Shown: positions 1 to 64,000 of the stretch, one piece after another
How the letters are laid out: every line of letters starts with the position of its first letter
Numbering within the stretch: the stretch's first letter is position 1
Assembly (NCBI GenBank): GCA_017536445.1
Contig: JAFXHJ010000002.1
Location: 49,467-113,466, forward strand
From: Clostridia bacterium
Lineage (GTDB): Bacteria; Bacillota; Clostridia; TANB77; CAG-465
Direction of reading: 5' to 3'
DNA length: 64,000 nucleotides
Notes under the pieces: model-generated
Databases searched by the model: none
What the model saw: only the letters and a program-made list of their open reading frames with translations
Told to the model about the DNA's origin: nothing
Position numbers and translations under genes: made by a program

Positions 1-118
1 TCAGATTTATATAAGTTAATAACAACACCAAAGGAATATTTTGATTAATATAACAACAAAGCAAGGAATTTAATGTTCCTTGCTTTGTAGCATAATAAGT
101 ACAAATAATTAAGAGCTA

Positions 119-147
119 TTCACAAATCACACAATCTGTGGTAAAAT
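119..147 (+). promoter_or_regulatory. sigma70-like promoter for ABC-F leader (-35 TTCACA 119-124, 17-nt spacer, extended -10 TGgTAAAAT 139-147)
   Basis: Read directly: TTCACA, 17 nt spacer, TGG-TAAAAT upstream of the uORF. Confidence 0.4.
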
Positions 148-166
148 ATATATTGTAAGAAAAATT

Positions 167-336
167 GGAGGAATAACAATGACTAACAAACAAAAATTTA
201 TGGAGGAAACAAAACACAGAGGCTTCGGCTGTCATACTATTACAACGAGATAATTGCTATGGGTTGTAATAGTTTAAAGTAACATAGCAAATATATCTCG
301 TTATACTTAAAAATAGTAAGATAAGGAGATATAACA
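167..336 (+). promoter_or_regulatory. Attenuator-type 5' leader of the ABC-F gene. 24-codon uORF (179..253, MTNKQKFMEETKHRGFGCHTITTR) with its own RBS (GGAGGA), followed by nested inverted repeats (acaacgagata/tatctcgttat; ttgctatg/catagcaa).
   Basis: uORF with SD 9 nt upstream. Overlapping alternative hairpins lie between the uORF stop and the ABC-F RBS. ARE ABC-F genes (vmlR, msr, lsa, vga) are classically regulated by ribosome-stalling attenuation. Confidence 0.45.
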
Positions 337-1887
337 ATGATAGAAATAGAATTAAATAATGTAAAGAAGAATTACGGTCTAAAGAATGTTTTAGACGGTG
401 TAACTTTTGCGGTCAATACTCATGAAAGAATATCGCTAATAGGCGAAAATGGTTCGGGAAAGTCCACAATATTTAGAATAATAAGTGGCATAGAAAATCA
501 CGAGGAAGGTACCGTAAATATAAGAAAAGGTGCAACTATTGGATACTTAAAACAAGTGTATGAAAGTGAACCTACTAACATAATAGTAGAAGACTACCTA
601 AAAGAAAGCTTTAAGGAATATACAGAAATAGAAAACAGACTAAGAGAATTAGAACTTAAGATGGCAAGTGATAATGAAGACTTAGAAGATATACTTAAGA
701 AATATGGTAGACTGCAAGAAAGATATATTGCTTTAGGTGGATATGATCTAGAAGAAAAATTCAAAAAGATATGTTCTGGATTTAAACTAGATAAAGAATA
801 CCTAAAGAAAGAATATAACACACTAAGCGGTGGAGAAAAAACAATAGTAAATCTTGCCGCTATACTTCTTAAGAATCCAAGCATATTACTTTTAGATGAA
901 CCAACTAACCATTTAGATATAGAAACACTAGAATGGCTAGAAAGCTTTCTAATAGAATATAAAGGGACAATACTGTTAATATCCCATGACAGATATTTTC
1001 TAGATAAAGTAGCTACTAAAACAATACTTCTAGAAAATGGTCGCGCTAAGATATATTTTGGTAATTACACATACTTCTTAGAAGAAGATGAAAGAAGAAC
1101 ACTAGCTGAGTTTGAGAATTACAAATCTCAACAAAAGCAAATAGAAAAGATGAAAGAAAGCATAAAGAAACTAAGAGAATTTGGTATGCTTGCTGGAAAT
1201 GAAATGTTCTTCAAACGTGCTAAATCTATAGAAAAAAGATTAGAGAAAGTAGAAGTGTTAGAAAAAAGAGTAGAAACAGTATTACCAATAAAGATAAACT
1301 CTTGTGGCAAAGCAGGAAAAGATATATTAGTAATAAAAAACTTAAGTAAAAGTTATCCTAACAAAACTGTATTTACCAAATTTAACATGGGAGTATACGG
1401 TGGAGAAAAAGTCCAACTTAAAGGTAAAAATGGATCTGGTAAATCTACGCTAATTAAAATAATACTAGGAAAAGATAAAGATTACACAGGAGAAATAAAG
1501 ATAAATCCATCTGTAAAGATAGGATATATACCACAAGAAATAAAGTTCGAGAGTGAACAAGATACAGTATTAGAATATTTCTTCAAAAACTATGGTGGAA
1601 GCGAAACAGAAGCAAGAAATTTCCTAGCAAAGTATATGTTCTATGGAGATAATGTATTTAAGAGATTAAAAGAATTATCTGGCGGAGAAGGAGTAAGACT
1701 ACTAATAGCAGAATTAGTAATAAAACAAACGAACTTCCTTATACTAGATGAACCTACAAATCACTTAGATATATCTACAAGAGAACTCTTAGAAGAAAAT
1801 CTTAAAGAATACAAAGGCACAATATTATTTGTATCCCACGATAGATACTTTGCAAATAAAATAGCAGAAAGAGAAATAAATATATAA
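337..1887 (+). CDS. ABC-F family ATPase (two tandem ABC domains, no TMD), probable ARE-type ribosomal protection protein
   Basis: Two Walker A motifs (GENGSGKST, GKNGSGKST), two LSGGE signatures, two LLLDEPTNHLD Walker B motifs. ~80-aa charged interdomain linker (KSQQKQIEKMKESIKKLREF...). Strong RBS aaggagat. Confidence 0.9.
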   Translation: MIEIELNNVKKNYGLKNVLDGVTFAVNTHERISLIGENGSGKSTIFRIISGIENHEEGTVNIRKGATIGYLKQVYESEPTNIIVEDYLKESFKEYTEIENRLRELELKMASDNEDLEDILKKYGRLQERYIALGGYDLEEKFKKICSGFKLDKEYLKKEYNTLSGGEKTIVNLAAILLKNPSILLLDEPTNHLDIETLEWLESFLIEYKGTILLISHDRYFLDKVATKTILLENGRAKIYFGNYTYFLEEDERRTLAEFENYKSQQKQIEKMKESIKKLREFGMLAGNEMFFKRAKSIEKRLEKVEVLEKRVETVLPIKINSCGKAGKDILVIKNLSKSYPNKTVFTKFNMGVYGGEKVQLKGKNGSGKSTLIKIILGKDKDYTGEIKINPSVKIGYIPQEIKFESEQDTVLEYFFKNYGGSETEARNFLAKYMFYGDNVFKRLKELSGGEGVRLLIAELVIKQTNFLILDEPTNHLDISTRELLEENLKEYKGTILFVSHDRYFANKIAEREINI

Positions 1888-1907
1888 AAATAGATATATA
1901 AACATAA

Positions 1908-1936
1908 AAGCAAGTCACATAAGTGGCTTGCTTTTA
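1908..1936 (+). terminator. rho-independent terminator after ABC-F gene
   Basis: aagcaagtcac-ataa-gtggcttgctt hairpin followed by T-rich stretch. Confidence 0.6.
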
Positions 1937-2021
1937 AACAAGAAAATAAAACAGTATTAAAGTTTGTAATAAAAAATAAAATAGCACATATAATAAAACT
2001 ACCGCGAACGGAACAAAAACA

Positions 2022-2050
2022 TTGACAAATACTACCGAGTGCGGTATAAT
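2022..2050 (+). promoter_or_regulatory. consensus sigma70 promoter (TTGACA-17-TATAAT) for Fic gene
   Basis: Perfect TTGACA at 2022-2027, 17-nt spacer, perfect TATAAT at 2045-2050, 20 nt before the RBS gaggtga. Confidence 0.7.
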
Positions 2051-2070
2051 TGATGTATGAGGTGATAAAA

Positions 2071-2997
2071 ATGGAATATATGACTACAAGAGAAGCGGAA
2101 GAAAAATGGAATATTAGTGAAAGAAGAATTAGACAGTTATTACAAGAAGGAAGAATTGAAGGTGCGGTTAAAGTAGGAAGTACATGGAATATTCCAAAAG
2201 ATGCAATTAAACCAACAGATAAAAGAGTAGTAAGACCAGACAATAATGAATTTATAATAAATTTAGATAATAGTTATTTTGATGAAGTAGATAATCTAAA
2301 AAAAGAATTAGATAGTAAGAGACCAATTTCAAAAGAAACATTGAAATCATTAAAAGAATCTATTAATTTAGAGTGGACATATAACAGTAATGGAATAGAA
2401 GGAAATACTTTAACATTAAGAGAGACACAAGTCGTACTAGAAGGAATTACAGTAGGTGGTAAGACTTTAACAGAACACTTAGAGGCAATAAACCACGAAA
2501 AAGCAATTGAGTATTTAGATGACTTAGTAAAAGATAATAAGCCAATTACAGAATGGAATATAAAAAACATACATCAATTAATATTAAAAAACATAGATAA
2601 TGAGAATGCTGGAAGATACAGAAAAGAAAATGTAACAATAAAAGGTGCTGCGCATATACCTCCAGATTTTGTTAAAGTACCAGAGCTAATGGAAAAATTG
2701 GTTTTAAATTATGAAACTTGGAAGAAATATCACCCAATAGTTCAAGCTGCATTATTACATGGCGAACTTGTAAAAATACATCCATTTATAGATGGAAATG
2801 GAAGAACTTCAAGACTCATAATGAATTTAGATTTAATGAATCATGGATATAATCCTATAATTATAAAAAAAGAAAACAGATTAGAATATTATGAAGTTTT
2901 AGATAAAGCACACATAACAGGAGACTATACAGATTTTATTAAATTAGTTACTAAATTAGAAATTGAGATGTTAAAGATGTATTTGAAATTATTGTAA
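2071..2997 (+). CDS. Fic family protein (class II, autoinhibited AMPylator) with N-terminal excisionase/MerR-like HTH
   Basis: Canonical Fic motif HPFIDGNGRTSRL. Upstream inhibitory-helix motif S-x-x-x-E-G (SNGIEGN) in the same chain. N-terminal 'TTREAEEKWNISERRIRQLLQEGRI' HTH. Start set at the ATG with RBS (2071) rather than the ORF-track 2050. Confidence 0.85.
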   Translation: MEYMTTREAEEKWNISERRIRQLLQEGRIEGAVKVGSTWNIPKDAIKPTDKRVVRPDNNEFIINLDNSYFDEVDNLKKELDSKRPISKETLKSLKESINLEWTYNSNGIEGNTLTLRETQVVLEGITVGGKTLTEHLEAINHEKAIEYLDDLVKDNKPITEWNIKNIHQLILKNIDNENAGRYRKENVTIKGAAHIPPDFVKVPELMEKLVLNYETWKKYHPIVQAALLHGELVKIHPFIDGNGRTSRLIMNLDLMNHGYNPIIIKKENRLEYYEVLDKAHITGDYTDFIKLVTKLEIEMLKMYLKLL

Positions 2998-3142
2998 AAA
3001 GTAATAAAGGATAGATGTGAAAGAGAATAAACCATCAAAAAACATCATTTTATACCACAATACACAAGTAAAGTGAACCCAAAAAGTGTCTAACTTTTGG
3101 GGTTCACTTCATATATATTGGCCGAATTGTTTGTTACTATTA

Positions 3143-3760
3143 TTAATCATATAAATAGAAAGGTGGGTAAAAAGAGTCAATATATTCACATTCCATTGCT
3201 TTAAAAGCAGAAGTAGACATAGCGCTAGCCGCCTCAATAAGCTTATCCTCGTCATTAATATTAATCTCATTAATTAAAGTAGTGTAATATTTGTTGTTCT
3301 TATCTAACTCTAAATATTCTGCCCAAGCAGTAAAGATCTTGTTAACAAGTTCTTTACTTTTAGTATCAGGAAGTTGTTCAACTTTAGTAGTCCATAAAGT
3401 GTAATAATATGTATGTATAAATTCGAGATTAGTATGAAACATTGAAGCAATAGAAATATCTCTACTTGGTCTATATGGAGTTTCAAAGAAATAATTATCT
3501 TCATCCAAAACACAATCAATAAAATCTAATCTTTCATATATATCCTTCAAATCCTTTTTAGCAACTACTGCTAGTAACATTAGCATTTGCTTAATTGTAC
3601 TTTTTGTAGTATCTTGCATGCTGCTAATAGTAATATTACTGCCAGTTTCAGATATAGCGTTATATCCATCTAGAAAATCTTTAACTTCCTTTACGTTTAC
3701 TAACTCTAATAGTTCATCTAAAGAACATTTAATAGTATCTATGTAATTTTTAGAATCCAT
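3143..3760 (-). CDS. hypothetical protein (no recognisable motif)
   Basis: ORF with RBS ggaggtg before the MDSKNY start (3760). The upstream extension to 3835 in the ORF track lacks an RBS. Confidence 0.55.
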   Translation of the reverse strand: MDSKNYIDTIKCSLDELLELVNVKEVKDFLDGYNAISETGSNITISSMQDTTKSTIKQMLMLLAVVAKKDLKDIYERLDFIDCVLDEDNYFFETPYRPSRDISIASMFHTNLEFIHTYYYTLWTTKVEQLPDTKSKELVNKIFTAWAEYLELDKNNKYYTTLINEININDEDKLIEAASAMSTSAFKAMECEYIDSFYPPFYLYD

Positions 3761-3906
3761 AGAAACACCTCCATAAAATTTACATAGCAGTATTATAGCA
3801 TAAATATACCAAAATACAACTAAGCGGATATACATTAGTTGTTAGAATAACCATCCTGTGATATAATACAAGAAGAAAAACAAGTGAAATGCAAAGGAGA
3901 TAATAT

Positions 3907-4530
3907 ATGGAAAACAAAGAAAAACAAGCAGAACAAATATGGGGAAACACGGAACAATATAAAGAATTTAAGGATAAGAATTTAACTAACCAACAACTAC
4001 TAAACAGTGGTGAACAGCTAATGCAAATATTTAAGGATATAGGCAAACTAAAAGATCTAAATCCAGATGCTAAAGAGGTTCAAGATAAAATACAAGAACT
4101 TAAAACATTCATCACAAACCATTATTATACTTGTACAAATGAAACATTAAAAGCATTAGGAGAAATGTATATAACAGATGCATTTAAAGCAAATATAGAT
4201 AGAGTAGGTGGAGAAGGAACGGCACAGTGTACACATAAAGCAATAAATGCATACTTAAAACAACAAGAAGTAGAAATAACACTAGATGAAGAAACAAATA
4301 CAGTACTAGCATATATAGATAACAAACAAGTAGGAGAATGTGTATATGTAACAACAAAAGAAGAAATAAACATAGTACACACAGAAGTAGATGAAGACTA
4401 CCAAGGAAAAGGAATAGCAGGAAAACTAGTAGATAGAGTAATAACATATGCAGAAGAACACAACAAAAGACTAGTAGCAGATTGTTCTTATGCAAAAAAT
4501 AGAATAGAAAAAAGAAACCCAAACAAATAA
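3907..4530 (+). CDS. TipAS-like antibiotic-recognition domain fused to small GNAT (YjdC/Acetyltransf_CG-type) acetyltransferase
   Basis: N-terminal ~115 aa matches the TipAS pattern (QIWGNTEQYKEF...DAKEVQDKIQELKTFITNHYYTCTNETLKALGEMYITDAFKANID). C-terminal ~90 aa has the minimal GNAT pattern (VGECVYV...IVHTEVDEDYQGKGIAGKLVDRVITYAEEHNKRLVADCSYAKN). Confidence 0.7.
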   Translation: MENKEKQAEQIWGNTEQYKEFKDKNLTNQQLLNSGEQLMQIFKDIGKLKDLNPDAKEVQDKIQELKTFITNHYYTCTNETLKALGEMYITDAFKANIDRVGGEGTAQCTHKAINAYLKQQEVEITLDEETNTVLAYIDNKQVGECVYVTTKEEINIVHTEVDEDYQGKGIAGKLVDRVITYAEEHNKRLVADCSYAKNRIEKRNPNK

Positions 4531-4540
4531 AGGAGAACTT

Positions 4541-4939
4541 ATGAAAAAAGCAATAATCATACTAATAATACTAGTAGTAATAATAGGAGGAGTAATAATG
4601 TTAAATAAAAACACAGAAAAAGAAACAACGAACCCAATACAATACGTATCTATGGAAGAAATAACAACAATAATGCAAGAAAACACAAACTACATCATAT
4701 TAGATGCACGTACAATAGAAGAATATAACGAAGGACATATACCAAATGCAATATGCATACCAAACGAAACAATAGATGAAACGGTAACAAAAAAACTACC
4801 AAATAAGGACCGACTTATCTTAATCTACTGTAGAAGTGGCAACAGAAGCAAACAAGCAGCAAACAAACTTCACCATCTAGGCTACACCAACCTAGTAGAA
4901 TTTGGTGGAATCATTGATTGGGATGGAGAGATTGAATAA
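4541..4939 (+). CDS. membrane-anchored rhodanese-like sulfurtransferase domain protein
   Basis: N-terminal TM helix. Rhodanese active-site loop CRSGNRS with the catalytic Cys. RBS aaggagaa. Confidence 0.8.
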   Translation: MKKAIIILIILVVIIGGVIMLNKNTEKETTNPIQYVSMEEITTIMQENTNYIILDARTIEEYNEGHIPNAICIPNETIDETVTKKLPNKDRLILIYCRSGNRSKQAANKLHHLGYTNLVEFGGIIDWDGEIE

Positions 4940-5201
4940 AAACCAACATTTGTTCGATAAAATACTTGAAAAAATAAAAAAAGTGATGTAAAATCATACT
5001 TGGCACAGTATGTAATTGTTACATCGCTTCTTTTTTTATACAAAAATATCTTGTATAAAGTCTTCCCAAATACTTTATATCATTCAAGATATCTTTTGTA
5101 AATAAAAAACGGAGCAATACAGATAAAATGTAACTAAAGTAGAATATAAGTGAAATATATTTGTAATACTGTGACTTACAAAAGATAGGAGGTTGATATA
5201 A

Positions 5202-5423
5202 ATGGGACAAGGAAAACTAAAAGTAACTAAAGAGAGTGAAACTGGCAGAAATATAGAGTTTCAAAATACAGGCAATAATGAAAAATTAACAGCACAAGAA
5301 CTTATTTGTAGACTAGAAACTGGCAATTCTGTTTACAATCAAAGTTACTATATAAAACATCAAGGTGATGAAAAATACATAGTTTCTAAGCCAGATGGTA
5401 AGATAAAAAACAATTTGGGATAA
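5202..5423 (+). CDS. small hypothetical protein (73 aa; possibly DUF3892-like)
   Basis: RBS aggaggttgat, 73-aa ORF. Family assignment from memory only. Confidence 0.45.
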   Translation: MGQGKLKVTKESETGRNIEFQNTGNNEKLTAQELICRLETGNSVYNQSYYIKHQGDEKYIVSKPDGKIKNNLG

Positions 5424-5652
5424 TAAAAATAAGGAATAGCTTCATAGAAAAATATGAGGCTGTTCCTTTTATGTTTAATTTAATGGATTGGGAGGAAAGT
5501 GATATGAATTTAAAAGATTTATTGCTAAGTAAACAAAACATATTAAGGATAAGTTTGAAAAAAAGTAACAGCATACAACATTTAGTTACTTGTAGAAACG
5601 AACTGGAAACAAGTGAGGAATGTAATCTAGTATATTTATTAGGAGGTTTTCA

Positions 5653-6198
5653 ATGGAAATAATAGAATCTGAAATAAGACAAATTTTTGCATCTGTAGTT
5701 TGGAATCATAAAATACACGAAAAACAATGTGATATTAATAGTAAACACTATAATTTTTTAGAGTTTGTAAGATTGCTTTCATCTGTAATTACGACATCTG
5801 GTCTGTTGACTTGTATATTTATAGATGAATTCTATGTGAAACTAGTAACAACAATAGTTTCAGCAATTTCTATGTTTGTAACTGCATTTTGTAAAACATA
5901 TAATATAAAAGATACGATGCAGGAACATAAAGTTATAGCGTTGGAATTCTTACAACTAAAGAATGAAATAATAAGCATATTATCGGAGATAAAAATAAAA
6001 AGAATAGATGAAGAAAGAGCAATAGAAAAGCGAAATAAAGTATTGGACAAGTATCATACATTGTGTAAAAAAAGTCTAAATACAACTGATAAAGCTGTAA
6101 AACTTGCTAGTAAAGCGCTGAAAGAACAAAGAGACAATACATTTGACGATAAAGAAATAGATAGTTATCTGCCGATAGAGTTAAGAAAGGAGAAATAA
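5653..6198 (+). CDS. 2-TM membrane protein, SLATT-like predicted effector partner of the downstream nucleotidyltransferase
   Basis: RBS aggagg. Two predicted TM helices (LLSSVITTSGLLTCIFI; LVTTIVSAISMFVTAFC) followed by a charged helical tail. Stop TAA abuts the ATG of the next gene (translational coupling). Confidence 0.5.
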   Translation: MEIIESEIRQIFASVVWNHKIHEKQCDINSKHYNFLEFVRLLSSVITTSGLLTCIFIDEFYVKLVTTIVSAISMFVTAFCKTYNIKDTMQEHKVIALEFLQLKNEIISILSEIKIKRIDEERAIEKRNKVLDKYHTLCKKSLNTTDKAVKLASKALKEQRDNTFDDKEIDSYLPIELRKEK

Positions 6199-7476
6199 AT
6201 GTTAGCTAGAGATTTTGAAGAGTTTTGCAGTAATATTAAATTAGACAACAAAGAAGACATGGAATCTACTGTAAAAGATATAACTAAAAAATTAAATAAA
6301 CACTATTATGATTTAGATGATGCAGTTGAACATATGCACACTGTGGGCTCTGTTGGAAGAACAACTGCGATAAAAAATACTAGTGATTTAGATATATTAT
6401 TCGAATTACCACAAAGTGTATACGACAGAATAAATGACAATGAGGGGAATAAGCAATCACAATTGTTGCAAGAAGTAAAAAATGTGTTGAAGGATAGATA
6501 TCCCAACACTGACTTAAGAGGAGATGGACAAGTAGTAGTTATTAATTTTTCTAAATATACGGTAGAATTAGTCCCAGCTTTTAAGAATGATGACGATTCG
6601 TATAAATATCCAGATTCGAATGAAGGAGGAAAGTGGAGAAACACAAATCCGTTGCCAGAAATAGAAAAATGTCTAGAAATAGATGATCAGACAAGTGGAA
6701 ATTTCACGAATATATGCCATATGCTTAGGGCTTGGAAGAATAAAGCGGGATTTAAGTTTAAGGGCTTACTAATAGATACATTGACTAATAACTTTCTTAA
6801 TAATAATGAACAATACAAAAACTGTAATTATGAAGATTATCTAAATTTAATCAAAGATTTGTTTTTGTATTTGAAGAGTCAGAACAAGGAACAAGAATTT
6901 TGGCATGCTATAGGAAGTAATCAAAAAGTCTATGATGATGGAAGGTTTATTAGAAAAGCTGCTAAAACATATGAAGAAATAAAAGATTTAGAAGCGGATA
7001 CTGAAAGAATAAATAAAAAGTTAAGAAAAGTGTTTGGAAGAGAATTTCCCAAAAGAGACGAAGAGGAAACACAAAATAAATATAATTATGATAATACCGA
7101 AGAGTTTATAGAAGATCGTTATCAAATAGATATAATATTGAATGTACAATTAAAGTGTATAGTTACTCAAGATGGTTTTCGACCTACAGATTTAAGGGCG
7201 TTGAAATTTTTGAAGAAAAATAGAAAACTTGAGTTTGAGATAGAAAACAAGTCAGAACTTGTAAAAAATGGAGTGGAACATATTATATGGAAAGTAAAAA
7301 ATGAAGGCGAAATAGCGGAAAAAAGAAATCATATTAGAGGGCAATTGTTAATGACAGACCGTTATAATCGAGAAGAAAACACTAGTTTTGAAGGACCACA
7401 TTATGTAGAAGTATATGTTATAAAGAAAAATATTTGTGTTGGAAAAGGCAGAGTAGATGTAAATATTGCACCTTAA
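6199..7476 (+). CDS. SMODS/CD-NTase-like (cGAS/DncV-like) nucleotidyltransferase with uncharacterised ~130-aa C-terminal domain
   Basis: Pol-beta NTase core motif 'GSVGRTTAIKNTSDLDILFELP' (GS...x10...[DE]xD). Downstream 'VELVPAF' strand and 'W...NP...L.IDDQTSGNFTNICHMLRAWK' helix are typical of CD-NTases. Coupled to the upstream 2-TM gene. Confidence 0.6.
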   Translation: MLARDFEEFCSNIKLDNKEDMESTVKDITKKLNKHYYDLDDAVEHMHTVGSVGRTTAIKNTSDLDILFELPQSVYDRINDNEGNKQSQLLQEVKNVLKDRYPNTDLRGDGQVVVINFSKYTVELVPAFKNDDDSYKYPDSNEGGKWRNTNPLPEIEKCLEIDDQTSGNFTNICHMLRAWKNKAGFKFKGLLIDTLTNNFLNNNEQYKNCNYEDYLNLIKDLFLYLKSQNKEQEFWHAIGSNQKVYDDGRFIRKAAKTYEEIKDLEADTERINKKLRKVFGREFPKRDEEETQNKYNYDNTEEFIEDRYQIDIILNVQLKCIVTQDGFRPTDLRALKFLKKNRKLEFEIENKSELVKNGVEHIIWKVKNEGEIAEKRNHIRGQLLMTDRYNREENTSFEGPHYVEVYVIKKNICVGKGRVDVNIAP

Positions 7477-7484
7477 AGCACCCT

Positions 7485-7512
7485 CCCCACAATACACTTG
7501 TGTATTGTGGGG
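7485..7512 (+). terminator. terminator after nucleotidyltransferase gene
   Basis: Perfect 13-bp stem ccccacaatacac/gtgtattgtgggg with 2-nt loop. Confidence 0.55.
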
Positions 7513-7531
7513 ATAAGCATAGGAGAAACAA

Positions 7532-7891
7532 ATGAATAATGTTAATTTAGAAAGATATATAGAAGCACATAAAAGAGAATATAAACAAGCATTAGAAGAA
7601 ATAAAGAATGGTAAAAAGAAAACACATTGGATGTGGTATATATTTCCGCAAATAGATGGATTAGGAATAAGTAGCACATCTAAATATTATGCAATAAGAA
7701 ATAAAGAAGAAGCAAAAGCATATCTAAATAATGAATATCTATATAATCATTTAATAGAAATATGTAAAGAGTTAATGAAATTAAATACAAACAACATAAT
7801 AGAAGTACTACTTTATCCAGACAATTATAAACTATGTTCATCTATGACATTATTTTATCTAACTAACCCTAAAGAAGAAATCTTTAAGTAA
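7532..7891 (+). CDS. DUF1810 family protein
   Basis: Characteristic 'HWMWYIFPQ' motif and ~120-aa size. RBS aggagaaacaa. Confidence 0.6.
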   Translation: MNNVNLERYIEAHKREYKQALEEIKNGKKKTHWMWYIFPQIDGLGISSTSKYYAIRNKEEAKAYLNNEYLYNHLIEICKELMKLNTNNIIEVLLYPDNYKLCSSMTLFYLTNPKEEIFK

Positions 7892-8155
7892 GTATTAGAT
7901 AAATACTATAATGGTAAATTAGATGAAAAGACTATAGAGATATTAAATAAACAACAAAACAAATAACACATTATTTGTGTATAAAATCCATGCTAATAGT
8001 GTTGGCAAAATAAAATGTATGAGTAAAGAGAGCAGAGATGCTCGCTTTTTATAACATCATAACAAAATACGACAAAAGTCTTCAAAAATTTGGTAATTCA
8101 ATTGAGAAATTATGTGTTTTATGATATAAAATACATAAATAAACGGAGGTTACAA

Positions 8156-9715
8156 ATGAATAATAAAAATATGAAAGAAAGAGAAGAACTACACAAGGCA
8201 ATATGGGCTATTGCAGATGATTTAAGAGGTTCTGTAGATGGATGGGATTTCAAACAATATATACTAGGTATAATGTTTTATAGATATATATCAGAAAATA
8301 TAACAAATTACATAAATGAAGGCGAAAGAAAAGCAGGAGATAAAGATTTTGATTATGCAAAATTATCAGATGCTGAAGCTGAAACAGTAAGAGAAGATTT
8401 GGTAAAGGTAAAAGGCTTCTTTATATTACCTTCAGAACTATTTTGCAATGTATGTAAAAGAGCAAAAAGTGATGAAAACTTAAATGAAACACTAGAAAAC
8501 ATATTTAGCAATATAGAAAATTCTGCAAAAGGAGCAGAGAGCGAAGATGACTTTGCAGGATTATTTGCGGATTTAGATGTAAACAGCAATAAATTAGGTG
8601 CATCTGTACCTAAAAGAAATGCTAAATTAGTGAAGATACTAGAAGGTATAGCAAATATAAAACTGGGTAATTATCAAGACAACTCAATAGATGCATTTGG
8701 AGATGCTTACGAATTCTTAATGGGTATGTATGCATCAAATGCAGGAAAATCTGGTGGAGAATTCTATACACCACAAGAAGTAAGTGAACTATTAACAAAA
8801 CTTGCTGTACTTGGAAAAACACAAGTAAACAAAGTATACGACCCAGCTTGTGGATCTGGTTCATTGCTATTAAAAGCAGCTAAAATACTAGGTAAAGAAA
8901 ATGTAAGAAATGGCTTCTTTGGCCAAGAAATAAACCTAACAACATATAACCTATGTAGAATAAATATGTTCTTACATGATATAGACTATGATAAATTTGA
9001 TATAGCTTGTGAAGACACATTGGTATCACCACAACATTGGGATGATGAACCGTTTGAAGTAATAGTTTCAAATCCACCATACTCAATAAAATGGGCAGGA
9101 GACGATAACACAGTATTAATAAACGACCCTAGATATTCACCAGCAGGAGTACTAGCGCCAAAATCTAAAGCAGACTTTGCATTCATAATGCATTCATTAG
9201 CTTGGCTTGCAACAAATGGAACAGCGTCAATAGTATGTTTCCCGGGAATATTATATAGAGGTGGCGCAGAACAAAAAATTAGAAAATATTTAATAGACAA
9301 TAATTTTGTAGATGCAATTATACAATTACCAGATAATTTATTCTACGGAACATCAATAGCAACTTGTATTATGGTTCTAAAGAAGAACAAAAAAGATAAT
9401 AGCACATTATTCATAGATGCAACTAATGAATGTGTTAAAGTAACAAACAATAATAAACTTACGGACGAAAATATAGATAATATAGTAAATATATTTGCAA
9501 AAAGAGAAGATATAGAATATGTTGCAAAGCTTGTATCAAACAAAGAAATAGAAGAAAATGAATATAACTTATCTGTATCAACATATGTAGAAAAAGAAGA
9601 TACAAGAGAAAAAATAGACATAGTTAAGCTTAATAAAGAAATAGAAGAAATAGTTGCAAGAGAACAAGTACTTCGTGATGAAATAAATAAAATAATAGCA
9701 GAAATAGAGGTGTAA
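8156..9715 (+). CDS. hsdM: type I restriction-modification system, M subunit (N6-adenine DNA methyltransferase)
   Basis: N-terminal HsdM_N region, SAM motif DPACGSGSLLL, catalytic NPPYS motif. Start at ATG 8156 with RBS acggagg; the ORF-track 8090 start lacks an RBS. Confidence 0.92.
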   Translation: MNNKNMKEREELHKAIWAIADDLRGSVDGWDFKQYILGIMFYRYISENITNYINEGERKAGDKDFDYAKLSDAEAETVREDLVKVKGFFILPSELFCNVCKRAKSDENLNETLENIFSNIENSAKGAESEDDFAGLFADLDVNSNKLGASVPKRNAKLVKILEGIANIKLGNYQDNSIDAFGDAYEFLMGMYASNAGKSGGEFYTPQEVSELLTKLAVLGKTQVNKVYDPACGSGSLLLKAAKILGKENVRNGFFGQEINLTTYNLCRINMFLHDIDYDKFDIACEDTLVSPQHWDDEPFEVIVSNPPYSIKWAGDDNTVLINDPRYSPAGVLAPKSKADFAFIMHSLAWLATNGTASIVCFPGILYRGGAEQKIRKYLIDNNFVDAIIQLPDNLFYGTSIATCIMVLKKNKKDNSTLFIDATNECVKVTNNNKLTDENIDNIVNIFAKREDIEYVAKLVSNKEIEENEYNLSVSTYVEKEDTREKIDIVKLNKEIEEIVAREQVLRDEINKIIAEIEV

Positions 9716-9716
9716 T

Positions 9717-10400
9717 ATGAAGGAAAAAGGTGGATATATATACATATTAACAAATCCTTCTTTCAAAGAATATGTAAAGATAGGATATGCAGATGATGTA
9801 GAACAAAGACTAAAACAACTAAATAGAAGTGAATGTATTCCTTTTGCTTTCAGAATATATGCTGTTTATGAAGTAGATTCTAGATTATCAGATATAAAAA
9901 TACATTCAATTATAGATAAATTAAACCCAAATCTAAGATCAATAGATACATTTGAAGGAAAAGAAAGAAAAAGAGAATTCTATGCTATGACACCAGAAGA
10001 TGCATATAGCATTTTAGAGGCGATAGCCGAAATAAATGGTAGAAAAGACAAACTAAAATTAGTTGCACCAACTAAATACGAAAAACACGAAGAAGAAATG
10101 GCAGATGATGTAAAGCAAGAGAATATGGAAAGACTAATACCATTTAACTTTAATATGGTAAATATTAAACCTGGAGAAGAATTAGAATTTGTAAATAATG
10201 CAAGCCCTAATAATGGTGTGACTTGTATAGTTGTAAACGATAAACAGGTTGAGTATAATGGAGAGAAATGGTCGTTATCTGCACTAGCAACTAAACTTTC
10301 TGATGCAAAATGGGGAGTTGCTGGACCACGTTACTTCAAACACAAAGGTGAATGGCTAAACAGTATAAGAAAAAGACTGGAGGGCACAGATAGTGAGTAA
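9717..10400 (+). CDS. GIY-YIG (T5orf172-type) nuclease domain protein with C-terminal DUF4357-like domain, inserted between hsdM and hsdS
   Basis: N-terminal 'GGYIYILTN...YVKIGYA' GIY-YIG signature. 2-nt gap after hsdM. 8-nt overlap with hsdS. Confidence 0.65.
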   Translation: MKEKGGYIYILTNPSFKEYVKIGYADDVEQRLKQLNRSECIPFAFRIYAVYEVDSRLSDIKIHSIIDKLNPNLRSIDTFEGKERKREFYAMTPEDAYSILEAIAEINGRKDKLKLVAPTKYEKHEEEMADDVKQENMERLIPFNFNMVNIKPGEELEFVNNASPNNGVTCIVVNDKQVEYNGEKWSLSALATKLSDAKWGVAGPRYFKHKGEWLNSIRKRLEGTDSE

Positions 10401-11673
10401 ATTAGAACAGTTAATTCAAGAATTATGCCCTGATGGTGTGGAATATAAAAAGTTCAATGAAGTGGCAGAATACATTAGAGGAGTGTCATACAACAAATCT
10501 AAGGAAATTAATAATGGGAAAGAAGGTCACAAACTTTTAAGAGCTAATAATATAACATTGTTATCTAATGAATTAAATTATGATGAAGTTAAAATTATTG
10601 ATTTTTCTGTCAACGTAAAACCAAATCAAATGCTATTAAAAAATGATATTTTAATATGTGCAGGAAGTGGAAGCAAAGAGCATATTGGAAAAGTTGCGTT
10701 TATAGAGAAGAATATAAATTACACATTTGGAGGATTTATGGGGGTAATAAGAATAAAACACAATATAATGAATCCAAGATATATGTTTCACATAATGACT
10801 AGTCCTATATTTAAGGCTCATCTTAGTAAGGTATCGAATAGTAGTACCATAAATAATATAAACAATGATACTTGGAAAGAATTCTATTTTCCTGTACCTC
10901 CGTTGGAGGTACAATGTGAAATTGTCCGTATTTTGGACCATTTCACATTACTTACAGCAGAGCTTACAGCAGAGCTTACAGCAGAGCTTACAGCAAGAAA
11001 GAATCAATATGATTATTATATGGATGCGTGTTTTAAGAGTATTAAATCGACGGTAAAGGTAAAGATGTCAGATGTGTTAATTTCATTAAAAACAGGTTTG
11101 AATCCTAGAAAGTTTTTTCAGTTAAACACAGATGATGCACAAGGATACTATGTTACAGTTAGAGAACTAGGAGATAGACAAGTAAAATATTGGCAATCAA
11201 AAGATAAAGTAAATCAAGTTGGCTTAAATAGAATAAATGAACGCTCTAATTTAGAAATTAATGATGTTTTGTTTAGTGGTACTGGAACAATCGGTAGGGT
11301 ATCATTAATTGAAGAGAAACCAAATAATTGGAACGTAAAGGAAGGGGTATACATACTAAAACCAGATACTAAAGTAATAAATCCTGTGTTTTTAATGTAT
11401 TTGATGAAATCAAATTATATGAGAAATATATATTCTAATTATATAGTTGGTTCACCAGTAGCAAGTGTGCCGATGAAAGATTTAAAAGAACTAGAATTTG
11501 ATTTGCCATCAATTGAAGAACAAGAAAAAATAGTAGCGATATTAGATAGATTTGATAAATTATGTAATGACATTTCAGAAGGCTTACCTGCAGAAATAGA
11601 AGCAAGACAAAAACAATATGAATATTATAGAGAGAAGTTATTGTCTTTTAAAGAGGTAAAAAAATATGAATGA
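10393..11673 (+). CDS. hsdS: type I restriction-modification system, S (specificity) subunit with central (TAEL)3 repeat
   Basis: Two TRD-like halves separated by a central conserved region containing LTAELTAELTAELTA. C-terminal conserved helix (DRFDKLCNDISEGLPAEIEARQKQYEYYREKLL). GTG start overlapping the upstream stop. Confidence 0.88.
   Translation: MSKLEQLIQELCPDGVEYKKFNEVAEYIRGVSYNKSKEINNGKEGHKLLRANNITLLSNELNYDEVKIIDFSVNVKPNQMLLKNDILICAGSGSKEHIGKVAFIEKNINYTFGGFMGVIRIKHNIMNPRYMFHIMTSPIFKAHLSKVSNSSTINNINNDTWKEFYFPVPPLEVQCEIVRILDHFTLLTAELTAELTAELTARKNQYDYYMDACFKSIKSTVKVKMSDVLISLKTGLNPRKFFQLNTDDAQGYYVTVRELGDRQVKYWQSKDKVNQVGLNRINERSNLEINDVLFSGTGTIGRVSLIEEKPNNWNVKEGVYILKPDTKVINPVFLMYLMKSNYMRNIYSNYIVGSPVASVPMKDLKELEFDLPSIEEQEKIVAILDRFDKLCNDISEGLPAEIEARQKQYEYYREKLLSFKEVKKYE
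10951..10995 (+). repeat. 12-bp tandem repeat cttacagcagag x3.7 encoding (TAEL)n in hsdS central conserved region
   Basis: Direct reading: three perfect 12-mers plus one partial unit, in frame. Confidence 0.9.
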
Positions 11674-12733
11674 TGTGTATGATACAATAGAAACAGTTGC
11701 TGAAGGAATTAAAACAAATTTAATAAACAAAGAAGATAAAAAATCAATAACATTGTTATATGCTTTTAGTTCTACAGGGAAGACAAGAATATCTAGAATA
11801 TTATCTGATGAAGAAAATAATGATAACATTTGTTTCAATTCTTTCATTACAGACTTATTTGTTTGGGATAATGAAAATTTTGTAATTAATATTCCAAAAG
11901 ATTGCTGGATTGTTAAATTTATAAATGAACAAGGAATTGAAAATCAGATAAAGGATAATTTTAGAGAACTTGTAACTTCAAAAGTAGAGCCAAGGTTTGA
12001 ATTAAATGAAGGCAAAATCAAGTTTGATATACCAACTGGTGATAATAACGTAGAGACAGGAATAAAAATTTCAAAAGGAGAAGAAAGTTTATTTATTTGG
12101 AGTGTATTTTACACAATTTTAACCATTGTAATAGAAGAACTGAATATGAGTAAAGATAACCGAAGTACAGACGTTTTTAATAATTTACAATACGTTATTA
12201 TAGATGATCCGATTTCTTCAATAGATGATTCGAAAATTGTAACTATGGCACTGCAATTAATAGAAGCTATAAACAGTAGTAAAAGCAATTTGAAATTCTT
12301 TATTACAACACATCTGGCGTTATTTTATAATGTAATATACTCTAATTATAGAAAATCAAAAGATTTTAATTCTATTGTTTTAACAAAAAAAGATAATCAA
12401 TTCTATTTAACTAATCAATCAAAAGATACACCGTTTGGTTATCATTTAACTCTTAAACAAGAAATTGAACGAGCAATAGAAAACGATGATATAAGAAAAT
12501 ATCATTATAATTTGTTTAGAAATTTAATCGAAAAGACAAGTAATTTCTTGGGGTATAAAGAGTGGACAAACTGTATTGCTGGAAATCGAAAAACAGAATT
12601 TATAAAGAAAATAAATTTATATAGCCATAGCAGATTAATAGATTGGGAATATAAACAATTACCAGAGGAAGATAAGGAACTATTTAAAGAAGTATATAAT
12701 AGCTTTAAAAAAGAGTATAAATGGGAGGAATAA
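11666..12733 (+). CDS. P-loop ATPase-like protein at the PrrC position of the type I R-M operon (possible anticodon-nuclease/abortive-infection-like)
   Basis: Walker A-like 'AFSSTGKT', Walker B-like 'VIIDDPISSIDD'. Sits between hsdS and hsdR, overlapping hsdS by 8 nt. Anticodon-nuclease identity is not demonstrated. Confidence 0.4.
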   Translation: MNDVYDTIETVAEGIKTNLINKEDKKSITLLYAFSSTGKTRISRILSDEENNDNICFNSFITDLFVWDNENFVINIPKDCWIVKFINEQGIENQIKDNFRELVTSKVEPRFELNEGKIKFDIPTGDNNVETGIKISKGEESLFIWSVFYTILTIVIEELNMSKDNRSTDVFNNLQYVIIDDPISSIDDSKIVTMALQLIEAINSSKSNLKFFITTHLALFYNVIYSNYRKSKDFNSIVLTKKDNQFYLTNQSKDTPFGYHLTLKQEIERAIENDDIRKYHYNLFRNLIEKTSNFLGYKEWTNCIAGNRKTEFIKKINLYSHSRLIDWEYKQLPEEDKELFKEVYNSFKKEYKWEE

Positions 12734-12741
12734 TATTTAAT

Positions 12742-15700
12742 ATGAATAAATATAATGTAGTAATGGAAATGAGTAATTCTACAGTTGCAGCAGAATATGA
12801 ACCCTTAAAGAAGCGCTCTGAGGCATATCAATCTGAAGCCGCTTTAGAGGAAGAATTCATAAGAATGCTTACTGAACAGGGATATGAACGTTTGATGATT
12901 CATAATTCAGAAGCGTTAGTAGATAATTTGCGTAAACAATTAGAATTACTTAATGATTACAAATTTACAGATTCAGAATGGGCTAGATTTTTTAATAATA
13001 ACATTGCTAATAACAATGATGGCATTGTAGAGAAAACTAGAAAAATACAAGAAGATTACATTCAAGTTCTAAAAAGAGATGATGGGACAAGCAAAAATAT
13101 CTATCTATTAGATAAGAAGAATATTCATAACAATAGACTACAAGTTATTAATCAATATGTAGAAAATGAAGGTAATTATAATAATAGATATGATGTAACT
13201 GTTCTTGTTAATGGCCTACCTTTAGTACATATAGAATTAAAAAGAAGAGGAGTTGCTTTAAAGGAAGCGTTTAATCAAATAAACAGATACCAAAGGGATA
13301 GCTTTTGGGCTGGAAGTGGACTATATGAATATGTACAAATATTTGTAATATCTAATGGAACTACTACAAAGTATTATTCTAATACTACCAGAGAAAGTCA
13401 CATTAAAGAAAAAGCAGCTGGCAGAAACAAAAGTAAAAAGACAAGTAATAGTTTTGAGTTTACTTCATATTGGGCTGATGCAAATAACAAAGTAATACCA
13501 GATTTAGTAGACTTTACAAGAACATTCTTTTCCAAACATACATTGTTAAATATATTAACTAAGTATTGTGTGTTTACTTCAGAAGATTTGTTACTTGTAA
13601 TGAGACCTTATCAAATAGTTGCAACAGAAAGAATATTAAATAGAATAGAAGTTGCAAAGAATTACAAAAAAATGGGAACTATAGAAGCTGGTGGATACAT
13701 TTGGCATACAACTGGTTCTGGAAAAACTCTAACATCTTTCAAAACAGCACAGCTTGCAACAAATTTAGAATATATAGACAAAGTATTATTTGTTGTAGAT
13801 AGAAAAGACTTAGACTATCAAACAATGAAAGAATACGACAAGTTTGAAAAAGGCGCTGCTAATGGAAATAGAAGTACTAAAGTATTACAAAGACAATTAG
13901 AAGATAGCACATCTAGAATAATAGTTACAACTATTCAAAAATTAAGTGAATTTGTAAAGAGAAACAAAACTCATCCAGTATATCAAAAACATATGGTATT
14001 AATATTTGATGAATGTCATCGTTCACAATTTGGTGATATGCATAAGATGATAGTAAAAAGCTTTAAGAAATACCATTTGTTTGGGTTTACAGGAACACCT
14101 ATATTTGCTAAAAATGCATTTAACAAATCTAATCCGGACTTCTGTACGACAGAGCAAGCTTTTGGAGATAAACTACATACATATACAATAGTTGATGCTA
14201 TAAATGATGGAAATGTACTTCCATTTAGAATAGACTATGTAAATACAGTAAAATCTAAAGAAGGAATGAAGGATAAGCAAGTAACTGCAATTAATACAGA
14301 AGAAGCATTAGCTTCTCATGAAAGAGTTAGCAAAGTAGTAGAATATATAATTGAACATTTTGACCAAAAGACAAAAAGAAATGCTTTTTATGACTTAAAA
14401 GGACAAAGATTAAATGGATTTAACTCAATATTTGCAGTTAGTTCAATACCAATGGCTAAAAAGTATTATGCAGAGTTTAAGAAACAACTAGAGGAAGCTA
14501 ATAAAGATTTAACCATTGCAACGATATATTCTTTTGCAGCAAACGAAGAAGACAATTTAGATGGAATATTAGACGATGAAGGTTTTGAAACAGAGTTATT
14601 AGATCAAAGTTCTAGAGAATTCCTAGATTTTGCGATTGATGAATACAATAAGAAGTTCAAAACAAATTTCTCATCAGAAGGAAATGGATTCCAAGATTAT
14701 TATAAAGATTTATCTGATAGAGTAAAGAAAAGAGAAATAGATTTACTTATAGTTGTAAATATGTTCTTAACAGGATTTGATGCAACAACATTAAATACAT
14801 TGTGGGTAGATAAGAACTTAAAACAACACGGATTAATACAAGCATTTTCAAGAACTAATAGAATATTAAATTCAGTTAAATCTTATGGAAATATAGTTTG
14901 TTTTAGAGATTTACAAGAACAAACTAATGATGCAATAGCACTATTTGGAGATAAAGATGCAAGTGGTATTGTATTATTAAAATCTTATGAAGATTACTAC
15001 TATGGATACGAGGATGAAAAAGGTAAGAAACAAAAAGGATATGAAGAAAGAATAGCTGAACTTATTCAAAAATATCCTTTGGGTGAACCAATAATAGGTG
15101 AGCAAAACGAAAAAGACTTTATTGTATCTATGGGTAATATTTTAAGATTAAGAAATATATTATCTTCGTTTGACAAGTTTGAAGGAAATGAAATACTTTC
15201 ACCAAGAGATTTACAAGACTATATAGGAACATATACAGACCTATATGAAAAGTATAAACCAGACCCAACAGATAGCGAAAGCATTAAAGATGATATTGTA
15301 TTTGAAATGGAACTTGTAAAACAAGTAGAAGTAAACATAGATTATATTTTAATGCTTGTTGCTAAATATCATAAATCAAATTGTAAAGATAAAGAAATAC
15401 TTGGTTCTATCGATAAAGCTATTAAGTCAAGCTTAGCGTTACGTTCTAAGAAAGAGTTAATAGAATTGTTTATTGAAAGAATAAATACTGTAGCGGATGT
15501 GTTTAAGGATTGGACTAAATTTGTAAAAGAACAAAAAGAAATAGACTTGAAAGCATTAGTTGAAGAAGAAAACTTAAACGAAGATGAAACTAGAAGATTC
15601 TTAAATAATTCATTCAGAGATGGACAAGTTAAAACAACTGGAACAGATATAGAAAAGATATTACCACCAATGAGATGGTTTGGCGGTGGGAATAGAGCAG

Positions 15701-15864
15701 CAAGAAAACAAACTATAATACAAAAAGTGTCTAAGTTCTTTGAAAAATATTTTGGAATAGTAAATGTCGAAGAAGAAAAAGAAGATTTGTATGAAGTGTG
15801 CGAAGATAGCGAACCATATGAGGTGCTTATGGTTGCGGAAGATACGGAAAACGAGTATAAATAA
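12742..15864 (+). CDS. hsdR: type I restriction enzyme R subunit (DEAD/DEAH helicase-nuclease)
   Basis: Helicase motifs HTTGSGKT (Walker A) and FDECHRSQ (DEAH box), ~1040 aa. Start at ATG 12742 with RBS gggagga. Confidence 0.92.
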   Translation: MNKYNVVMEMSNSTVAAEYEPLKKRSEAYQSEAALEEEFIRMLTEQGYERLMIHNSEALVDNLRKQLELLNDYKFTDSEWARFFNNNIANNNDGIVEKTRKIQEDYIQVLKRDDGTSKNIYLLDKKNIHNNRLQVINQYVENEGNYNNRYDVTVLVNGLPLVHIELKRRGVALKEAFNQINRYQRDSFWAGSGLYEYVQIFVISNGTTTKYYSNTTRESHIKEKAAGRNKSKKTSNSFEFTSYWADANNKVIPDLVDFTRTFFSKHTLLNILTKYCVFTSEDLLLVMRPYQIVATERILNRIEVAKNYKKMGTIEAGGYIWHTTGSGKTLTSFKTAQLATNLEYIDKVLFVVDRKDLDYQTMKEYDKFEKGAANGNRSTKVLQRQLEDSTSRIIVTTIQKLSEFVKRNKTHPVYQKHMVLIFDECHRSQFGDMHKMIVKSFKKYHLFGFTGTPIFAKNAFNKSNPDFCTTEQAFGDKLHTYTIVDAINDGNVLPFRIDYVNTVKSKEGMKDKQVTAINTEEALASHERVSKVVEYIIEHFDQKTKRNAFYDLKGQRLNGFNSIFAVSSIPMAKKYYAEFKKQLEEANKDLTIATIYSFAANEEDNLDGILDDEGFETELLDQSSREFLDFAIDEYNKKFKTNFSSEGNGFQDYYKDLSDRVKKREIDLLIVVNMFLTGFDATTLNTLWVDKNLKQHGLIQAFSRTNRILNSVKSYGNIVCFRDLQEQTNDAIALFGDKDASGIVLLKSYEDYYYGYEDEKGKKQKGYEERIAELIQKYPLGEPIIGEQNEKDFIVSMGNILRLRNILSSFDKFEGNEILSPRDLQDYIGTYTDLYEKYKPDPTDSESIKDDIVFEMELVKQVEVNIDYILMLVAKYHKSNCKDKEILGSIDKAIKSSLALRSKKELIELFIERINTVADVFKDWTKFVKEQKEIDLKALVEEENLNEDETRRFLNNSFRDGQVKTTGTDIEKILPPMRWFGGGNRAARKQTIIQKVSKFFEKYFGIVNVEEEKEDLYEVCEDSEPYEVLMVAEDTENEYK

Positions 15865-15875
15865 CAAATGAAAAA

Positions 15876-15914
15876 ACAGAATAACATGCAATATAGCAAT
15901 GTTATTTTGTTTTT
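15876..15914 (+). terminator. terminator after hsdR
   Basis: acagaataacat/atgttattttgt stem (1 mismatch) followed by TTTT. Confidence 0.5.
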
Positions 15915-15983
15915 AACAAACAAATGGTAAAAAATACAATACTTGTAAAAGAATGCTATTCGGTAATAGAAAGGAAGATTAAA

Positions 15984-16379
15984 ATGTTAGAATATATTTA
16001 TCCAATAATTACGGCTGCAATAAGCGGCATGGTAACATATTTAGTTGCTAGAAATGGAAATAAAAAAGATATCGAAGTAGTGAAAATACAAAACAAGGCA
16101 GAGATAGATAGGTTGGTAAATCAACATGCTATAGATATTGAATCTATGAAAGAAAAACATAAATTAGAATTAGAGTCAAAAGAAAAGGAGCATCAATATA
16201 AATTAGAGTTGATAAAAGCAGAGAGTGAAAACGAAATAACAAAGCAAAATGCTATATCGGGAAATGAAGCAGTTAACAATTTGGTGGTAGGACTTATGGG
16301 AAGTATCTTTGGAAGTGAGGCAGCTCAAAAGGAAATTGAGAAAGGAATAAAAGAAGCATTTAAGAATAAGGAGCAATAG
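15984..16379 (+). CDS. small membrane protein with coiled-coil tail (hypothetical)
   Basis: RBS aaggaag. One N-terminal TM (YIYPIITAAISGMVTYLV) followed by charged helical repeats (KEKHKLELESKEKEHQYKLELIK). Confidence 0.55.
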   Translation: MLEYIYPIITAAISGMVTYLVARNGNKKDIEVVKIQNKAEIDRLVNQHAIDIESMKEKHKLELESKEKEHQYKLELIKAESENEITKQNAISGNEAVNNLVVGLMGSIFGSEAAQKEIEKGIKEAFKNKEQ

Positions 16380-16380
16380 A

Positions 16381-17022
16381 ATGTTAAGAGAATTTGAAAA
16401 TATTTATATAGAAACATATTCCGCCTGGGAAAAATATAGGAAAGCAATTATATATAGAGTTTTGGCAGCGGTTATAGTAAGTTTAATAATATCATTTTTA
16501 AATTTTTGGGTGGGAGAACTAATTTTTTATCTATCCATTTTAACATTAATAGTTTTTGGAATATATGCTAGACGAAATGATTTTCAAGATGTAAAAAAAC
16601 AAAGTGCTAAAAAGGAGTTTAAGAATTATGATTACAAAAGAGCAAAGTTTGAGCAAATGAAAGATAAAATAGCTTTGTTATTAAAACAAAAGAATATGTA
16701 TAATAAAGAAAGCTTGGAAGTTATCATACATTCTTTTGAAGGTGAGATGACTAAATACGATAAGGTTTCCACAACAGCATCAATATTATCAATAATATTA
16801 GCAGTAATTGGTCTCAAACAAAAGTTGGCAACGATTGTTATTCTTATATTTGCTGCAGCTGGTACGGGATTGCTTATATCGTTCGTTGTTGAATGGATAT
16901 TAAAATACATATTGGTTAACAAGGTAAAATATAATGAACTTGTTAATGCTTTAGTAGAAATAGAATTGGAAGTTATAAATTCAAAAAAGAAAAAGAATTA
17001 TAACAGTATAAATAAAGAATAA
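16381..17022 (+). CDS. multi-TM membrane protein (hypothetical)
   Basis: Four predicted hydrophobic helices. 1-nt gap after the previous gene. Confidence 0.55.
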   Translation: MLREFENIYIETYSAWEKYRKAIIYRVLAAVIVSLIISFLNFWVGELIFYLSILTLIVFGIYARRNDFQDVKKQSAKKEFKNYDYKRAKFEQMKDKIALLLKQKNMYNKESLEVIIHSFEGEMTKYDKVSTTASILSIILAVIGLKQKLATIVILIFAAAGTGLLISFVVEWILKYILVNKVKYNELVNALVEIELEVINSKKKKNYNSINKE

Positions 17023-17044
17023 AATGTATACGAGGGGATAAATT

Positions 17045-18346
17045 ATGAAATTTGATTTGGAACAAAAAATATACAACAAAAAAACAAAAGAATATTTCAA
17101 GGAGGTAGAAAGTTCGTTCTATGATGGAAATTATCGTTCGGCTACAGTAATGTTATATTCAGTGACAATAGCAGACATATTATATAAGCTAGAAGAATTA
17201 AGAGATGTATATGATGACAAAAAAGCAAAAAACATATTAAAATCAATAGAGATTCAAAGAAATGAAAATAGAATAAGTTCTGATTGGGAACAAGATTTGT
17301 TGAAACAGGTTAGGGAAGATACAGAAATAATAGAGGATATCACTTGGGCGAATCTAGAATATCTTAAAAAACTAAGGAATTTTTCTGCGCATCCCGCTTT
17401 TAATAGAAATAACGAATTAATTGCACCAACACGTGAAACTATAGCAGGACTAATAGAAGATATGTTAAATCAAATATTAATAAGACCGCCATTATTTGCA
17501 GATAAAATTATCGACTTAATAACCGAAGATATTGCGGAAAAAAGCGGAATTTTCACAGGAGATTACGATAAATTTGAACACTATATAAAAAATAAATATT
17601 TGATAAAAATGGGAACAGGTATGAAGACTCAAACGTTAAAAGCTTTTTGGAAATTTGTCTTTAAGCTAGAAAATGATGACTGTAATGAGAATAGAGAAAT
17701 TAACTATGAATTTATAAAAGTGCTTATTAAAAACGATAAATTGGTACACATTACTGAAATAAAAAATGATAAGCAATATTATAATCAAATAAGTGGAAAT
17801 ATAGAAATTCAAGAATATTTAATAAATCTTATTTACGAAATACCAGAAATATATGAATTTATAGAATATACTACAAGGACAGCTTTAGAATTAACATATA
17901 AACAAAAACCTTATCTAAATACAATTTCTTATTATAAATATCCAAATGTAGAAGAATTTTTGAAAAGTATAAAAGGTAATCAACTAACACGAAGAAAGTA
18001 TATAAGATTATTGGAAAGATATGTGAAGCAAGAAAACAAAGAAAAGGAGCTATATGATAAATATATAACAATATTTGCAGAGAGCGAAACATTTGATAAG
18101 GCTGATCACTTATTTACATATTTAATAGATAATAATTTAGAAAACTTTTCTGAAGAGCAAATAATTCGATTAATAGAGGTTGCTAATGGAAACAATCAAA
18201 TATATAATAGAAATAGAGCAAAGCATGATAATAATATTATTATTGAAAAATGTGCATATCGTTTAGGGATTGATTTTGACTATACAAAATATGAAAACTT
18301 CGAATATTCCGAAGAATTACTTGCTAAAGTATTATTTCCATTTTAA
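17045..18346 (+). CDS. HEPN-like (Rx4HP motif) Abi-family protein, candidate abortive-infection RNase
   Basis: 'KKLRNFSAHPAFN' contains the R-x4-H HEPN catalytic signature in a predicted helical context. 433 aa, alpha-rich. RBS gaggggataaattATG. Confidence 0.45.
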   Translation: MKFDLEQKIYNKKTKEYFKEVESSFYDGNYRSATVMLYSVTIADILYKLEELRDVYDDKKAKNILKSIEIQRNENRISSDWEQDLLKQVREDTEIIEDITWANLEYLKKLRNFSAHPAFNRNNELIAPTRETIAGLIEDMLNQILIRPPLFADKIIDLITEDIAEKSGIFTGDYDKFEHYIKNKYLIKMGTGMKTQTLKAFWKFVFKLENDDCNENREINYEFIKVLIKNDKLVHITEIKNDKQYYNQISGNIEIQEYLINLIYEIPEIYEFIEYTTRTALELTYKQKPYLNTISYYKYPNVEEFLKSIKGNQLTRRKYIRLLERYVKQENKEKELYDKYITIFAESETFDKADHLFTYLIDNNLENFSEEQIIRLIEVANGNNQIYNRNRAKHDNNIIIEKCAYRLGIDFDYTKYENFEYSEELLAKVLFPF

Positions 18347-18375
18347 CAATGCACCTATCACAAAGGAGGCAACCA

Positions 18376-19257
18376 ATGAATAAATCAAAAGTATACTATA
18401 CAAAAGAAATAATACCATCTAGTTTGGTGGAAATGTATAAAGCAGTAGGTAAAGAACTTACCGGAAAAGTAGCAGTTAAAGTACATTCTGGAGAAAAAGG
18501 TAATCAAAATTATTTAAGACCAGAATTTCTAAAAGAATTAGTAGATTATGTAGGTGGTACTATTGTAGAATGTAACACTGCATATAATGGTGAGAGAAAT
18601 ACTACAGATAAACATACTAAGTTAATGGAAGACCATGGTTGGAGTAAATGTTTTAATGTAGATATATTAGATAGTGAAGGTCCAGATTTAGAGATAGATA
18701 TTCCTAATGGTACTGTTATTAACAAAAACTATTTAGGTAAGAATATTAAAAACTATGATTCTATGTTAGTTGTATCTCATTTCAAAGGACATCCTATGGG
18801 TGGATATGGTGGGGCATTAAAACAACTATCTATTGGTTTAGCATCTGCATCAGGCAAAGCTTGGATTCATTCTGCTGGTGTTACAAAAGATGTTAATCTT
18901 GTATGGAAAAATACAGCACCACAAGACAAGTTTTTAGAAGCAATGGCAGAGAGTGCTTCTTCTGTAGTAGAATACTTTAAAGGTAACATTGTATATATTA
19001 ACATTATGTGTAATATGTCTGTAGATTGTGATTGTTGTGCAGTAGCAGAAGATCCTTGTATGAAAGATATAGGTGTGCTAGCAGCTACTGACCCAGTAGC
19101 TATAGACCAAGCCTCAATAGACTTAGTAAAGGAGGCTAAAGATATAGGGAAGGAATATTTATTAGAAAGAATTAATTCTAGACATGGTACTCATACTATA
19201 GATGTTGCAGATAAACTTGGCTTTGGTTCTAAGGAATATAATTTAATAGAGATATAG
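18376..19257 (+). CDS. DUF362 domain protein (Cys-rich, likely Fe-S binding)
   Basis: 'MNKSKVYYTKEI...' N-terminus typical of DUF362. C-terminal Cys cluster CNMSVDCDCCAVAEDPC. Start at ATG 18376 with RBS aaggagg. Confidence 0.6.
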   Translation: MNKSKVYYTKEIIPSSLVEMYKAVGKELTGKVAVKVHSGEKGNQNYLRPEFLKELVDYVGGTIVECNTAYNGERNTTDKHTKLMEDHGWSKCFNVDILDSEGPDLEIDIPNGTVINKNYLGKNIKNYDSMLVVSHFKGHPMGGYGGALKQLSIGLASASGKAWIHSAGVTKDVNLVWKNTAPQDKFLEAMAESASSVVEYFKGNIVYINIMCNMSVDCDCCAVAEDPCMKDIGVLAATDPVAIDQASIDLVKEAKDIGKEYLLERINSRHGTHTIDVADKLGFGSKEYNLIEI

Positions 19258-19260
19258 ATA

Positions 19261-19298
19261 AAAGAGATATATTTAGTTTGCACTAAATATATCTCTTT
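19261..19298 (+). terminator. terminator after DUF362 gene
   Basis: 15-bp perfect stem aaagagatatattta/taaatatatctcttt. Confidence 0.55.
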
Positions 19299-19393
19299 TA
19301 GTGTTTGCAAATTTTTTGAAAATGTCGAAATAAGTCTAAAAACATTGTAAAAAATGTAAAATATGGTATAATAATTCCAATGGAGTAGTAGAT

Positions 19394-19957
19394 ATGAAGA
19401 AGAAAATAAAGAACAAAGTAAGGAATGAAACAAAAAAGGAATTGGCAAGAAAAGATTTGAATAAGAATTTGGATTTAATATTAGATATAATGAAGAATGG
19501 GTATAATCAACATTATGAGAGAACACAAAGTTTGGATAGTAAAAGTGGATTCTTTGTAGCGTTTCATGCAGCGCTAATAGCATTTGTTTTAGATTTCGAA
19601 ACGATAAATAAAATGATTCATAATGATATTGAAAGTATGCCACAAATTGTCATAACAGTAGCGGCTACAATAATATTTGTGTTGCTATTATTAGTAGCTA
19701 TTGCCGCTATTGTAACATTTATGTGTAGTTTGATTTCAAGAAATATCAAATATATTCCAGAAGCAATATGCGCGGAAGTATATTACAATAGTGACAATAT
19801 AGATTTTAAGAAAAGACTATTAGAAGGCTATAAGGATATAGCAAGAAACAATGAAGAAGTATTGAAGAAAAAACATAGATCATTTAATTTAGGCGTTGCT
19901 TTAACTATTGCGGAAATTGTGCTGTGGTGCATTAGCATAATATTTAAATTGTTTTAA
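19394..19957 (+). CDS. membrane protein (hypothetical), Lys-rich N-terminus
   Basis: Two or three TM helices. RBS aatggag. Confidence 0.5.
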   Translation: MKKKIKNKVRNETKKELARKDLNKNLDLILDIMKNGYNQHYERTQSLDSKSGFFVAFHAALIAFVLDFETINKMIHNDIESMPQIVITVAATIIFVLLLLVAIAAIVTFMCSLISRNIKYIPEAICAEVYYNSDNIDFKKRLLEGYKDIARNNEEVLKKKHRSFNLGVALTIAEIVLWCISIIFKLF

Positions 19958-19970
19958 GGAGGGAAACAGA

Positions 19971-20099
19971 TGGCAGAAGATAAGGATAAGAAAAAACGGA
20001 TACAAACCCATGTCCGCCAATACCTACAGGAATACATCAAAACAGCTATGAGCCAAATAAGGATAAGAAAACTGAAAAACGTGGGTAGGTTTATATAAA
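19971..20099 (+). CDS. small basic ORF (42 aa, MAEDKDKKKRIQTHVRQYLQEYIKTAMSQIRIRKLKNVGRFI), not in ORF track
   Basis: Strong RBS aaggagggaaacagATG. Followed by a hairpin/terminator-like element at ~20101-20140. Confidence 0.35.
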
Positions 20100-20499
20100 A
20101 AACAGACATCCTAACTATATTGAAGTGGGAGTCTGTTTTTTTCTACAACGCCAACGGTTCTAGCGCTTTTTATATTAGATAAGATCGTTTGAACTTTCTT
20201 GAAAAAATATTTCTAATATAAAAAGAATTGTAAGTTTTTTGAAAAGCTAGTTGTATCAATGACTAAGAAGAATTGAAGTTTACCGTAAAAAAATCGCCGT
20301 CAAAAATGTTTTTATAATATCACAAAAAAGTTGCATTTGCAACAGATTTAATATTTTTCGCGGGTTACAATAAAGTAGGATAAAAAAAGTCCAGCTATAA
20401 GCTGAACAGTGTAAATTCTCCATTACACTGACAGTTTATCAAAAACCGTTCCGGAATTCAATAGTTTGGACTTAAATTATCCGGAAAGGAGTCAAATAA

Positions 20500-20694
20500 A
20501 TGCAAAAAACATTTAAACCGGGCGAAAAATCTAACCGTTCTGGCCAATTTGAAATAGTTGGACCTAGAGGCGGTAGAACAGGCGAAGAAAGAACTGTGGT
20601 TATAAGAGAACCTTTTCCGCCAACACCAAAATCAGGTCAAAAATATGTTTTAACTGACGCTAGCAAAAATGGCGCAGGTAAAGGCAGAAAATAA
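20500..20694 (+). CDS. YjzC-like small protein
   Basis: 'KPGEKSNRSGQFEIVGPRGGRTGEERTV...PPTPKSGQKYVL' resembles the YjzC family. RBS ggaaaggag. Higher local GC. Confidence 0.5.
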   Translation: MQKTFKPGEKSNRSGQFEIVGPRGGRTGEERTVVIREPFPPTPKSGQKYVLTDASKNGAGKGRK

Positions 20695-20698
20695 GACC

Positions 20699-20731
20699 AT
20701 AGCGAGAGATATTAATCTCTCGCTATTTTTA
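20699..20731 (+). terminator. terminator after yjzC-like gene
   Basis: atagcgagagat-atta-atctctcgctat stem followed by TTTTT. Confidence 0.65.
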
Positions 20732-20814
20732 TGTATTTTACTTGACAACGATTAAATGGCATGTTAAAATAATATTGCCATCAAAAAGAGGCAATAAACG
20801 AAGGATGTGGCAAA

Positions 20815-21177
20815 TTGGATACAATAGGTAAATATATAAGAGGTCAAAACCTATTAAGGATAAAACGCATAGTAGATGCGGATATAAACGGAGATAAATT
20901 TATTATACGAAGGAGAAAAAAGAATGTAGAGTTTATGAGAGAATATTCTTTAACAGATGAAGATGTTAAGAATATAGTAAGATCCCTTACTGTTAAAGAC
21001 TGTTTTAAAGGACCAGAGAAAGATAGAGATGAAGAATATGAGGGTTTTCTCTTTTTCTTTTGTCCGATGTTTGAAGGAATAAAATTATATATTAAGATTA
21101 GAATAGAAAGTGATGAGAAGTCGGTTTGTTTATCAGTGCATGAATTTGGTAAATATGATGAGGTGGGAGAAGTATGA
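20815..21177 (+). CDS. MqsR-family toxin (predicted mRNA interferase)
   Basis: Aligns by eye with E. coli MqsR along its length (LTVKDCFKGPE vs LSESDFYKSM; KLYIKIRIESDE...SVHEF vs QVYLKITVIHDVLIVSFKE). TTG start with RBS aaggatg. 4-nt overlap with the next gene. Confidence 0.6.
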   Translation: MDTIGKYIRGQNLLRIKRIVDADINGDKFIIRRRKKNVEFMREYSLTDEDVKNIVRSLTVKDCFKGPEKDRDEEYEGFLFFFCPMFEGIKLYIKIRIESDEKSVCLSVHEFGKYDEVGEV

Positions 21178-22187
21178 AAGTGTATTGTCCATATTGTAGA
21201 GAAGAAAAAGAATATATTATTGAAACAAGAGAAGTAAAAGAATTTAGAGGAAAAGAAATAGATACATATGAAAACGTAGCGATGTGTAAAACATGTAAGA
21301 ACGATTTGTATGTAAATGAATTAGAAACTGAAAATAGTAAAAGAATATATGAAGCATATAGACAAACTGAAAATATCATAAAACCACAAGATATAATAGA
21401 TTTGAGAAGCAAATATGATATATCACAAAGAGAATTAACTGCTATACTAGGATTTGGCAAAATGACAATAAATAGATACGAAAGAGGAGGAGTACCAACT
21501 AAATCTCAAAGTGATTATATTAAACTTTTAATAGAAAATGAATCTAAATTTATTGAGAAAGTAAAAGAAGCGTATAGTAAAAATAATATAACTAAAAAAA
21601 CATATGAAAAGATAATGTCTAAAGAAAATTATGAAGAATGTAATACTAATAATTTGCAAAATTTAATAAGAAAATGTATAACAAACAATCTATCTAGAAC
21701 GCCAGATATATATAATGGTTATAAGCTATTAGATTTAGATAAATTAGAAAATATTATTTCGTATATAGCAAGTCAAGTTAAAAATTTAACTGTTACAAGC
21801 ATTAATAAATATTTATGGTATATAGATATGTTATCTTTTAAAGAACAATGTGTTGCTGTAACAGGCCTAACATATGAGCATGAAAAGTTTGGCCCTACAA
21901 TAGATGGGAAAAACTATAATACGTTAATGATTCTAAACAACAAGTATGTTAAAGAAGAAACTGAAAATGATTATGGCACAACAACACAAATAGTAAGTAA
22001 AAAGAATTATGATCTTAATTGCTTATCTGATGATGAACTTGAAATTATAAACAAAGTAATTAAATTATTAAAAAACAAAAAAGTAACTGACATATCTGCA
22101 ATGTCCCATTTAGAAGATGGATGGAAAAAGACGAAAAGATATGAAAAGATTTCGTTTGAGTACGCAATGAATTTAAGCATAGATTAA
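21174..22187 (+). CDS. MqsA-like antitoxin (Zn-ribbon + XRE HTH) fused to C-terminal Panacea (DUF4065)-like domain
   Basis: N-terminal CPYC...CKTC zinc ribbon. HTH 'ISQRELTAILGFGKMTINRYERGGVPTKSQSDYIKLL' parallels MqsA 'LSQKEASEIFGGGVNAFSRYEKG...STIKLL'. C-terminal ~200 aa carries a DUF4065-like pattern (INKYLWYIDMLSF...GLTYEHEKFGPT). Confidence 0.6.
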   Translation: MKVYCPYCREEKEYIIETREVKEFRGKEIDTYENVAMCKTCKNDLYVNELETENSKRIYEAYRQTENIIKPQDIIDLRSKYDISQRELTAILGFGKMTINRYERGGVPTKSQSDYIKLLIENESKFIEKVKEAYSKNNITKKTYEKIMSKENYEECNTNNLQNLIRKCITNNLSRTPDIYNGYKLLDLDKLENIISYIASQVKNLTVTSINKYLWYIDMLSFKEQCVAVTGLTYEHEKFGPTIDGKNYNTLMILNNKYVKEETENDYGTTTQIVSKKNYDLNCLSDDELEIINKVIKLLKNKKVTDISAMSHLEDGWKKTKRYEKISFEYAMNLSID

Positions 22188-22215
22188 AATAAATCAAAAT
22201 ATACAAAGGAGAATA

Positions 22216-22575
22216 TTGATGTATAAATTAACAAGCGCATTATGTAGTTTAATAAGAGATGAAATATTTCCTGATGCTTTTGAAGGACTTGCAGATACTT
22301 CACCTTTAGGGGTAATAGCGAGCATTGGAGGATTTCTCTGGTTAATAGGATGGATTTCATATGCTATGTGTGGAATTTTTTATAGTCGAGGAGACGGAGC
22401 GTGGGTTGGTTCGATAGGATACACAATATTTTTGGGAATTAATACTTATATTATTATACAATTAGTAAAATGGTTTAATTCAATAAATATTATATTATTG
22501 CTTTATCTTTTAGTTGCTGGAATACTATATATAGCTTTGAGCAAACTAAACGAAATATTATATCGTTATAGTTAA
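22216..22575 (+). CDS. membrane protein (hypothetical)
   Basis: Three or four TM helices. RBS aaaggagaatattgATG. Confidence 0.5.
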   Translation: MMYKLTSALCSLIRDEIFPDAFEGLADTSPLGVIASIGGFLWLIGWISYAMCGIFYSRGDGAWVGSIGYTIFLGINTYIIIQLVKWFNSINIILLLYLLVAGILYIALSKLNEILYRYS

Positions 22576-22586
22576 TAAAAACACAA

Positions 22587-22616
22587 ACACCCAAGAATTA
22601 ATCTTGGGTGTTTTGT
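22587..22616. terminator. bidirectional terminator between convergent genes
   Basis: acacccaaga/tcttgggtgt stem flanked by A-run and T-run. Confidence 0.6.
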
Positions 22617-22647
22617 GGATAGTGTGGATACTTTCCACTCCTTTTGC

Positions 22648-23448
22648 TTACTTCTTGGAAATAAGAAGAATCTCGCTTTCTGCATCCACGACAGAAACTT
22701 CTTTGCAGCCATGAAGAAGCATAGACTCTTTCATCCAACCTAAGTTTAAGGCTGTCTCACTCTCGTTACAAGCATTATTCTCGGGGTTGTATACGCCCTT
22801 TATAGGGGTGTATGCTCCGTTAGATACATCAATGTACCCGTTAGAGATAGAGAAGAGAATTACGCCTCCTGGCTTCACAGAACGGTATGCTTTTTCTGCA
22901 ATGAAGTCCAGGTTGTTTCCTGCACAGTATGCAGCGCGAAGGCTAATGAAAATGTCATATGCACCTTCTTTAAGCTCTGCCTCATCCATAGAAGCACAGT
23001 GGAAGTCCATATGCGGGAAGAGTTCTTTACCTTTCTTGCAGGCATCTTCGGAAATCTCTACAACATCAAAAGACATTGTGTTAAAATACTTCTCGAAAAT
23101 TATAGCAAGCTCAGAGCCGTTGTTTGCTCCAACAGCAATAACCTTCTTTCCATCAAGAGGCCCTAAGAGACGCACAATCTCATTTAAGATAATGCTGTTC
23201 CAGTTAGGACAAACGGACCGGTAGTCTGTGGCATACTCGTATGCACCATACTTCTTGTTGAATGCATAAGAACGAGCATCTTTGGAAACTTCCAGGAATT
23301 GTTTATGGCTTTCAACAGGAATGTTTTTAAGCCAGTTTTCTACTGCTACATCCCAGTAAAGGGAAGAATCAAAGGTAAGATTGAAACCATGCGCTTTAAA
23401 GTATTCTTCAATGAGCGATTTAATACTTGCTTCGTACCAGTTGTTCAT
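22648..23448 (-). CDS. class I SAM-dependent methyltransferase
   Basis: Motif I 'VIAVGANNGSE'. Rossmann-fold pattern. Confidence 0.7.
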   Translation of the reverse strand: MNNWYEASIKSLIEEYFKAHGFNLTFDSSLYWDVAVENWLKNIPVESHKQFLEVSKDARSYAFNKKYGAYEYATDYRSVCPNWNSIILNEIVRLLGPLDGKKVIAVGANNGSELAIIFEKYFNTMSFDVVEISEDACKKGKELFPHMDFHCASMDEAELKEGAYDIFISLRAAYCAGNNLDFIAEKAYRSVKPGGVILFSISNGYIDVSNGAYTPIKGVYNPENNACNESETALNLGWMKESMLLHGCKEVSVVDAESEILLISKK

Positions 23449-23628
23449 AAGCTATCTCCTTTATAATTATTTTGAAAATCTTTAATCCAATATATTAATA
23501 ACACAAATATTATAGCAAAAAGCAGGAGAAAAGTAAACATAAAACGGTAGTAGAGTAGTTATTTAACACATTTACTTGCAAAAGGAATATAAAAATATTA
23601 AAATAATAGTAGTCTAGGAGGTAAAAAT

Positions 23629-24081
23629 ATGGATAAAATATTTAGCTTTATAGTAAACAGAAAAACAAATAAACTATTACTTCTTTTAGGAAGTCCAGAA
23701 GATCCACAATTCCATAAATCTTTTTGGTATGTAGTAACAGGTGGTAAGGAAGATACAGATACAAATCTAGAACAAGCGGTAGTAAGAGAAATAAAAGAAG
23801 AAACAAATTTAGATGCAGTAGAAACACTTTATCTAAAATGGATATTTAAATACAAATCACTTGGAAACATTTGCACAGAATATGTCTATGTTTCATTTAT
23901 AGGCGAGGATAGTAACATCGTATTAAATGAAGAAAGCATAGATTACAAATGGTGCGATGTAGATGAATTTATAGAACTTATAGAATGGTCAGATGACAAA
24001 GAGTTCTTAAGAGAAGTTGTAAAAGCAGCATTAAACAAAGAAGTATACATTAAAGAAGAAAAAGTAGACCAATACTTTTAA
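23629..24081 (+). CDS. NUDIX hydrolase
   Basis: Nudix box GGKEDTDTNLEQAVVREIKEETNL. Confidence 0.75.
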   Translation: MDKIFSFIVNRKTNKLLLLLGSPEDPQFHKSFWYVVTGGKEDTDTNLEQAVVREIKEETNLDAVETLYLKWIFKYKSLGNICTEYVYVSFIGEDSNIVLNEESIDYKWCDVDEFIELIEWSDDKEFLREVVKAALNKEVYIKEEKVDQYF

Positions 24082-24183
24082 TATAACAAAGATATAAATA
24101 TAACAAAGTAAAAGAAGAAGGAGCACACAGTAGTGTACTCCTTCTATTTATTTTTTGTATATTGGTATTTGCAAAGCATAGCG

Positions 24184-24906
24184 TTACTTCTTAATCAAGA
24201 AATAAAACTGCGTGTGCCTCACATCGTTAACCGGAGCAGCCGAAACATCGATGAGTTCATAGCTGTATCCGAGAGTTGTAAGAATGGTTGCAATCTCGTT
24301 GATAGAGAAAAGCCTAATCTTGTGGTAATCCATATATTCGAAGTCTTCGCCGGTAAGCTTGTTATGAACCTCAAACTTAGGCTCCCATACAGAGTAAACT
24401 TCATCCACTCTGTTGGATACCCAGGATTCCCTTACGATAATACTATCGTTTTCATAGGTCTTATCCTTGACATAGCCATCAATCCACTTGTCTATGCAGT
24501 ATCTTACATCGAAGATAACATAGTCATTCGCATGCTCCAAGAGGTTCTTGATTGAACGCTCGAGATCTTCAAGGGTAAGATTATACTGCAGTGCACTTCC
24601 AAGACAAGAGACAACGCTGAACTTTCTGTCAAGTGCAAAGTCGCTCATATCTCCGTGCATAAAGTTGATGTGTGGATTTTTTGCTCTGGCAATATCAAGC
24701 ATGCCTTTAGAGTAGTCCAAACCAAAGATGTTGTAGCTCTCAGGTGAGAAAAAGTGAATGTGTTCACCAGTTCCACAGCCAACATCCAAAAGGGACTTAT
24801 CTTTAGACTTGTCTGTAAGAAGCTTTAAGAGTTCGTATTCCCGGTCATAGGGAATGCCGGCGTTTATAAGGTCGTAGATTTCAGCAAGCTGTTCATACAT
24901 AATCAT
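24184..24906 (-). CDS. class I SAM-dependent methyltransferase
   Basis: Motif I 'LLDVGCGTGEH'. Confidence 0.75.
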   Translation of the reverse strand: MIMYEQLAEIYDLINAGIPYDREYELLKLLTDKSKDKSLLDVGCGTGEHIHFFSPESYNIFGLDYSKGMLDIARAKNPHINFMHGDMSDFALDRKFSVVSCLGSALQYNLTLEDLERSIKNLLEHANDYVIFDVRYCIDKWIDGYVKDKTYENDSIIVRESWVSNRVDEVYSVWEPKFEVHNKLTGEDFEYMDYHKIRLFSINEIATILTTLGYSYELIDVSAAPVNDVRHTQFYFLIKK

Positions 24907-24907
24907 C

Positions 24908-25480
24908 TTACTTTTCCTCCTTTATTTTGTTAATGCATTCTAAAAGAGTTTCAGCGCTGTTAAAATACATCACAGTCACATCGGATTCGAGCTCGGCGTT
25001 AAGATGAGAGCTTACAACTCTTTCATCAATAAGGACGTAAACCGTCTTATGACTCCAAAGCCTATGAACCTTGGTATGGGCAATCTCGGTGAATACACCG
25101 GCAGAGAGACCAAGGCAAAGCATAACATCAAAGTTCTTGTTTGGCTGAGTGTTCATCTCTGCCCAACCACCGTTAATTTCTACTGCTTCATCGCAGAAAG
25201 AAAGATTGCCAGTAATTGTAGGTGTATTTCCGTACTTGGGATAAAATCCCTTAATCTTGGTAGTTCTATCAGGAATAGAGTGAAGTGCTTTGGCAACGTC
25301 CAAAGGAACTCCGATATCCGGAAGTACACCGATAGCTTCAAAGTGAGTGTTTAAGAATCGTGCTATGCTATCGATATACTTAGGATAATCAGCTTCGGTG
25401 ATGTGACCAAACGTGTAAAGGTTCTTAATGCCATTGTTGCTAGGCCCGGCAATAAAGGCCGTAAGTTTAGTGTTGTTCAT
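24908..25480 (-). CDS. LOG/SLOG-like Rossmann-fold protein (hypothetical)
   Basis: 'LTAFIAGPSNNG' N-terminal strand and 'CLGLSAGVFTEI' resembling the LOG 'PGGxGTxEE' motif. Start set at MNNTKL (25480) with RBS ggagatg. Confidence 0.4.
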   Translation of the reverse strand: MNNTKLTAFIAGPSNNGIKNLYTFGHITEADYPKYIDSIARFLNTHFEAIGVLPDIGVPLDVAKALHSIPDRTTKIKGFYPKYGNTPTITGNLSFCDEAVEINGGWAEMNTQPNKNFDVMLCLGLSAGVFTEIAHTKVHRLWSHKTVYVLIDERVVSSHLNAELESDVTVMYFNSAETLLECINKIKEEK

Positions 25481-26552
25481 AACGCATCTCCTTGTAACTA
25501 TTATATGCCCCAGGAAACGAGTTTGCAAACACAATTTCGCCGTGGAGTTTCATTATGGCCTTACCATATTCATAAAGAATAGGGTTGATGTGGAGAGATT
25601 CGTTCCACTCGCCATACTTAAGGTAGCAGGAAGACAGATACTTCTTGTTGAATTTGCCGTAGGTAATCTCCTTGCAGTGCCCGTGAACAATCACATCTAC
25701 GTTCTTAAACTCGCTAAAGAGTTCATAAACGAGAGGAAATTCAGAGGTAGGGCACTTGGTACCGCACCAGTGTACAACACGGTTATCTACCTTAACGACA
25801 AGGACAATGTCCTCTTTGTTAAGAGCACCGACCTGCGCGCCAGTAGCAGTAACCAAGTAACCCTCGGGGATACGCTTAGCAAGAAAACCAGCAACATTGG
25901 AAAGATACCCATCATCACAAAGTTTCTTGCCGTTTTCAGCAAACTCGTTAAAGTATGCTTCAAGGATACTTTCAGGAATAGGTCCATCGCAGAGGTTCTC
26001 ATACTTAATCTTGGTGTAGCAGTGGAGAATAGAATCTACGATTTTTTCATAAGGAGCCATGGTGGTCTTTACGAGATTTCCTTCATCGTCATAGATATAC
26101 TCAGGGAAAATAACCTGAACATTTTTCTGACTCTGAAGGATACGAAGACTTTCCTGCAGTGCGAAGTTGTTCCAAAGGGAAGCATCCATAGCCGGTGCAA
26201 TAATGCACTTAACACCCTTGCCAAGAGCGTTGTGGATAACAGACAAAGGATAATTATCTGCAATGCCACGAGCAATCTTGTTCATGGTGTTAAAGGTGCA
26301 CGGTGCAACTACCACGATGTCCTCTTCAGGAACAATGAGGTTGTTGGACTTAGAGAAATCACACTTAATGTGATACTTGAGACTCAAAGCCTCATAGTTG
26401 GGCAGTAAATCTCGACCCATTTCAGTGGGCAGAATCCAAATGTTAGGATTATATGAACTGAGCTGCTCAAGAAACAAGTCGAAATACTTAGTCTTGTGTG
26501 CTCCGGTAGGAACAAGGTAAAGAACTTTTCCGTCCAAAAAGTTGTTTTTCAT
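25467..26552 (-). CDS. fusion protein: N-terminal HFCD-type flavoprotein (CoaC/EpiD/UbiX fold) + C-terminal class II aldolase/adducin-like domain
   Basis: N-terminal 'VVVAPCTFNTMNKIARGIADN' (flavoprotein PxxTANTxAKxAxGxxD-like). C-terminal 'PTSEFPLVYELF...VDVIVHGH' (class II aldolase PSSE...H..hY...VvHtH pattern). Confidence 0.55.
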   Translation of the reverse strand: MKNNFLDGKVLYLVPTGAHKTKYFDLFLEQLSSYNPNIWILPTEMGRDLLPNYEALSLKYHIKCDFSKSNNLIVPEEDIVVVAPCTFNTMNKIARGIADNYPLSVIHNALGKGVKCIIAPAMDASLWNNFALQESLRILQSQKNVQVIFPEYIYDDEGNLVKTTMAPYEKIVDSILHCYTKIKYENLCDGPIPESILEAYFNEFAENGKKLCDDGYLSNVAGFLAKRIPEGYLVTATGAQVGALNKEDIVLVVKVDNRVVHWCGTKCPTSEFPLVYELFSEFKNVDVIVHGHCKEITYGKFNKKYLSSCYLKYGEWNESLHINPILYEYGKAIMKLHGEIVFANSFPGAYNSYKEMRYEQH

Positions 26553-26578
26553 AATAATCCTCCTTCTCTTAATAGAGA

Positions 26579-27043
26579 TTAGAAGTAAAATTGCCTATTG
26601 ATTTCGTATGCAATCGCGGCTGTTACAACCGGAAGGGTCAGGAAATCTACCGAGGTATTCATAGGCAGTTTTACCAGGTCATCAAGCAGAGACTGCTTGT
26701 AGGTGGTTAAGCCAGATGACTCGTTGCCAAAGACGATGACAATATTTCCTTCCGAGCAATCAAGCTCATAGAAAGACTTGGTTGCAGCACCAGAGGTACC
26801 AACAAGGATGTTGCCTTCAGCACGAAGTGTGTTAACAGCTTCTTCGAAGGTCTCGAAATGAGTAACCTTGGGGTAGGACGTGATGTTCCAAGAACGAATC
26901 TTGTCTACGATTTTCTTGTTATCGAAGGGAATGGAATTTCCCGCAGTGTAGATCTCACAGTCAAGGGCCGATGCAATCTGGATTACGTGTGCGATGTCAT
27001 AAGGCGACCGAATGGCGTCATAGAGTAACTTAATCTTTTTCAT
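26579..27043 (-). CDS. SPOUT (SpoU/TrmH/TrmL-like) RNA 2'-O-methyltransferase family protein
   Basis: ~150 aa with SPOUT knot motif 'IVIVFGNESSGL'. Confidence 0.7.
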   Translation of the reverse strand: MKKIKLLYDAIRSPYDIAHVIQIASALDCEIYTAGNSIPFDNKKIVDKIRSWNITSYPKVTHFETFEEAVNTLRAEGNILVGTSGAATKSFYELDCSEGNIVIVFGNESSGLTTYKQSLLDDLVKLPMNTSVDFLTLPVVTAAIAYEINRQFYF

Positions 27044-27057
27044 AATGCTATATCTCC

Positions 27058-27981
27058 TTAAATTTTTTTATTAATGAAATAAATTGCCGTTTTGCCGTTT
27101 GCTGTTGCGTTGGACACCTGCTTAGGAAGAAGCTGGTTAATGTCGCCGATAGCATATACATTAGGAATGCTAGATTCCATAGTAAGCGGGTCGACTACAA
27201 TTCTACCAAGAGAGTCGGTAGCAATCTCAAGAACATTAAGATACTTAAGATTAGGCTTCATTCCAATAGAACAAAACAGATAATCGCAAGGGATAGTGAG
27301 CGATTTATTACCAACAACCATATCAACAGACGTAAGCTTATCGTCTCCGTTAATGCGGTATACAGTAGCGCTTGTGATAGCCTTAACGCGAGTTTTAGCA
27401 AGTCTTTCAAGATACTTGCGCGTTGCGTTAAGAGTAGAATCGCGTTCTATCAAAGTAACATTTGCGCTTGTGTTGTTCGCAAGGAAAATTGCGGTGGTTG
27501 CTCCGGAATTTCTTCCGCCCAAAACTACAACATTCTTGCCTTCGTAATCCAAATCTTCCTTACATACGAAGTTAAAGATATACTTGCCAAAGAACTTGTC
27601 GTAGTTTTCAATGTAGAGCTTTTTAGGAGTAGTTCCAGATGCAATCACAAGAAATCTTGCAATATACATAGAACCATCATCACAAGAGATAACAAAGTTA
27701 TCTTCATGCTTCTTAACAGCTTCTACCTTTTTTGGGGTAATACTAATTCCTTTGGAATCAAGATGCTTTTTGAAGCTTTCAACAAGCTCCGTGCCAGTGG
27801 TGTTATATGCACCCAGATAACCGTCGACGGTATAGTGCTGGTTAATAGAATACTCAGCATACCATCCGGACTTGTTGTTCTCAAAGAGAACGAAGTTTAA
27901 CCGGTTGTTTTCTGCATCAACAGCAGCTGCCATACCAGCAGGACCGGCGCCAATGATTGCTACATCAATGAAGTTTGTCAT
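27058..27981 (-). CDS. FAD/NAD(P)-binding oxidoreductase (thioredoxin-reductase-like fold, no CxxC)
   Basis: FAD GxGxxG 'VAIIGAGPAGMAAA'. Second dinucleotide motif 'VVVLGGRNSGATTAIFLA'. C-terminal 'AIGDI' FAD motif. Confidence 0.75.
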   Translation of the reverse strand: MTNFIDVAIIGAGPAGMAAAVDAENNRLNFVLFENNKSGWYAEYSINQHYTVDGYLGAYNTTGTELVESFKKHLDSKGISITPKKVEAVKKHEDNFVISCDDGSMYIARFLVIASGTTPKKLYIENYDKFFGKYIFNFVCKEDLDYEGKNVVVLGGRNSGATTAIFLANNTSANVTLIERDSTLNATRKYLERLAKTRVKAITSATVYRINGDDKLTSVDMVVGNKSLTIPCDYLFCSIGMKPNLKYLNVLEIATDSLGRIVVDPLTMESSIPNVYAIGDINQLLPKQVSNATANGKTAIYFINKKI

Positions 27982-27982
27982 A

Positions 27983-28687
27983 TCACTTACCTCCTATAAG
28001 GATAAACGGGTCTGAAGTGATTGTAAGATGACTTTGATCTTCCTCAAGATAGCGGATGATTCTTTCTTCATCTTCTTTGGAGTAATCCATAATATACGGA
28101 TAACTCTTAACAACATTCAGAACGCTCTTAACGTCAGGGAAGGTTCTTGTAATAGGGAGATGGAGAATTTCGATGCTTGTAAAACCAGCATCTTTAAGAA
28201 GCTTGGCGTAGAAATCTACTTTTCTTGAACGAATGAGTCGTCCGGGAAAAAGTTTAGAAATCTCAACCAGCCCCTTGTACTCGCCATACTCTCTAAGGAA
28301 GAACTTGCCTGTGGGTGTGAGTACTCTGTAGAGTTCTTCTGCAGAGAAACGTGTAACATTTTTGGCTGTAACCAAATCAAAAAAGCCGTCTGCGAAAGGT
28401 ATATTGTAGTTATCGGCTAAGCGAATGTCTATGCCTGCTAAACCTTTACTTGCATTTACCATTTCTTTAGAATTGTCTATTCCGTACAACCGTACGGGAA
28501 ATAAGGAGTTTGCTTTAATTAACTTGAGTACAAAACCGTTGCCAGTGCCAATGTCTAAAATTTTGCTATTTACTGTAATGTTTTTAACAATATGCTCCAA
28601 AAAAACATCGTTAACATTTAACGAGTTTTTAGAAGCGTTATCGTTTACATCGTCACGTAAATGCACAACATGTTCGGTATAAAACAT
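27983..28687 (-). CDS. class I SAM-dependent methyltransferase
   Basis: Motif I 'ILDIGTGNGF'. Confidence 0.7.
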   Translation of the reverse strand: MFYTEHVVHLRDDVNDNASKNSLNVNDVFLEHIVKNITVNSKILDIGTGNGFVLKLIKANSLFPVRLYGIDNSKEMVNASKGLAGIDIRLADNYNIPFADGFFDLVTAKNVTRFSAEELYRVLTPTGKFFLREYGEYKGLVEISKLFPGRLIRSRKVDFYAKLLKDAGFTSIEILHLPITRTFPDVKSVLNVVKSYPYIMDYSKEDEERIIRYLEEDQSHLTITSDPFILIGGK

Positions 28688-28852
28688 AACTGTAGCCTCC
28701 TCTCATATTAATAATCGGAAACATTATATCACTTTTAACACTTTATGTCAACTTTAATAACAGCTAATACATATAAATAATAAGCGTTAAAACGTTTGTT
28801 GCTATGATTAATTTTTTATGGTATAAATATAATCATAAAGAGGGGAAAAATT

Positions 28853-29452
28853 ATGAAAAAGAAAATAATATTTAGCATAGTGTTAACGCTTGTGCTTTTA
28901 ATAAATATGTGTAGCGTGTTTGCTACTGCTATGTACGCGGTGCCAGAAGATTCAAGAGCAACAGCTCCTAAGTATAATGTAACAAAAGGCGCTAACGGAA
29001 GCTTTACAGGTAAAGAAACATTAACATTTTTAACAGATGGCGATGGCGTAGATTACAAAAGCATATATGTAGATCTTATTGAATTAGAATTAGGTGAAGA
29101 CTATGTAATGGGTGGAGACAATGGACTGTTTAAGATAAAACCAGAGTTTCTAAAAACATTAAAAGATGGTAAACATGAACTTATAATAATCTATGTAGAT
29201 GGATACGCATTAACAACATTTACTACTAAAGGCGGAGATGGTACAGCTAAACCAACTGTTCAAGATGCGCCAAGTGTTGAGCCACAAAAAGATACAATAA
29301 CATTAGGTCCAATTAATCCAGCTACAATAGGGCCAACACAAGAACAAGCTACAGGAAAGAAAAGTGCAAATGTAATATTATTACCAATAGTTATTGTTGT
29401 GTTAATAATAGTAGTACTTTGCATTAAGAAAAAGGGAAATAATAAAAAGTAA
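28853..29452 (+). CDS. secreted surface protein with C-terminal membrane anchor
   Basis: Signal peptide (MKKKIIFSIVLTLVLLINMCSVFA), Pro/Thr-rich linker, C-terminal TM followed by KKKGNNKK. Confidence 0.55.
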   Translation: MKKKIIFSIVLTLVLLINMCSVFATAMYAVPEDSRATAPKYNVTKGANGSFTGKETLTFLTDGDGVDYKSIYVDLIELELGEDYVMGGDNGLFKIKPEFLKTLKDGKHELIIIYVDGYALTTFTTKGGDGTAKPTVQDAPSVEPQKDTITLGPINPATIGPTQEQATGKKSANVILLPIVIVVLIIVVLCIKKKGNNKK

Positions 29453-29476
29453 ATATAGAGGGGAATAAAGGTATAT

Positions 29477-30349
29477 ATGTTTAAATTTGAACTAGATGTT
29501 CTTTTGTTTTTACAAAACATAAGAACAGATATATTAAATGTGCTATTGCAGGGAATAACAATGCTAGGTGAAGAAGTAGTTATGGTTTTAGTTATAGCAA
29601 TACTATATTTCTGTATAGATAAGAAATTTGCACAAAAGTTATTTTTTGTAACAGTTTCATCAGCAGGCATAAATGGAATAATTAAAAATTTAGTGAGATT
29701 TCCAAGACCGTTTGCAACAGGTAAAATACTTTGTGTAAGAGAAGATACAGCAACTGGGTATTCATTTACAAGTGGTCATACACAAACATTTGCTAGTATG
29801 AGTACAACGATTGCTAAAAAGTTAAAAAAGCCATTAGTTACATTTCTAGTGGGTATCTTAATAGTTTTAGTAGCATTTTCTAGAATGTATCTTGGAGCTC
29901 ATTATCCAAGTGATGTGGTAGTAGGTGCAGTGTTAGGTGTAGTGCTAGCTTTAATAGGGACAAGCCTTTTTGATAAAGTTGAGAACAAAAAAGTGTTATA
30001 CTTAGCGACAATAATATTATTAACACCATTTGCTATAATGTTTTTAATAAATCCAGATGAACATTTTGAAGATTTTTATAAAATATTTGGAATGTTAATA
30101 GGTTTTCTATTTGCAGTTATGTTTGAAGAAAAATATGCACCTCTAGAATATAACATCTCTTGGTGGAAAAAGGTGTTAAGAGTAGTTACAGGTATAGTAG
30201 CAGCATTATTAATTAAAGAGGGTATAAAGGTATTTAATGTTTTTGATTCACTTAGAATGAACCTTGTATTTGATGCTTTGCGTTATGGAGTAATAGTATT
30301 TGTGACATTAGGTATATGCCCATGGATATTTAAGAAAATAAAAATATAG
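29477..30349 (+). CDS. PAP2 family phosphatase (undecaprenyl-diphosphatase-like), integral membrane
   Basis: PAP2 motifs: RFPRP (KxxxxxxRP), TSGHT (PSGH), SRMYLGAHYPSDV (SRxxxxxHxxxD). Multiple TM helices. Confidence 0.8.
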   Translation: MFKFELDVLLFLQNIRTDILNVLLQGITMLGEEVVMVLVIAILYFCIDKKFAQKLFFVTVSSAGINGIIKNLVRFPRPFATGKILCVREDTATGYSFTSGHTQTFASMSTTIAKKLKKPLVTFLVGILIVLVAFSRMYLGAHYPSDVVVGAVLGVVLALIGTSLFDKVENKKVLYLATIILLTPFAIMFLINPDEHFEDFYKIFGMLIGFLFAVMFEEKYAPLEYNISWWKKVLRVVTGIVAALLIKEGIKVFNVFDSLRMNLVFDALRYGVIVFVTLGICPWIFKKIKI

Positions 30350-30371
30350 AATTAATATAGGAGAAGATTAT

Positions 30372-31580
30372 ATGAAAAGAAATATAAGATTAATAATTTC
30401 ACTAATATTCTTAGCGCTAGCACTAGGCATAGTATATATGTATAGTTCTTTATTTAAAGATCTAGCAGAACCGCTAACAAGTACGGGCTTTATTTGGTAT
30501 TTTGTTATCGCCTTTGGAATATTCATACTTTCGTACTTAATACCTGTTATAGTATCTGCAAGAAATAGCAATATACAAAACAAGAAAATATCTACTGAAA
30601 ACTTAAATGAAGATACAAAGTTTGAAATGATATATACAGAAATACGAGATAAATATTCAGAAGATTTAGCAAAAATTAGAAAAGGATTAAGACCAGTAAC
30701 AATTATTGCTACTGCACTTGGTGTGGTAGTGGCTGGAATATTTATTTGGATGAAAGTAGCAGAAACAAATTTAGAAAAACATTTAGAGTTTATAATAGAA
30801 AATGAAACCCTACTTAAAGTTGGACCGGTAGTTGCGGTTTTATTATTCTTCGTTGTCTTCTTTTTCTATTCAAATAAGAAATATGATTATGATAAAAAAT
30901 ACAAAACAGGAGTTGTAACAGATATTGTAAATAAAGCAAATAATGGTCTTACATATAGCATGAAAACCTATGAAGTAGGAAACAAAGTATTAGAATCATA
31001 TAAACAAGCAGCATTTGATAAACATTATTTTAATAGGAACTCTACAGAAGATTATATATCTGGAATGCTAACAGACAAACTATCTGTATCAATATCAGAA
31101 TTAGACTTAGACCATAAAATAGGAAGCGGGAAAAATAGTCATACGGTAGATGTATTTGAAGGCTTGGTAGCGCATGCCTCTGGCATAGATGAGTTTAAGG
31201 GTACTATAAAAATATTAAATAATAATAACAAAATGAAAAACAAAAATACTGAAGGTTTAACTGAGGTAAAAATGGATAGTACAGAGTTCGAAAACTTATT
31301 TAATGTTTATTCAGATAATGCAGTTTTAACAATGAGAGTATTAACTAGTGACATTATGGAAAAAATGGTTGAGTTCGAAAGAAGATTGGGTGTGCATTTT
31401 GAAACATTTGTATCAGGAAAGAATATAGTAATGCGTTTCTTTACAATGGAACTATTTGAACCAGCAATATTTAATGAATCAAAGGAAAAAGACAGAGTAA
31501 GAGCATATTATGAAATAATAAATCTAATAACAGATATATCTAAAGAATTAGATAAAACTATATCTGAAGTTGAAGTTTAG
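30372..31580 (+). CDS. 2-TM membrane protein, paralogue A of a three-member family (RFFT...MFEP C-terminal domain)
   Basis: Two N-terminal TM helices. C-terminal segment 'VLTMRVLTSDIMEKMVEFERRLGVHFETFVSGKNIVMRFFTMELFEP' is shared with 35307..36491 and 36517..37884. Confidence 0.6.
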   Translation: MKRNIRLIISLIFLALALGIVYMYSSLFKDLAEPLTSTGFIWYFVIAFGIFILSYLIPVIVSARNSNIQNKKISTENLNEDTKFEMIYTEIRDKYSEDLAKIRKGLRPVTIIATALGVVVAGIFIWMKVAETNLEKHLEFIIENETLLKVGPVVAVLLFFVVFFFYSNKKYDYDKKYKTGVVTDIVNKANNGLTYSMKTYEVGNKVLESYKQAAFDKHYFNRNSTEDYISGMLTDKLSVSISELDLDHKIGSGKNSHTVDVFEGLVAHASGIDEFKGTIKILNNNNKMKNKNTEGLTEVKMDSTEFENLFNVYSDNAVLTMRVLTSDIMEKMVEFERRLGVHFETFVSGKNIVMRFFTMELFEPAIFNESKEKDRVRAYYEIINLITDISKELDKTISEVEV

Positions 31581-31644
31581 ATGAAAATAAAACCAAATAA
31601 ATAAAACAGCTGATGAATATTTAATTCATCAGCTGCTTTATGTG

Positions 31645-32064
31645 TTACAGATATTTTACTACAGAAGTAGGATAGATAATCTCTTTACCAGACTTAAGAT
31701 CTTCAAGGTCTACCCAACGGATAGGGTAAGATTTATCTCCTTCTTCGTAGTAAACTTCCTTGTAATCCTTTTCATCAAGGGTTACTCTGTAAAGGAAGAT
31801 AAGTTCGTGGCCTTGTTTACCATCGAATGTGAAGATATTTTCATCCACCCCAAGGAACTCGCCAACTGTTACGTTTGCTCCGATTTCTTCCATGAATTCT
31901 CTCTTAAGAGTTTCGTTACTCTTTTCCAAGAACTCGATGCCGCCTCCGATAGCACGAAAGAAATGAATTCCTTTTACCTTGTCAAAGCCTTCGCTTGCCA
32001 AAACCTTGCCGTCACGCACTACTATTCCAAGTGCAATTGGTCTAATGCCTTTAAATTTATCCAT
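31645..32064 (-). CDS. NUDIX hydrolase
   Basis: Nudix box GGGIEFLEKSNETLKREFMEEIG. Confidence 0.75.
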   Translation of the reverse strand: MDKFKGIRPIALGIVVRDGKVLASEGFDKVKGIHFFRAIGGGIEFLEKSNETLKREFMEEIGANVTVGEFLGVDENIFTFDGKQGHELIFLYRVTLDEKDYKEVYYEEGDKSYPIRWVDLEDLKSGKEIIYPTSVVKYL

Positions 32065-32253
32065 AAGACACCTCCGTTAAACTTAATGCACATATTATAA
32101 CATAGGCGACATAAAAAAGCAAATTTGGACAGGTCGTTTTTTAGTGTGAATTTTTCTTTAAGAAATTACACAAACTATTTGCAAAAATACTCTTTAATGA
32201 TATAATGAAAAATGTAATATAATGAATATAATAACGAAAGGAAGAGGTATATA

Positions 32254-34488
32254 ATGAACTTTGAAGAATGGAAAAAATTTAAGCCAGGTAAATGGCAAGA
32301 AGAAATTGATGTAAGAAACTTTATTCAACTAAACTACACACCTTATGAAGGAACAGATGAATTCCTTAAAGGACCAACAAGTAGTACGTTAAAATTATGG
32401 GATAAAGTATTAGAATTATACAAAAAAGAAAAAGAAAATGGTGGAGTGTTAGATGTAGATGTTAAAACAATCTCTACAATAACAGCACACAATGCAGGAT
32501 ACATAGATAAAAGATTAGAAAAAATAGTAGGATTGCAAACAGACAAGCCATTAAAAAGAGCAATAATGCCTTTTGGTGGAGTAAGAATAGTAGAAAAATC
32601 TTGCGAAGCTTACGATAGACAAATGGATCCTAAAGTATCTGAAATATTCCACACAATAAGAAGAACGCATAATGATGGAGTATTTAGTGTATACACACCA
32701 GATATACGTGCGGCTAGAAGCTCACACTTAATCACTGGTCTTCCAGATGGTTATGGTCGTGGAAGAATCATAGGAGACTATAGAAGAGTAGCTCTTTATG
32801 GTATAGATGCATTAATTGCAGAAAAGAAGAAATCTTTAGAAGCATTAGATAGAAGAGAGTTTACAGAAGAAATAATAAGATCTCGTGAAGAAACTTATGA
32901 CCAAATACTAGCTTTAGGCGAACTAAAAGAAATGGCGGCTAAATATGATTTAGACATATCTAAACCAGCTGCAAATGCAAGAGAAGCTGTTCAATGGACA
33001 TACTTTGGATATCTAGCAGCAATAAAAGACCAAAATGGTGCTGCTATGAGTATAGGTAGAATAAGCACATTCTTAGATGTATATATCGAAAGAGATTTGC
33101 AAGAAGGATTAATTACAGAAGAAGAAGCGCAAGAATTAATTGATCATTTGGTTATGAAATTAAGACTTGTTAGATTCTTAAGAACACCAGAATACAATGA
33201 ACTATTTAGTGGTGACCCTGTATGGGTAACTGAAAGTATTGGTGGTATGGGAATAGATGGTAGAACACTTGTAACTAAAAACTCATTTAGAATGTTACAT
33301 ACATTATCTAACCTAGGACCAGCACCAGAACCAAACTTAACAGTATTATGGTCAAATAATTTACCAAGAGGATTTAAAGAATATACAACTAAGATGTCTA
33401 TAAGAACATCATCAATCCAATATGAAAACGATGATCTTATGAGAGGATTCTGGGGAGATGACTACGGAATAGCATGTTGTGTATCTGCAATGAGAATTGG
33501 TAAACAAATGCAATTCTTTGGAGCTAGATGTAACCTTGCTAAAACACTACTTTATGCAATAAATGGTGGACGTGATGAAATATCTGGTAAGCAAGTAGCA
33601 CCAAAATTTGAAGGTGTAACAACAGATTATTTATACTATGATGATGTACTTGCAAAATTCGATAACATGATGGATTATGTTGCAATGGTTTATGTTAAAG
33701 CATTAAATGCAATCCATTATATGCATGATAAATACTCATACGAAAAAATTGAGATGGCGTTACACGATGACGAAATCTTAAGAACAATGGCTACTGGTAT
33801 TGCAGGACTTTCTGTTGTAGCAGACTCATTATCTGCAATTAAGTATGCTAAGGTTAAAGCTATTAGAAACGATCAAGGTTTAGTAACAAGCTACGAAATT
33901 GAAGGAGATTTCCCTAAATACGGAAACGATGACGATAGAGTAGATTCAATAGCTGTAGATGTATTAAAACGCTTTATGAACAAAGTAAGAAAGCAAAGAA
34001 CATACAGAAATTCTAAACCAACAATGTCTGTTCTTACAATAACATCAAATGTTGTTTATGGTAAAAATACTGGAGATACTCCAGACGGAAGAAAAGCAGG
34101 AGAACCATTCGGACCAGGTGCAAACCCAATGCATGGTAGAGATACAAATGGAGCACTTGCAGTTATGAACTCTATTGCAAAACTTCCATACGAACATTCA
34201 GAAGATGGTATTTCATATACATTCTCAATAACACCAAGTACACTTGGAGATAATGAGACAACTCAAGTTTCAAACTTAATATCTATGCTTGATGGATATT
34301 TTGCAAGAACTGGACATCATATAAATGTTAACGTATTTAATAGAGAACTTCTAATAGATGCAATGAATCATCCTGAAAAATATCCACAACTAACAATAAG
34401 AGTTTCTGGATATGCAGTTAACTTTGTTAAATTAACCAAAGAACAACAAATGGATGTAATAAACAGAACAATACATGAAAAAATATAA
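32254..34488 (+). CDS. pflB: formate C-acetyltransferase (pyruvate formate-lyase)
   Basis: 744 aa. Glycyl-radical signature 'RVSGYAVNF' near the C-terminus. Catalytic Cys-Cys ([12 protein letters not shown]). Confidence 0.95.
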
Positions 34489-34496
34489 GGAGTAAT

Positions 34497-35213
34497 ATGG
34501 AAAAAGTAACAGGGAGAATACATTCCTTTGAAAGCTTTAGTACAGTAGACGGCCCTGGGGTAAGATATGTTATCTTTCTCCAAGGCTGTCCTTTAAGGTG
34601 TAAGTATTGTCACAATAGAGATACTAGAGACGTACATCTTGGAGAAGTGTACGATACGGAAGCTATTGTAGAAAAGATACTTAATTACAGAGAATATATG
34701 GGTGAAGATGGTGGAGTTACTGTAAGTGGTGGCGAACCACTTCTTCAAATAGACTTTGTAATAGACCTATTTAAGAGACTAAAAGCTGAAGGAATACACA
34801 CAGCAATAGACACATCTGGATTTGTAGATGTAGACAAATTAAAAGATTTATTAGATTATACAGATTTGGTAATCTTAGACTTAAAAGAAATGGATAATGA
34901 TACACATAAGGACCTTATTGGTGCAGATAATGCGAAAATATTAAAGTTTGCAGAGCACATATCAAATGAAGGTGTACCAATGTGGATTAGACATGTGCTT
35001 GTACCTACAATAACGGATAAAGAGGAACACCTAATTAAACTTAAAGAATTTGTTTCTACACTTAAAACAGTAGAAAAAGTAGAAGTATTAGGTTACCATA
35101 CTTTAGGGAGTGAAAAGTGGGAAATGATAGGAGATAAGTTCATGCTAGAAGGTATTGCTGAAGCGAGCGCAGATGATGTTAAAAGAGCAGAACAAATACT
35201 TGGAATAGAATAA
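34497..35213 (+). CDS. pflA: pyruvate formate-lyase activating enzyme (radical SAM)
   Basis: CPLRCKYCHN (CxxxCxxC). Directly downstream of pflB. Confidence 0.93.
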   Translation: MEKVTGRIHSFESFSTVDGPGVRYVIFLQGCPLRCKYCHNRDTRDVHLGEVYDTEAIVEKILNYREYMGEDGGVTVSGGEPLLQIDFVIDLFKRLKAEGIHTAIDTSGFVDVDKLKDLLDYTDLVILDLKEMDNDTHKDLIGADNAKILKFAEHISNEGVPMWIRHVLVPTITDKEEHLIKLKEFVSTLKTVEKVEVLGYHTLGSEKWEMIGDKFMLEGIAEASADDVKRAEQILGIE

Positions 35214-35306
35214 AGAATGGAAATAAAAAATCCATTCTTTTTCTTTTACCTTGGGTACTGTACAATTTTTTTGTTATGTGATATGATTTTTTAGAGGTGT
35301 AAAAGG

Positions 35307-36491
35307 ATGCATCGTAAGACCGAAAAGAAACTAGGACAAAAATTTGTACTATCTTTAGCTATAGCGGCAGTGATTGCTGAACTAATAAATATAAATAGAA
35401 ATATAATAGGGGAAATGCCTATAATTAATATATTAAGCGAATTAAGTATATTATGTTTTGGAATATATATTTGGTATAAGTTAGTTATAGAAAAAGATAG
35501 AAAAAAATATAAACATAAGGTAGAATCTATACAAAACAGAATAAAGTTAATAGATTTTGATAACATATATAATAAATTAAGAAAAGAACACAGGGAATAT
35601 CTAGAGAAAAAAAGAATAAGCATAAGAAATAGACTGCTAGTAAGATATGTAGGAATAGCTCTTATTTCAACAAGCATAGTTTTTGGAGTGTTTGACCTTA
35701 TTACAAATGGATTGGGTAATGGAAAAGGTTGCTTGGCAATCGGCGTACTTGGTGTTATAGCTTTCCTAGGTTCGTTAATAGATGAACAAGAAAAAGAAAT
35801 GGAATATAGGGTGGCATATAAAATAAGAATAATTTCTAATTTATTAAAAACAATTAACTCAAAATTAACGTATAGAATAGCGAATGATGATGATGAATTG
35901 TTGCTATCCGAATATGAATATGCAAATTTTGGACTTATGCCATATACAACTTTAGAGTATATAGATAGAATAGAAGGTAATATAGACGGCAATAGACTAG
36001 ACATTTTAGAAATGAGATTGGAAGAAGATGTAACAGACGAGAATGGAAAGGGGTTTAATTTTGAAGTCTTTAATGGAATGCTTGCTAAGGTTCAAACGGC
36101 AAGAGAAGGAACGTTTAAATTAAAAGTTTCTTCTGTTGGAATACATACTAGAGCAGGAATATACGAGCAGGGATGTAGAAAAATTAAACTAGATAATTCG
36201 GTTTTTATGGAAAACTTTGTAGTGCAAACAAATGAAAAGATACTTGCAACGAGAATATTAACAAGTGATGTAATGGCGATGTTGTTAGATTACAAAGTAA
36301 AATATGGAATAGATTTGGATATAGCAATAAAGGATGGGAATATATACTTCTTATTTTATACAGGAGATATGTTTGAACCAGACGCACTTAGAGACTCTAT
36401 GAATAAAGAAGAACTATTAATAGATTATTCAACGTTAAAAATGGTAATAGAATTAATGCAAAAAATAGGTGCGATTATAACAGAGTTGTAG
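35307..36491 (+). CDS. 2-TM membrane protein, paralogue B (RILTSDVM...FLFYTGDMFEP)
   Basis: Same architecture and C-terminal motif set as 30372..31580. Confidence 0.6.
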   Translation: MHRKTEKKLGQKFVLSLAIAAVIAELININRNIIGEMPIINILSELSILCFGIYIWYKLVIEKDRKKYKHKVESIQNRIKLIDFDNIYNKLRKEHREYLEKKRISIRNRLLVRYVGIALISTSIVFGVFDLITNGLGNGKGCLAIGVLGVIAFLGSLIDEQEKEMEYRVAYKIRIISNLLKTINSKLTYRIANDDDELLLSEYEYANFGLMPYTTLEYIDRIEGNIDGNRLDILEMRLEEDVTDENGKGFNFEVFNGMLAKVQTAREGTFKLKVSSVGIHTRAGIYEQGCRKIKLDNSVFMENFVVQTNEKILATRILTSDVMAMLLDYKVKYGIDLDIAIKDGNIYFLFYTGDMFEPDALRDSMNKEELLIDYSTLKMVIELMQKIGAIITEL

Positions 36492-36516
36492 ATGATATTT
36501 TATATAGGAGGAACAT

Positions 36517-37884
36517 ATGATAATAGTAATAGCTGGAATAGTAATACCAATATTGTTATTAGTAGCAATGTTGATTGCTACATTAATGGTATCGCCAGAA
36601 ATAATAGCTGCAAATATTGGACAGATATATCAAGCTTTAATTGCAATAACTATTATTCCAATAGTTGTAATATTAAGCAAAGCTACTAAAGGATATGTAT
36701 TTACAAAAAATACTAAATTAAGAAACGCGAGAGAAGAGTTTGAAAAAATATACGAAGAATTACTAAAAATACAAAACGAAGATTTGCATAAAATGAAAAC
36801 TATAGCAAATGTTTTTGCAATGGTAGATATTGCGCTAGCATGTATTATGGTTTTAGGAATAGCTTTCGCTAAAATGTCTGCAATAGCAATAACTGAAAGA
36901 ATTGATGGAATAGTAAAAACGATAGCAATATTATCACCGTTTTTATTAGTAGGAATGATATTTCTTGGAGTTAAACATAGAAGAAGATATAAGAAGATAT
37001 ATAAAGAACAAATAATTAACAAATTTGTAAAATTGGTTGATGAGAATTTAAGATATAGCATGTATGGCAGAGTTGGAGATGATATGAAAAATAAGTATCT
37101 AGTCTCTGATTTTGAAAAGAAAGCATTCAATAGATTTTCATCAGAAGATTATGTTGATGGGAAAATTGATGGTAAGATATATGCAGAAATAGCAGAGCTT
37201 GATGTGGATTATGCATTTAAAAAGAAAAAACGTAAATTTAGAGAAGACTTGTTTAAAGGAATGTTTGCGGTAATTAGATCCGAAAAAGATATTGGCGCTT
37301 GGGTTAAAGTAACGAAGAATAAATTTAAAATATTTCTCTCAAAAAACAAATTGGAGACAGATGATATAGCTTTTGAAAAGATATTTGATATATATACGGA
37401 CAACAGATCGGTTGCTAATCAAATAATTCAAGGGGATATGAGAGAAATTCTGATGAGATTCCATAAAGATTATGAACTTAAATTCGAAGTGATGTTTAAG
37501 GAAAATATAATATTTATGAGATTTTTTACACCATCTATGTTTGAGCCAAAAGTATTTGGTAATTCAATAGATAAAAAATTGTTATTTACATATTATAATA
37601 TAATAAAATTTATAAGTGAAGTAACAAACAAAATAGAAGAAACAACAAAAACATCTAGAGATGAAGAAAGTAAAAAAGAAAAAGTAAAAGTTAGTAAGGT
37701 AGTTGATTCTAAAACAAATAAACCAAATGAAGTAAAAAAAGAAATTGTTACAGAGTTAAAGCAAGAAGAAAAAAGTGAAATAATAGTTGAAAAAATAGAA
37801 CCAATAAACGTACTTCCAGATCAAATATATGAAGAAATAAATATTATAAAAGAGAAAAAGAAAATAAGTAAAAAGCAAATATAA
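36517..37884 (+). CDS. membrane protein, paralogue C with Lys/Glu-rich C-terminal tail
   Basis: 'IIQGDMREILMRFHKDYELKFEVMFKENIIFMRFFTPSMFEP' matches the motif of paralogues A and B. Extra KE-rich 90-aa tail. Confidence 0.6.
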   Translation: MIIVIAGIVIPILLLVAMLIATLMVSPEIIAANIGQIYQALIAITIIPIVVILSKATKGYVFTKNTKLRNAREEFEKIYEELLKIQNEDLHKMKTIANVFAMVDIALACIMVLGIAFAKMSAIAITERIDGIVKTIAILSPFLLVGMIFLGVKHRRRYKKIYKEQIINKFVKLVDENLRYSMYGRVGDDMKNKYLVSDFEKKAFNRFSSEDYVDGKIDGKIYAEIAELDVDYAFKKKKRKFREDLFKGMFAVIRSEKDIGAWVKVTKNKFKIFLSKNKLETDDIAFEKIFDIYTDNRSVANQIIQGDMREILMRFHKDYELKFEVMFKENIIFMRFFTPSMFEPKVFGNSIDKKLLFTYYNIIKFISEVTNKIEETTKTSRDEESKKEKVKVSKVVDSKTNKPNEVKKEIVTELKQEEKSEIIVEKIEPINVLPDQIYEEINIIKEKKKISKKQI

Positions 37885-37941
37885 TAAAAGAAAACCAGTT
37901 GTTTTTTAAACAACTGGTTTTATATTTTAAAAACAAAATGA

Positions 37942-38688
37942 TTATTTTTTACCTTGGTTAAGTCCACGCATTGCTTCTAAACATTCAACTGGTAATGCAA
38001 ATATTACAGTGTTAGATTGATCACTACTTAAGTCATTTAATGTAGATAAAGTTCTTAAGTGTAACGCACCTGGTGTAGTACCCATTATGTTTGCAGCCAT
38101 TGCAAGGTTTGTTGCAGCTTCAACTTCACCGGCGGCTTTAGTTATAACAGATTGTTTTTCTCTTTCTGCTTCGGCAACTTTAGCCATATCTCTCTTCATT
38201 TCTTCTGGAAGAGCTACGTCTTTTAATTCAACGTTTTCAACTTTTATTCCCCATGGATCTGTTGCTGCGTCAACTATGTTACATATTTCTTGGCTAAGTT
38301 TTTCTCTTTCTGTTAATAATTCATCAAGAGATACAGAACCAACTATATTTCTCATTGTAGTTTGAGCAAGTTGAGCTACTGCATAATTGTAGTTTTGAAC
38401 TGCTAGAACAGCTTTAGAAGCGTCAAATACATTATAATAAAGAACAGCATTTATTCTTATTGAAATGTTATCTTTAGTGATTGCTTCTTGTTCAGGAACA
38501 TCAACAGCTTTAGTTCTTACGTCTATTTTACTATAAGAATGGATAACTGGTAGAATTATGTGCCAACCTGGAGCTAAAACTTTTGCAAATTTACCAAAAG
38601 AGAATAATATACCTCTTTCATATTCATTGATTTGTCTAACAGAGAATGCAACTATTACTAATGCTGCTAATAATAATAAACCTATCAT
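37942..38688 (-). CDS. SPFH/band-7 (stomatin/prohibitin-like) membrane protein
   Basis: N-terminal TM followed by an SPFH core (typical length and pattern: ...DVRTKAVDVPEQEAITKDNISIRINAVLYYNV...). Confidence 0.8.
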   Translation of the reverse strand: MIGLLLLAALVIVAFSVRQINEYERGILFSFGKFAKVLAPGWHIILPVIHSYSKIDVRTKAVDVPEQEAITKDNISIRINAVLYYNVFDASKAVLAVQNYNYAVAQLAQTTMRNIVGSVSLDELLTEREKLSQEICNIVDAATDPWGIKVENVELKDVALPEEMKRDMAKVAEAEREKQSVITKAAGEVEAATNLAMAANIMGTTPGALHLRTLSTLNDLSSDQSNTVIFALPVECLEAMRGLNQGKK

Positions 38689-38880
38689 ATTAATACCTCC
38701 TATATATTTTTCATTATATTATATGTTGAAAGTAAAGTAAATAGATTCAATTGAAATATAGATATGAAACTTTCAACTTATAACAGTTAACGATAATTTT
38801 AATGATTGTATAATATATAGGAATGTGGTATAATCTTGTAAGCTAAATATCAAAAACAAATCTTAATTAAGAGGTGCAAT

Positions 38881-39282
38881 ATGAACAAAAAAGAATTCAC
38901 AGCATACGTAGAAAAAGAATTAGAAGGGCTTACGGATGAACAAAAGATTGCTATTTTTCGAAAGATGGAAGGCAACTGGATTCCGAGCTTGCTTAAAAAA
39001 TACCAAAAAAAATTAGGCTATTACGTGGAGCCTAAGAAAAAAGATGAGTATATTCTTTGCGGAGAGTGTAAAAAATATTACTCGAAGAAAAAGGTAAAAA
39101 GTGAGTATGTAAATGAAACAAGGACAGAAACCACATATACTGACGCCGGTTATGGGGATGACGATATGATTGGAGATGTTAGGTATTTCGTAGAATACAA
39201 AACATGCCCTAGATGTGGCCATAGACAGGAAATTGGCAAACTATATATGGAAACGAAGAACGAAAGAAGAGCTAGAGGCTGA
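38881..39282 (+). CDS. hypothetical zinc-ribbon protein
   Basis: CGEC...(56 aa)...CPRC four-Cys arrangement. Confidence 0.5.
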   Translation: MNKKEFTAYVEKELEGLTDEQKIAIFRKMEGNWIPSLLKKYQKKLGYYVEPKKKDEYILCGECKKYYSKKKVKSEYVNETRTETTYTDAGYGDDDMIGDVRYFVEYKTCPRCGHRQEIGKLYMETKNERRARG

Positions 39283-39370
39283 TAAAAGGAGTGCTATTGC
39301 ACTCCTTTTTCTATTATTATGTAAAAATACAAATTTGTGTGAAATATAATAAATTATTGAATAAAAAATA

Positions 39371-39394
39371 ACCGTACAGATTATTCTGTACGGT
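39371..39394 (-). terminator. terminator of minus-strand tRNA cluster
   Basis: Perfect 10-bp stem accgtacaga-ttat-tctgtacggt followed (minus strand) by TATTTTTTAT. Confidence 0.7.
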
Positions 39395-39400
39395 ATATTT

Positions 39401-39476
39401 TGGAGCTGAAGGTCAGAATTGAACTGACGACCTGCTGATTACAAGTCAGCTGCTCTACCAGCTGAGCTACTCCAGC
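39401..39476 (-). tRNA. tRNA-Thr (anticodon UGU)
   Basis: Reverse complement folds as a cloverleaf: GCTGGAG acceptor, anticodon loop CTTGTAA, TTCAATT T-loop, encoded CCA. Confidence 0.9.
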
Positions 39477-39482
39477 GTGCAG

Positions 39483-39557
39483 TGGTGACCCGTAGGAGAG
39501 TCGAACTCCTCACTCCGCCGTGAAAGGGCGATGTCTTAACCGATTGACCAACGGGCC
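39483..39557 (-). tRNA. tRNA-Glu (anticodon UUC)
   Basis: Reverse complement GGCCCGTTGGTCAATCGG...CTTTCAC...GTTCGACTC...ACGGGTCACCA. Confidence 0.9.
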
Positions 39558-39560
39558 ATG

Positions 39561-39636
39561 TGGTGAGCTATCCGCGATTCGAACGCGGGACAACTTGATT
39601 AAAAGTCAAGTGCTCTGCCAACTGAGCTAATAGCCC
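39561..39636 (-). tRNA. tRNA-Lys (anticodon UUU)
   Basis: Reverse complement GGGCTATTAGCTCAGTTGG...CTTTTAA...GTTCGAATC...ATAGCTCACCA. Confidence 0.9.
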
Positions 39637-39664
39637 ACTAAACACTGCTCTATTAGTTTACAAT

Positions 39665-39700
39665 ATTTTTGTTTAAATGTCAACAATTTATGTTAAATTT
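39665..39700 (-). promoter_or_regulatory. probable promoter of tRNA-Lys/Glu/Thr operon
   Basis: Minus-strand TTGACA-17-TAAACT arrangement about 30 nt upstream of tRNA-Lys. Confidence 0.4.
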
Positions 39701-39777
39701 CTAAAAAAACTTTTTAAATATATTTTTACAAAAAATTACATTGCCTTGTCGAATAATCTCTAGTTTTGTAGTAATTA

Positions 39778-41631
39778 TTGCAAATGTCGATAAATATAGG
39801 TATATTTTATGCGGGTGATGGTATGCTTGCATGGTATTTGGTGATTTCTTTTATATTGTTTTTAGCTATAGATTATAAGGTGATATATAACTTTTTAGAT
39901 TCGAAAATATTATATACGTCCAGTGGCAGTAAAATCAATTATGATAAAAAGGAAGTTAAAAGTATTTTTTATATAATAGAAAATCTTAATATTGTAGACC
40001 TAATAATATTAGTAGTTTTATCTTTAATATCGTTTCTTTTGTTATTTGGAATTTCATCATATATATTTAGTATAACTCCGTTATATTTAAATTTAGGATA
40101 TAAAAGTATAAATATCCATATAGCGTTTGCAGGGGTTATTGAAGAGCTAAAGTTAATATATAATTTATCACAATTTTTATTCTGTATAATATTTATATTC
40201 CGCTTTAAGAATCAAATAATAAATTTTATTAAGAAACAATTAATAAGTATATTAAATAAAGATACAGATGAACCTTCAAGACAAATTTTAGAGGATAAAT
40301 CGTATAATGTTGGAAGAGATGAAAATGATGAGTGTATAAGTATATTGGAAAAGTCACTGTATCAAAATGTATTAATAACCGATAGTATTGGTAGTGGGAA
40401 AACAAGCGGAGCAATATCTAGACTGACTTATTCGCTAATAAAAAGTGGTAAAAGTGGACTAATACTAGATGTAAAAGGGAATTTTGCACATACAATAGAA
40501 GAAATGTGTAAAAGGTGCGGAAGATATGCGGATTTGAAAATAATATCTAAAAATTCGGATACGTATTTCAACATATTAAATCCGTCGAGTTCTTGTTTAG
40601 AACTTGCGAATAGGGTAAAACAAATATTAGAATTGTTATCAGTTAAAAATAACAGTGATTCATATTGGCTAGATAAAGTGCAAAATTTTCTTACAAATAT
40701 ATTTATAATAATGAAATATTTAAATAAGTTTAATATATTAGAATTGCACAAATTAATTACAGAAGAAAACTACTTGAAACAAACAATAGGTTGTATAAAA
40801 GAAAAAGTTATTAAAAATCCACCAAATGATAAATTGGCCTTTGAACTTAGCAATGCTGTTAATTTCATATCTAAAGAATTTGACGGCTTAGATACAAGAG
40901 TGAAGTCTATTATTAAATCCGAGATAACAAGATTTACCACACCTTTAATTACGGAATATGATATATATAATCAGTTTTGTAATAAAGGAAATAAAGAAGA
41001 AGTTTATTTCAATGACAAAAACATAATTGTTTTATCGATTCCAACAGGAGAAAATAGAACCATTTCAAAAATAATGGCGATCATACTAAAATTAGAATTT
41101 CAAAAATATGTTTTATCAAATCTTTCTAATCCGATACCAATTTTTTTCATAGCAGATGAATTCCAAGAGTTCGCAAATGTAGCAGATAGTGAATTTTTAT
41201 CACTGTCAAGAGAAGCTAAATGTATAAATATAATTAGTACGCAAAGTTATTCATCTTTAAAGTCCACGTTAAAAGATGAACAAGGGACAAATGTAATCAT
41301 ACAAAATTTAGTCAATAAAATATGGTTTAGGACGGACGATAACTATACAGTATCAGAAATAATAAAACAACTAGGAAAGACAAATGTTATAAGAGAAAAC
41401 AAAAGTATTAGCGAAGCGGGAACAGAGAGTAAAAAATATATTTTTAAAGAGGGGTTTAGAAACACCAAAAGTAGTATATCTAAGACGTTAAATTATGTAG
41501 AAACAAAAGAAAATGAATATGATGAAAACTTTTTTACCAGAGAGCTTAAAACCTTTGAAGCTCTTGCACTATTGGTTGGCAAAGAAGGAATAGAAGAACC
41601 TAAAAAAATAATATTTGAGAGGTGGAAATAA
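39778..41631 (+). CDS. VirD4/TraG/TraD-like type IV secretion coupling-protein ATPase (membrane-anchored P-loop NTPase)
   Basis: N-terminal TM segments. Walker A 'DSIGSGKTSGA'. Walker B-like 'IFFIADEFQEF'. ~617 aa. Exact start uncertain. Confidence 0.5.
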   Translation: MQMSINIGIFYAGDGMLAWYLVISFILFLAIDYKVIYNFLDSKILYTSSGSKINYDKKEVKSIFYIIENLNIVDLIILVVLSLISFLLLFGISSYIFSITPLYLNLGYKSINIHIAFAGVIEELKLIYNLSQFLFCIIFIFRFKNQIINFIKKQLISILNKDTDEPSRQILEDKSYNVGRDENDECISILEKSLYQNVLITDSIGSGKTSGAISRLTYSLIKSGKSGLILDVKGNFAHTIEEMCKRCGRYADLKIISKNSDTYFNILNPSSSCLELANRVKQILELLSVKNNSDSYWLDKVQNFLTNIFIIMKYLNKFNILELHKLITEENYLKQTIGCIKEKVIKNPPNDKLAFELSNAVNFISKEFDGLDTRVKSIIKSEITRFTTPLITEYDIYNQFCNKGNKEEVYFNDKNIIVLSIPTGENRTISKIMAIILKLEFQKYVLSNLSNPIPIFFIADEFQEFANVADSEFLSLSREAKCINIISTQSYSSLKSTLKDEQGTNVIIQNLVNKIWFRTDDNYTVSEIIKQLGKTNVIRENKSISEAGTESKKYIFKEGFRNTKSSISKTLNYVETKENEYDENFFTRELKTFEALALLVGKEGIEEPKKIIFERWK

Positions 41632-41982
41632 ATGAAAAAAGCAGAAATGAGAAAAAATAATGTAATGATAAAAGCTATATGTTGCACATTTTTAATGTGT
41701 TTGTTAGTTGTAGAAGGGAGCTATGTTTATGCAGCTTCGTCGACACCTACTTTAATAAATAAATTAAATACAGGATTGAAAAAAATATTAGAATATTTAG
41801 AGAAATTAGCAACTCCAGCAGCAGGGGTTGCGATAGCTACAGGGGTTATGATAAGAAAACTTAGCTTTGGAGATGAAGAAAAACTTATACTCGGAAAGCG
41901 TACTATAATAAATGCGATTGTTGGTTATTTAACAATACAACTAATAGATTTAATAATCAAATTTATCGAGGAAATAGTATAG
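41632..41982 (+). CDS. small secreted/membrane protein, VirB2/TrbC pilin-like topology
   Basis: Signal peptide followed by two hydrophobic helices (AAGVAIATGVMI; IINAIVGYLTIQLIDLII). Confidence 0.35.
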   Translation: MKKAEMRKNNVMIKAICCTFLMCLLVVEGSYVYAASSTPTLINKLNTGLKKILEYLEKLATPAAGVAIATGVMIRKLSFGDEEKLILGKRTIINAIVGYLTIQLIDLIIKFIEEIV

Positions 41983-42806
41983 TGGGAGCAGACGTATTAA
42001 ACAATCTTAACATATTGCTAGAGAAGTTGTTTGGAACCGTTGAAACAGAAGTTTTCAAAATGTTAGATAAACTATATAAAATAACTCCTGAAATTTTAGA
42101 AGAAGAGCCGCTAAAGAGTATACTTTCTAAAAGTACAGAAGAAAATGTAACTTTAATTTTATTCAGCTTAATTATACTATTTATAATATTTTATTTAATT
42201 ACTTATATGGTTTCGTTATATAGTGGAAATTATCAAGAAAATGTGTTTAAATTTGTATTTAAATTAACGGTATTCTTTATTTTGAGTTCATCGAGCATAT
42301 TTATAATGGAAACAATATTAGATTTAAACAATATGTTAACAGACGTAATTTTAAATATAGGAGAAGATATAACGAAAAAAGAAATTGCCTTTGAAAGTTT
42401 AAAGGAAAGTATATTAGATGTTGAAAAGTATATGTCTAAGGATGCTATTTCTATAGATGGAATCATTAAAGGAGTTGTTTCAATTGGAGCTTCTTCAATA
42501 TTAATCACGCTTTTAATAAGGTACGTAACGGTGATTATATTAATAATTCTAAGTCCTATAGCAATTATGCTTTCTGTTAACAGTAGCACAACTAGTTTGT
42601 TTTTTGCATGGCTTAAATCTTTCCTAGTTAATATATTAAGTCAAAATTTAATAGCAATTATATTAATAATTCCGCTTTCATTCAAAAATACAGAAGAGAT
42701 AATGTACAAGATTATTCTTGCAGGAAGTATATACTTGTTATATAAAATTAATTCATTTGCAAGAGAGTTGATAAATATATCAGGAGGGATAAATGCTAGA
42801 AAGTGA
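41982..42806 (+). CDS. polytopic membrane protein (VirB6/TrbL-like candidate)
   Basis: GTG start with RBS gaggaaat. At least five TM helices. Confidence 0.4.
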   Translation: MGADVLNNLNILLEKLFGTVETEVFKMLDKLYKITPEILEEEPLKSILSKSTEENVTLILFSLIILFIIFYLITYMVSLYSGNYQENVFKFVFKLTVFFILSSSSIFIMETILDLNNMLTDVILNIGEDITKKEIAFESLKESILDVEKYMSKDAISIDGIIKGVVSIGASSILITLLIRYVTVIILIILSPIAIMLSVNSSTTSLFFAWLKSFLVNILSQNLIAIILIIPLSFKNTEEIMYKIILAGSIYLLYKINSFARELINISGGINARK

Positions 42807-43104
42807 TAAAGTGTATCGTAATTTTAATAGAAAAAATAGATTTCTGGGAATTATAGATTACAAAACCTTAACATTATTTTTGGGATATGTGTGGATAGTG
42901 TGGAAAATTTCAATCAAAATCTTTAATAGCATCACATACTGTATATATTTTATGATGTTTTTAATAATACCGGTAATAGGTTTAGTACATGCAAATAGAA
43001 ATGAAGAAGATATATCGCATGTTATATATGTAATAATTAAATTTCTGTTTTCTTCTAAGTTATATATATTTAAACTTAACCATAAAAAATATTGGAATAA
43101 ATAA
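42793..43104 (+). CDS. small 2-TM membrane protein (VirB3-like candidate)
   Basis: 103 aa, two TM helices. Overlaps the upstream gene. Confidence 0.35.
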   Translation: MLESDKVYRNFNRKNRFLGIIDYKTLTLFLGYVWIVWKISIKIFNSITYCIYFMMFLIIPVIGLVHANRNEEDISHVIYVIIKFLFSSKLYIFKLNHKKYWNK

Positions 43105-43161
43105 TTGTTGTAAAATGTAAAATATAATGGTATAATTGCACCATAAAGGAGAGTGAGTCAT

Positions 43162-44130
43162 ATGAAGTTTGTAGAAAAATTAAATAGAGAAGTAATGGAT
43201 GTAGAATTACCAGGAATATTTGTAAACAATTGTATGACATCACTAGACGAGCTTAGTTTAAAATTATATATATATATAAAATTTATAGCTAAGAACAATA
43301 TGGAGTTTGCTAGAGCTGACATAGCAAAAAAACTAGGTGTAAAAGTTGCAGAATTAGAGAAAGCTTTTGATACCCTAGAAGCAGAAGAACTTGTAATAAA
43401 AACGATAGATGGTTATGATATTCTAGATGTTAAGGAACAAGAATTAAATAAAATATATATACCGAAACTTGAGCCAAAGGTATCTAAGGTGAAAAGTGAT
43501 GTTGAAAAGAAAAGAATTGCGGCAGCAAACGCTATTAATGAGAGCTTTTTCCAAGGTATTATGGCGCTTTGTTGGTTTGTAGATATCAACACACTATTTG
43601 AAAAATATGGATTTGAAGAAGATGTTATGATAGCTTTGTTCCATGAATGTGCTGAAAGAAAGGCATTAAATAAAAACTATGTATTTAAGGTTGCGGAATC
43701 TTGGTACAAGGGTGGAGTAAAAACATTTGTAGATCTAGAGGACTATTTAAATGAACAAGATAAACTTCAACAAATAAAAGCTAAGATAAAATCTAAATTA
43801 AGACTTAATAGAGCTTTTACAGAATATGAAGAAGTGTATATTTCAGAGTGGATAAATAAATATGGCTATACATTTGATGAAATAGATTATGCAATAAAGA
43901 AAACGGTAGCAAAAGGGAATGCTTCCATCGGTTATATTAATGGAATACTTACAAATTGGTATGAAAGTGGATATAAAACTCTTGCAAGTATTATTGAAGC
44001 TGAAGGAACAGTAACAAAACAGAAGATAGCAAGCGAAACACAGAAAGTAGCTCAAAGTAAAACGTTAAAACATAAGAATTATGAACAAGATAAAGCAATA
44101 GATTGGAATCAATACTATGATAATATGTAG
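43162..44130 (+). CDS. DnaD/DnaB-family replication initiation / replisome organiser protein (two DDBH2-type repeats)
   Basis: 'YVFKVAESWYKGGVKTFVDLEDY' and 'IDYAIKKTVAKGNASIGYINGILTNWYESGYKTLASIIEA' match the DnaD C-terminal domain pattern. Confidence 0.65.
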   Translation: MKFVEKLNREVMDVELPGIFVNNCMTSLDELSLKLYIYIKFIAKNNMEFARADIAKKLGVKVAELEKAFDTLEAEELVIKTIDGYDILDVKEQELNKIYIPKLEPKVSKVKSDVEKKRIAAANAINESFFQGIMALCWFVDINTLFEKYGFEEDVMIALFHECAERKALNKNYVFKVAESWYKGGVKTFVDLEDYLNEQDKLQQIKAKIKSKLRLNRAFTEYEEVYISEWINKYGYTFDEIDYAIKKTVAKGNASIGYINGILTNWYESGYKTLASIIEAEGTVTKQKIASETQKVAQSKTLKHKNYEQDKAIDWNQYYDNM

Positions 44131-44138
44131 GAGGAATT

Positions 44139-45152
44139 ATGAATTCATACATATCTAAAGATTTACAAAGAGAATATGACCTAAAAAGGCAACGTGCTAT
44201 CGGTGAAGCTGAGACAAGAAGAAAAGAATTATTAGAAAGACTTCCAAGATACGAAGAACTTTTAATAAGGAAAAATAAATTGGCTATAGAGATGGCAAAG
44301 ACAATGTTAAAAGGAAACGATTTAGACAGACAAATTGCTGAAGAAAATATGAAAATAAAGTTGGGAGAAATAGATAGAGAGATAGAAACTTTGTTTGTTA
44401 GTGAAGGGCTGCCAAAAGATTATATATATCCAAAATTTGAATGTGGTAAATGTGAAGATACGGGATTTATTAGACTTGGAAACAAGGAAACTAGATGCTC
44501 TTGTTTTACCCAAAAAGTAGTAAATATAACATATAAACAGAATAATATGTTAAGATTAGAAGATGAGAATTTTAATACTTTTGATATAGCATATTTTTCT
44601 AATAAGGTAGATAAAGAAAAATATCAATCAGATAAATCGCCGTTACAAAACATAGAAGATATAAAAAAACTATCTATATCATTTGTTAATAATCTAGATA
44701 ATCCATGCCAAAAGAATTTATTATTTACAGGAAGAGCTGGCACGGGAAAAACGTTTATGAGTAGTGCAATAGCACATAGTGCAGTAAACAAAGGCTATTC
44801 TGTGTTATATCAAACAGCTCCACTTCTAATGGATATGATAATAGAAGCAAAATTTGCGGGATATAAAGACGAAACAAAGAAGGAACAATATAATAGAGTG
44901 TTTGATGTAGATTTATTGATAATAGATGATCTTGGAACTGAAAATTTGAGTAATACCAAATTTACGGAATTATTTAATATAATAAATACAAGACTTTTAA
45001 AAGATAAGAAAACAATTATATCTACAAATTTAACACTTCAAGATTTAGCAGTTCAATATGATGACAGAGTAATGTCGAGACTTATTGGAAACTATACAAT
45101 ATGTAGATTTTTTGGAGATGACATTAGGCTTAAGAAAAAGAAAATGTGTTAG
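44139..45152 (+). CDS. DnaI/DnaC-like helicase loader (IstB-like AAA+ ATPase) with N-terminal zinc-binding motif
   Basis: Walker A 'FTGRAGTGKTF', Walker B 'LLIIDDLGTE'. N-terminal CGKCEDTG...CSC. Confidence 0.75.
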   Translation: MNSYISKDLQREYDLKRQRAIGEAETRRKELLERLPRYEELLIRKNKLAIEMAKTMLKGNDLDRQIAEENMKIKLGEIDREIETLFVSEGLPKDYIYPKFECGKCEDTGFIRLGNKETRCSCFTQKVVNITYKQNNMLRLEDENFNTFDIAYFSNKVDKEKYQSDKSPLQNIEDIKKLSISFVNNLDNPCQKNLLFTGRAGTGKTFMSSAIAHSAVNKGYSVLYQTAPLLMDMIIEAKFAGYKDETKKEQYNRVFDVDLLIIDDLGTENLSNTKFTELFNIINTRLLKDKKTIISTNLTLQDLAVQYDDRVMSRLIGNYTICRFFGDDIRLKKKKMC

Positions 45153-45197
45153 AAAATAAAAAATAGCAACCAACGGTTGCTATTTTGTTTTTATATA

Positions 45198-45518
45198 TTA
45201 TTCTACAAAGCTATCCTTAACATCTTTAACAAATCTCTTAACTAAAGATAATTGCTTGTCTGTTAGAACTATCTCGTCGGCTTCACAAACTTGGTTTGTC
45301 AATGATTCAGCAAATAGAACATCTAGACTTATTCCAAGAACATTAGATAATCTTATAGCTGTTGTTATACTAGGAGCTTTAATGCCTCTTTCGATATCTC
45401 CTAAGAAGTTTTGTGAAACACCTACTTCTTCAGCTAATGCATATTGTGTTAAATCCAACTTTAATCTGCCTTGTTTTATTCTTTTGCCTAGCATTTCTAA
45501 ATTTAAATATGATGTCAT
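45198..45518 (-). CDS. XRE-family HTH transcriptional regulator
   Basis: 'LTQYALAEEVGVSQNFLGDIERGIKAPSITTAIRLSNVLGISLDVLF'. Confidence 0.8.
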   Translation of the reverse strand: MTSYLNLEMLGKRIKQGRLKLDLTQYALAEEVGVSQNFLGDIERGIKAPSITTAIRLSNVLGISLDVLFAESLTNQVCEADEIVLTDKQLSLVKRFVKDVKDSFVE

Positions 45519-45610
45519 TTTACCACCTCACGCTTATAGTATAAATATACACTACGAGGGTGGAAAACTGAACAAGCGCAAAGTTGGCAAATAAACGCTC
45601 TTGGCGTTTA

Positions 45611-45997
45611 TTACAACAATGTTACTATTGCATTTGCAGTTGCATAATCTTTTATATGAGATATGCTTACATCAATTAATAACTTTTCTTCTTTTTGCAT
45701 AATATTAAGTTCTGGTTTTAATATATTAACTATAGGACGGTTCTTATTATCCTTATCATTTAATATTTCTATTTCATTTAGGCTTACACTGTTATCTATT
45801 TTAGATAAGCTTTTGTATATAGCTTCTTTAGCTGCAAATCTACCAGCATAATGTTCAAAACGTGTAACATCAGATTTTTTATCTGCATATTCTATTTCTA
45901 AGGATGTAAATACTTTTTCTTTGAAACCTGGAGTAGAGAGCACGGCTTTTTTAACTCTTGCTACTTCAATTATATCTGTACCACAATAATAACGCAT
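45611..45997 (-). CDS. acpS: holo-[acyl-carrier-protein] synthase (4'-phosphopantetheinyl transferase)
   Basis: N-terminal 'GTDIIEVARV' and 'FTSLEIEY...FAAKEAIYKSL' typical of AcpS, ~125 aa. Confidence 0.8.
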   Translation of the reverse strand: MRYYCGTDIIEVARVKKAVLSTPGFKEKVFTSLEIEYADKKSDVTRFEHYAGRFAAKEAIYKSLSKIDNSVSLNEIEILNDKDNKNRPIVNILKPELNIMQKEEKLLIDVSISHIKDYATANAIVTLL

Positions 45998-46036
45998 AAA
46001 TCCTCCTAAAAATCTATATAAATTTTAACATAATAC

Positions 46037-46065
46037 TTGCATTTTTTCAATAAATATATTATAAT
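46037..46065 (+). promoter_or_regulatory. promoter for tRNA-Pro (TTGCAT-17-TATAAT)
   Basis: Read directly upstream of the tRNA. Confidence 0.55.
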
Positions 46066-46076
46066 ACTATTCGTAT

Positions 46077-46152
46077 CGGGGTGTAGCTCAGTTGGTAGAG
46101 CGCGTGGTTTGGGACCATGAGGTCGCAGGTTCGGGTCCTGTCACTCCGACCA
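46077..46152 (+). tRNA. tRNA-Pro (anticodon UGG)
   Basis: CGGGGTG acceptor, anticodon loop TTTGGGA, TTCGGGT T-loop, encoded CCA. Confidence 0.9.
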
Positions 46153-46156
46153 TATT

Positions 46157-46182
46157 GAAGGCGAAAGCCTTCTTTTTTTTTT
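46157..46182 (+). terminator. terminator after tRNA-Pro
   Basis: gaaggc-gaaa-gccttc followed by T10. Confidence 0.8.
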
Positions 46183-46236
46183 ATGTCTTTACAAAAGAAG
46201 TTATATGTGATAGCATAATTTAAAGAGGTAAATAAT

Positions 46237-47607
46237 ATGACCAAAGAAGAGAAACAAGAAGAGATAAAAAAGAAAATATTAGCTGCTGGTGGAAAGATTG
46301 TTCATGTCGTTGGAAATGAAGCAGAAGTAGATATGATAGCTAGTAAAGGACAACTTTTTGATGGTGAAACTTCTATTGTAGAAGGTGGCCCTGCGATGTT
46401 GTGCCATGATAATTCGCTAAAATTTTATTTAGAAAATAAAGGAATGAGACTATGTACTGGTTATGCTGCGACTGTAACGGGCAACGATTATATGTGGGTA
46501 AAACATTCGTGGTGTATAGATAAGGATGGTATAATACATGAATGCACTCCTGAAAAAAGAGATAAATATTATGGAGCAATAATGGATGAGAGAGAAACTG
46601 AACGTTTTAGAAGAGAAAAAGACTATGCTTATGATGCGGAATGTAGAAGAAGGGAAATGGAGGAAAAAGATATGAGTGTAACAGAAGAAAAAGGAATAAA
46701 AGGATGGATGAAAAAGATATTTGTAAAAAAAGATACAAAACCATTAAAAATGTCTCTACAAGAATATGCGGCGCGAAAAGGAGTGGATACTCCGTTGGGG
46801 TATGTATATACAAGATTAAAACTATTAAAGATGGCAAGAGAAGAAGGTATAGATCTTACAGTACAAATAAATTCCAATATGCCTATAATGACTAATGTAA
46901 CATTAGGGAATAAAATACAAGAAGGTGTAGATGCGGGAGAAATAGAATTTAATTCTTTGGATGAAACGTTAGATTTTGACGAGTTGGCAAAGCAAATAAC
47001 AGGAAATGAGGAAATGACATGGGACGCTCATATTTTTGCCGAAGAGCAAGAAGAAAGGACTGCAAAAGCAAGGAGTGAAGAAAAAGAGGCTGAAAGAAAG
47101 GAAAAAGCAAAAAAAGAACTTTCGGTAACAATTGAAGAATTGGGAAATTATTCATATGGTAAAGCGTTAGAAGAATATGCAGATCCAGAAAAAGTGGATG
47201 AGCTTGGTGTTCAAGCTTTAAAAGAGGCTTTAGAAGTAATAAAAGCATGCGAAGCTGGAGAAAAGCCAAAAGAAGTTATGGATAGATTGGAAATAGAGGA
47301 GCCAGGTATAATTATGTCTTTAATCGCTAGAATCTCTAAAAAAGGACCAGAATTATATAAAACATACATAGGAGAAAATGGAATATCTATAGAAGATTTA
47401 GATAAATCAACGCAAAAAAGATTTAAGGAAATAGAAGAAAGAAATGAAAGATATGACGCAGAAGAAGAAAGACAGAAAGGATTTGGAGAAACTCTTGCTA
47501 AAGTAACGGATGACGTGGAATTTTCTGAATTTGTAGAGGTTGAACAGGAAAATGCGACAGAGATAAAACAAGATAGAGAAACACCAGAGGACGAAGAAAT
47601 AAAGTAA
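46237..47607 (+). CDS. hypothetical protein with Cys/His-containing N-terminal domain and highly charged (E/K-rich) C-terminal half
   Basis: 456-aa ORF with RBS agaggtaaataatATG. No recognised motif. Confidence 0.5.
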   Translation: MTKEEKQEEIKKKILAAGGKIVHVVGNEAEVDMIASKGQLFDGETSIVEGGPAMLCHDNSLKFYLENKGMRLCTGYAATVTGNDYMWVKHSWCIDKDGIIHECTPEKRDKYYGAIMDERETERFRREKDYAYDAECRRREMEEKDMSVTEEKGIKGWMKKIFVKKDTKPLKMSLQEYAARKGVDTPLGYVYTRLKLLKMAREEGIDLTVQINSNMPIMTNVTLGNKIQEGVDAGEIEFNSLDETLDFDELAKQITGNEEMTWDAHIFAEEQEERTAKARSEEKEAERKEKAKKELSVTIEELGNYSYGKALEEYADPEKVDELGVQALKEALEVIKACEAGEKPKEVMDRLEIEEPGIIMSLIARISKKGPELYKTYIGENGISIEDLDKSTQKRFKEIEERNERYDAEEERQKGFGETLAKVTDDVEFSEFVEVEQENATEIKQDRETPEDEEIK

Positions 47608-47664
47608 GTTAATAATATTAACCAAAACATTAAAAATAAGTCTACCATATCGGTAGACTTATTT

Positions 47665-48207
47665 TTAATCAATTGTATCTATAAGTATGTTGTTTACATA
47701 TATTCCAACAAGCACCATTTTACCATTTTTAACTCTAACCTTAACATAGGCGTTTTCTATATTATCGTTAAGATATTTTTCTGCTGTTAAAGATTTGTTT
47801 TCGTTCATATAATATCTGGTCGGAGTTTCTATAGAATACTCTTTGGCCCAAGAATGATAAGAAGCAGTAGTTTCATAATAATTAGTTGTATCAGTTGGAC
47901 GTTCCTTACTAATTTGTTTGAAATATGCAAATCCATTAGGACGTACTCCTATAGTAACATAGCATGGATCGTTATAGTCTAAATCTAAGAAGTTAGAATA
48001 TGCGGGTATTGTATCCTCTTTGAAGGTTACATATAGGTAATTACCTCTAAACATATCATATGGATCATATGCTTGTACTTCAAATAAAAATTCTGTTCCA
48101 TCTTTAAGTGTATTTGTGTTTATAGCTATTGTGTATATTGGTATAAAGAATAGCATAAACATTGTAATTACATAAATAACAAATTTTTTGAACGGTAATT
48201 TAATCAT
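47665..48207 (-). CDS. GDYXXLXY-like domain protein, N-terminal TM anchor
   Basis: 'AYDPYDMFRGNYLYVTF' resembles the GDYxxLxY motif. Start set at MIKLPF (48207) with RBS ggaggtaat. Confidence 0.45.
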   Translation of the reverse strand: MIKLPFKKFVIYVITMFMLFFIPIYTIAINTNTLKDGTEFLFEVQAYDPYDMFRGNYLYVTFKEDTIPAYSNFLDLDYNDPCYVTIGVRPNGFAYFKQISKERPTDTTNYYETTASYHSWAKEYSIETPTRYYMNENKSLTAEKYLNDNIENAYVKVRVKNGKMVLVGIYVNNILIDTID

Positions 48208-49432
48208 TTTTATTACCTCCAATCTTTTTCTTAATAACTTTTCCACTTAATAAGAAACATGTACCAGCTATTAAGAACAATATGCTTTTAATACCAAAGC
48301 TTAATTCGGCGCTAATAAATCTAAACATTATTATTAATAGAACTAAAGATACACCTTGTTTTATTTCTGGATAAGAATTCTTTTGGTTACCAATAACAAT
48401 CTTATATATTCCAAGAGAAATTGCTATTAGATTTACTAAAACAAATAGGAATTCTGCTTGAAGCCCAGTAAATTGAGCCAATGCTATAAATGCAAATATA
48501 AAATATTCCTTTGGATTTTTATATGCTTCAGATAAGTATATAAATACACCAGCTAACGCTGCAAATAATAATGTATCAACATGTATAACTAGTTCTTCTG
48601 TAAACTCTAACATTTCTGCAGTTGTACAAGATAATAATAGATAGAACATAAATGCAAAAGATAATACCTTGTTTAATGGGTTTGTTTTATCAAATAATGT
48701 TTGAGTTAAGAAATATAGCATATATAAGTACATAAGAATAGATTCTGGATTAATCCATTCTTTGTGAGATATAAACAGTGTAGCAAGTATCACATTTGTA
48801 ATCCACATTAATATATTCTTATCATCATTTTTATCTTTTATGTAATTAATAAAGTTAGCTATAATTATAGGTAAAGCTAATATAAATGTTTTTAGTAAAG
48901 CTTCACTTTCAGCAGTATATGAATTTATAGCTACTAGTGAATAGATTACGGTACCCATGCTATATACAAGTACAGAAAGTTTGTTGAAAAGTATAAATGC
49001 AATAGGTAAAAACATTAGTAGCGATGTAAAGAATAATTCATATATTTCAGTTTGTATATGAAATATTTGCGCTATAAGCGAATTTGTAGCAATTATAGAC
49101 ACTGGAGCAAATATACTTGTGTATAATTGCAACTTTTTGTTTCCTTTATACATATATTCGTGTAACATATATGCTGTTATAGCTAAAGGTACAAAAGATA
49201 TAATAACTTTTAATCCTTTGGCTATGTTGTTCCAATTCATTGCAAATAATGTAATGATGCTAAGTGCAATTAAGAATATACCTATTGCACCAAAAACTGT
49301 GGACAAAGATTTGCTTTCCTTCTTTGTACCAAAATGTTCTTTTGCAGCTATAAATTGAATATCAGTAATGATACCATTATCTACAAGTTCGGTTAACTTA
49401 GAATTCAAAAAAATAGTTTCTTTTTTATTCAT
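48200..49432 (-). CDS. polytopic membrane protein (DUF2157-like)
   Basis: At least ten hydrophobic helices. Overlaps the downstream gene by 8 nt. Confidence 0.5.
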   Translation of the reverse strand: MNKKETIFLNSKLTELVDNGIITDIQFIAAKEHFGTKKESKSLSTVFGAIGIFLIALSIITLFAMNWNNIAKGLKVIISFVPLAITAYMLHEYMYKGNKKLQLYTSIFAPVSIIATNSLIAQIFHIQTEIYELFFTSLLMFLPIAFILFNKLSVLVYSMGTVIYSLVAINSYTAESEALLKTFILALPIIIANFINYIKDKNDDKNILMWITNVILATLFISHKEWINPESILMYLYMLYFLTQTLFDKTNPLNKVLSFAFMFYLLLSCTTAEMLEFTEELVIHVDTLLFAALAGVFIYLSEAYKNPKEYFIFAFIALAQFTGLQAEFLFVLVNLIAISLGIYKIVIGNQKNSYPEIKQGVSLVLLIIMFRFISAELSFGIKSILFLIAGTCFLLSGKVIKKKIGGNKND

Positions 49433-49459
49433 ATTTCCTCCTTTGTAAAACTGTTTAGA

Positions 49460-49747
49460 TTACAGATCGGTAGGAGTTTGATATAACTCTTCTAAGTTAG
49501 TAATAAAATCTGTGTATTCTTGGTCTTCATAACCAATATGGATTACTTCATCTATATCATCGTGATAGAAAAGATATTGGTTGCCTGCACCAATGTTTCC
49601 CATTGGGTATGGCACTGCGATATAGTCGTATTGATCACCATCTTCTAACCCGTTAGATTGTAGTATTCCAAATATCATTAATTTTTGATCTGAGTCATCT
49701 AGGGTAACAATTGATCCTAGTGGCAATAAATCACTAATATTTCTCAT
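49460..49747 (-). CDS. DUF4176 domain protein
   Basis: 'LPLGSIVTL...KLMIFG...DYIAVPYPMG' pattern typical of DUF4176. Confidence 0.55.
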   Translation of the reverse strand: MRNISDLLPLGSIVTLDDSDQKLMIFGILQSNGLEDGDQYDYIAVPYPMGNIGAGNQYLFYHDDIDEVIHIGYEDQEYTDFITNLEELYQTPTDL

Positions 49748-49896
49748 ATAATCCGCCTCCTATTAAGAAATAATTCACTAGTTTCATTATAACAGAAAAT
49801 AAATAAATATGTAAAGCGTAGTAAGCAATATTGACGACTCTTTTTGGTTTGTGAAAACATGTGGTTTCTGGTATAATATATATATGAGGTGGTAAT

Positions 49897-50664
49897 ATGC
49901 TAAGTAGAGCCGAAATTGTAGAAATTTTAACTAATATAACTACAGAAGACAATAAAGAAAGAATTGAAGAATTAAAAGGGAAAATAGACAAAGTGTCTGA
50001 TGCGGAACTTGAAAAAATATTAAAAGAAAGAAAAATAAAAAGTGCAAGAGATGTAAGAAAAGTAGTGGAGGGGAAAGAAAAGAAACCAAGAATGACAAGA
50101 CATAAATTTGAAAACTTAAACGATGTAGTGTCATTTGGTATAACAGACGAAACGTTACATATACATTTAATTCCTGAAGATGCTAGTCATATGCTAACTA
50201 GAGAAGGACGTAAAGAAGCACAAAGAGCTTTAATAGATGCGATGGAAAAGATAAAAGCAAAACTTGTAGGAGATAAAAAATACGAAAGAATAAAACATGT
50301 ATATGCGGTATCGCCAATAATGACAGGAATAGTTTCTAGATGGTTTAAGGAACTTGGTTTTGATGTAAAAACACTACCGATGGAGCAAGCAAAAGAAGAT
50401 AAAGAATTAGCAAAATTTACTGGAAGATTTGATGGCGCTCAGAAATTAGGTAGAGCAAATTTACCTAAGGATGAATTAATGACAGAAGAGTGGGAACATA
50501 GAAAAGATGAAGTAAAATCAAAACTTTCACCTTCAAAAGAAGGTGGAATAATAGAAACACTTCAAACAATGACAAATACAGATCAGGAAATTGTACATAC
50601 TTCAGATAAGATAGAGATAAGAACACCAGAAACACGTGAAAGTAGAACGGAAGTTATAGAGTAG
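49897..50664 (+). CDS. hypothetical protein
   Basis: 255-aa ORF with RBS gaggtggtaatATG. Confidence 0.5.
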   Translation: MLSRAEIVEILTNITTEDNKERIEELKGKIDKVSDAELEKILKERKIKSARDVRKVVEGKEKKPRMTRHKFENLNDVVSFGITDETLHIHLIPEDASHMLTREGRKEAQRALIDAMEKIKAKLVGDKKYERIKHVYAVSPIMTGIVSRWFKELGFDVKTLPMEQAKEDKELAKFTGRFDGAQKLGRANLPKDELMTEEWEHRKDEVKSKLSPSKEGGIIETLQTMTNTDQEIVHTSDKIEIRTPETRESRTEVIE

Positions 50665-50731
50665 ATAAAAACAAAGTAAATAATAAAAAGCGGAGATTAT
50701 CTCCGCTTTTCTTCGTTTTAAACTAATTTAA

Positions 50732-51307
50732 TTAAGTATCTGAACTTAGCATAGCTTCTATCAATGATAGCGTGTTGCTAGTTTTTGTCGTGTGGATAGT
50801 GTGGATAATACCAACATTATTTGCACCGACAACATTCTCTTGTGTATCGTCAACAAAGCAAATTTCCTCTGGTTTAACATTAAGCGTTTCTAACATCTTA
50901 TTATAGAATTCAGCTTCAGGTTTAACTGTGTTTAACTCTGCTGAGATAAAGATTTCATCAAACAAATCTTGTCCAAAGGCCTTAAGTATAAATTCTTTAA
51001 CACAAGATATATGGTTTGTAGCAACTACAAGCTTAATATCTTTATGTTGTTCCTTGAATTTACTAAGTTCGCCTAAAGTTATTTTCAAAGAATATATTGA
51101 ATTGCATATATATTTACATCTTTCTTTAAGACTGTTAATGTCCAAACTTGGAACGATTTCAGTTGCTTGTGAAGAGAATTCAAAATCACTTCTGTTCTTT
51201 CCAAACAACCTTTCTAGTTTTTCATTAGTTTTATCTAAAACGAAGTCGTTTTCTTTTACAAGTACCCCGACTAAGTCGAGTGCGATAACTTTTATCAAAT
51301 TAATCAC
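50732..51307 (-). CDS. HAD-superfamily hydrolase
   Basis: Motif I 'VIALDLVGVLV'. Motif IV 'FVDDTQENVVGANNVGI'. Confidence 0.65.
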   Translation of the reverse strand: MINLIKVIALDLVGVLVKENDFVLDKTNEKLERLFGKNRSDFEFSSQATEIVPSLDINSLKERCKYICNSIYSLKITLGELSKFKEQHKDIKLVVATNHISCVKEFILKAFGQDLFDEIFISAELNTVKPEAEFYNKMLETLNVKPEEICFVDDTQENVVGANNVGIIHTIHTTKTSNTLSLIEAMLSSDT

Positions 51308-51412
51308 CTTGTCACTTATTATACCACAAAAAAATAAAAATGGAATACAAAAATCAAATTATGTGAAATTAAATCAAATATTAAAACTAAGTCACGTGAA
51401 GTGTGCTTTTCG

Positions 51413-51441
51413 TTGACAAACAGCCCATTCTATGAGATAAT
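51413..51441 (+). promoter_or_regulatory. promoter for metG (TTGACA-17-GATAAT)
   Basis: Read directly. Confidence 0.5.
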
Positions 51442-51492
51442 TATATGCAGTGAAAAAGGTGTAAAAATATTGTGAAACAAGGAGGAGTTAAT

Positions 51493-53424
51493 ATGACAGA
51501 AAAAGAAAAATTTTATATAACAACAGCGATAGCATACACATCTAAAAAACCTCATATTGGAAATACATATGAGATAATTTTAACAGACGCAATAGCGAGA
51601 TTTAAAAAGATGCAAGGTAAAGATGTATTCATGTTAACTGGAACAGATGAACACGGTCAAAAAATACAAGAATTAGCTGAAAAAGCAGGAATAGCTCCAA
51701 AAGCATATGTAGATAATGTTGCTGGAGAAATAAAAAGAATATGGGATTTAATGAATGTAGAATACGATCATTTTGTTCGTACAACAGATGATTACCATGA
51801 AGAAACTGTACAAAAAATATTCAAAAAGCTATATGATCAAGGAGATATTTATCTTGGAGAATATGAAGGAATGTATTGTACACCATGTGAATCATTCTTT
51901 ACAGAATCTCAATTAGTAGATGGAAAATGTCCAGACTGCGGAAGAGAAGTTAAACCTGCAAAAGAAGAAGCATATTTCTTAAAATGCAGTAAATACCAAG
52001 ATAGATTAATTGAATATATTGAATCTCATCCGGGATTTATTGAACCAGAATCTAGAAAGAAAGAAATAATGAACAATTTCTTAAAAGCAGGTCTTCAAGA
52101 CCTGTGCGTTTCTAGAACGTCATTTACTTGGGGAATACCAGTAAGCTTTAACCCTAAGCATGTTACATATGTATGGATAGATGCTTTAACAAACTATATA
52201 ACAGCTTTAGGTTACAAATTAGATTCAAAATCTGAACTATACAATAAAAATTGGCCAGCAGATGTACATGTAATTGGTAAAGATATATTAAGATTCCATT
52301 CAATATATTGGCCAATAATACTAATGGCATTAGGTGAGCCATTGCCTAGGAAGATATATGCTCATGGCTGGATGTTATTTGGCGAAGATAAGATGAGTAA
52401 ATCTAAAGGAAATGTAATCTATGCAGATGAACTTGCAGAAGAATTTGGTGTAGATGCAGTTAGATATTATTCTTTATCTGAAATGCCTTATGCTCAAGAT
52501 GGAAGCATCACATACGAAGCCGTAATATCTAGATATAATTCAGATCTTGCAAACACATTAGGAAATCTAGTAAACAGAACGGTTGCGATGGTTAATAAAT
52601 ACTTTGAAGGAACAGTATATTTACCAGGTGAAGAAACTGATGTAGATAAAGACTTAAAAGCATTTGTTAAAAATACAGTAGATACATACATTGCTAAGAT
52701 GGATGAATATAGAGTGGCAGAGGCTATTGAAACAGTAATGGATTTAGCTAGAAGAAGCAATAAATATATAGATGAAACAACTCCATGGACATTAGCTAAA
52801 GAAGACACAGAAAGATTAAAAACAGTATTATTTAATCTTTTAGAGGCTATTAAAGTTATTGCAACTTTAATATTCCCAGTAATGCCTGAAACAGCTAAGA
52901 AAATAGCTGAGCAAATAAATGTAGAAGAGGTAACATTAGATTCTGTTAAAGAATTTGGTGTAAATGCTGCTGAAAGAAAAGTAGGTACTGCAACTCCATT
53001 ATTTGCTAGAATAGATGAAAAAGAAAAGTTAGAAGAATTAACTAAGAAAATGGAGGCTAAAAAGGAAGCGGCTAAAGCAGAGGAACCAAAAGATGTTAAA
53101 GAAGAAATAACTTTTGATGAATTTGGTAAAACTGAACTTAGAGTGGCTAAAATACTTACAGCAGAAAGAATAGAAGGAGCCAACAAGCTATATAAAATAA
53201 CTGTTGATCTTGGATATGAACAAAGAACAGTAGTATCTGGACTTGTACCATATTACAAAGAAGATGAGTTAATAGGAAAGAAAGTAGTGCTTGTAGCTAA
53301 TCTAAAACCAGCTAAATTAAGAGGAATTGAATCTAGAGGAATGATACTTGCAGCAGGTGAAGGAGATAATATTAAGCTTGTAACAGTAGACGGAGATATG
53401 GAACTAGGGGCATTAGTTTGTTAA
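51493..53424 (+). CDS. metG: methionine--tRNA ligase with C-terminal tRNA-binding (EMAP-like) domain
   Basis: HIGH motif 'PHIGN', KMSKS present, zinc knuckle CTPCE...CPDCG, C-terminal 'ELRVAKIL...GLVPYY'. Start at ATG 51493 with RBS aaggagg. Confidence 0.95.
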   Translation: MTEKEKFYITTAIAYTSKKPHIGNTYEIILTDAIARFKKMQGKDVFMLTGTDEHGQKIQELAEKAGIAPKAYVDNVAGEIKRIWDLMNVEYDHFVRTTDDYHEETVQKIFKKLYDQGDIYLGEYEGMYCTPCESFFTESQLVDGKCPDCGREVKPAKEEAYFLKCSKYQDRLIEYIESHPGFIEPESRKKEIMNNFLKAGLQDLCVSRTSFTWGIPVSFNPKHVTYVWIDALTNYITALGYKLDSKSELYNKNWPADVHVIGKDILRFHSIYWPIILMALGEPLPRKIYAHGWMLFGEDKMSKSKGNVIYADELAEEFGVDAVRYYSLSEMPYAQDGSITYEAVISRYNSDLANTLGNLVNRTVAMVNKYFEGTVYLPGEETDVDKDLKAFVKNTVDTYIAKMDEYRVAEAIETVMDLARRSNKYIDETTPWTLAKEDTERLKTVLFNLLEAIKVIATLIFPVMPETAKKIAEQINVEEVTLDSVKEFGVNAAERKVGTATPLFARIDEKEKLEELTKKMEAKKEAAKAEEPKDVKEEITFDEFGKTELRVAKILTAERIEGANKLYKITVDLGYEQRTVVSGLVPYYKEDELIGKKVVLVANLKPAKLRGIESRGMILAAGEGDNIKLVTVDGDMELGALVC

Positions 53425-53439
53425 TAAGGAGTAAATAAA

Positions 53440-54057
53440 TTGAAAAACGGTTGGATAAAAGAGACTGTTGAATGGATAGTTTGTTTTATTATTGCATATG
53501 TAATTTATTTAGTAATAAATTACTTTGTAGGTACAGTTGCAGGAGTAAAGCAAAGTTCTATGTATCCAACATGTCATGAAGGAGACAGAGTTGTAATAGG
53601 AAGAAGAATACTATACAACAAAAAATTAAAAAGAGGAGATATAGTAATTGTAGAATCTCCATATATAACAGAAAATAACACAGAATTACTTGCAACTTAT
53701 GATAATAAAACTGGTTTTGCTAAATTTGCATATAATGTAATGGGAATTGGCAAAATGAGTTTCATAAAAAGAGTAATTGGACTTCCAGGAGAACATTTAT
53801 ACATTTCAGAAGATGGATATGTATATATAAATGGAGAAAAATTAGATGAACCATATTTAACAGAAGGACTAAAAACTCCAAGAATGGGAGACGTATATGA
53901 TATAAAAATACCAGAAGGTTATGTATTTTGTATAGGGGATAACCGTGAAGGTAGTATGGACTGTAGAATGTTTGGTGCAGTACCATTGGACAAAGTAGAA
54001 GGTAAAGTTATATGTAGAATATGGCCTTTAAATAAATTTGGCAAAATAGATAAGTAA
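53440..54057 (+). CDS. lepB: signal peptidase I
   Basis: Ser box 'SMYPT', Lys box region, 'GDNREGSMDCR' box E. TTG start with RBS aaggag. Confidence 0.9.
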   Translation: MKNGWIKETVEWIVCFIIAYVIYLVINYFVGTVAGVKQSSMYPTCHEGDRVVIGRRILYNKKLKRGDIVIVESPYITENNTELLATYDNKTGFAKFAYNVMGIGKMSFIKRVIGLPGEHLYISEDGYVYINGEKLDEPYLTEGLKTPRMGDVYDIKIPEGYVFCIGDNREGSMDCRMFGAVPLDKVEGKVICRIWPLNKFGKIDK

Positions 54058-54068
54058 GGAGAAAAGAT

Positions 54069-54896
54069 ATGTTTGAGAAAATAATAGGACATAATGAGTC
54101 AAAAAAAATACTTGAAAATGACATCGTAAATGGCAAAGTTTCTCATGCATATCTTTTTTCGGGCATAGAAGGAATAGGCAAGAGGGAATTAGCGTTAGAG
54201 TTTGCAAAAGAGTTACTTAATACAGAACATTTAAATGCATGTATAGATTTTAAGTATATAGAGAAAGCAGAAGATAGCACGGTAATAAAGGTAGAACAAA
54301 TAAGAAAAGCTTTGGCGGATGATGTACATATAGCACCAGCTACTTGTGATAGAAAAGTATATATAATAAACGACGCTCATTTAATGAATGAAGAAGCTCA
54401 AAATGCAATATTAAAAACATTAGAAGAACCACCGTCATATGTAGTAATAATATTAGTTACACACACAGAACAACAATTGTTAACAACGGTAATGTCTAGA
54501 GTAAAGCTAGTTAAGTTTTCTAAATTGGATGAACCGGATTTAGATGTGTTAACGGACAAAATAACAGGTAAAAAATTAGATGTATTAAAACACGAATATG
54601 CAAATGGTTCTCTAAAAATTGCACTCGAACTATTAAAAGATGATAATAAATATGATAAAATAAAAGCAGTTGTAGATAAAATTACATTTAAAGACAAACT
54701 AGGTACAATGAATGCATTAGCAGAAGTGAGCTTCAAAGATGAAGAAACATTTAAATATTTTGAATACATATTCTTAAGAAATAAAATGTATAGCTTGGTG
54801 CCAATAGTAGAATATGCGAAGAATCGTATGAATGAGAATGGCAATGAGGATATGATAAAAACAGCATTTATGCTAAAAGTTTTAAGAAAGGAGTAG
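54069..54896 (+). CDS. holB: DNA polymerase III subunit delta'
   Basis: 'HAYLFSGIEGIGK' P-loop-like. Conserved holB-ricT gene order. Confidence 0.85.
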   Translation: MFEKIIGHNESKKILENDIVNGKVSHAYLFSGIEGIGKRELALEFAKELLNTEHLNACIDFKYIEKAEDSTVIKVEQIRKALADDVHIAPATCDRKVYIINDAHLMNEEAQNAILKTLEEPPSYVVIILVTHTEQQLLTTVMSRVKLVKFSKLDEPDLDVLTDKITGKKLDVLKHEYANGSLKIALELLKDDNKYDKIKAVVDKITFKDKLGTMNALAEVSFKDEETFKYFEYIFLRNKMYSLVPIVEYAKNRMNENGNEDMIKTAFMLKVLRKE

Positions 54897-54898
54897 CT

Positions 54899-55750
54899 AT
54901 GGAGGAAATATTAGGAGTAAGATTTACCAAAACTGGAAGATTACATTATTTCTATAAAAATAATCTAGAAGTAAAAGTAGGAGATACAGTTGTTGCTAGT
55001 TCTGAAAGAGGATTAGATTTAGGTAGAGTAGTAAGCATAAAAGATAAAGAAAACATAGCATTAGAACAAGACGAGTCTATAGGAAAAGTAGAAAGAATAG
55101 CTACTAAAGATGATATAGATAAACAAAGAAATTTAGATAGTAAAGCACGTGAAGTGTTAGATACTTGTAAAAAACTTGCTAAAAGATATAATTTAGATAT
55201 GAAATTCATCAAAGCATCATATACTTTTGATGAAAGCAAATTAACTTGTTATTTTGTAGCGGAAGATAGAGTGGACTTTAGAGAAGTCGTAAAAAGTTTG
55301 GCTGCAGAATATAGAACAAGAATTGAGTTAAGACAGGTAGGACCACGCGATGAAATTAAGGCTTACGATAATATAGGAAGCTGCGGAAAAGAAGTATGTT
55401 GTAGAACATTTTTACCGGACTTTGAAACAGTAAATATAAAGATGGCAAAAGAACAAGGACTTCAAATAAATATGCAAAAACTATCTGGAAATTGTGGTAG
55501 ACTTAAATGTTGTTTAAAATATGAAGAAGAAGTATATAAAGAAAAACTAAAAGAATTACCTAAAGTAAATGCACAAGTTAAATATAATGGAGAAACTTGT
55601 AAAGTTGTAGCTCTAGATATATTAAAAGAAAGAGTTAGATTAAAAATAGGTCCGCAAGGCGAGGAACGCTTTGAAATGGTTGATGTAAAGGATATAGAAT
55701 TTGAACCAAGAAAAGCAGAAAGCAAAGAACCTAAAAAAGAACAAGAATAA
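54899..55750 (+). CDS. ricT: PSP1 domain protein / stage 0 sporulation protein YaaT (RicT)
   Basis: PSP1 C-terminal domain pattern with Cys cluster (CGKEVCCRTF...CGRLKCCL). Synteny with holB. Confidence 0.8.
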   Translation: MEEILGVRFTKTGRLHYFYKNNLEVKVGDTVVASSERGLDLGRVVSIKDKENIALEQDESIGKVERIATKDDIDKQRNLDSKAREVLDTCKKLAKRYNLDMKFIKASYTFDESKLTCYFVAEDRVDFREVVKSLAAEYRTRIELRQVGPRDEIKAYDNIGSCGKEVCCRTFLPDFETVNIKMAKEQGLQINMQKLSGNCGRLKCCLKYEEEVYKEKLKELPKVNAQVKYNGETCKVVALDILKERVRLKIGPQGEERFEMVDVKDIEFEPRKAESKEPKKEQE

Positions 55751-55788
55751 TAATATAAAAAATATAAGAGGGAAGGAAGTGAAAATTA

Positions 55789-55961
55789 TGGCATATAGAA
55801 TAAGCGATGATTGTATAGGCTGTGGAGCATGTATGGCTGAATGCCCAGTAGGTGCAATATCTGAAGGCGATGGCAAATGTGTTATTGATCCTGAAAAGTG
55901 CATAGGATGCGGAACATGTGCAGGTGTTTGCCCAGTAGGAGCACCAGCTGAAGAAGAATAA
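55789..55961 (+). CDS. 2x[4Fe-4S] ferredoxin
   Basis: CIGCGACMAECP and CIGCGTCAGVCP motifs. RBS ggaaggaagtg. Confidence 0.85.
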
Positions 55962-55974
55962 ATATATATAATGA

Positions 55975-56013
55975 CAAAACACTTTGTATTTTAATAATAC
56001 AAAGTGTTTTGTT
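55975..56013. terminator. bidirectional terminator
   Basis: 16-bp stem caaaacactttgtatt/aatacaaagtgttttg. Confidence 0.7.
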
Positions 56014-56014
56014 G

Positions 56015-56476
56015 TTAATATTTAAACTTAAATAAATCTAACGTTTTATGGTAAATCTTTTTATACCATGGTTCTTTAGGCATTTCTATTAATTGAGTTG
56101 TGGTATTATTAGACAATTCAATATCTTCACCTGTTATTATCGGAGAAGAATTAAACATTCCATTTGTGTCAGCTTGAGCTATTCCTAGAGTTTCAGAATA
56201 AAGCCTAGCTTCTTTTTCTTTATCTATAAGATGTTTTCGTTCTTCTGGAGAAGTTAGGAAATCTCTATATAATAACGCGAGTATAGCTTGAGTATTAGGC
56301 ATTAAACCATCTTCCCAATTTTCACTTAAGAAATCTATTCTAGCCACGTATTCTTCAGATTTATTAGTGTTGAACAAATCTATTAGTCTTGTAGGTATTT
56401 TTTCTAAAACTGAAGGTGATGAGTGATTTAATACTTCAACAACTTCTACAAAAGATTCTTGATATTCTTTAGTCAT
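56015..56476 (-). CDS. hypothetical protein
   Basis: 153-aa ORF. RBS not examined. Confidence 0.5.
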   Translation of the reverse strand: MTKEYQESFVEVVEVLNHSSPSVLEKIPTRLIDLFNTNKSEEYVARIDFLSENWEDGLMPNTQAILALLYRDFLTSPEERKHLIDKEKEARLYSETLGIAQADTNGMFNSSPIITGEDIELSNNTTTQLIEMPKEPWYKKIYHKTLDLFKFKY

Positions 56477-56490
56477 ATTTTTTACCTCCG

Positions 56491-57063
56491 TTATTTAACT
56501 TGTTCAAGAGGTTTATCTCTTCTTGCCAGCTTTTCTACATCTAAGAAAGATGGTGAGTCTGTTAGGAAAGTTTCACGTATTCTTGGATTGTATTTTTTAT
56601 AGATGATAGCAAACATAGCTTCGTCAATTGTTCCTAAAGGTGTGCTATTTAAATCTTCTAATGGTAAATCCTTTTTAGGTAAAACAGTTTGCTTAACATC
56701 TTTTTTTGCTGCTTCTAAAGGTTTAGAGTTCAAATCTTCTAAAGTTGGTTCTACTTCTTTTTTAGGAACAACCTCGCCTAGGTCTATTTCAATGTCCTCT
56801 AATGGAGCATCATTTAAATCTTTTAATGTTGGTTCGTTTTTAGGTGATTCAGTTACAGGAACCACTTCTTCCTTAGCTGGAGCCAAGGGTTCGCTGTTTT
56901 CTTTATATCTTGCAAGCACATCATCTATCATAGAAAGGACTTGCTTGTTTTTTGCATATTTAATACGAGCATTATCTACTGAAATGTGCTCGCGTTTTCC
57001 ATCAATACATATGTATAATAGTGTTTCGTCTATTATATCTACATCAATATTTGAGTCTATCAT
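56491..57063 (-). CDS. hypothetical protein with three internal 'LEDLNSxPLE' repeats
   Basis: Repeats TLKDLNDAPLEDIEID / TLEDLNSKPLEAAK / PLEDLNSTPLGTIDEA. Confidence 0.5.
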   Translation of the reverse strand: MIDSNIDVDIIDETLLYICIDGKREHISVDNARIKYAKNKQVLSMIDDVLARYKENSEPLAPAKEEVVPVTESPKNEPTLKDLNDAPLEDIEIDLGEVVPKKEVEPTLEDLNSKPLEAAKKDVKQTVLPKKDLPLEDLNSTPLGTIDEAMFAIIYKKYNPRIRETFLTDSPSFLDVEKLARRDKPLEQVK

Positions 57064-57199
57064 ATAGGCACTCCTCCTTACATAATATTATTAGAAAATT
57101 AAAAATAAGTCAATAAATATGTTAATAAAAAGAGAAGAATATATAAAAATAACAGCTTGGAAAACCAAACTGTTATTTTTGTTATATATTTAATACTTA

Positions 57200-59824
57200 C
57201 TATTTGTTTGCTATAGCTGCTTGAGCTGCTGCTAAACGAGCAATAGGTACTCTGAATGGAGAACATGAAACATAAGTAAGACCTACTTTGTGACAGAACT
57301 CAATAGTAGAAGGATCTCCACCGTGTTCACCACAAATTCCAAGTTTAATGTCAGGTCTTGTAGTTCTTCCAAGTTTAGCTGCCATATCTACTAATTTACC
57401 AACACCATTTTGATCTAATCTTGCGAATGGATCTTGTTCGTAAATTTTCTTGTCATAGTAGTAATTTAAGAATTTACCAGCATCGTCACGGCTAAATCCA
57501 AATGTCATTTGTGTTAAGTCGTTTGTACCAAATGAGAAGAATTCAGCTTCTTTAGCGATTTCGTCAGCTGTAACAGCTGCTCTTGGTATTTCTATCATTG
57601 TTCCTACTTTATAGTGCATATCGCTACCAGCTTCTTTAATTAAAGCGTCAGCAGTTTCTACAACTATTGATTTAACGTAAGCTAATTCTTTAACTTCTCC
57701 AACAAGTGGGATCATTATTTCAGGAACTATGTTCCAATCTGGATGTTTAGCTGCAACGTTTAATGCTGCTCTAATAACAGCTTTAGTTTGCATTTCTGCA
57801 ATTTCAGGATAAGAAACTGCAAGACGGCATCCTCTGTGTCCCATCATTGGGTTGAATTCATGTAAAGAAGCGATAACGTTCTTTAAGTGTTCAACTGTTA
57901 TATTTAATTCACCAGCTATTTCTACAATATCTTTTTCTTCTGTTGGAAGGAATTCATGTAGAGGTGGATCTAAGTAACGAATTGTTACTGGGTGGCCTTC
58001 CATAGCTTCATATAAAGCTTCGAAGTCACCTTGTTGCATTGGAAGTATTTTATCTAATGCTTTTCTTCTTGCTTCTTCGTTGTCTGAAACAATCATTTCT
58101 CTAACAGCTTTGATTCTGTCAGTCTCGAAGAACATGTGCTCTGTACGGCATAGACCTATACCTTCTGCTCCGAAAGTTCTAGCTTGTTTAGCATCTCTTG
58201 GAGTATCTGCATTTGTTCTAACTTGAAGTGTTCTGAACTCATCAGCCCATCCCATTATTGTTCCAAAGTCACCTGAGATAGAAGCTTCAACTGTTGGTAT
58301 AGCTTCTCCATAGATTTTACCTGTAGAACCATCAAGAGAAATATAATCTCCTTCATGGAATGTTTTTCCGCCTAAAGAGAATACTTTAGCTTCTTCGTCT
58401 ATAACGATTTCGCCACAACCAGATACACAGCAAGTACCCATACCACGAGCAACAACTGCTGCGTGAGATGTCATACCACCACGAACTGTTAAGATACCTT
58501 GAGCTGCATTCATACCTTCGATATCTTCTGGAGAAGTTTCAAGTCTTACAAGAACAACTTTTTCTCCTTTTTCTTTCCATTCAACAGCTGCACCAGCAGT
58601 AAATACTACTTTACCACAAGCTGCACCTGGAGAAGCTGGAAGAGCTTGGCCAATTGCTGTAGCTGCTTTTAAAGCTGTCGCATCAAATCCTGGATGTAGA
58701 AGAGAATCTAGGCTCTTAGCATCTATCATTGATACTGCTTTTTCTTTAGAAATTTTACCTTCGTTAACTAGGTCAACAGCTATTTTTAGAGCTGCAGCGG
58801 CAGTTCTTTTACCATTTCTAGTTTGAAGCATGTAAAGTTTTCCGTTTTCAATTGTGAATTCCATATCTTGCATATCTGCATAGTGGTCTTCAAGTCTTGA
58901 AGAAATTGAAACGAATTCTTCGTATGCGTGAGGCATAACTTCTTTTAATTGATCAATTGTTTGTGGAGTTCTTATACCTGCAACAACGTCTTCACCTTGT
59001 GCATTCATTAAGAATTCACCATATAATTTCTTTTCACCTGTAGAAGGGTTACGAGTAAATGCAACACCTGTTCCAGAAGTTTCTCCCATATTTCCAAATA
59101 CCATCATTTGAACGTTTACTGCTGTTCCCCATGATGAAGGAATATCATTCATTCTTCTGTAGTATATAGCTCTTGGGTTGTCCCATGATCTAAATACTGC
59201 TTTTATAGCTTCTAGAAGTTGAACTTTTGGATCGGTAGGGAATTCTTCACCTTTAGCTTCTCTATAGCAAGCTTTGAAACGAACAACAAGTTCTTTCATA
59301 TCAGCTGCATCAAGTTCAGTATCTAGCTTAACGCCTTTAGCTTCTTTCATTTCGTCAATGATTTTTTCAAAGTAGCTCTTTGGAACTTCCATAACTACGT
59401 CTGAGAACATTTGAACGAAACGACGATAAGAATCGTAAGCAAAACGAGGATTGTTTGTTAAAGCAGCAAAGCCTTCAACAACTTCGTCGTTTAATCCTAG
59501 GTTAAGGATTGTGTCCATCATACCTGGCATAGAAGCTCTAGCACCAGAACGAACAGATACAAGAAGTGGATTCTCAACACTTCCAAATTTTTTACCAGAA
59601 AGTTCTTCTAGTTTTGTAAGATTTGCAAATACTTCGTCAACGATTTCAGGAGCAATTTCTTTTCCATCATCATAGTAACGAGTACAAGCTTCAGTTGTAA
59701 CAGTGAATCCTTGAGGAACAGGCATTCCTAAATTAGTCATTTCTGCTAAGTTAGCACCTTTACCACCAAGAAGTTCTCTTTGTTTACCGTTACCTTCTGA
59801 AAATTGATAAACGTATTTTGTCAT
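57200..59824 (-). CDS. ppdK: pyruvate, phosphate dikinase
   Basis: 874 aa. N-terminal ATP-grasp 'GGKGANLAEM'. Phosphohistidine 'GGMTSHAAVVARGMG'. C-terminal PEP-utilising TIM barrel with catalytic Cys (LGICGEHGG). Confidence 0.95.
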   Translation of the reverse strand: MTKYVYQFSEGNGKQRELLGGKGANLAEMTNLGMPVPQGFTVTTEACTRYYDDGKEIAPEIVDEVFANLTKLEELSGKKFGSVENPLLVSVRSGARASMPGMMDTILNLGLNDEVVEGFAALTNNPRFAYDSYRRFVQMFSDVVMEVPKSYFEKIIDEMKEAKGVKLDTELDAADMKELVVRFKACYREAKGEEFPTDPKVQLLEAIKAVFRSWDNPRAIYYRRMNDIPSSWGTAVNVQMMVFGNMGETSGTGVAFTRNPSTGEKKLYGEFLMNAQGEDVVAGIRTPQTIDQLKEVMPHAYEEFVSISSRLEDHYADMQDMEFTIENGKLYMLQTRNGKRTAAAALKIAVDLVNEGKISKEKAVSMIDAKSLDSLLHPGFDATALKAATAIGQALPASPGAACGKVVFTAGAAVEWKEKGEKVVLVRLETSPEDIEGMNAAQGILTVRGGMTSHAAVVARGMGTCCVSGCGEIVIDEEAKVFSLGGKTFHEGDYISLDGSTGKIYGEAIPTVEASISGDFGTIMGWADEFRTLQVRTNADTPRDAKQARTFGAEGIGLCRTEHMFFETDRIKAVREMIVSDNEEARRKALDKILPMQQGDFEALYEAMEGHPVTIRYLDPPLHEFLPTEEKDIVEIAGELNITVEHLKNVIASLHEFNPMMGHRGCRLAVSYPEIAEMQTKAVIRAALNVAAKHPDWNIVPEIMIPLVGEVKELAYVKSIVVETADALIKEAGSDMHYKVGTMIEIPRAAVTADEIAKEAEFFSFGTNDLTQMTFGFSRDDAGKFLNYYYDKKIYEQDPFARLDQNGVGKLVDMAAKLGRTTRPDIKLGICGEHGGDPSTIEFCHKVGLTYVSCSPFRVPIARLAAAQAAIANK

Positions 59825-59980
59825 TTTCTGACCTCCTAATGATTAAATTAGCGTAGCAGTAAGCTACGACTTCAACGGCTATTATATCAAAAACATTGTG
59901 TAAAATCTAGACCTAAATGTAAAAAAATGTGTGATGTAGAGAAACAAGGACAAAATATAGCGTATATACTACATTAGGTG

Positions 59981-60250
59981 ATGAAAATGAGTATAGTTTT
60001 AGAGGTAATAATCTATATAATTTTAGTATTTGGAATAATAATAACAACAATAGCTTTTATGGAAGAAGGACTAAAGAAGAATGAAAGATATATAAGAGTG
60101 AGACGTGAAGACGCAAAAGTAATACTCACATTAAAAGTAGAAGGTATGACTAAAGAAGATGAATTATTAATAGCAGATGTAATAGAACAAGGAAAGTTTG
60201 AAAATGTATATGATGTAGTAGATGAATATACATTAGAAAATAACGGTTGA
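59981..60250 (+). CDS. small membrane protein (hypothetical)
   Basis: One TM helix (IVLEVIIYIILVFGIIITTIAF). Confidence 0.45.
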   Translation: MKMSIVLEVIIYIILVFGIIITTIAFMEEGLKKNERYIRVRREDAKVILTLKVEGMTKEDELLIADVIEQGKFENVYDVVDEYTLENNG

Positions 60251-60310
60251 AATTTACATAATATGTGATATAATATAGTGGTAAAAAATATTAATAAAAG
60301 GAGACTAACT

Positions 60311-60757
60311 ATGTCACAGGTTAAACGGAATTTTAAAAAGAACGACGAGGTCTATGTAGTAGACTACTGGGGAACAGAAAAAGGTTCGGCAGCGTTTTCT
60401 GCAAGAGCCCTTATAATCGATGTTGATGAAGAAAAGCAAACATTCTGCGGCGTGCTTTATGGTGATACATACCAAACGTACAGCTTTGCAGACTATGGAA
60501 GACTGATTTTTGATACTTCCATCGAAGCAAATGAAGCTGCAAGCAAACTGCCGAAACCCGGAGATATTGCATATCAAAGGATAGGAAACCGAGTATACAA
60601 AAAGCAAGTGGATTCTATCGGCGGTGGCTATGTAAACAATGTATACGATCTCAAAATTTGTTTCAAACGTGGTAAGAGTGTATCTACCAAGGAAATGGGA
60701 GTAACAGTTTTCCTTGATGAAGCTGCTGCAAGAGAAAATAAAAAACAGGGAGAGTAA
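60311..60757 (+). CDS. hypothetical protein in higher-GC islet
   Basis: RBS aaggagact. GC content visibly higher than surroundings. Confidence 0.5.
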   Translation: MSQVKRNFKKNDEVYVVDYWGTEKGSAAFSARALIIDVDEEKQTFCGVLYGDTYQTYSFADYGRLIFDTSIEANEAASKLPKPGDIAYQRIGNRVYKKQVDSIGGGYVNNVYDLKICFKRGKSVSTKEMGVTVFLDEAAARENKKQGE

Positions 60758-60758
60758 C

Positions 60759-61223
60759 ATGAGCTATATGGTAAAAGTTAAATGCAATGTATCAGATGCT
60801 ATTTTTGAGCTACCGCCATTAAGAAATAATCTTGCTTCGGCCTTTGTTACGCAAGGTAATCTTGTAAAAGAAAGGTATGATGAGATTTATGACTATCTTA
60901 GAGAGCATGGCTTGGAAGCAAGCGAGCTGTTGTCATACAACAATCTGCATTCTCTATTTAAGGTGTATGTTCACAAGGCGCTTATCAACGAAGCAGTTCA
61001 AAGAATATTCGATGTTGAGAGAAACGAATACAATATGATAGAGGTGTTGTCGGATTTGGTATCTGATAGAAAACTTCGCGAATATGTGTATGGCGAACCT
61101 ATGGTACGGGCTTTTGCACATGCAATAAGAACACTGCCAAATGACGATTCTGTTGAAGCGGTTTCGCATGGAAGTACAATTCTCATTCTTGAAAAGAAGT
61201 TTCTTAACGACCGCAAAATTTAA
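60759..61223 (+). CDS. hypothetical protein in higher-GC islet (coupled to previous)
   Basis: RBS cagggagag. Starts 2 nt after the previous stop. Confidence 0.5.
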   Translation: MSYMVKVKCNVSDAIFELPPLRNNLASAFVTQGNLVKERYDEIYDYLREHGLEASELLSYNNLHSLFKVYVHKALINEAVQRIFDVERNEYNMIEVLSDLVSDRKLREYVYGEPMVRAFAHAIRTLPNDDSVEAVSHGSTILILEKKFLNDRKI

Positions 61224-61250
61224 ACAAAAAACATTGGAAAGAAAACAAAA

Positions 61251-61307
61251 AGGCGACTAATTTTAGTCGTCTTTTTTGTTGACATATCCATACCTTCTTG
61301 ATAAAAT
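61251..61307 (+). promoter_or_regulatory. terminator hairpin (61251-61272) immediately followed by ruvA promoter TTGACA-17-TAAAAT (61279-61307)
   Basis: aggcgactaa/ttagtcgtct stem followed by T-run, then consensus -35 and near-consensus -10. Confidence 0.55.
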
Positions 61308-61336
61308 AAAATAGAATAAATATAAGGGGTAATGGA

Positions 61337-61933
61337 ATGTTTGCATATTTTAAGGGAAGCATCGAGAAAAAAGATGACTTGAAAGTAATAGTAGATGTAA
61401 ACGGTATAGGCTATGAAATATATATGCCAGCCGGAGATATAGATAGATTAAATATAGGGGAAACAACAAAAATACACACATTTACAGATATTAAAGAGGG
61501 GTATATCGGTATATTTGGTTTCTTAGAAGAAGAGGCATTAAGTGTATTTGAAAAGTTAAAAAAAGTAAGTGGAATAGGATCAAAAACAGCACTTGGAGTA
61601 TTATCTCATATGTCACCTAGTGAAGTATGTATGTCTATTGCAAATGAAGATTCTACACTAATTAGCAAGGTGCCAGGCATTGGCGCAAAAACAGCAGCCA
61701 GAATAATTTTAGAATTAAAAGACAAAATACTTAAAGAGACAGATATCAAACCTACAAAGATAGCTTCTAAGAAGGAAACTACAAATAACAGTAAGAACGA
61801 AGCGGTGCTTGCGCTTAAAGTATTAGGGTATACAACAACGCAAATTAATGAAGTTATTGATGAACTAGATATTGAAGGGCTTAAAGTAGAAGAGATAATT
61901 AAAAAAGCACTTTCAAATATGAATAAAAGATAG
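61337..61933 (+). CDS. ruvA: Holliday junction branch migration protein RuvA
   Basis: N-terminal OB domain 'MFAYFKGSIEKKDDL', two HhH motifs (VSGIGSKTALGVL; VPGIGAKTAARI), C-terminal domain III. Confidence 0.9.
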   Translation: MFAYFKGSIEKKDDLKVIVDVNGIGYEIYMPAGDIDRLNIGETTKIHTFTDIKEGYIGIFGFLEEEALSVFEKLKKVSGIGSKTALGVLSHMSPSEVCMSIANEDSTLISKVPGIGAKTAARIILELKDKILKETDIKPTKIASKKETTNNSKNEAVLALKVLGYTTTQINEVIDELDIEGLKVEEIIKKALSNMNKR

Positions 61934-62010
61934 AATATAGTAAATAATGTGATTACATTGAAAATGCTAATATATATGATATATTAAATTTATAAAGAAA
62001 GAGGAAAAAT

Positions 62011-62688
62011 ATGATTGAATTAAAGGGTGTTACAAAAGTTTATGAGCACAATGTCAAAGCTTTAGATAATTTTAGTATAAAGATAGACAAGGGTGAATTT
62101 GTGTTCTTGGCAGGGCCGTCTGGGTCAGGCAAATCTACCTTCTTAAAGTTATTACTTAAAGAAGAATTACCATCAGATGGAACGGTATATGTAAATGGTT
62201 TAAATTTAAATACAATGAAAGAGAAAAAGGTCCCATATATAAGACGAAAAGTGGGTTCAGTATTCCAAGACTTTAGACTTCTTTACGATAGAACTGTATA
62301 TGACAATATACTTCTAGCGTTAAGAGTAATAGATGCATCAAAAGAAGAAATAAAAGTGGCAATTCCAAAAGTTTTAGAACAAGTTGGTCTTAAAGGAAAA
62401 GAAAAATTCTATCCAAATTCATTGTCTGGTGGAGAACAACAAAGAGTTGCTCTTGCAAGAGCTTTAGTTACAAAACCATTAATAATACTTGCAGATGAGC
62501 CTACCGGAAATCTGGATGATGAAACGGCAGAAGGAATAATGAAACTTCTTTATGAAATAAATGCAGATGGTACAACCGTAGTAGTTGTCACTCACGATAA
62601 AAGAATAATAGAAAAAAGTGGTAAAAGAGCAGTCTTTTTAAATGAAGGAAAGATTGTATCAGATAATAAGAGAGGGGGTAACGAATAA
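62011..62688 (+). CDS. ftsE: cell division ATP-binding protein FtsE
   Basis: ABC ATPase motifs [35 protein letters not shown]. Followed by ftsX with TAATG overlap. Confidence 0.9.
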
Positions 62689-64000
62689 TGTCACAAGCTA
62701 CCTACCTAATAAGTGAAGGAATAGATAACCTAGGAAAACATAGGGGCAAAACGATTTCTACAATGTTAATTATTTGTGCAACAATGTTAATATTGGGAGT
62801 GTTCATTGCCTTGTTTATAAACATAGAGAGTAATGTATTATCAGTTACCGAAAATCAAGGGCTTCAAGCATTCATATCTGATGATGTTTTTGAAAGAGAT
62901 ATAAATAATTTGGGCAAGAAAATAAAAGAAATTACTAATGTAAAAAGTGTTAACTATATAGATAAAGATGCTGCATTAGAAGATGCAAAAGCTACATTAA
63001 AAGAATACGATTATCTTTTAGAAGGTATGGAAAATTCAAATCCTTTTCCAAGGTCATTTATAATAACTTTTGAGAATTTAACGGATACGGAAAAAGTAAA
63101 AAAAGCCATCGAAGGAATAGATGGAATATATAAAGTAAGTTATAACGCAAAAATTGTTAATGCAGTTGTAACAATATCTAAGATAGTAAATTATATAATT
63201 CTAGCAGTAGCTGGAGTTATGGTAGTAATATCAATATTTATTGTTTCAAATACAATAAAACTCGCAGTATATTCAAATAAAAGAGAAATATATATAATGA
63301 AGTATATAGGTGCAACACAAAACTTTATAAGAATGCCGTTCGTTATAGAAGGTGTGCTTATTGGAACGATGTCAGCTATAATTTCATGGATAGTTGTATC
63401 TTTAACATATTCAGTAGCGTTCAGATATTTGCCTAAAGTTGGTGAAGAACTTGGAGTGTTTGGATTTATCGGATATTCAAATATGTGGCATATAATTTTA
63501 ATTGCGTTTGCCGTACTTGGAATATTTATGGGTGCTTTAGGAAGTTTAATAGCTACTAAGAAGTATTTAAAAGAATGTGTTCCAGAAAAAACAGGTAAAG
63601 ATATTATATATACAACTATAAAAAACGCAGATGGAACAGAAACTAGAGTTGGAGAATCGAGTAAAGCGAGAAAAGAAAGATTAACATTAGAAAAAAAACA
63701 AGCAAAAGAAGATTTTGCTAGGAAAAAAGAAGAATTAAAGAAAGCTACTCTTAACAAAAAAGATGAAGAGAAGAAGCAAAAAGAAGAATTTAAAAAGCAA
63801 AGAAAAGCAAGACGTCTGTCTATATTACTGATAGCGTTAGTAATATCTTCTGTGTTTACACCGTTTAGTGCGGTTATAGCGAAAACAACGCAAGACAAAA
63901 TAGACGAATTAGATGATCAAGTATCTGAGGCGGCTAAAGAATATAGTCAAGTGACTAAAGACATAAGCATATATGAAGGTGAAATAGCAAGATTAGATTC
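62688..64000 (+). CDS. ftsX: cell division permease FtsX; ORF continues past TM4 without a stop into a signal-peptide + coiled-coil segment (partial, runs off window)
   Basis: Four TM helices, large extracellular loop. After TM4 the frame continues 'KKQRKARRLSILLIALVISSVFTPFSAVIAKTTQDKIDELDDQVSEAAKEY...' with no stop before position 64000. Confidence 0.75.
   Translation, partial: MSQATYLISEGIDNLGKHRGKTISTMLIICATMLILGVFIALFINIESNVLSVTENQGLQAFISDDVFERDINNLGKKIKEITNVKSVNYIDKDAALEDAKATLKEYDYLLEGMENSNPFPRSFIITFENLTDTEKVKKAIEGIDGIYKVSYNAKIVNAVVTISKIVNYIILAVAGVMVVISIFIVSNTIKLAVYSNKREIYIMKYIGATQNFIRMPFVIEGVLIGTMSAIISWIVVSLTYSVAFRYLPKVGEELGVFGFIGYSNMWHIILIAFAVLGIFMGALGSLIATKKYLKECVPEKTGKDIIYTTIKNADGTETRVGESSKARKERLTLEKKQAKEDFARKKEELKKATLNKKDEEKKQKEEFKKQRKARRLSILLIALVISSVFTPFSAVIAKTTQDKIDELDDQVSEAAKEYSQVTKDISIYEGEIARLD

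Follow-up and report, generated by a model that had tools for sequence, protein, structure and literature searches.

A SLATT_4 and CD-NTase–AGS-C gene pair in a Clostridia genome as a predicted two-gene type I CBASS

Results and discussion

Identity of the locus

The gene pair described here, found in a 64,000-nucleotide stretch of Clostridia DNA (the window), is with high probability a two-gene type I CBASS, judging by sequence: a predicted oligonucleotide cyclase together with a small SLATT membrane effector (Table 1). Both proteins lie far above the curated family cut-offs in three libraries (Pfam, PADLOC and NCBIfam), and nothing in the data contradicts the type I CBASS reading. Type I CBASS, as reportedly defined by Millman et al. 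in 2020, consists of a cyclase and an effector with no ancillary genes; at this locus ancillary CBASS genes are absent (no Cap2/Cap3, no HORMA/TRIP13 and no type IV genes), in agreement with that definition. An earlier note, made from the sequence, had proposed a minimal CBASS pair of a SLATT two-transmembrane protein and a SMODS/CD-NTase lacking Cap2/Cap3/SAVED, and the family matches support this proposal: the HMM search that it had suggested was run, with both the SMODS and the SLATT_4 profiles matched well above their cut-offs, and all of its sequence-level statements (ORFs, junctions and motifs) were verified, including the motifs GSVGRTTAIKNTSDLDILFELP, VELVPAF and NFTNICHMLRAWK in the 425-aa protein. 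This is not a new kind of system: PADLOC, Pfam and NCBIfam already include the architecture, and phage defence has been demonstrated for homologous pairs (PMC11381338; bioRxiv 10.1101/2023.05.21.541620).

Table 1. Features of the cassette and its boundaries; coordinates are those of the window.
Feature	Position	Strand	Basis or remark
Terminator-like hairpin of the upstream DUF3892 gene; 5' boundary of the cassette	5431-5468	+	16-pair stem, then TTTTATGTTT
Leader/promoter region of the cassette	5469-5652	+	contains orphan 63/52-aa ORF
Shine-Dalgarno AGGAGG of the SLATT gene	5641-5646	+	sequence; 6 nt before ATG 5653
SLATT_4 two-transmembrane effector gene, 181 aa	5653-6198	+	Pfam, PADLOC, NCBIfam
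SLATT transmembrane helical hairpin	5764-5895	+	residues ~38-57 and 61-81, short loop DEF between
Cyclase Shine-Dalgarno AAAGGAG	6186-6192	+	within last SLATT codons; GGAG 6189-6192, 6 nt before ATG
CD-NTase (CBASS oligonucleotide cyclase) fused to AGS-C, 425 aa	6199-7476	+	
SMODS nucleotidyltransferase core, residues 3-158	6205-6672	+	Pfam PF18144
Catalytic codons G50-S51; D63; D65; E123	6346-6351; 6385-6387; 6391-6393; 6565-6567	+	
AGS-C immunoglobulin-like C-terminal domain, residues 299-423	7093-7467	+	
13-bp G+C-rich hairpin after the cyclase stop	7484-7513	+	RNAfold -22.3 kcal/mol

The cyclase and its AGS-C domain

The 425-aa protein matches the Pfam SMODS profile (PF18144) with 151.9 bits (cut-off 26.5; E 2.4e-44) and the PADLOC cyclase profile PDLC00796 across residues 2-424 (E 9.1e-156), and thus passes the test that the earlier note had set for it, namely a match to a CD-NTase or SMODS family. 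It exhibits the bilobed cGAS/DncV-like fold as well as the Pol-beta signature, which comprises G[GS], [DE]x[DE] and one further acidic position: G50-S51, D63-L-D65 and E123 are invariant in an alignment of 20 homologues, and the residues aligned to them in PaCdnD are GS, DID and D, respectively. The protein has a glutamate (E123) as its third metal ligand, as opposed to the aspartate of solved CD-NTases; this glutamate is invariant in the subfamily and is also found in a Lactococcus homologue with confirmed antiphage activity. The protein scores below the 200-bit cut-offs of both NCBIfam CBASS_cyclase_a (94.1 bits) and CBASS_cyclase_b (61 bits), which by sequence classes it as a relative of these two families that stands outside both curated subfamilies.

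The C-terminal ~130 residues, which the earlier note had left unassigned, belong to a known domain: they match Pfam AGS_C with 113 bits (cut-off 26.7) and form an Ig-like beta-sandwich C-terminal to the cyclase. Fusion to AGS-C limits a CD-NTase to clades B, F, G or H (10.1101/2023.05.21.541620), and the SLATT partner suggests an F-like enzyme. For clade F enzymes, the likeliest relatives, no in vitro product had been observed according to the preprint (10.1101/2023.05.21.541620). As regards nomenclature, a review (PMC7288161) applies the name AGS-C to the helical lobe of DncV, which is at odds with Pfam PF18134 and with 9ARD.

The SLATT_4 effector

The upstream protein matches Pfam SLATT_4 (PF18186) with 130.6 bits (cut-off 27; E 6.1e-38) over profile positions 2-165 of 165, the PADLOC two-transmembrane effector profile PDLC00696 (E 1.8e-51) and NCBIfam SLATT_4 NF033632 (113.6 bits, cut-off 55). 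Its AlphaFold model is all-helical (pLDDT 83), with helices at residues 2-56, 60-83, 85-114, 120-140 and 146-156. Two hydrophobic stretches (Table 1) were identified using Kyte-Doolittle hydropathy (19-residue windows, score >1.6) and fall in the model helices 2-56 and 60-83, which are joined by a loop at 57-59: hydropathy and model together give the two adjacent transmembrane helices with helical soluble flanks that characterise SLATT_4, and the absence of such helices, named by the earlier note as grounds for abandoning its reading, was not encountered. No solved SLATT relative was found in the PDB, either by sequence or by fold (best E 0.7), and no ligand-binding domain was recognisable in the SLATT_4 protein from the AlphaFold model and the PDB fold search.

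Organisation of the cassette

Both genes would form a single transcription unit, arranged stop-to-start between the hairpins at 5431-5468 and 7484-7513. The SLATT stop codon (TAA, 6196-6198) directly abuts the cyclase ATG at 6199 (0 nt), and the same 0-nt junction is seen in ten relative loci (L005-L010, L012-L014 and L030). From this junction the earlier note had concluded that the genes are translationally coupled and expressed stoichiometrically: tight co-transcription and possible coupling are supported by the abutment, whilst stoichiometric expression does not follow from it, because the cyclase has a Shine-Dalgarno sequence of its own. The GGAGG of the SLATT Shine-Dalgarno is kept at the same place in an alignment of relatives.

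The upstream hairpin has a calculated folding energy of -22.9 kcal/mol (RNAfold). The hairpin after the cyclase stop is likely the 3' end of the operon; it carries no T-run, for which reason a terminator scan made no call there. Scanning for promoter consensus sites gave no more of them than in shuffled sequence. Relatives do, on the other hand, exhibit an extended -10 element (TGATATAAT) at the place homologous to the leader, and alignment with them would put the promoter in this region. Comparison of the leader (5469-5652) with Rfam for a structured RNA or riboswitch gave matches at chance level only, on the terminator hairpin, and across the whole window Rfam returned tRNAs only.

The cassette is flanked by an upstream DUF3892 gene and by a DUF1810 gene, neither of them with a PADLOC match. 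Both were considered as members of the cassette and rejected, being separated from it by the hairpins and absent from the loci of all relatives. The surroundings are those of a defence island, as had been proposed: they include a SoFic-like Fic gene, a type I R-M system with PrrC, and PD-T7-3.

Conservation and distribution of the pair

The association of the two genes is highly consistent: a SLATT_4 or SLATT_6 gene adjoins the cyclase relative in all 79 assessable species-level genome loci, upstream in 76 and downstream in 3, so that linkage to a SMODS (or SLOG) gene, a criterion for SLATT_4, is seen both here and in these 79 loci. Among 64 upstream genes, 62 are SLATT genes (38 matching SLATT_4 and 24 matching SLATT_6). 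The relatives number at least 1,721 at a threshold of E <= 1e-10, and near-full-length matches occur in 94 plasmid records. A search of 50,697 phage records for phage-borne copies gave three partial matches only. The relatives are frequent and patchily spread across phyla, often on plasmids, a distribution typical of defence genes, and they often lie beside integrases.

Alternative explanations

The short ORF in the leader, which starts at ATG 5504 (52 aa) or at ATG 5471 (63 aa) and ends with the stop codon 5660-5662, had been put forward as a possible third component, and its 10-nt overlap with the SLATT start is as the earlier note had stated. In a three-gene system this micro-protein would act alongside the two proteins, e.g. 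by restraining SLATT or by serving as a leader for translational coupling. We regard this as highly improbable, in spite of an open frame whose ATG 5504 follows a plausible GGGAGGA at a distance of 7 nt and which overlaps the SLATT ATG, is annotated by gene callers on several contigs and, in its 52-aa form, stays open in a 98%-identical strain variant (L090). In that same variant the 63-aa form is interrupted by a TGG to TAG change, and the 52-aa part differs from our locus by 3 synonymous and 4 non-synonymous changes, compared to 10 and 2 in the flanking real genes (small numbers): the ORF shows no sign of purifying selection. It is missing at the homologous place in relatives of 65-67% identity that keep the two-gene cassette, tblastn found no match to it in 80 genome loci, and no family match was obtained with Pfam, PADLOC or NCBIfam. 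Searches of 5.8 billion proteins (word-indexed) and of 1.84 billion representatives (full HMMER scan) yielded only an identical copy and a single 52-aa variant of 92% identity, with no homologue outside the same species-level lineage. Furthermore, with the terminator-like hairpin ending 3 nt before ATG 5471, a promoter could not be accommodated upstream of the ORF, and the conserved extended -10 of the relatives aligns within it. Alignment, tblastn, protein-set searches and codon comparison thus led us to reject a conserved third component, and in our judgement the ORF does not code for a protein or, at most, is specific to its lineage.

Two other explanations concern the pair itself. The 425-aa protein could be a generic nucleotidyltransferase of the Pol-beta/MNT type, belonging to a toxin-antitoxin system, next to an unrelated membrane protein; it does match NTP_transf_2 weakly (20.5 bits against a cut-off of 21, E 6.5e-4). 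Set against this sub-threshold score are the strong SMODS match, the PADLOC match and the adjacency of SLATT genes in relatives, which refute this identity and leave it a negligible probability. Alternatively, a genuine CBASS-like pair might serve a purpose other than defence, either as a selfish addiction or stabilisation module or in another form of nucleotide signalling such as a membrane stress response. Relatives are commonly plasmid-borne or beside integrases, and CBASS is reported to alter other phenotypes, such as antifolate sensitivity in V. cholerae (10.1101/2023.02.27.530311). Two independent studies, however, found phage protection by homologous pairs of the same architecture, our pair sits among other defence genes, and its frequent, patchy and often plasmid-borne spread across phyla is what defence genes typically show; a role unconnected with phages therefore appears very unlikely.

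Proposed mechanism and significance

As a type I CBASS, the pair would work as follows. The cyclase would be inactive until a phage-derived cue appears, with the fused Ig-like AGS-C domain probably helping to sense or gate this cue, a role suggested by the domain name and by published E. coli data. Nucleotide synthesis we infer from the fold and catalytic residues found here: the CD-NTase core (G50-S51, D63xD65 and E123) would condense NTPs into a cyclic di- or oligonucleotide, both the activity and the product being predicted. The signal would then bind the cytoplasmic helical part of SLATT_4, which has no separate sensor domain, and the effector, anchored by its two-helix hairpin, would oligomerise and permeabilise the cytoplasmic membrane, killing or arresting the cell ahead of phage release. 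This effector step is deduced entirely from how the family is annotated, together with the lysis-in-broth behaviour reported for the homologous Lactococcus pair among others. Direct sensing of the signal by the membrane protein is the standard model for transmembrane effectors of type I CBASS; the suggestion in the earlier note that the SLATT protein must sense the signal directly simply restates this model.

It is conceivable, if rather unlikely, that the pair uses a nucleotide signal outside the CBASS list and that a new type of receptor embedded in the membrane reads it. The idea arises from the AGS-C/SLATT branch (possibly clade F-like) having no in vitro product in the literature consulted and SLATT_4 no solved relative; if true, it would hold for the entire catalogued family and not for this locus alone. 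The locus itself is one more example, from a Clostridia lineage, of a very common defence architecture, and has little import beyond annotation. The questions that it touches are family-wide, namely the cue for AGS-C, the nucleotide made and the way in which this signal is read by SLATT proteins, where no ligand-binding domain is obvious, and they are more easily addressed in the E. coli and Lactococcus members with known phage phenotypes.

Comparison with known systems

A close counterpart is the pair on the Lactococcus plasmid pUCCL631C (pUCCL631_167/168), in which a SLATT gene (PF18186, 190 aa) directly precedes an NTase/AGS-C gene (408 aa) in the same order as here. Antiphage activity of this pair is listed as confirmed, and the lysis-in-broth behaviour of the tested systems, this pair included, is consistent with abortive infection according to the authors (PMC11381338). 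Its cyclase is 42% identical to ours over 408 residues (E 4e-96) and shares the GS, DxD and (I/V)ELVPAF motifs (IELVPAF in the Lactococcus form), whilst the SLATT proteins are 30% identical (E 5e-14); this divergence is too great for strict orthology. The Lactococcus pair differs further in being carried by a mobilizable plasmid, as opposed to a chromosomal island of a Clostridia MAG, in a 4-nt overlap of its genes where ours abut, and in a cyclase that is 17 residues shorter in total, gaps falling both in AGS-C itself and in the linker that precedes it.

The EcCdnF04-SLATT6 and EcCdnF05-SLATT6 operons, which carry AGS-C fusions and restrict diverse phages (Richmond-Buccola et al., bioRxiv 10.1101/2023.05.21.541620), likewise combine a CD-NTase fused to the Ig-like AGS-C with a SLATT-family membrane effector and have no ancillary genes. 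They differ in having a SLATT_6 effector and an E. coli host, compared to SLATT_4 and a Gram-positive host here; pairing of their type accounts for around a third of the relatives of our cyclase (24 of the 64 upstream genes). In the one enterobacterial relative inspected, on a Leclercia plasmid, the cyclase gene comes first, unlike the SLATT-first order of our locus. Similarity also extends to Cap15 type I CBASS (e.g. CdnB06-Cap15) and other CBASS with transmembrane effectors, which pair a cyclase, often with AGS-C, with a small membrane-disrupting effector that senses nucleotides. Cap15 is said to carry a beta-barrel ligand-binding domain (Duncan-Lowey et al., 2021), whereas the model of our SLATT_4 is all-helical and shows no domain recognisable as ligand-binding, and the fold search of the PDB gave no structural neighbour. 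Pycsar, in which a PycC-AGS-C cyclase is combined with a PycTM effector, is distinct: PycC belongs to a different family, makes cyclic CMP/UMP according to the literature and, unlike our cyclase, is not a cGAS/DncV-like nucleotidyltransferase.

The SLATT–cyclase cassette

The SLATT–cyclase pair is real, but its architecture is already catalogued and validated by experiment, and the pair is an ordinary instance of it; the sole potentially new element, a small ORF proposed as third gene, does not hold up. The identification of the pair as SLATT plus SMODS/CD-NTase in the earlier note proved correct, with profile matches far over the cut-offs and two membrane segments. The upstream protein is SLATT_4 over its full length (130.6 bits with Pfam PF18186, cut-off 27; 113.6 bits with NCBIfam SLATT_4, cut-off 55) and matches the PADLOC "2TM effector" model (E 1.8e-51), with two adjacent hydrophobic segments at approximately residues 38–57 and 61–81. 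Its AlphaFold model (pLDDT 83) is all-helical: a long helix (residues 2–56) enters the first membrane segment, helix 60–83 makes up the second hairpin arm, and a further three helices share one side of the membrane. Neither sequence search nor fold search found a solved structure resembling this protein.

The 425-aa protein matches the PADLOC CBASS cyclase model over its full length (E 9.1e-156) and exhibits a SMODS nucleotidyltransferase core (residues 3–158, 151.9 bits against a cut-off of 26.5), while the C-terminal ~130 aa, previously described as unassigned, are a known domain, AGS_C (residues 299–423, 113 bits against 26.7). The quoted GS...DLD...VELVPAF motifs were found in the raw sequence of this ORF, and the catalytic residues are intact: G50-S51, D63, D65 and E123 are invariant among 20 homologues and, in an alignment with PaCdnD, match its GS, DID and D. 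The third metal ligand is Glu, not Asp, likewise in the experimentally active Lactococcus homologue. An alternative identity as MNT antitoxin fails, since the generic Pol-beta model NTP_transf_2 scores under its cut-off.

In the ORF list and raw sequence, both genes and the small ORF are present as described, with the stop/start abutment; each of the two genes has a ribosome-binding site, and the hairpins on either side delimit the transcription unit well. This operon structure supports co-transcription of the two genes and possibly translational coupling; the stoichiometric expression read from the abutment does not follow, because the cyclase carries its own ribosome-binding site and the junction is hence uninformative on stoichiometry.

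Features of the cassette and its surroundings (window positions)
Feature	Position	Strand	Remarks
HTH-Fic protein, SoFic-like	2050–2997		PADLOC SoFic E 6e-34, PDC-S04 E 1.5e-35
DUF3892	5202–5423		upstream flank
Terminator-like hairpin, 16-pair	5431–5468		closes DUF3892 gene; -22.9 kcal/mol
Small ORF	ATG 5504 (52 aa) or 5471 (63 aa), end 5662		10-nt overlap with SLATT start
SLATT gene, 181 aa	5653–6198	+	AGGAGG 6 nt before ATG
Cyclase gene, 425 aa	6199–7476	+	ATG abuts TAA of SLATT gene; own GGAG 6 nt upstream
G+C-rich hairpin, 13-bp	7484–7513		3' of cyclase stop; -22.3 kcal/mol
DUF1810	7532–7891		downstream flank
Type I R-M operon	8090–15864		the five following genes, in order
hsdM	8090–9715
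T5orf172/MUG113 protein	9717–10400		inserted gene; PADLOC PDC-S57 E 1e-97
hsdS	10393–11673
PrrC-like anticodon nuclease	11666–12733		between hsdS and hsdR; PADLOC PrrC E 3e-95
hsdR	12721–15864
PD-T7-3 homologue	17045–18346		PADLOC E 8e-122; no Pfam match
MqsR-like toxin	20815–21177		weak, under Pfam cut-off; overlaps MqsA-type gene
MqsA-type zinc-ribbon/HTH protein fused to SocA/Panacea domain	21174–22187
tRNA cluster Thr(TGT)-Glu(TTC)-Lys(TTT)	39401–39636	-
tRNA-Pro(TGG)	46077–46152	+

Conservation and comparison with known systems

Both proteins already exist as identical public entries from a Clostridia MAG, under the names "nucleotidyltransferase" and "SLATT domain-containing protein", and the next relatives exhibit 65–70% identity. 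The cyclase has at least 1,721 relatives at E <= 1e-10, with SMODS and AGS_C found in 120/120 among the matches listed. Across 80 species-level genome loci with a cyclase relative, co-occurrence is strict: a SLATT gene lies directly upstream of the cyclase in 76 and directly downstream in 3, the remaining locus being interrupted by a contig end. SLATT_4 was matched by 38 and SLATT_6 by 24 of the 64 upstream genes scanned. The order of the two genes thus follows lineage and is not a fixed rule; on a Leclercia plasmid it is reversed, with the cyclase first. The 0-nt junction recurs in ten relative loci, with small overlaps or gaps in other relatives (4-nt overlap in the Lactococcus pair). In one locus (L020), SLATT-like genes apparently flank the cyclase on both sides (3407–3979, 5358–5876): the downstream gene matches the SLATT protein of the window (E 3e-31), the upstream one is a 190-aa ORF. 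Among the closest relatives, the cassette adjoins a gene for a 655-aa SLFN-g3 helicase/nSTAND3-like protein in three loci (L006–L008; 5512–7479) and lies near two phage-integrase genes, a Fic gene and phage replication genes in another (L005; 2026–3220, 6699–8231); such differing mobile and defence neighbours indicate that the cassette moves between islands.

According to Richmond-Buccola et al. (bioRxiv 10.1101/2023.05.21.541620), ~40% of the CD-NTases in type I CBASS bear the Ig-like AGS-C domain, which is present in clades B, F, G and H but absent from A, C, D and E. In the same study, the EcCdnF04-SLATT6 and EcCdnF05-SLATT6 operons restrict phages of five families, operons with AGS-C have a distinctive pattern of phage range in common, and clade F enzymes had yielded no product in vitro. 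SLATT4 and SLATT6 are listed among the membrane proteins that jointly make up the commonest class of CBASS effectors (Nature Communications, PMC12480259). Exactly the architecture of our pair is exhibited by a cloned Lactococcus plasmid pair (SLATT PF18186, 190 aa; NTase/AGS-C, 408 aa), whose antiphage activity is listed as confirmed by its authors (PMC11381338). This pair is located on pUCCL631C and shares 42% (cyclase) and 30% (SLATT) identity with the proteins of the window. Given the AGS-C fusion and SLATT partner, our guess is that the cyclase is F-like.

By analogy with homologues and with what is known of the families, the cyclase would be activated by a phage cue, in which AGS-C probably plays a part, and would then make a cyclic oligonucleotide; this signal would bind SLATT_4 directly, and signal-bound SLATT_4 would then disrupt the membrane and abort infection. 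We are highly confident that the pair is a type I CBASS and that it operates broadly along these lines.

Candidate additional components

DUF3892 and DUF1810 were rejected as system members, having no PADLOC match and being found in none of the relatives' loci. With both outside the system, the two-gene cassette without ancillary genes has the composition that defines a type I CBASS, the class reportedly having been so delimited by Millman et al. in 2020. The DUF1810 ORF spans profile positions 2–117 of 136, possibly being short C-terminally, and ~200 nt without a called gene separate it from hsdM.

The earlier note had further proposed the small ORF as third component. It has no family match among Pfam, PADLOC and NCBIfam profiles; relatives keeping the two-gene cassette at 65–67% identity exhibit no ORF at the homologous place, and nothing similar is encoded in any of the 80 loci. 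Among 5.8 billion proteins, the only matches were a copy with the same sequence and a single 52-aa variant at 92% identity. HMMER, run exhaustively over 1.84 billion representatives, added just two proteins, both long and repetitive, whose matches are short and partial. In a 98%-identical strain variant (L090), a TGG->TAG change breaks the 63-aa form; the 52-aa part shows 3 synonymous and 4 non-synonymous changes against 10 and 2 in the DUF3892 tail and SLATT N-terminal part, a contrast that is suggestive only because the counts are small. The last base of the terminator-like hairpin lies three bases upstream of ATG 5471, and most relatives conserve an extended -10 (TGATATAAT) ~25 nt before the SLATT ATG, which aligns to a position inside the small ORF. 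We conclude that 5469–5652 most likely holds the promoter and leader of the cassette and that the small ORF is an orphan; that it encodes a lineage-specific micro-protein is very improbable.

The surrounding defence island

The remark that the pair lies in a defence island is supported by the SoFic-like Fic, type I R-M, PD-T7-3 and MqsR/MqsA-Panacea genes. The HTH-Fic gene that precedes the CBASS pair may constitute a defence system on its own. The R-M operon exhibits the classic prr-locus layout plus an additional T5orf172 gene, and the central spacer of HsdS (~residues 195–210) carries a tandem peptide repeat, LTAELTAELTAELTA; with repeats of this kind, a change in copy number can alter the distance between the half-sites that are recognised. 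The PD-T7-3 homologue is preceded by two closely spaced ORFs without assignment (15924–16379, 16381–17022), which may share its operon. A 187-aa membrane protein (19394–19957) weakly matches the Pycsar effector PycTM in PADLOC (E 1.5e-6), with no Pfam match and no cyclase gene evident adjacent to it. The MqsR/MqsA genes form a toxin–antitoxin-like pair (20815–22187), and the tRNA genes are the window's only Rfam gathering-level matches.

Follow-up and report, generated by a model that had tools for sequence, protein, structure and literature searches.

An in-frame TAEL repeat of one to three units in the HsdS of a type IC restriction-modification system from uncultured Clostridia: a probable strain-variable specificity switch

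The window analysed here (64,000 nucleotides, i.e., the whole stretch of DNA under study) comes from a Clostridia species of low GC content that is uncultured and has been recovered in metagenome assemblies. It carries a restriction-modification operon of five genes, hsdM-T5orf172-hsdS-prrC-hsdR, with overlapping start and stop codons. The hsdS gene of this operon contains a perfect 12-bp tandem repeat. The features are as follows.

8090-9715, plus strand: hsdM, N6-adenine methyltransferase subunit (Pfam N6_Mtase, E 4e-116; HsdM_N)
9717-10400, plus strand: T5orf172/GIY-YIG-like gene between hsdM and hsdS, candidate defence gene PDC-S57 of PADLOC (Pfam, E 1.7e-13; PADLOC, E 1e-97)
10393-11673, plus strand: hsdS, type IC specificity subunit of 426 aa (Pfam Methylase_S; PDB 7bst_A)
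10903-11037, plus strand: central conserved helix of HsdS (residues 171-215), which holds the array and spaces the two target-recognition domains (TRDs) (AlphaFold2; EcoR124 alignment)
10951-10995, plus strand: perfect tandem array, CTTACAGCAGAG repeated 3.75 times and encoding L(TAEL)3TA, the variable element (Tandem Repeats Finder score 90, 100% identity)
11512-11643, plus strand: distal C-terminal conserved helices of HsdS (residues 374-417), the partner of the central helix (AlphaFold2; anchor lengths)
11666-12733, plus strand: prrC homologue of the anticodon-nuclease family, between hsdS and hsdR (PADLOC PrrC, E 3.1e-95)
12721-15864, plus strand: hsdR with an EcoR124-type C-terminal domain (Pfam EcoR124_C, E 3.2e-62; HSDR_N, SWI2_SNF2, ResIII, T1R_D3-like)

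Gene callers place the start of hsdM at 8156 instead of 8090 (as in the called genes of L002, a metagenomic contig with the same locus) and that of hsdR at 12742 instead of 12721. The hsdS gene starts with GTG and overlaps the stop codon of the upstream gene. As HsdR carries the EcoR124_C domain together with the nuclease and SF2 motor domains usual for this subunit, the system was assigned to family IC, which was originally defined by complementation between subunits, cross-reacting antibodies or DNA hybridization. The PrrC match covers positions 20-347 of the 372 positions of the PADLOC profile, which is near full length; in Pfam, the C-terminal part of the protein matches AAA_13 below the cut-off. 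The prrC start and stop codons overlap hsdS and hsdR, respectively, and with a prrC homologue between these two genes the locus appears to be of the prr type. In this respect it resembles EcoprrI of E. coli (prrA-hsdM, prrB-hsdS, prrC, prrD-hsdR), likewise a member of type IC in which prrC separates hsdS from hsdR and HsdS has three TAEL units, as in the window. However, the window has the additional T5orf172/PDC-S57 gene between hsdM and hsdS. In prr-type loci, PrrC is an anticodon nuclease for tRNA-Lys that stays latent while the restriction-modification complex masks it, and a phage anti-restriction peptide activates it; the homologue in the window may act in this way. Copy-number variants of EcoprrI are not mentioned in the type IC literature covered here.

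Upstream of the operon, PADLOC finds a CBASS pair (2TM/SLATT effector and cyclase), and further defence-related genes lie downstream. Elsewhere in the window there are housekeeping genes, e.g., for pyruvate phosphate dikinase, pyruvate formate-lyase and metG; the ATG of the latter, at 51493, is well inside an ORF whose GTG start lies upstream. The MetRS encoded by metG shares 100% identity with a protein from a Clostridia MAG.

Read directly, positions 10951-10995 consist of three copies of CTTACAGCAGAG followed by CTTACAGCA. Tandem Repeats Finder describes the same stretch as a period of 12 with 3.8 copies, 100% matches and no indels. Its score of 90 is the highest in the 64-kb window (the runner-up has 62), and for the base composition of the window (31% GC) about 1.5e-13 equally long perfect period-12 runs are expected by chance. 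The array begins on base 1 of codon 187 in the hsdS ORF (10393-11673); it is therefore read in frame, as residues 187-201 in the context ...ILDHFTL-L TAEL TAEL TAEL TA-RKNQYDYY.... The initial annotation had described 3.7 in-frame copies encoding LTAELTAELTAELTA, and direct reading, the repeat finder and the translation bear out both the copy number and the encoded sequence. Tandem tetrapeptide repeats (TAEL, LEAT, SEAL, TSEL) in the central region of HsdS are a hallmark of type IC systems (PMC10030836), and L(TAEL)3TA is such a repeat.

Two stretches of HsdS match Pfam Methylase_S (E 1e-39), corresponding to the two TRDs. In a phmmer search against PDB, residues 167-421 align to residues 151-398 of EcoR124 HsdS (7bst_A, E 6.9e-28), with the near-identical motifs EIVRILD.F...RK.QY.YY and GLP.EIE.RQKQYEYYR. 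The conserved central and C-terminal regions are thus homologous to those of EcoR124 HsdS, and they flank two variable TRDs. At the array, LTAELTAELTAELTARKNQY of the window protein is aligned with LTAEL----TAELNMRKKQY of 7bst_A, i.e., the window protein is exactly one TAEL unit longer. In the AlphaFold2 model (mean pLDDT 85.9), residues 171-215 form one continuous helix with the TAEL units (residues 187-198) in its middle. The two Methylase_S domains, the alignment of the TAEL units with 7bst_A and the modelled helix agree with the initial annotation, which had located the array between the TRDs, in the central conserved helix. The distal helix of the window protein measures 17 aa between its anchors, which equals the length of the three-unit central helix, and the DNA of the central and distal conserved regions is recognizably paralogous (78% identity).

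Retargeting of type I enzymes through helix repeats was already known in 1989. In the first conserved helix, EcoR124I (recognizing GAA N6 RTCG) has two copies of a 12-bp sequence and EcoR124II (GAA N7 RTCG) has three, as the initial annotation had stated for EcoR124I and EcoR124/3 (two versus three TAEL units, N6 versus N7), and the change was attributed to unequal crossing-over; EcoDXXI and EcoPrrI have three units (PMC3874165). An extra TAEL separates the TRDs by another 0.34 nm and turns them through 36 degrees (Loenen et al. 2014, PMC3874165). The system of the window shares with EcoR124I/II (R124 and R124/3, encoded on an E. coli plasmid) the TAEL peptide from a 12-bp tandem repeat at the same site of the central helix, the anchor-to-anchor lengths of 13 aa for two and 17 aa for three units, and an HsdR with the EcoR124_C domain. 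It differs from EcoR124 in its TRDs (TRD1 is closer to the N-TRD of EcoKI, and TRD2 aligns only weakly to EcoR124) and in its location on a chromosome, in a defence island of a MAG from uncultured Clostridia. Furthermore, its operon has extra embedded genes, and three natural states (one, two and three units, see below) stand against two in EcoR124I/II.

The array is a TAEL array of type IC in the central helix, and, on the grounds given here and below, we consider it likely that gain or loss of a 12-bp unit retargets the enzyme by a 1-bp step of the spacer per unit. The array would form about three turns of the long central helix, which, paired with the C-terminal helix, holds the TRDs at a fixed distance and rotation. 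Units could be gained or lost by slipped-strand mispairing or by unequal crossing-over between identical units. Each 12-bp unit would leave the frame intact and add or remove four helical residues, and the non-specific spacer of the bipartite target would change by one bp at each step. Judging from the helix lengths of EcoR124I/II, two units would correspond to N6 and the three units of the window to N7; one unit would probably correspond to N5. By this analogy the relative spacer steps are well founded, and the absolute spacer values are to be taken as estimates; the absolute spacer length also depends on the junctions between TRDs and helices (Cooper et al. 2017, PMC5399793). The anatomy of the array, its place in the helix, the alleles described below and the concerted evolution of the units are observed, whereas the route and rate of the change in unit number, the actual motifs and any activity of the one-unit form are inferred. 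As HsdS directs both methylation and restriction, such a switch would redefine self and non-self and change which phages and plasmids are restricted.

Public gut metagenomes contain alleles of this gene whose sole difference lies in how many 12-bp units they carry. The best homologue of the window HsdS among 5.8 billion proteins (P0001, 418 aa) has one TAEL unit instead of three and is otherwise identical. Variants of the window HsdS with zero to seven units were constructed and each was looked up by its exact sequence. The one-unit form is on record as P0001 and the two-unit form as P0121, on four contigs and again otherwise identical, and the three-unit form is present, besides the window, on three contigs of more than 50 kb each; the forms with zero and with four to seven units gave no record in this look-up. 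A scan of JGI metagenomes for the exact window allele with one to five units gave no match, and among the matches listed from the species-representative genomes (GTDB) there is no close relative of the window hsdS, the best of them being 49% identical.

The DNA of these contigs is nearly the same as that of the window. The contig with the one-unit allele (L001, 3,187 bp) and one of those with two units (L006, 3,199 bp) match the window at every base, except for a gap at 10951 of 24 bp and 12 bp, respectively. The other two-unit contigs have 3 SNPs in 10.5 kb (L005), 2 SNPs plus scaffold N-gaps (L003) and 14 SNPs, of which ten are clustered, in 10.1 kb (L004); the three-unit contig L002 has 2 SNPs in 21 kb. 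Within hsdS, there is no SNP in any contig compared. Scaffold N-gaps and an untidy patch beside the N-run of L003 aside, the array is the sole indel between the window and L001 (24 bp shorter) or L003-L006 (12 bp shorter). In the 10.5 kb common to the longer contigs three SNPs segregate, a density at which a 45-bp stretch would be expected to undergo about 0.013 events, whereas at least one (two versus three units) was observed, and probably two if the one-unit allele is included. Moreover, the two-unit form is found on both alleles of SNP 9640 and the three-unit form on two haplotypes, told apart by positions 8710 and 1187, so that each of these unit numbers occurs on at least two SNP backgrounds. 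Four contigs, with two as well as three units, come from samples of one study (label XIEF21-1_SAMN158300xx), which may be the ruminant gut catalogue of Xie et al. 2021.

Between strains or between samples, the unit number has thus changed rapidly relative to SNPs. Like other phase-variable loci, this one has a simple sequence repeat inside a gene with a tract length that varies among close strains. An invariant copy number across strains, which the initial annotation had named as the outcome that would speak against its proposal, is the opposite of what was found, as alleles with one, two and three units encode what is otherwise the same protein on near-identical DNA. Taken together with the EcoR124 analogy, the alleles support a strain-variable specificity switch. 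The locus may also be phase-variable in the strict sense, i.e., change frequently and reversibly within a clone.

Some of these contigs possibly go back to one and the same sample, or to sister samples, assembled more than once. Indeed, the ends of L001 and L006 coincide exactly (window positions 9883 and 13093), and L005 corresponds to the middle contig of the scaffold L003, between its N-gaps at 5370-5379 and 15872-15881; the independent observations are therefore fewer than the contigs. At the shared ends 9883 and 13093 no repeats were found. The one-unit allele is present on a single 3.2-kb contig (L001), and if L001 and L006 share reads, the discrepancy between one and two units must reflect heterogeneity within the sample or else an artefact. 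At its 3' end, L004 diverges from the window; this was also considered as a rearrangement, but the end is GC-rich and unrelated to the window, and L004 was treated as a chimeric scaffold.

That the length differences were produced by the assemblers is highly improbable. In such a case a de Bruijn graph would have been collapsed or mis-joined over 12-bp-periodic k-mers shared with other type IC hsdS genes. Such sharing between genomes is real, with CTTACAGCAGAG being the commonest unit across phyla, and L004 has a GC-rich tail that appears chimeric. All Logan contigs (presumably assembled with k=31) break inside the array. These breaks were considered as a sign of three or more units or of mixed lengths, and this was rejected, as further type IC hsdS genes of these metagenomes have the k-mers of the array as well: with CTTACAGCAGAG present in many such genes, the assembly graph branches there whatever the copy number. 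For the same reason the downstream Logan contigs start exactly where 'RKN' departs from the common 'RKK'. However, typical reads exceed the array (21-45 bp) in length, and the prefix 'k141_' of L001 and L005 points to an assembly with a final k of 141, in which the array and both flanks fit into one k-mer, making a collapse unlikely. Furthermore, the four contigs with two units belong to two naming schemes and two SNP haplotypes, and three contigs besides the window agree on three units. Similar variants are also found in unrelated lineages on many contigs; for instance, P0292 (3 contigs) is identical to P0290 (38 contigs) or P0291 (11 contigs) plus one unit, with 0 mismatches.

The lengths seen at this locus recur across the family. 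The helix was measured between the anchors (I/V)V.ILD.F and (R/K)..QY.(Y/F)Y, both of which were found in 115 of 122 proteins (121 fetched homologues and the window HsdS). The distance was 9 aa in 2 of these proteins, 13 aa in 77 and 17 aa in 36, some of the 17-aa values being distal helices. In the 80 loci that were listed for species-representative genomes and span many phyla, the length of the central helix was 9 aa in 3 cases, 13 aa in 31, 17 aa in 42 and 25 aa in 1, and the distal helix had 17 aa in all but one. A census of JGI metagenomes, made with the exact DNA unit CTTACAGCAGAG and at least two units, revealed, among the matches listed, at least 63 genes with a 13-aa helix and at least 50 with a 17-aa helix; 113 of the 115 anchored genes listed had two or three units and none had exactly four. 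Long arrays are present in L187, L108 and L198 (at least five units, at a contig edge). Constructs with four units reportedly become promiscuous, although we do not rely on this here. The helix length is thus quantized at 9, 13 or 17 residues, and two and three units dominate.

The scarcity of the other lengths bears on what the one-unit allele does. The variation may be real and yet comprise forms, i.e., the one-unit helix and the rare long arrays, that are inactive or relaxed, so that a part of it would be loss or attenuation of function instead of retargeting. This is a genuine possibility, though we doubt it. One-unit helices are indeed rare (3 of the 77 central helices in the species-representative loci listed and 2 of the 115 anchored proteins), the prevalence of two and three units in the JGI census points in the same direction, and, as the partner helix is fixed at 17 aa, one unit leaves a mismatch of eight residues. 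In addition, one gonococcal strain with an intact hsdS has no methylation (PMC6789123). On the other hand, helices with one unit are found again in further, unrelated genes that are intact (L012, L043, L084 and P0054), EcoR124I works despite a mismatch of four residues (PMC3874165), and the one-unit allele described here has an open frame of full length, with an intact prrC behind it.

The DNA of the units suggests that they are turned over in many type IC systems. All units are identical in 45 of the 65 genes with repeated units, and most of the remaining genes differ just at the last base of the last unit. Within a gene, 186 of 236 unit pairs (79%) are identical, with a mean of 0.22 nucleotide differences, compared to 231 of 867 pairs (27%) and 1.37 differences between genes with the same peptide unit. 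In a permutation test on the ELTA-phase genes, 26 of 41 were internally uniform, versus a mean of 2.8 and a maximum of 10 after shuffling (0 of 10,000 shuffles reached the observed value). Even the genes with rare unit variants (L023, L041 and L079) are internally uniform. Units that are alike within genes and different between them imply concerted evolution and, with it, units that have been duplicated and deleted time and again in many lineages. Together with the strong confinement of the arrays to two or three units, this suggests that type IC systems of many phyla are still turning over their units. Besides the cluster of the window, unit-number variants occur in three of five clusters of at least 90% identity with repeat helices and in none of three such clusters with degenerate, non-repetitive helices. 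One of the three with variants is that of P0292, a second clean case next to the locus of the window. In clusters 3 and 8, both with repeat helices, the unit number is invariant. The turnover is therefore real, though not rapid everywhere.

The number of units could also have been changed by recombination with central regions of foreign type IC hsdS genes, i.e., by gene conversion after horizontal transfer. Identical unit DNA in distant taxa would fit this, and the forms found in cluster 5 (TAEL-TAEL, TAEL-KAEL and TAEL-TAEL-KAEL) resemble products of inter-allelic crossover. We nevertheless regard this explanation as quite improbable here. With no SNPs in hsdS or the surrounding 3.2 kb, a conversion tract would need to be confined to the array, and the homogeneity of the rare-variant genes L023, L041 and L079 needs an intragenic process. 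Nor does tblastn find a second hsdS or half-hsdS in the 64-kb window that could serve as a local donor; the same search excludes a shufflon-type recombinational switch within the window.

Gain and loss of units within the gene itself thus remain our preferred reading. N5, N6 and N7 subpopulations might arise by true high-frequency phase variation within one host-associated population, possibly as a phasevarion, i.e., an epigenetic regulation beyond defence. The variation of the copy number on near-clonal backgrounds is in line with this, and so would be the common boundaries of L001 and L006, with one and two units, as they would reflect within-sample heterogeneity if these contigs come from the same reads or sister samples. 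In-frame repeats next to TAEL were also flagged as a plausible, unanalysed class in the survey of Atack et al. 2020 (PMC7383803). We still think that such frequent switching is unlikely. The 12-bp unit is present in just 3.75 copies, and slippage is normally far rarer in arrays as short as this than in long homopolymer or tetranucleotide tracts. The indirect evidence is mixed, with a change that is fast relative to SNPs at this locus and no change in many sister clusters; as the unit number often does not vary in other clusters of at least 90% identity, the rate of switching is probably modest and not that of a contingency locus. Finally, the position of the gene in a defence island, by prrC and CBASS, speaks for defence rather than regulation.

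The nearest natural parallel among strains is NgoAV of gonococci, in which the number of tetrapeptides (LEAT/EATL) in the central region of HsdS also varies. Zero to three LEAT repeats are found among strains, and PacBio sequencing showed GACN6TGC versus GACN7TGC, so that one extra repeat lengthens the spacer of the methylated motif by 1 bp (Sanchez-Buso et al. 2019, PMC6789123). In contrast to the window, NgoAV has another repeat peptide and also changes its specificity through a poly-G frameshift that truncates HsdS; no such poly-G tract is present in the window hsdS. Furthermore, the NgoAV data come from cultured isolates with methylomes, whereas the system of the window is known from metagenome assemblies. 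The survey of type I genes by Atack et al. 2020 (PMC7383803) dealt with frameshifting repeats and deferred those whose length is divisible by three to later work. The systems described there also have a simple sequence repeat of strain-variable length inside hsdS, but its frameshifts make HsdS ON, OFF, truncated or extended, whereas the array of the window is always in frame and is expected to retarget the enzyme.

In type IC HsdS, an array of this kind is an ordinary feature and a defining one, and its mechanism is textbook knowledge, so the locus itself is no discovery. The natural series of alleles with one, two and three units and the family-wide concerted evolution of the units are useful, incremental additions. 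As the alleles lie on almost identical DNA, they provide natural material for mapping helix length to spacer length, including the little-studied one-unit state. They also belong to the in-frame class of repeats that the published surveys of phase-variable type I systems, having taken only frameshifting repeats, left unanalysed. Retargeting of a restriction-modification system alters the entry of phages and plasmids for each strain and thus bears on strain-level dynamics in gut communities. It is also conceivable, though in our opinion unlikely, that the array is a three-state contingency switch (approximately N5/N6/N7) inside single gut populations and that the perfection of the repeats across the family is kept by selection for switchability; the contigs with one and two units and identical ends may be such co-existing subpopulations. 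If this were true, in-frame helix repeats would represent a widespread class of specificity-switching restriction-modification systems that has been missed by surveys based on frameshifts.

The region around the restriction-modification (R-M) operon is a chromosomal defence island, and a CBASS-like gene pair together with a DUF1810 gene (window 5653-7891) lies directly upstream of the operon:

5653-6198, 2TM/SLATT effector of the CBASS-like pair
6199-7476, oligonucleotide cyclase of the CBASS-like pair
8090-15864, R-M operon with the prr-locus architecture known from E. coli

As in the E. coli prr locus, a PrrC homologue is encoded between hsdS and hsdR, and its assignment is clear (E = 3e-95, PADLOC, window operon). 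In contrast to that locus, the window operon possesses an additional T5orf172/PDC-S57 gene, placed between hsdM and hsdS. The start and stop codons of all genes in this operon overlap. On L002, a metagenome contig matching the window and carrying three TAEL units, genes for Fic, PycTM-like and MqsA/SocA_Panacea proteins are found close by. Elsewhere in the window, a 617-aa ORF (39778-41631) has a weak match to TraD, the coupling protein of conjugation (NCBIfam TIGR03743, 54 bits, far under the cut-off), and may be a piece of an integrated mobile element.

The N-terminal target-recognition domain (TRD) of EcoKI HsdS reads AAC. TRD1 of the window HsdS (window 10429-10940, residues 13-183) aligns with this domain (2y7c_A, 61 bits for the stretch); the similarity is too low for a transfer of specificity but provides a lead for the half-site.

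Two of the matching metagenome contigs, L001 (one TAEL unit) and L006 (two units), come from different ENA analyses and have exactly equal start and end coordinates (window 9883-13093). No repeats were found in the window at either of these shared ends. The equal ends could reflect a strain mixture in which only the hsdS-prrC cassette is common, or one read set that was assembled twice. In another contig with two units (L004), the part past window position 11908, inside prrC (L004 10135-11193), is GC-rich and unrelated to the 31%-GC window; this tail probably stems from chimeric scaffolding and not from a true rearrangement. The contigs from Logan (L090-L092, L099, L100 and L102), a source assembled with k=31, always break within the TAEL array. 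The k-mers of this array are common to unrelated type IC hsdS genes of one metagenome, and therefore Logan-type assemblies will fragment type IC hsdS systematically.

Very long central arrays are rare among the matches listed. A perfect array of 109 nt (L108, 395-503) encodes eight TAEL units between the fixed motifs bounding the central helix; the others are an array of 95 nt (L187), one at the edge of its contig with at least five units (L198), and one made of five AELQ-type units, from a Eubacteriales MAG of GTDB (L008, 3496-3570). Among the same matches (~190 helices examined), no gene had exactly four units.

Repeats are present in other HsdS forms as well. The HsdS homologues P0028-P0120 are "extended" proteins of 620-665 aa with three TRDs. 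In the clusters of P0094, P0029, P0098 and P0101, near-identical members carry 3-7 copies of an SRAEQ pentapeptide past the second conserved helix, and forms of ~412-453 aa alternate with forms of ~629-665 aa. These SRAEQ-bearing proteins look like the extended-HsdS class with frameshifting repeats (Atack 2020, PMC7383803). The related P0021 cluster (P0242-P0255) has a (TH)n dipeptide repeat directly past the central helix; many of its members are 207-215 aa long, with lengths spaced 2 aa apart, and this pattern points to another kind of truncation switch driven by a repeat.

Follow-up and report, generated by a model that had tools for sequence, protein, structure and literature searches.

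A clostridial homologue of the anticodon nuclease DARNA/PD-T7-3 beside two apparently unrelated membrane-protein genes in a defence island

Independently inherited elements standing side by side, namely a nuclease of the known DARNA type and two unrelated membrane genes, very probably make up the region that follows a type I restriction-modification (R-M) operon in the 64,000-nucleotide stretch of DNA analysed here (the window), and we therefore do not read it as one three-gene system. This reading is favoured because none of 63 DARNA loci contains either membrane gene and because sister strains separate the genes from one another. The region encodes, all on the forward strand, TM1 (15984..16379; 131 aa), in which an N-terminal hydrophobic segment is followed by a K/E-rich coiled coil, TM2 (16381..17022; 213 aa), with four transmembrane (TM) segments and a predicted cytoplasmic helical insert of ~70 aa, and a protein of 433 aa (17045..18346, including the stop codon). 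The three open reading frames of the original prediction are all present, and the location in a defence island that it proposed was borne out by Pfam and PADLOC.

The product of 17045..18346 is, by sequence homology over nearly its full length, a clostridial homologue of DARNA, which is the same protein as PD-T7-3 and as 'Dandelion' in PDB entry 9wxf. The original prediction could assign the combination of genes to no named system; the 433-aa protein does belong to one. The PADLOC profile PDLC04108 (PD-T7-3) matches with E 8.2e-122, residues 6-420 falling on profile positions 10-429 of 432, and 9wxf matches the same residues collinearly with E 1.1e-62 and 34% identity. The two domains are recovered separately as well. 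The HEPN-only construct 9wx2 ('Dandelion-hepn') matches query residues 6-151 with E 2e-32, and the HEPN RNase domain (17045..17497; aa 1-151) is 41% identical to that of E. coli DARNA, which supports the predicted assignment to the HEPN RNases of the abortive-infection type. The C-terminal helical-repeat domain (17498..18346), the putative counterpart of the ssDNA-sensing domain in E. coli DARNA, is matched by 9wwz over residues 152-420 with E 2e-24. An all-alpha protein carrying an R-x4-H motif had been described, and indeed the AF2 model is all-alpha (pLDDT 89.4) and the motif reads R111-N-F-S-A-H116 (17375..17392) within the HEPN domain. A Foldseek search of this model against the PDB gave no significant match, and the HEPN fold therefore rests on sequence homology to a solved protein. 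The proposed check for Abi and HEPN families in Pfam brought no confirmation, since Pfam and NCBIfam returned DUF4145 alone and below threshold (13.2 bits against a cut-off of 23.1, E 0.09, residues 91-121); the identity was settled by the PADLOC and PDB searches. A literature search pairing 'Dandelion' with HEPN yielded nothing relevant.

Residue numbers in 9wxf equal DARNA numbers plus 5, and all 15 named residues agree with this offset. R111, N112 and H116 are invariant in 27/27 homologues, and R111 and H116 align to the catalytic R117 and H122 of E. coli DARNA. Six of the seven ssDNA-contact residues are kept, F350, D354, N384, Q385, Y387 and N390 corresponding to E. coli F368, D372, N402, Q403, Y405 and N408; among the homologues Q385 is invariant, and F/Y350 and D354 are conserved. 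At the seventh pocket position E. coli DARNA has W406 and the window protein N388, and none of the 27 homologues has a tryptophan there. Three of the four RNA-surface residues also differ from E. coli DARNA, with K69, R98 and K201 not conserved, and the oligomer-interface residues N33 and E347 are replaced by D27 and Q329. The W406A mutant of E. coli DARNA is inactive and W406 is essential there (bioRxiv 10.64898/2026.02.22.705581), and the replacement of this residue together with the changed RNA surface suggests that trigger or substrate details may differ in the clostridial protein.

PD-T7-3 was described as an anti-phage protein of E. coli (Vassallo et al., 2022; PMC9519451), and HEPN was already assigned to it (PMC10952713). 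DARNA of E. coli cleaves tRNA anticodons as a stand-alone HEPN nuclease and is switched on by ssDNA presented by phage SSB; it forms a homododecamer and is active by itself in vivo and in vitro (bioRxiv 10.64898/2026.02.22.705581). By homology, the protein in the window would act as a self-sufficient abortive-infection protein. Its HEPN domains would dimerise to form R-x4-H active sites inside a large assembly of identical subunits, twelve in E. coli, and the C-terminal helical domain would sense ssDNA with 'CT' motifs that becomes exposed once phage SSB displaces host SSB. Once activated, the protein would cut host tRNAs in their anticodon loops, and translation would be arrested. While activity, trigger and oligomeric state are what we infer by homology, the homology itself, the invariant catalytic motif, the mostly conserved ssDNA pocket and the lack of a conserved partner gene are directly supported.

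This last point comes from the neighbourhoods of DARNA genes in other genomes. No homologue of TM1 or TM2 was detected by tblastn near DARNA at any of the 63 genomic loci, the upstream neighbours across these loci are heterogeneous, and no neighbour is conserved, so that the DARNA homologue, judged from its genomic context, appears to have no obligatory partner gene. A pair of 4-TM and 1-TM proteins upstream of DARNA at one locus (L051) was considered as diverged TM2 and TM1 and was rejected as unrelated. The nearest relatives (63% identity) adjoin type II R-M genes, at another locus (L008) a 70%-identical hsdR lies ~65 nt upstream of the DARNA homologue, and further homologues are embedded in type III (res-DARNA-mod) and type I R-M loci. 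PD-T7-3 was said not to occur in defence islands (PMC10799925); unlike this picture, homologues outside E. coli often lie inside or abut R-M operons of type III, type I (hsdR) or type II, a linkage that parallels that of PrrC. A true PrrC homologue is encoded at 11666..12733, inside the hsd operon of the window (PADLOC), and two unrelated families of tRNA anticodon nucleases, the PrrC and DARNA homologues, thus flank one hsdR in this island.

In this lineage the three genes are probably co-transcribed, together with a fourth, between two strong terminators. The hsdM-S57-hsdS-prrC-hsdR operon ends in an intrinsic terminator (15872..15914, forward strand), whose presence before TM1 had been predicted and was upheld by RNA folding (hairpin with U-run, dG -17.7 kcal/mol, z -6.3, with 0/200 shuffles folding equally well); a consensus scan had overlooked it because its stem is A/T-rich. 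A promoter-like site, TTAACA-16-TACAAT at 15913..15940, follows on the same strand and is weak, since it matches 10/12 consensus positions in a scan whose total of hits equals chance expectation in this A/T-rich DNA. The start of TM1 at 15984 is favoured over a longer ORF from 15924, as AAAGGAAG precedes 15984 by 8 nt and 15924 has no RBS in front of it; the length of 131 aa is backed by homologues of ~131 aa and by independent gene calls on sister contigs. The predicted gap of 1 nt between the membrane genes holds, 22 nt separate TM2 from the DARNA gene, and a strong RBS precedes each downstream gene. The fourth gene (18376..19257, forward strand; 293 aa from an RBS-preceded ATG, a length also called on sister contigs) encodes a DUF362 protein (Pfam E 3e-48), a match to which was found in none of the 63 DARNA loci, so it is not a conserved DARNA partner. 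The unit is closed by a terminator hairpin (19259..19300, forward strand; dG -25.9 kcal/mol, z -6.75 by RNA fold), and apart from the one promoter-like site behind the hsdR terminator no such signal and no terminator was detected within it. The TM1-TM2-DARNA arrangement was found on at least seven contigs, and tight packing, recurrence and shared transcription together make a functional coupling specific to this lineage possible on comparative data alone. The earlier view of the three genes as a unit therefore stands for transcription in this lineage and fails for co-location elsewhere; a shared transcript ties the expression of TM1, TM2, DARNA and DUF362 together, not their mechanism.

Two sister contigs mark the points at which homology breaks. 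One of them (L066) is 97% identical to the window from 17033 onward, and its DARNA protein shares 97.7% aa identity. Upstream, it carries PDC-S06 and a TM2 homologue (51%), from which DARNA is separated by a gene of 367 aa, and it has no TM1. The other (L070) is 93.5% identical to the window through hsdR until homology stops at 15914 (blastn), at the hsdR terminator; past this breakpoint it carries PDC-S06 and a TM2 homologue (52%), and neither DARNA nor TM1. In both, the TM2 homologue lies 164-179 nt after PDC-S06, and both alleles are present in one sample (ERZ28653715). Since DNA homology breaks at 15914 and at 17033, TM1 and TM2 (15915..17032) appear to occupy a variable slot for cassettes, bounded by the type I R-M/PrrC operon on one side and by the DARNA block on the other. 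What the window has in common with L066 begins only 12 nt ahead of the ATG of DARNA, so that DARNA would lack a conserved promoter in this setting and would rely on transcription from upstream.

The two small genes in this slot are both real, as their dN/dS values document. TM2 (dN/dS 0.22-0.33) has the four TM segments originally proposed, with Kyte-Doolittle 19-residue means of 2.06-2.49 against a cut-off of 1.6. It belongs to a very rare family, with two non-self clusters among 5.8e9 proteins and seven representatives among 1.84e9 in an exhaustive HMMER search; the wider alignment is too divergent for use as a scan query. Pfam, PADLOC and NCBIfam gave no match with E <= 1 above noise, PHROG gave none either, a PDB profile search returned noise, no copy was found in IMG/VR, and the AF2 model (pLDDT 67) had no structural match. 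TM effectors of the Pycsar/CBASS type (PycTM, 2TM, S-4TM) were considered and dropped, as neither a profile nor a structural match to that model supports them. From its contexts, TM2 is to be regarded as cargo behind TM1 in the window and behind PDC-S06 elsewhere; our best guess is that it may act at the membrane as an effector or exclusion protein independently of DARNA.

TM1 is far more widespread, with homologues in ~30 clusters, and selection on it is strong (dN/dS ~0.10 over 155 pairs, with dS saturated). Its description as a 1-TM coiled-coil protein was sound for the K/E-rich coiled coil; the TM segment is borderline, as the hydrophobic stretch (residues ~4-22) has a Kyte-Doolittle mean of 1.55 (hand sum), below the cut-off of 1.6, and a single-TM topology is plausible. 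TM1 matches the phage protein family phrog_2542 (E 1.6e-15), and despite this match tblastn found none in GenBank phages or IMG/VR. A PDB profile search gave noise, and a PADLOC hit to PDC-S30 (E 7e-4 over 40 residues) was disregarded as weak. In ~40 loci of gut Clostridia the next gene starts between -41 and +13 nt from the TM1 stop, and at least nine types of cargo occupy this position, mostly defence genes such as ResIII helicase, PHP-ATPase, type II CBASS, Thoeris and OLD. Where loci with unlike cargo are compared, DNA homology stops within ~30 nt of the TM1 stop and resumes at a conserved right-flank gene, C1. Two loci (L092 and L081) share only TM1 and ~70-125 nt of upstream DNA, and TM1 thus seems to move as a unit rather than as a fixed chromosomal flank; its neighbours vary on both sides. 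None of the flank genes of other TM1 contexts (C1, the HTH gene C6, AbiL) was found in the window. These comparisons define TM1 as a putative conserved family of small membrane/coiled-coil 'leader ORFs', whose 3' end appears to be the cassette-exchange junction before many defence cargos. We found no published description of such a family.

How TM1 and TM2 relate to each other can be read in several ways. They may form a separate two-gene cassette for membrane-acting defence or superinfection exclusion, in which TM1 is needed by TM2 and which merely lies upstream of DARNA. In favour of this are the gap of 1 nt, which suggests translational coupling, the purifying selection on both genes, the match of TM1 to a phage family, and the defence genes, such as PDC-S06, that otherwise occupy the slot. 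However, the two occur together in this lineage only, the TM2 homologues on both sister contigs follow PDC-S06 without TM1, TM1 homologues carry other cargo, and neither protein matches a known effector family, so that we regard such a cassette as possible, if doubtful. A deletion linking the two genes was also considered, in which the C7 cargo found behind TM1 would be the PDC-S06 that precedes TM2; blastp gave no match between them.

TM1 could instead be a homology arm or hotspot flank gene that is retained by cargo-swapping recombination and has no protein partner, with TM2 a hitch-hiker without a defence role. Breakpoints at the 3' end of TM1, the return of homology at C1 and the varying neighbours would fit this. 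It is unlikely nevertheless, as a low dN/dS with saturated dS points to long-term selection on the TM1 protein itself, TM1 travels as a unit with its short upstream segment, and the C1 flank is absent from the window. Just as tentative is the proposal that TM1 is a functional universal leader for swappable defence cassettes of gut Clostridia, translationally coupled to its cargo and needed for its expression, membrane localisation or infection sensing, with the 3' end doubling as the exchange junction. The reading originally put forward, in which TM1, TM2 and the HEPN protein are the three components of one abortive-infection system and the membrane proteins serve the RNase as sensor, anchor or second effector, has operon-like packing between common terminators, a stable arrangement on at least seven contigs and the defence-island location in its favour, and it is very improbable given the 63 DARNA loci devoid of both membrane genes, an E. 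coli DARNA that works alone, L066 with DARNA but no TM1 and a further gene separating DARNA from the TM2 homologue, L070 with a TM2 homologue but no DARNA, and TM1 preceding at least nine unrelated cargos, each gene thus having different partners elsewhere.

Taken as a juxtaposition of independent elements, the region resembles known systems in its parts. E. coli DARNA/PD-T7-3 shares the two-domain architecture, the R-N-x3-H motif and the lack of a conserved partner gene with the protein studied here, which differs in coming from a low-GC gut Clostridia MAG, in carrying asparagine for W406, in the non-conserved K69, R98 and K201, and in its setting, where it follows a type I R-M/PrrC operon and is predicted to be co-transcribed with unrelated genes. 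PrrC/EcoprrI is likewise a tRNA anticodon nuclease linked to R-M genes. The N-domain of PrrC is an ABC-ATPase (AAA_13), and the protein is held in check by EcoprrI until the phage Stp peptide triggers it, whereas the DARNA family lacks an ATPase and senses ssDNA, and the two share no sequence relation. BxaP (ORF376) is PD-T7-3-like as well and lies inside or beside another defence system, as an insertion in type 3 BREX loci (PMC10799925); it is a distant homologue recognised by structure only and is linked to BREX, whereas the protein in the window is a clear sequence homologue linked to R-M. Defence loci on mobile elements are discussed by Vassallo et al. (2022; PMC9519451). Like P2/P4 prophage-type hotspots, TM1 loci hold variable defence cargo between conserved anchors, in many loci TM1 on the left and C1 on the right, with alternative alleles coexisting in one community; in contrast to these hotspots, they are bounded on the left by a small membrane/coiled-coil ORF that runs up to or into the start codon of its cargo and shifts between upstream contexts.

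The HEPN gene is thus a divergent representative, from a Firmicute, of a defence family already described in structure and mechanism, and the notion of a new three-gene system falls away. The TM1 leader pattern looks like the sole new part. If TM1 were indeed a universal leader, TM1-TM2(-DARNA) would be one case of a new modular organising principle of defence islands. The TM1 leader ORF, which marks a recombination junction with exchangeable defence cargo, could in any case be used as bait for new defence genes of gut Clostridia, with candidates such as TM2, the L066 gene of 367 aa and cargos C4 and C7.

The 433-aa protein encoded at 17045..18346 (+) is a new, divergent member of the known DARNA (PD-T7-3) kind. 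The PADLOC model for PD-T7-3 covers it end to end (E 8e-122), the 12-chain PDB entry 9wxf, named 'Dandelion', matches residues 6-420 (E 1e-62), and matches were also obtained with the HEPN-only construct 9wx2 (E 2e-32) and the C-terminal construct 9wwz (E 2e-24). As 15/15 residues named in the DARNA preprint agree with 9wxf at an offset of +5, this entry is the E. coli PD-T7-3/DARNA protein. The window protein is 34% identical to it overall, and its HEPN domain (41%) is closer than its C-domain (30%). Pfam yielded solely a sub-threshold DUF4145 match located at the R-x4-H motif. The motif itself was found as R111-NFSA-H116 in a protein predicted to be all-alpha (pLDDT 89.4), both as originally described, and R111, N112 and H116 are invariant in an alignment of 27 sequences. 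In this alignment the pocket residues F350 (F/Y), D354, Q385 (invariant) and Y387 are kept; the position of E. coli W406 is N388 in the window protein and is W in none of the set, and three of the four RNA-surface residues differ from E. coli DARNA. The HEPN call is thus borne out by the family homology, the 9wx2 match and the invariant R111/H116, and the view that no named system could be assigned has to be revised, since the protein falls in a named and mechanistically studied family. PD-T7-3 was recovered as a defence system of one gene (PMC9519451) and was listed in 2023 as HEPN-containing (PMC10952713). E. coli DARNA is an abortive-infection protein that forms a homododecamer, carries the catalytic residues R117 and H122 in its N-terminal HEPN domain and cuts tRNA anticodon loops (2026 preprint 10.64898/2026.02.22.705581).

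The three ORFs downstream of hsdR are present as the original prediction gave them, including the 1-nt gap between the stop of TM1 (15984..16379, +) and the start of TM2 (16381..17022, 213 aa, +), the AAGGAG RBS of which sits within the TM1 3' end; 22 nt with a GAGGGGA RBS separate TM2 from the DARNA homologue. TM1 most likely starts at 15984 (131 aa), because a AAAGGAAG RBS lies 5' of that ATG, its homologues are ~131 aa long and gene calls on sister contigs are likewise 131 aa. The same evidence disfavours the public annotation IKL68_01060 (151 aa), which starts at the ATG at 15924, where inspection of the upstream sequence revealed no RBS. The DUF362 gene directly after the DARNA homologue (18376..19257, +) probably starts at 18376 (293 aa), not 18349. 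The hsdR terminator is real, consisting of an A/T-rich hairpin and a U-run at ~15872-15914 (dG -17.7 kcal/mol, z -6.3) that a consensus scanner did not pick up, and a second strong hairpin follows DUF362 at 19259-19300 (dG -25.9, z -6.75). Because of these two hairpins, TM1-TM2-433aa-DUF362 is judged by position to be the transcription unit, and expression of the four genes would be linked in the window's lineage.

The three genes had been read as a 'membrane plus HEPN' system, which is supported neither by the neighbours of DARNA, nor by the distribution of TM2, nor by DNA comparison with sister loci. With each GTDB species represented by one genome, the scan yielded 63 DARNA loci from Clostridia, Treponema, Bacillales, Bacteroidota, Streptococcus and others, with homologues 27-63% identical; tblastn detected TM1 or TM2 in 0/63, so the two membrane genes are not co-located with the HEPN gene there. 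A 4-TM plus 1-TM pair upstream in L051, the sole such locus of the 63, was considered as an equivalent and is unrelated. Upstream neighbours are heterogeneous. An R-M gene can be recognised next to DARNA in at least 15/63 loci. Type II R-M genes adjoin the closest relatives (63% identity; L001, L064), and in L008 an hsdR 70% identical to that of the window ends ~65 nt 5' of the DARNA homologue with nothing between. One clade (L006, L009, L011, L012, L021, L026, L034; DARNA homologue at ~8000-9300 or equivalent) shows the order res-DARNA-mod with abutting or overlapping start and stop codons, the flanks being a ResIII helicase (~960-975 aa) and a type III-like methyltransferase (~610-670 aa). 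In several of these loci the DARNA start overlaps or abuts the helicase stop, and in L006 and L012 small ORFs lie between. This arrangement recalls PrrC inside EcoprrI, and we found no description of R-M embedding of DARNA homologues in the literature searched.

TM2 shows four clear hydrophobic segments, in line with its description as a 4-TM protein, and is rare: a search of 5.8e9 proteins gave no more than two non-self clusters, and one of 1.84e9 gave 7 representatives. L066-L069 have the order PDC-S06 (AAA_13, 775 aa), a 179-nt gap, TM2 homologue, 367-aa gene and DARNA, and three others (L070-L072) have hsdR, PDC-S06, TM2 homologue and then convergent genes, without DARNA. The window is 97% identical to the sister-strain locus L066 from 17033 on, 12 nt 5' of the DARNA ATG, for 5.8 kb downstream (DARNA 97.7% identical in amino acids), and is unrelated 5' of this point except for ~68% identity inside TM2. 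The hsdR of sister-strain locus L070 is 93.5% identical through 15914, at the terminator, with divergence beyond. From these homology breaks we infer that TM1-TM2 (15915..17032) fills a slot whose content varies, with a conserved block on either side, DARNA being part of the downstream one; the comparisons speak against mechanistic dependence among the three genes. Metagenome ERZ28653715 holds both slot alleles upstream of near-identical DARNA, PDC-S06 + TM2 homologue + 367-aa gene in L068 vs hsdR + TM1 + TM2 in L114, and the hotspot is therefore polymorphic inside one community. Within this lineage, 7 or more contigs show the window arrangement again. The 367-aa gene (L066 7675..8778, between TM2 homologue and DARNA) is another occupant of the same slot, and its protein has no match in Pfam, PADLOC or PHROG.

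Of the 1-TM description of TM1, an N-terminal hydrophobic segment stands, and it is borderline. TM1 belongs to a conserved family of small membrane/coiled-coil ORFs. Its homologues fall into ~30 clusters, 52-66% identical except for one at 42%, and identity averages 71% per alignment column. TM1 matches the phage family phrog_2542 (E 1.6e-15); its dN/dS of ~0.10 indicates that the protein itself is under selection. Neighbours were clustered and annotated at the ~40 loci carrying a homologue (L073-L112, at ~5000-7400 in each), and the architecture is consistent: a gap upstream, usually of 130-290 nt and often preceded by AbiLi/AbiLii and an HTH_3 regulator, or by a SLFN-like helicase, a NERD helicase, a methyltransferase or, in the window, hsdR, and the next gene immediately downstream, -41 to +13 nt from the TM1 stop. 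At least nine cargos, mostly defence, occupy this position, namely a ResIII/DEAD helicase of ~1,065 aa (11 loci), a PHP + ATPase protein of ~780 aa (9 loci plus fragments), type II CBASS with CD-NTase, Cap2, Cap3 and SUa-2TM (5 loci), Thoeris with ThsA-Macro and ThsB-TIR (3 loci), an OLD nuclease (1 locus), several uncharacterised proteins and, in the window only, TM2. In ~20 loci the slot is bounded on the right by C1, a conserved minus-strand gene of 97-110 aa; C1 and other TM1-flank genes were sought in the window and are absent. Where two loci differ in cargo, their DNA homology spans TM1, ends at most ~30 nt from its stop and returns at C1; L092 and L081 share solely TM1 and ~70-125 nt upstream, and TM1 sequence groups follow cargo only partly. 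We regard it as doubtful that defence cassettes share TM1 as a functional, universal leader; the leader-like placement of TM1 before varied cargo was not found described in the literature searched.

Two additional genes are embedded in the type I R-M operon (8090..15864). Between hsdM and hsdS lies a T5orf172/PDC-S57 gene (9717..10400), and between hsdS and hsdR a full-length PrrC homologue (11666..12733; PADLOC E 3e-95), so that two unrelated anticodon nucleases, PrrC before and DARNA after, flank one hsdR. In hsdS (10393..11673) a tandem peptide repeat LTAELTAELTAELTA lies in the HsdS central region (~10940..10990); as the number of TAEL repeats in EcoR124-type enzymes determines how long the spacer in the recognition site is, this repeat could be one that switches specificity. 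Further downstream, a 187-aa protein with three hydrophobic segments (19394..19957), preceded by its own TG-extended promoter-like site (19345-19372), weakly matches a PycTM effector (PADLOC E 1.5e-6); no cyclase gene is evident next to it. The protein is a possible orphan effector of the Pycsar type. A 120-aa ORF and a 337-aa protein gene overlapping by 4 nt (20815..22187) are likely a Panacea-type toxin-antitoxin pair, the 337-aa protein on syntenic contig L066 having MqsA_antitoxin and SocA_Panacea domains. The region 24000..29000, with GC of 0.39-0.43 vs ~0.29 elsewhere, flatter GC skew and genes mostly on the minus strand, may be compositionally distinct or foreign.

By homology, the DARNA homologue of the window would act as a stand-alone HEPN anticodon nuclease, triggered by ssDNA exposed by phage SSB and leading to translation arrest. 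TM1-TM2 would be a swappable cassette in which TM1 is both a conserved leader ORF and the recombination junction; TM2 may, at low confidence, be a putative membrane effector or exclusion factor.

Follow-up and report, generated by a model that had tools for sequence, protein, structure and literature searches.

Positions 20,815–22,187 of the DNA analysed here, a stretch of 64,000 nt (the window) from an uncultured gut Clostridia genome, encode a 120-aa protein and, downstream of it, a 337-aa protein that ends in a Panacea (DUF4065/SocA-like) domain. The locus raises the questions of which class of system this pair represents, and what an antitoxin that already has an MqsA-type zinc-binding domain (ZBD) would use a Panacea domain for. 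The locus is very probably a type II toxin–antitoxin operon of the MqsR:PanA class in a defence island, and by analogy with tested relatives the Panacea domain would be an accessory domain with a sensor role.

Gene pair and module boundaries

The toxin and antitoxin genes lie on the forward strand at the coordinates in Table 1, and the start codon of the antitoxin overlaps the stop codon of the toxin by 4 nt (ATGA), as the preliminary description of this DNA had it. Its three domain calls (an MqsR-like toxin; an MqsA zinc ribbon with XRE helix-turn-helix (HTH); a C-terminal Panacea/DUF4065 domain) were likewise upheld by profile and fold comparisons. The pair has a GC content of 26% (31% for the window) and is the sole constant unit among 53 related genome loci, the flanks of which vary. 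The toxin gene is immediately upstream of the antitoxin gene in approximately 48 of these species-level loci; on a C. estertheticum plasmid the gene order is reversed, with the antitoxin before the toxin. Both proteins already have names in NCBI nr, where the identical toxin protein is listed as an MqsR family toxin. PADLOC has no model for toxin or antitoxin, and an Rfam scan of the leader and spacers gave no hit close to threshold.

Table 1. Features of the toxin–antitoxin module and its borders (window coordinates).
Feature	Position	Strand	Remarks
Terminator hairpin of upstream 64-aa gene (5' boundary of module)	20699..20726	+	Perfect 12-bp inverted repeat, then T-run
Predicted sigma-70-type promoter	20742..20770	+	TTGACA, 17 nt, TAAAAT; TG extended -10
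Operator-like inverted repeat	20776..20793	+	TGCCA-TCAAAAAG-AGGCA, directly 3' of -10 hexamer
Third TGGCA half-site	20808..20812	+	Between RBS (GAAGGA, 20800-20805) and TTG start
MqsR-like toxin gene	20815..21177	+	TTG start, 120 aa
MqsA-Panacea antitoxin gene	21174..22187	+	ATG start, 337 aa
MqsA-type zinc-binding domain, antitoxin residues 1-62	21174..21359	+	CPYC...CKTC; TIGR03830, PF15731, 3GN5 fold
XRE-type HTH, antitoxin residues 63-125	21360..21548	+	Aligns to MqsA residues 68-119
Helical linker, antitoxin residues 126-182	21549..21719	+	Least conserved segment
Panacea (DUF4065/SocA-like) domain, antitoxin residues 183-337 and stop codon	21720..22187	+	PF13274
Small membrane protein gene (c2)	22219..22575	+	118 aa; soluble stretch of ~30 residues before 3 TM-like segments
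Terminator hairpin between c2 and convergent methyltransferase gene	22585..22613	called on -	12-bp stem, 5 GC pairs

Toxin

Linking the toxin to MqsR took a fold comparison, because neither single-sequence nor family-profile searches with the toxin found MqsR among PDB sequences. Against PF15723 (MqsR) the toxin scored 22.1 bits, below the Pfam gathering cut-off of 26.2 (E 2e-4); a few close homologues have a precomputed PF15723 label, and hhalign matched the toxin to E. coli MqsR with an E-value of 0.0037. When the AF2 model of the toxin (pLDDT 83) was compared with the PDB using Foldseek, two chains of E. coli MqsR (3HI2_D and 3HI2_B) ranked first (prob 1.0, target TM 0.75–0.77, rmsd 2.4–2.7 Å over 95 columns), followed by HigB2. 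As modelled, the toxin has an MqsR/RelE-superfamily RNase fold.

Like E. coli MqsR, the toxin keeps the catalytic tyrosine: Y92, K94 and S107 are invariant in the family and match E. coli Y81, K83 and S94 (E. coli sequence verified). Of the four active-site positions of E. coli MqsR, the remaining three (K56, Q68, and K96) are not kept across the toxin family. K65 of the window toxin corresponds to E. coli K56 in the window copy only, with Ala or Ser in most relatives; the Q68 position is Leu in the window toxin and Leu or Ile across the family; and His109 stands in place of K96. In a homologue with a ZBD-HTH-Panacea partner, Y97 of the toxin is needed for toxicity (Ernits et al., 2023; PMC10440598), and RNase activity would, by analogy, be expected of the toxin in this organism.

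Antitoxin

The N-terminal portion of the antitoxin has matches to TIGR03830 (MqsA family; 83.5 bits, cut-off 61.8, residues 5–129) and PF15731 (MqsA; 41.1 bits, cut-off 30, residues 5–119). A phmmer search of the PDB identified E. coli MqsA (3GN5; E 2.8e-5), which is also the top PDB fold match (E 2.7e-6) of the AF2 model; this model is confident for residues 1–150, with pLDDT above 90 for the ZBD and HTH. The four cysteines C5, C8, C38, and C41 are invariant (30 homologues). The HTH is the most conserved segment of the antitoxin (mean majority frequency 0.90; 39 of 63 positions invariant) and is predicted to serve in dimerisation and operator binding. When it is aligned to MqsA, R101 is conserved and the position of N97 is occupied by Met, which differs from E. 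coli MqsA, where N97 reportedly contacts DNA bases (Brown et al., 2011).

Canonical MqsA had been given as approximately 130 aa, which is correct (PDB chains of 131–133 aa); the present antitoxin differs from E. coli MqsA by approximately 200 extra C-terminal residues, comprising linker and Panacea domain. Comparison of this C-terminal region with DUF4065, as the preliminary description had proposed, gave a match to PF13274 (SocA_Panacea; 60.9 bits, cut-off 25.7, E 2.6e-16) at residues 211–318 that spans profile positions 2–113 of 113. The linker (mean majority frequency 0.71) forms helices in the AF2 model to approximately residue 150, with low confidence beyond. The Panacea domain is as conserved as the ZBD (mean majority frequency 0.83; 62 of 155 positions invariant); its part of the AF2 model, built from a shallow alignment, is of low confidence, and for this reason it is the Pfam score that carries the fold assignment of the Panacea domain.

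Promoter, operator-like repeat, and terminators

The predicted promoter agrees with the consensus at 11 of 12 positions, and its layout, TTGAC(T/A)-17-TA(A/C)AAT, is kept in 47 diverged loci that have unrelated upstream flanks. The second arm of the adjoining inverted repeat is degenerate in the window (AGGCA), and the exact repeat TGCCA-N8-TGGCA is present at the same position, once per locus, in 36 of the 53 related loci; from shuffles of 410 kb, none would be expected. As in E. coli mqsRA, the inverted repeat is within the module's own promoter; the E. coli operator is a palindrome of the ACCT-N-AGGT type. We predict that the antitoxin, through its dimeric HTH, binds TGCCA-N8-TGGCA, and as such the repeat offers an operator open to direct testing. 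The predicted antitoxin target can be written TGCCATCAAAAAG(T/A)GGCA. The context of the third half-site, AGGAGA-TGGCA-TAT(A)ATG, is kept in most related loci, and this TGGCA can pair with TTGCCA at 20775–20780.

At the other end of the module, the hairpin between c2 and the convergent methyltransferase gene is likely to be the 3' end of the operon in the window, if it is also active in the forward direction.

Distribution, toxin loss, and defence-island setting

The architecture of the antitoxin had been considered unusual, a view that its distribution does not support: a search with the antitoxin matched 1,487 database clusters (E ≤ 1e-3), the 120 best listed of which all have both PF13274 and PF15731, and the fusion is also carried by 53 species-representative gut Clostridia genomes and by Clostridium and Bacillus plasmids. 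In the survey of Kurata et al. (2022; PMC8832971), no recognisable partner accompanies Panacea antitoxins more often than MqsR-like toxins do (n = 90). This architecture has been on record since 2013 or before, was included in a catalogue of 2022, and was taken apart by experiment in 2023; because the architecture is already known and both proteins are named by NCBI, the locus has little weight as a discovery. The gut Clostridia clade nevertheless constitutes a large, well-sampled natural series, in which 53 species include variants with the toxin deleted and loci that have or lack a membrane gene, and this series could help to ask what purpose the Panacea domain serves in antitoxins where neutralisation lies elsewhere.

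The toxin ORF has been deleted or replaced in four loci (L020, L025, L047, and L054), in three of which (L020, L025, and L047) the antitoxin is still full-length. Such toxin-first decay would be expected of a toxin that does harm in the absence of its antitoxin. The module is situated in a defence island: its neighbours in the window include PrrC (317 bits), type I HsdR (1190 bits), and PD-T7-3 (405 bits), and related loci adjoin AbiLi-like, CBASS, GmrSD, and Mrr genes.

Comparison with characterised systems

The locus resembles E. coli MqsR/MqsA (3HI2, 3GN5, 3O9X) in having the toxin gene first and an antitoxin in which a zinc-ribbon N-domain precedes an XRE HTH, at approximately 20% sequence identity. 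Closer in composition are two MqsR:PanA systems that have been tested, those of Bacillus fungorum and Lactobacillus rossiae (Ernits et al., 2023, PNAS; PMC10440598), which have the same ZBD(MqsA)-HTH-Panacea order and an MqsR-type partner. The B. fungorum PanA has 349 aa compared with 337 aa here, and the domain boundary agrees (constructs 1–174 and 175–349 in B. fungorum; approximately 1–182 and 183–337 here). With a B. cereus-group plasmid homologue as proxy for the two tested systems, the antitoxins have approximately 25% identity over residues 1–284, and the toxin is shorter here (120 aa versus 143–154 aa in the B. cereus relative). The present clade also differs from the tested systems in that it belongs to uncultured gut Clostridia, has its own predicted operator sequence, and is known from sequence.

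In the B. fungorum system, MqsR(D2):PanA (WP_099686063.1/WP_099686064.1), the ZBD or ZBD-HTH alone neutralises MqsR, whereas Panacea alone or HTH-Panacea does not, and a sensor function has been proposed for Panacea (Ernits et al., 2023; PMC10440598). For this closest tested system, in which the ZBD neutralises without Panacea and Panacea cannot do so without the ZBD, the data contradict the earlier suggestion that two domains neutralise. For the MqsR:PanA pair of H. frisingense, the toxin was toxic and was not rescued by its own PanA in E. coli (Kurata et al., 2022; PMC8832971).

[quoted passage not shown] The toxin, as an MqsR-fold endoribonuclease of the RelE superfamily, would cut RNA and stop growth. 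By analogy with B. fungorum, the antitoxin would silence it by binding through the N-terminal ZBD (residues 1–62), which is the probable toxin-neutralising part. The XRE HTH would dimerise the antitoxin and bind the repeat 3' of the -10 hexamer, leading to autorepression. The Panacea domain would not act as a neutraliser here; it would be accessory, and its most likely role would be to free the toxin, as a sensor or stability switch, on a cue such as phage infection. Both this sensor role and an anti-phage function in this organism are hypotheses; in the literature after 2023, nothing relevant was found on the cue sensed by Panacea.

Alternatively, the Panacea domain could be a second neutralisation domain, directed either at the product of c2 (giving three genes and two effectors) or at an unlinked toxin; we regard this as unlikely. 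It takes its rationale from single-domain PanA antitoxins with a small membrane PanT, such as B. choladocola PanT(D11):PanA, in which the antitoxin consists of a neutralising Panacea domain alone and the sole toxin is a membrane protein (Kurata et al., 2022; Ernits et al., 2023). B. choladocola PanT, a small membrane-depolarising TM toxin, is neutralised directly when Panacea binds the soluble N-terminal segment that precedes its TM region (Ernits et al., 2023; PMC10440598). The c2 protein likewise has a conserved soluble N-terminus of ~30 aa before its 3 TM segments, and is encoded next to a Panacea antitoxin. The present locus differs from the single-domain systems in that the antitoxin has a dedicated ZBD, an MqsR toxin is encoded as well, and the membrane gene may be absent or occur apart from the pair. 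A c2 homologue follows the antitoxin in 17 of the 53 genome loci, and in 4 further loci its place is taken by a second membrane family (c11); among c2-centred metagenome loci, the antitoxin is directly upstream in 20 of 24 that are informative, compared with a CBASS downstream in only 5–6 (of 25). The spacer between antitoxin and c2 is 12–41 nt and without a hairpin in the window, L043, L045, and L089, and in L089 the trio stands alone amid housekeeping genes. Retention of an intact antitoxin after toxin loss would also fit a second neutralising role. However, about half of the loci have no c2/c11-type gene, c2 is found without the pair in L061, L063, L067, L080, and L092/L093, and in most loci a terminator-like hairpin and T-run separates the antitoxin from c2 or c11. 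The similarity of the Panacea domain relative to that of the ZBD-HTH is also equal beside c2, c11, or nothing, so that no co-variation is seen. Moreover, c2 is a very small, lineage-restricted family (126 clusters), in contrast to the widespread fusion, which is also carried by Bacillus plasmids that have no c2.

The specific version of this alternative in which mqsR, mqsA::panacea, and c2 form a three-gene operon, and Panacea restrains a second, membrane-acting effector, is slightly more doubtful again; if true, a single antitoxin in a defence island would keep watch over both an RNase and a membrane protein, which kill in different ways. As a linked second effector, c2 is a weak candidate.

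Less probable still is that the pair is only a selfish addiction cassette in a variable island, without host function, in which Panacea is kept solely for antitoxin stability or turnover. Its low GC content, variable flanks, plasmid-borne homologues, and repeated toxin loss are all in keeping with such a cassette; on the other side are the consistent placement of the module among defence genes and the purifying selection on every domain across 53 species, both of which are still compatible with selfishness.

A SocA-like (type VI) mechanism is the most improbable of these readings: PF13274 is the SocA/Panacea family and SocA, the PF13274 antitoxin of Caulobacter SocAB, has been described as proteolysis-promoting, but the PanAs tested by Kurata et al. 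(2022; PMC8832971) work by direct binding, with ClpXP and Lon dispensable for neutralisation and stable PanA:PanT complexes pulled down, the ZBD alone neutralises MqsR in B. fungorum (Ernits et al., 2023; PMC10440598), and the partner at this locus is MqsR-like, with no SocB-like replication inhibitor present.

Small membrane protein gene downstream of the antitoxin

In the window, c2 begins 31 nt past the antitoxin stop codon with its own RBS, and no terminator was found between the two genes; c2 is possibly a third gene of the operon, putatively co-transcribed. The protein has no Pfam or PADLOC match. Two functions considered for c2 were rejected: that of a Panacea-neutralised toxin, for which the co-variation test was negative and c2 proved separable from the pair, and, as a general explanation, that of a TM effector which type II CBASS operons further downstream would otherwise lack, because the c2-centred loci more often have the antitoxin upstream (20 of 24) than CBASS downstream (5–6 of 25). 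The c2 gene often follows the antitoxin and, as a defence-island element of uncharacterised function, merits a toxicity assay. CBASS was not found in the window; type II CBASS operons are present downstream in five genome loci, in which the cyclase, E1/E2, and JAB components were confirmed.

Identification of an MqsR:PanA Module

The genes for a 120-aa toxin and a 337-aa antitoxin were found as two open reading frames with an ATGA overlap, as in the preliminary description, which correctly described a real MqsR:PanA toxin–antitoxin module; the Panacea-containing antitoxin (PanA) combines a zinc-binding domain (ZBD), an HTH and a Panacea domain. The antitoxin exceeds the curated cut-offs of three independent models: PF13274 SocA_Panacea (60.9 bits, cut-off 25.7; residues 211–318, full profile covered), PF15731 MqsA_antitoxin (41.1 bits, cut-off 30), and NCBIfam TIGR03830 “type II TA system antitoxin MqsA family protein” (83.5 bits, cut-off 61.8). 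The MqsA-type zinc ribbon and XRE HTH, read earlier from the sequence, are further borne out by a phmmer match to E. coli MqsA 3GN5 among PDB sequences (E 2.8e-5, the alignment starting at the first CxxC and ending with the HTH), by an AlphaFold2 model that is confident for residues 1–150 (pLDDT >90) and has 3GN5 as its best PDB fold match, and by the zinc-ligand cysteines (C5, C8, C38, and C41), which show no variation among 30 homologs. Because the model has low confidence in the Panacea part, this domain, likewise proposed beforehand, is called from its Pfam score and from a strong conservation that equals that of the ZBD (62 of 155 positions invariant).

Features of the window around the MqsR:PanA module
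Feature	Position	Strand	Details
PrrC anticodon nuclease	11666-12733	+	317 bits
Type I restriction HsdR	12742-15864	+	1190 bits; PrrC gene directly upstream
PD-T7-3, 433 aa	17045-18346	+	PADLOC model matched full length, 405 bits
PycTM-like membrane protein, 187 aa	19394-19957	+	weak match, 26 bits
Terminator hairpin and T-run of upstream 64-aa gene	20699-20726		perfect 12-bp hairpin
Near-consensus promoter	20742-20770		TTGACA-17-TAAAAT, with TG motif; 3' of the hairpin of the 64-aa gene
Operator-like repeat	20776-20793		one-mismatch variant TGCCATCAAAAAGAGGCA
Toxin ORF, 120 aa	20815..21177	+	TTG start
Antitoxin ORF, 337 aa	21174..22187	+	ATG start; ATGA overlap with toxin ORF
c2 ORF, 118 aa	22219..22575	+	start 31 nt past antitoxin stop; own RBS
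Hairpin 3' of c2	22585-22613

For the toxin, sequence evidence alone would make a weak case for MqsR: the score against PF15723 MqsR_toxin is 22.1 bits, under the 26.2 cut-off, a toxin family profile (33 sequences) retrieved no MqsR from PDB sequences, and hhalign against E. coli MqsR (identical to 3HI2 chain B) gave only E 0.0037. Fold evidence is clearer, in that the only PDB fold matches of the AlphaFold2 model (pLDDT 83) at E <1e-3 are both MqsR chains of 3HI2 (prob 1.0, target-normalized TM 0.75–0.77, rmsd 2.4–2.7 Å, 95 columns), with HigB2 next. In an alignment with distant plasmid homologs and E. coli MqsR, Y92 (E. coli Y81), K94 (K83), and S107 are invariant; Firmicute toxins have His109 at the K96 position, Q68 is replaced by Leu/Ile, and K65 of the window toxin corresponds to E. 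coli K56, a position variable within the clade. On this basis, we treat the toxin as MqsR-fold and as a likely, though divergent, member of the MqsR family, which upholds the original reading.

Distribution and Previous Knowledge of the Architecture

The fusion had also been called unusual, a claim that fails because the design is widespread in databases and covered by the literature. Among the 1,487 database clusters that the antitoxin matched at E ≤1e-3, the best 120 listed are all 337–349 aa and all carry PF13274 and PF15731; in a scan with one genome per species, the fusion was present in 53 species-level genomes, all belonging to uncultured gut Clostridia sampled from humans, rabbits, and ruminants. 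Plasmids of Clostridium estertheticum and C. tagluense encode full-length homologs (40% identity), and B. cereus-group megaplasmids encode others (25% identity). Sequences identical to the two proteins are annotated in NCBI nr as “DUF4065 domain-containing protein [Clostridia bacterium]” and “type II toxin-antitoxin system MqsR family toxin.” DUF4065 was already noted in 2013 as an alternative antitoxin of MqsR, an MqsR-like domain is the commonest recognizable toxin beside Panacea antitoxins (n = 90), and N-terminal HTH domains occur in 343 PanAs (Kurata et al., 2022; PMC8832971).

The architecture has also been dissected experimentally: two “Panacea; ZBD (MqsA); HTH” + MqsR pairs, from B. 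fungorum and L. rossiae, which share the ZBD-HTH-Panacea antitoxin and an MqsR-type toxin with the window module, were validated by Ernits et al. (2023; PMC10440598). The proposal of two neutralization domains is contradicted in the nearest tested relative, the B. fungorum PanA, where the ZBD or ZBD-HTH (1–174) neutralizes the toxin and Panacea (175–349) or HTH-Panacea does not; substitution of a Tyr (Y97) detoxifies the B. fungorum toxin, and Panacea was proposed to be a sensor (PMC10440598). The minor new points are an operator-like repeat, the defense-island setting, toxin-deletion variants, and an often-linked small membrane gene.

Two variants of gene layout were observed. On C. estertheticum plasmid pCF008-B (L081:2492-4013) the ZBD-HTH-Panacea antitoxin precedes the toxin, a 112-aa MqsR-like protein annotated merely as hypothetical, and an N6 DNA methylase gene is next. 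In one long-read assembly (L087:2917-3911), separate ORFs for MqsA (146 aa) and Panacea (168 aa) are called in place of the single antitoxin gene, whether through a sequencing indel or because the fusion has split naturally.

Promoter and Operator-Like Repeat

Alignment of the 140 nt before the toxin gene across 47 loci with unrelated further flanks revealed a conserved layout of promoter, 4–5 nt, TGCCA-TCAAAAAG-TGGCA, RBS, and a third TGGCA directly before the start codon. Exact TGCCA-N8-TGGCA occurs once per locus, at the operator-like position alone, in 36 of 53 loci, and zero times in shuffles of the same 410 kb. MqsA represses its own promoter via a palindrome, and by analogy we infer that this repeat is the operator of the antitoxin HTH dimer. 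In the phmmer alignment to 3GN5, R101 is common to both proteins whereas MqsA N97 is replaced by Met, which would fit a recognition sequence different from that of MqsA; a role of N97 and R101 was reportedly described by Brown and colleagues in 2011.

Defense-Island Setting and Toxin Loss

The module sits in a defense island together with the genes for PrrC, type I HsdR, PD-T7-3, and the weakly PycTM-like membrane protein, and the GC content of the toxin–antitoxin pair is 26% versus 31% for the window. Among related loci, the toxin–antitoxin pair is the sole constant unit, with flanks encoding AbiLi-like ATPases, SLFN-type helicases, HsdR, Mrr, GmrSD, type II CBASS, DUF6414+AAA, or AAA_13. A PrrC gene directly before HsdR is the classic prr-locus arrangement, seen here in a Clostridia MAG (11666-15864, + strand). 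PycTM is the Pycsar TM effector; no cyclase was identified among called genes ~10 kb either side of the PycTM-like ORF. In one genome (contig CAKOXT010000001.1), two diverged copies of the pair (L029 and L039) lie ~6.5 kb apart in one defense island.

The toxin is gone in four species-level loci. It is cleanly deleted in L025 (680-810), where its first and last codons persist, and in L054 (600-720), and is a degenerate remnant in L047 (3860-4010), all three retaining the promoter and operator-like repeat; L020 (3300-4010) has a transposase fragment in its place. The antitoxin is still full-length in L020, L025, and L047 and was seen only as fragments in L054; these loci are natural “orphan antitoxin” variants. 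A true toxin–antitoxin pair, in which the toxin would be harmful without its partner, should decay in this order, toxin first.

Small Membrane Gene Downstream of the Antitoxin

The c2 ORF that follows the antitoxin encodes a ~30-aa soluble N-terminus and three TM-like segments, with conserved MCGIFY...LGSIGYMFF motifs; its family is restricted to gut Clostridia, nearly always within defense islands. That the Panacea domain is functionally tied to c2 as a second toxin appears improbable to us. The slot after the antitoxin holds c2 homologs in 17 of 53 genome loci and an unrelated membrane family (c11) in four more, and in a c2-centered metagenome scan the antitoxin was immediately upstream of c2 in 20 of 24 informative loci, with CBASS downstream in only 5–6; Panacea is, moreover, known to neutralize a small membrane-depolarizing toxin by gripping the segment before its TM region (PMC10440598). 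However, half of the loci lack any membrane gene in the slot, c2 is found apart from the pair in L061, L063, L067, L080, and L092/L093, Panacea shows no co-variation with downstream gene type beyond that of ZBD-HTH, and the c2 family is small (126 database clusters) and without a Pfam or PADLOC match.

Also against such a tie, a conserved AT-rich hairpin and T-run (AGCAAAATATTTTAG...CTA.ATATTTTGCT, about 10–60 nt past the antitoxin stop) separates the antitoxin from c2 and c11 alike in most loci (L004, L005, L009, L013, L014, L019, L022, L024, L027, L028, L033, L036, L037, L040-L042, and L055); this element may act as a leaky terminator, or it may mark a boundary of the module at which recombination takes place. 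The hairpin is missing in L043, L045, and the window, which has no terminator between antitoxin stop and c2 start; the 41-nt spacer of L089 is similarly short. In L033, L036, L055, L024, and L028 (~5500-8600), a type II CBASS operon (cyclase, E1/E2, and JAB by PADLOC) starts directly after c2; no other CBASS effector gene was seen in the stretch examined, and c2 could double as the TM effector of CBASS in these loci.
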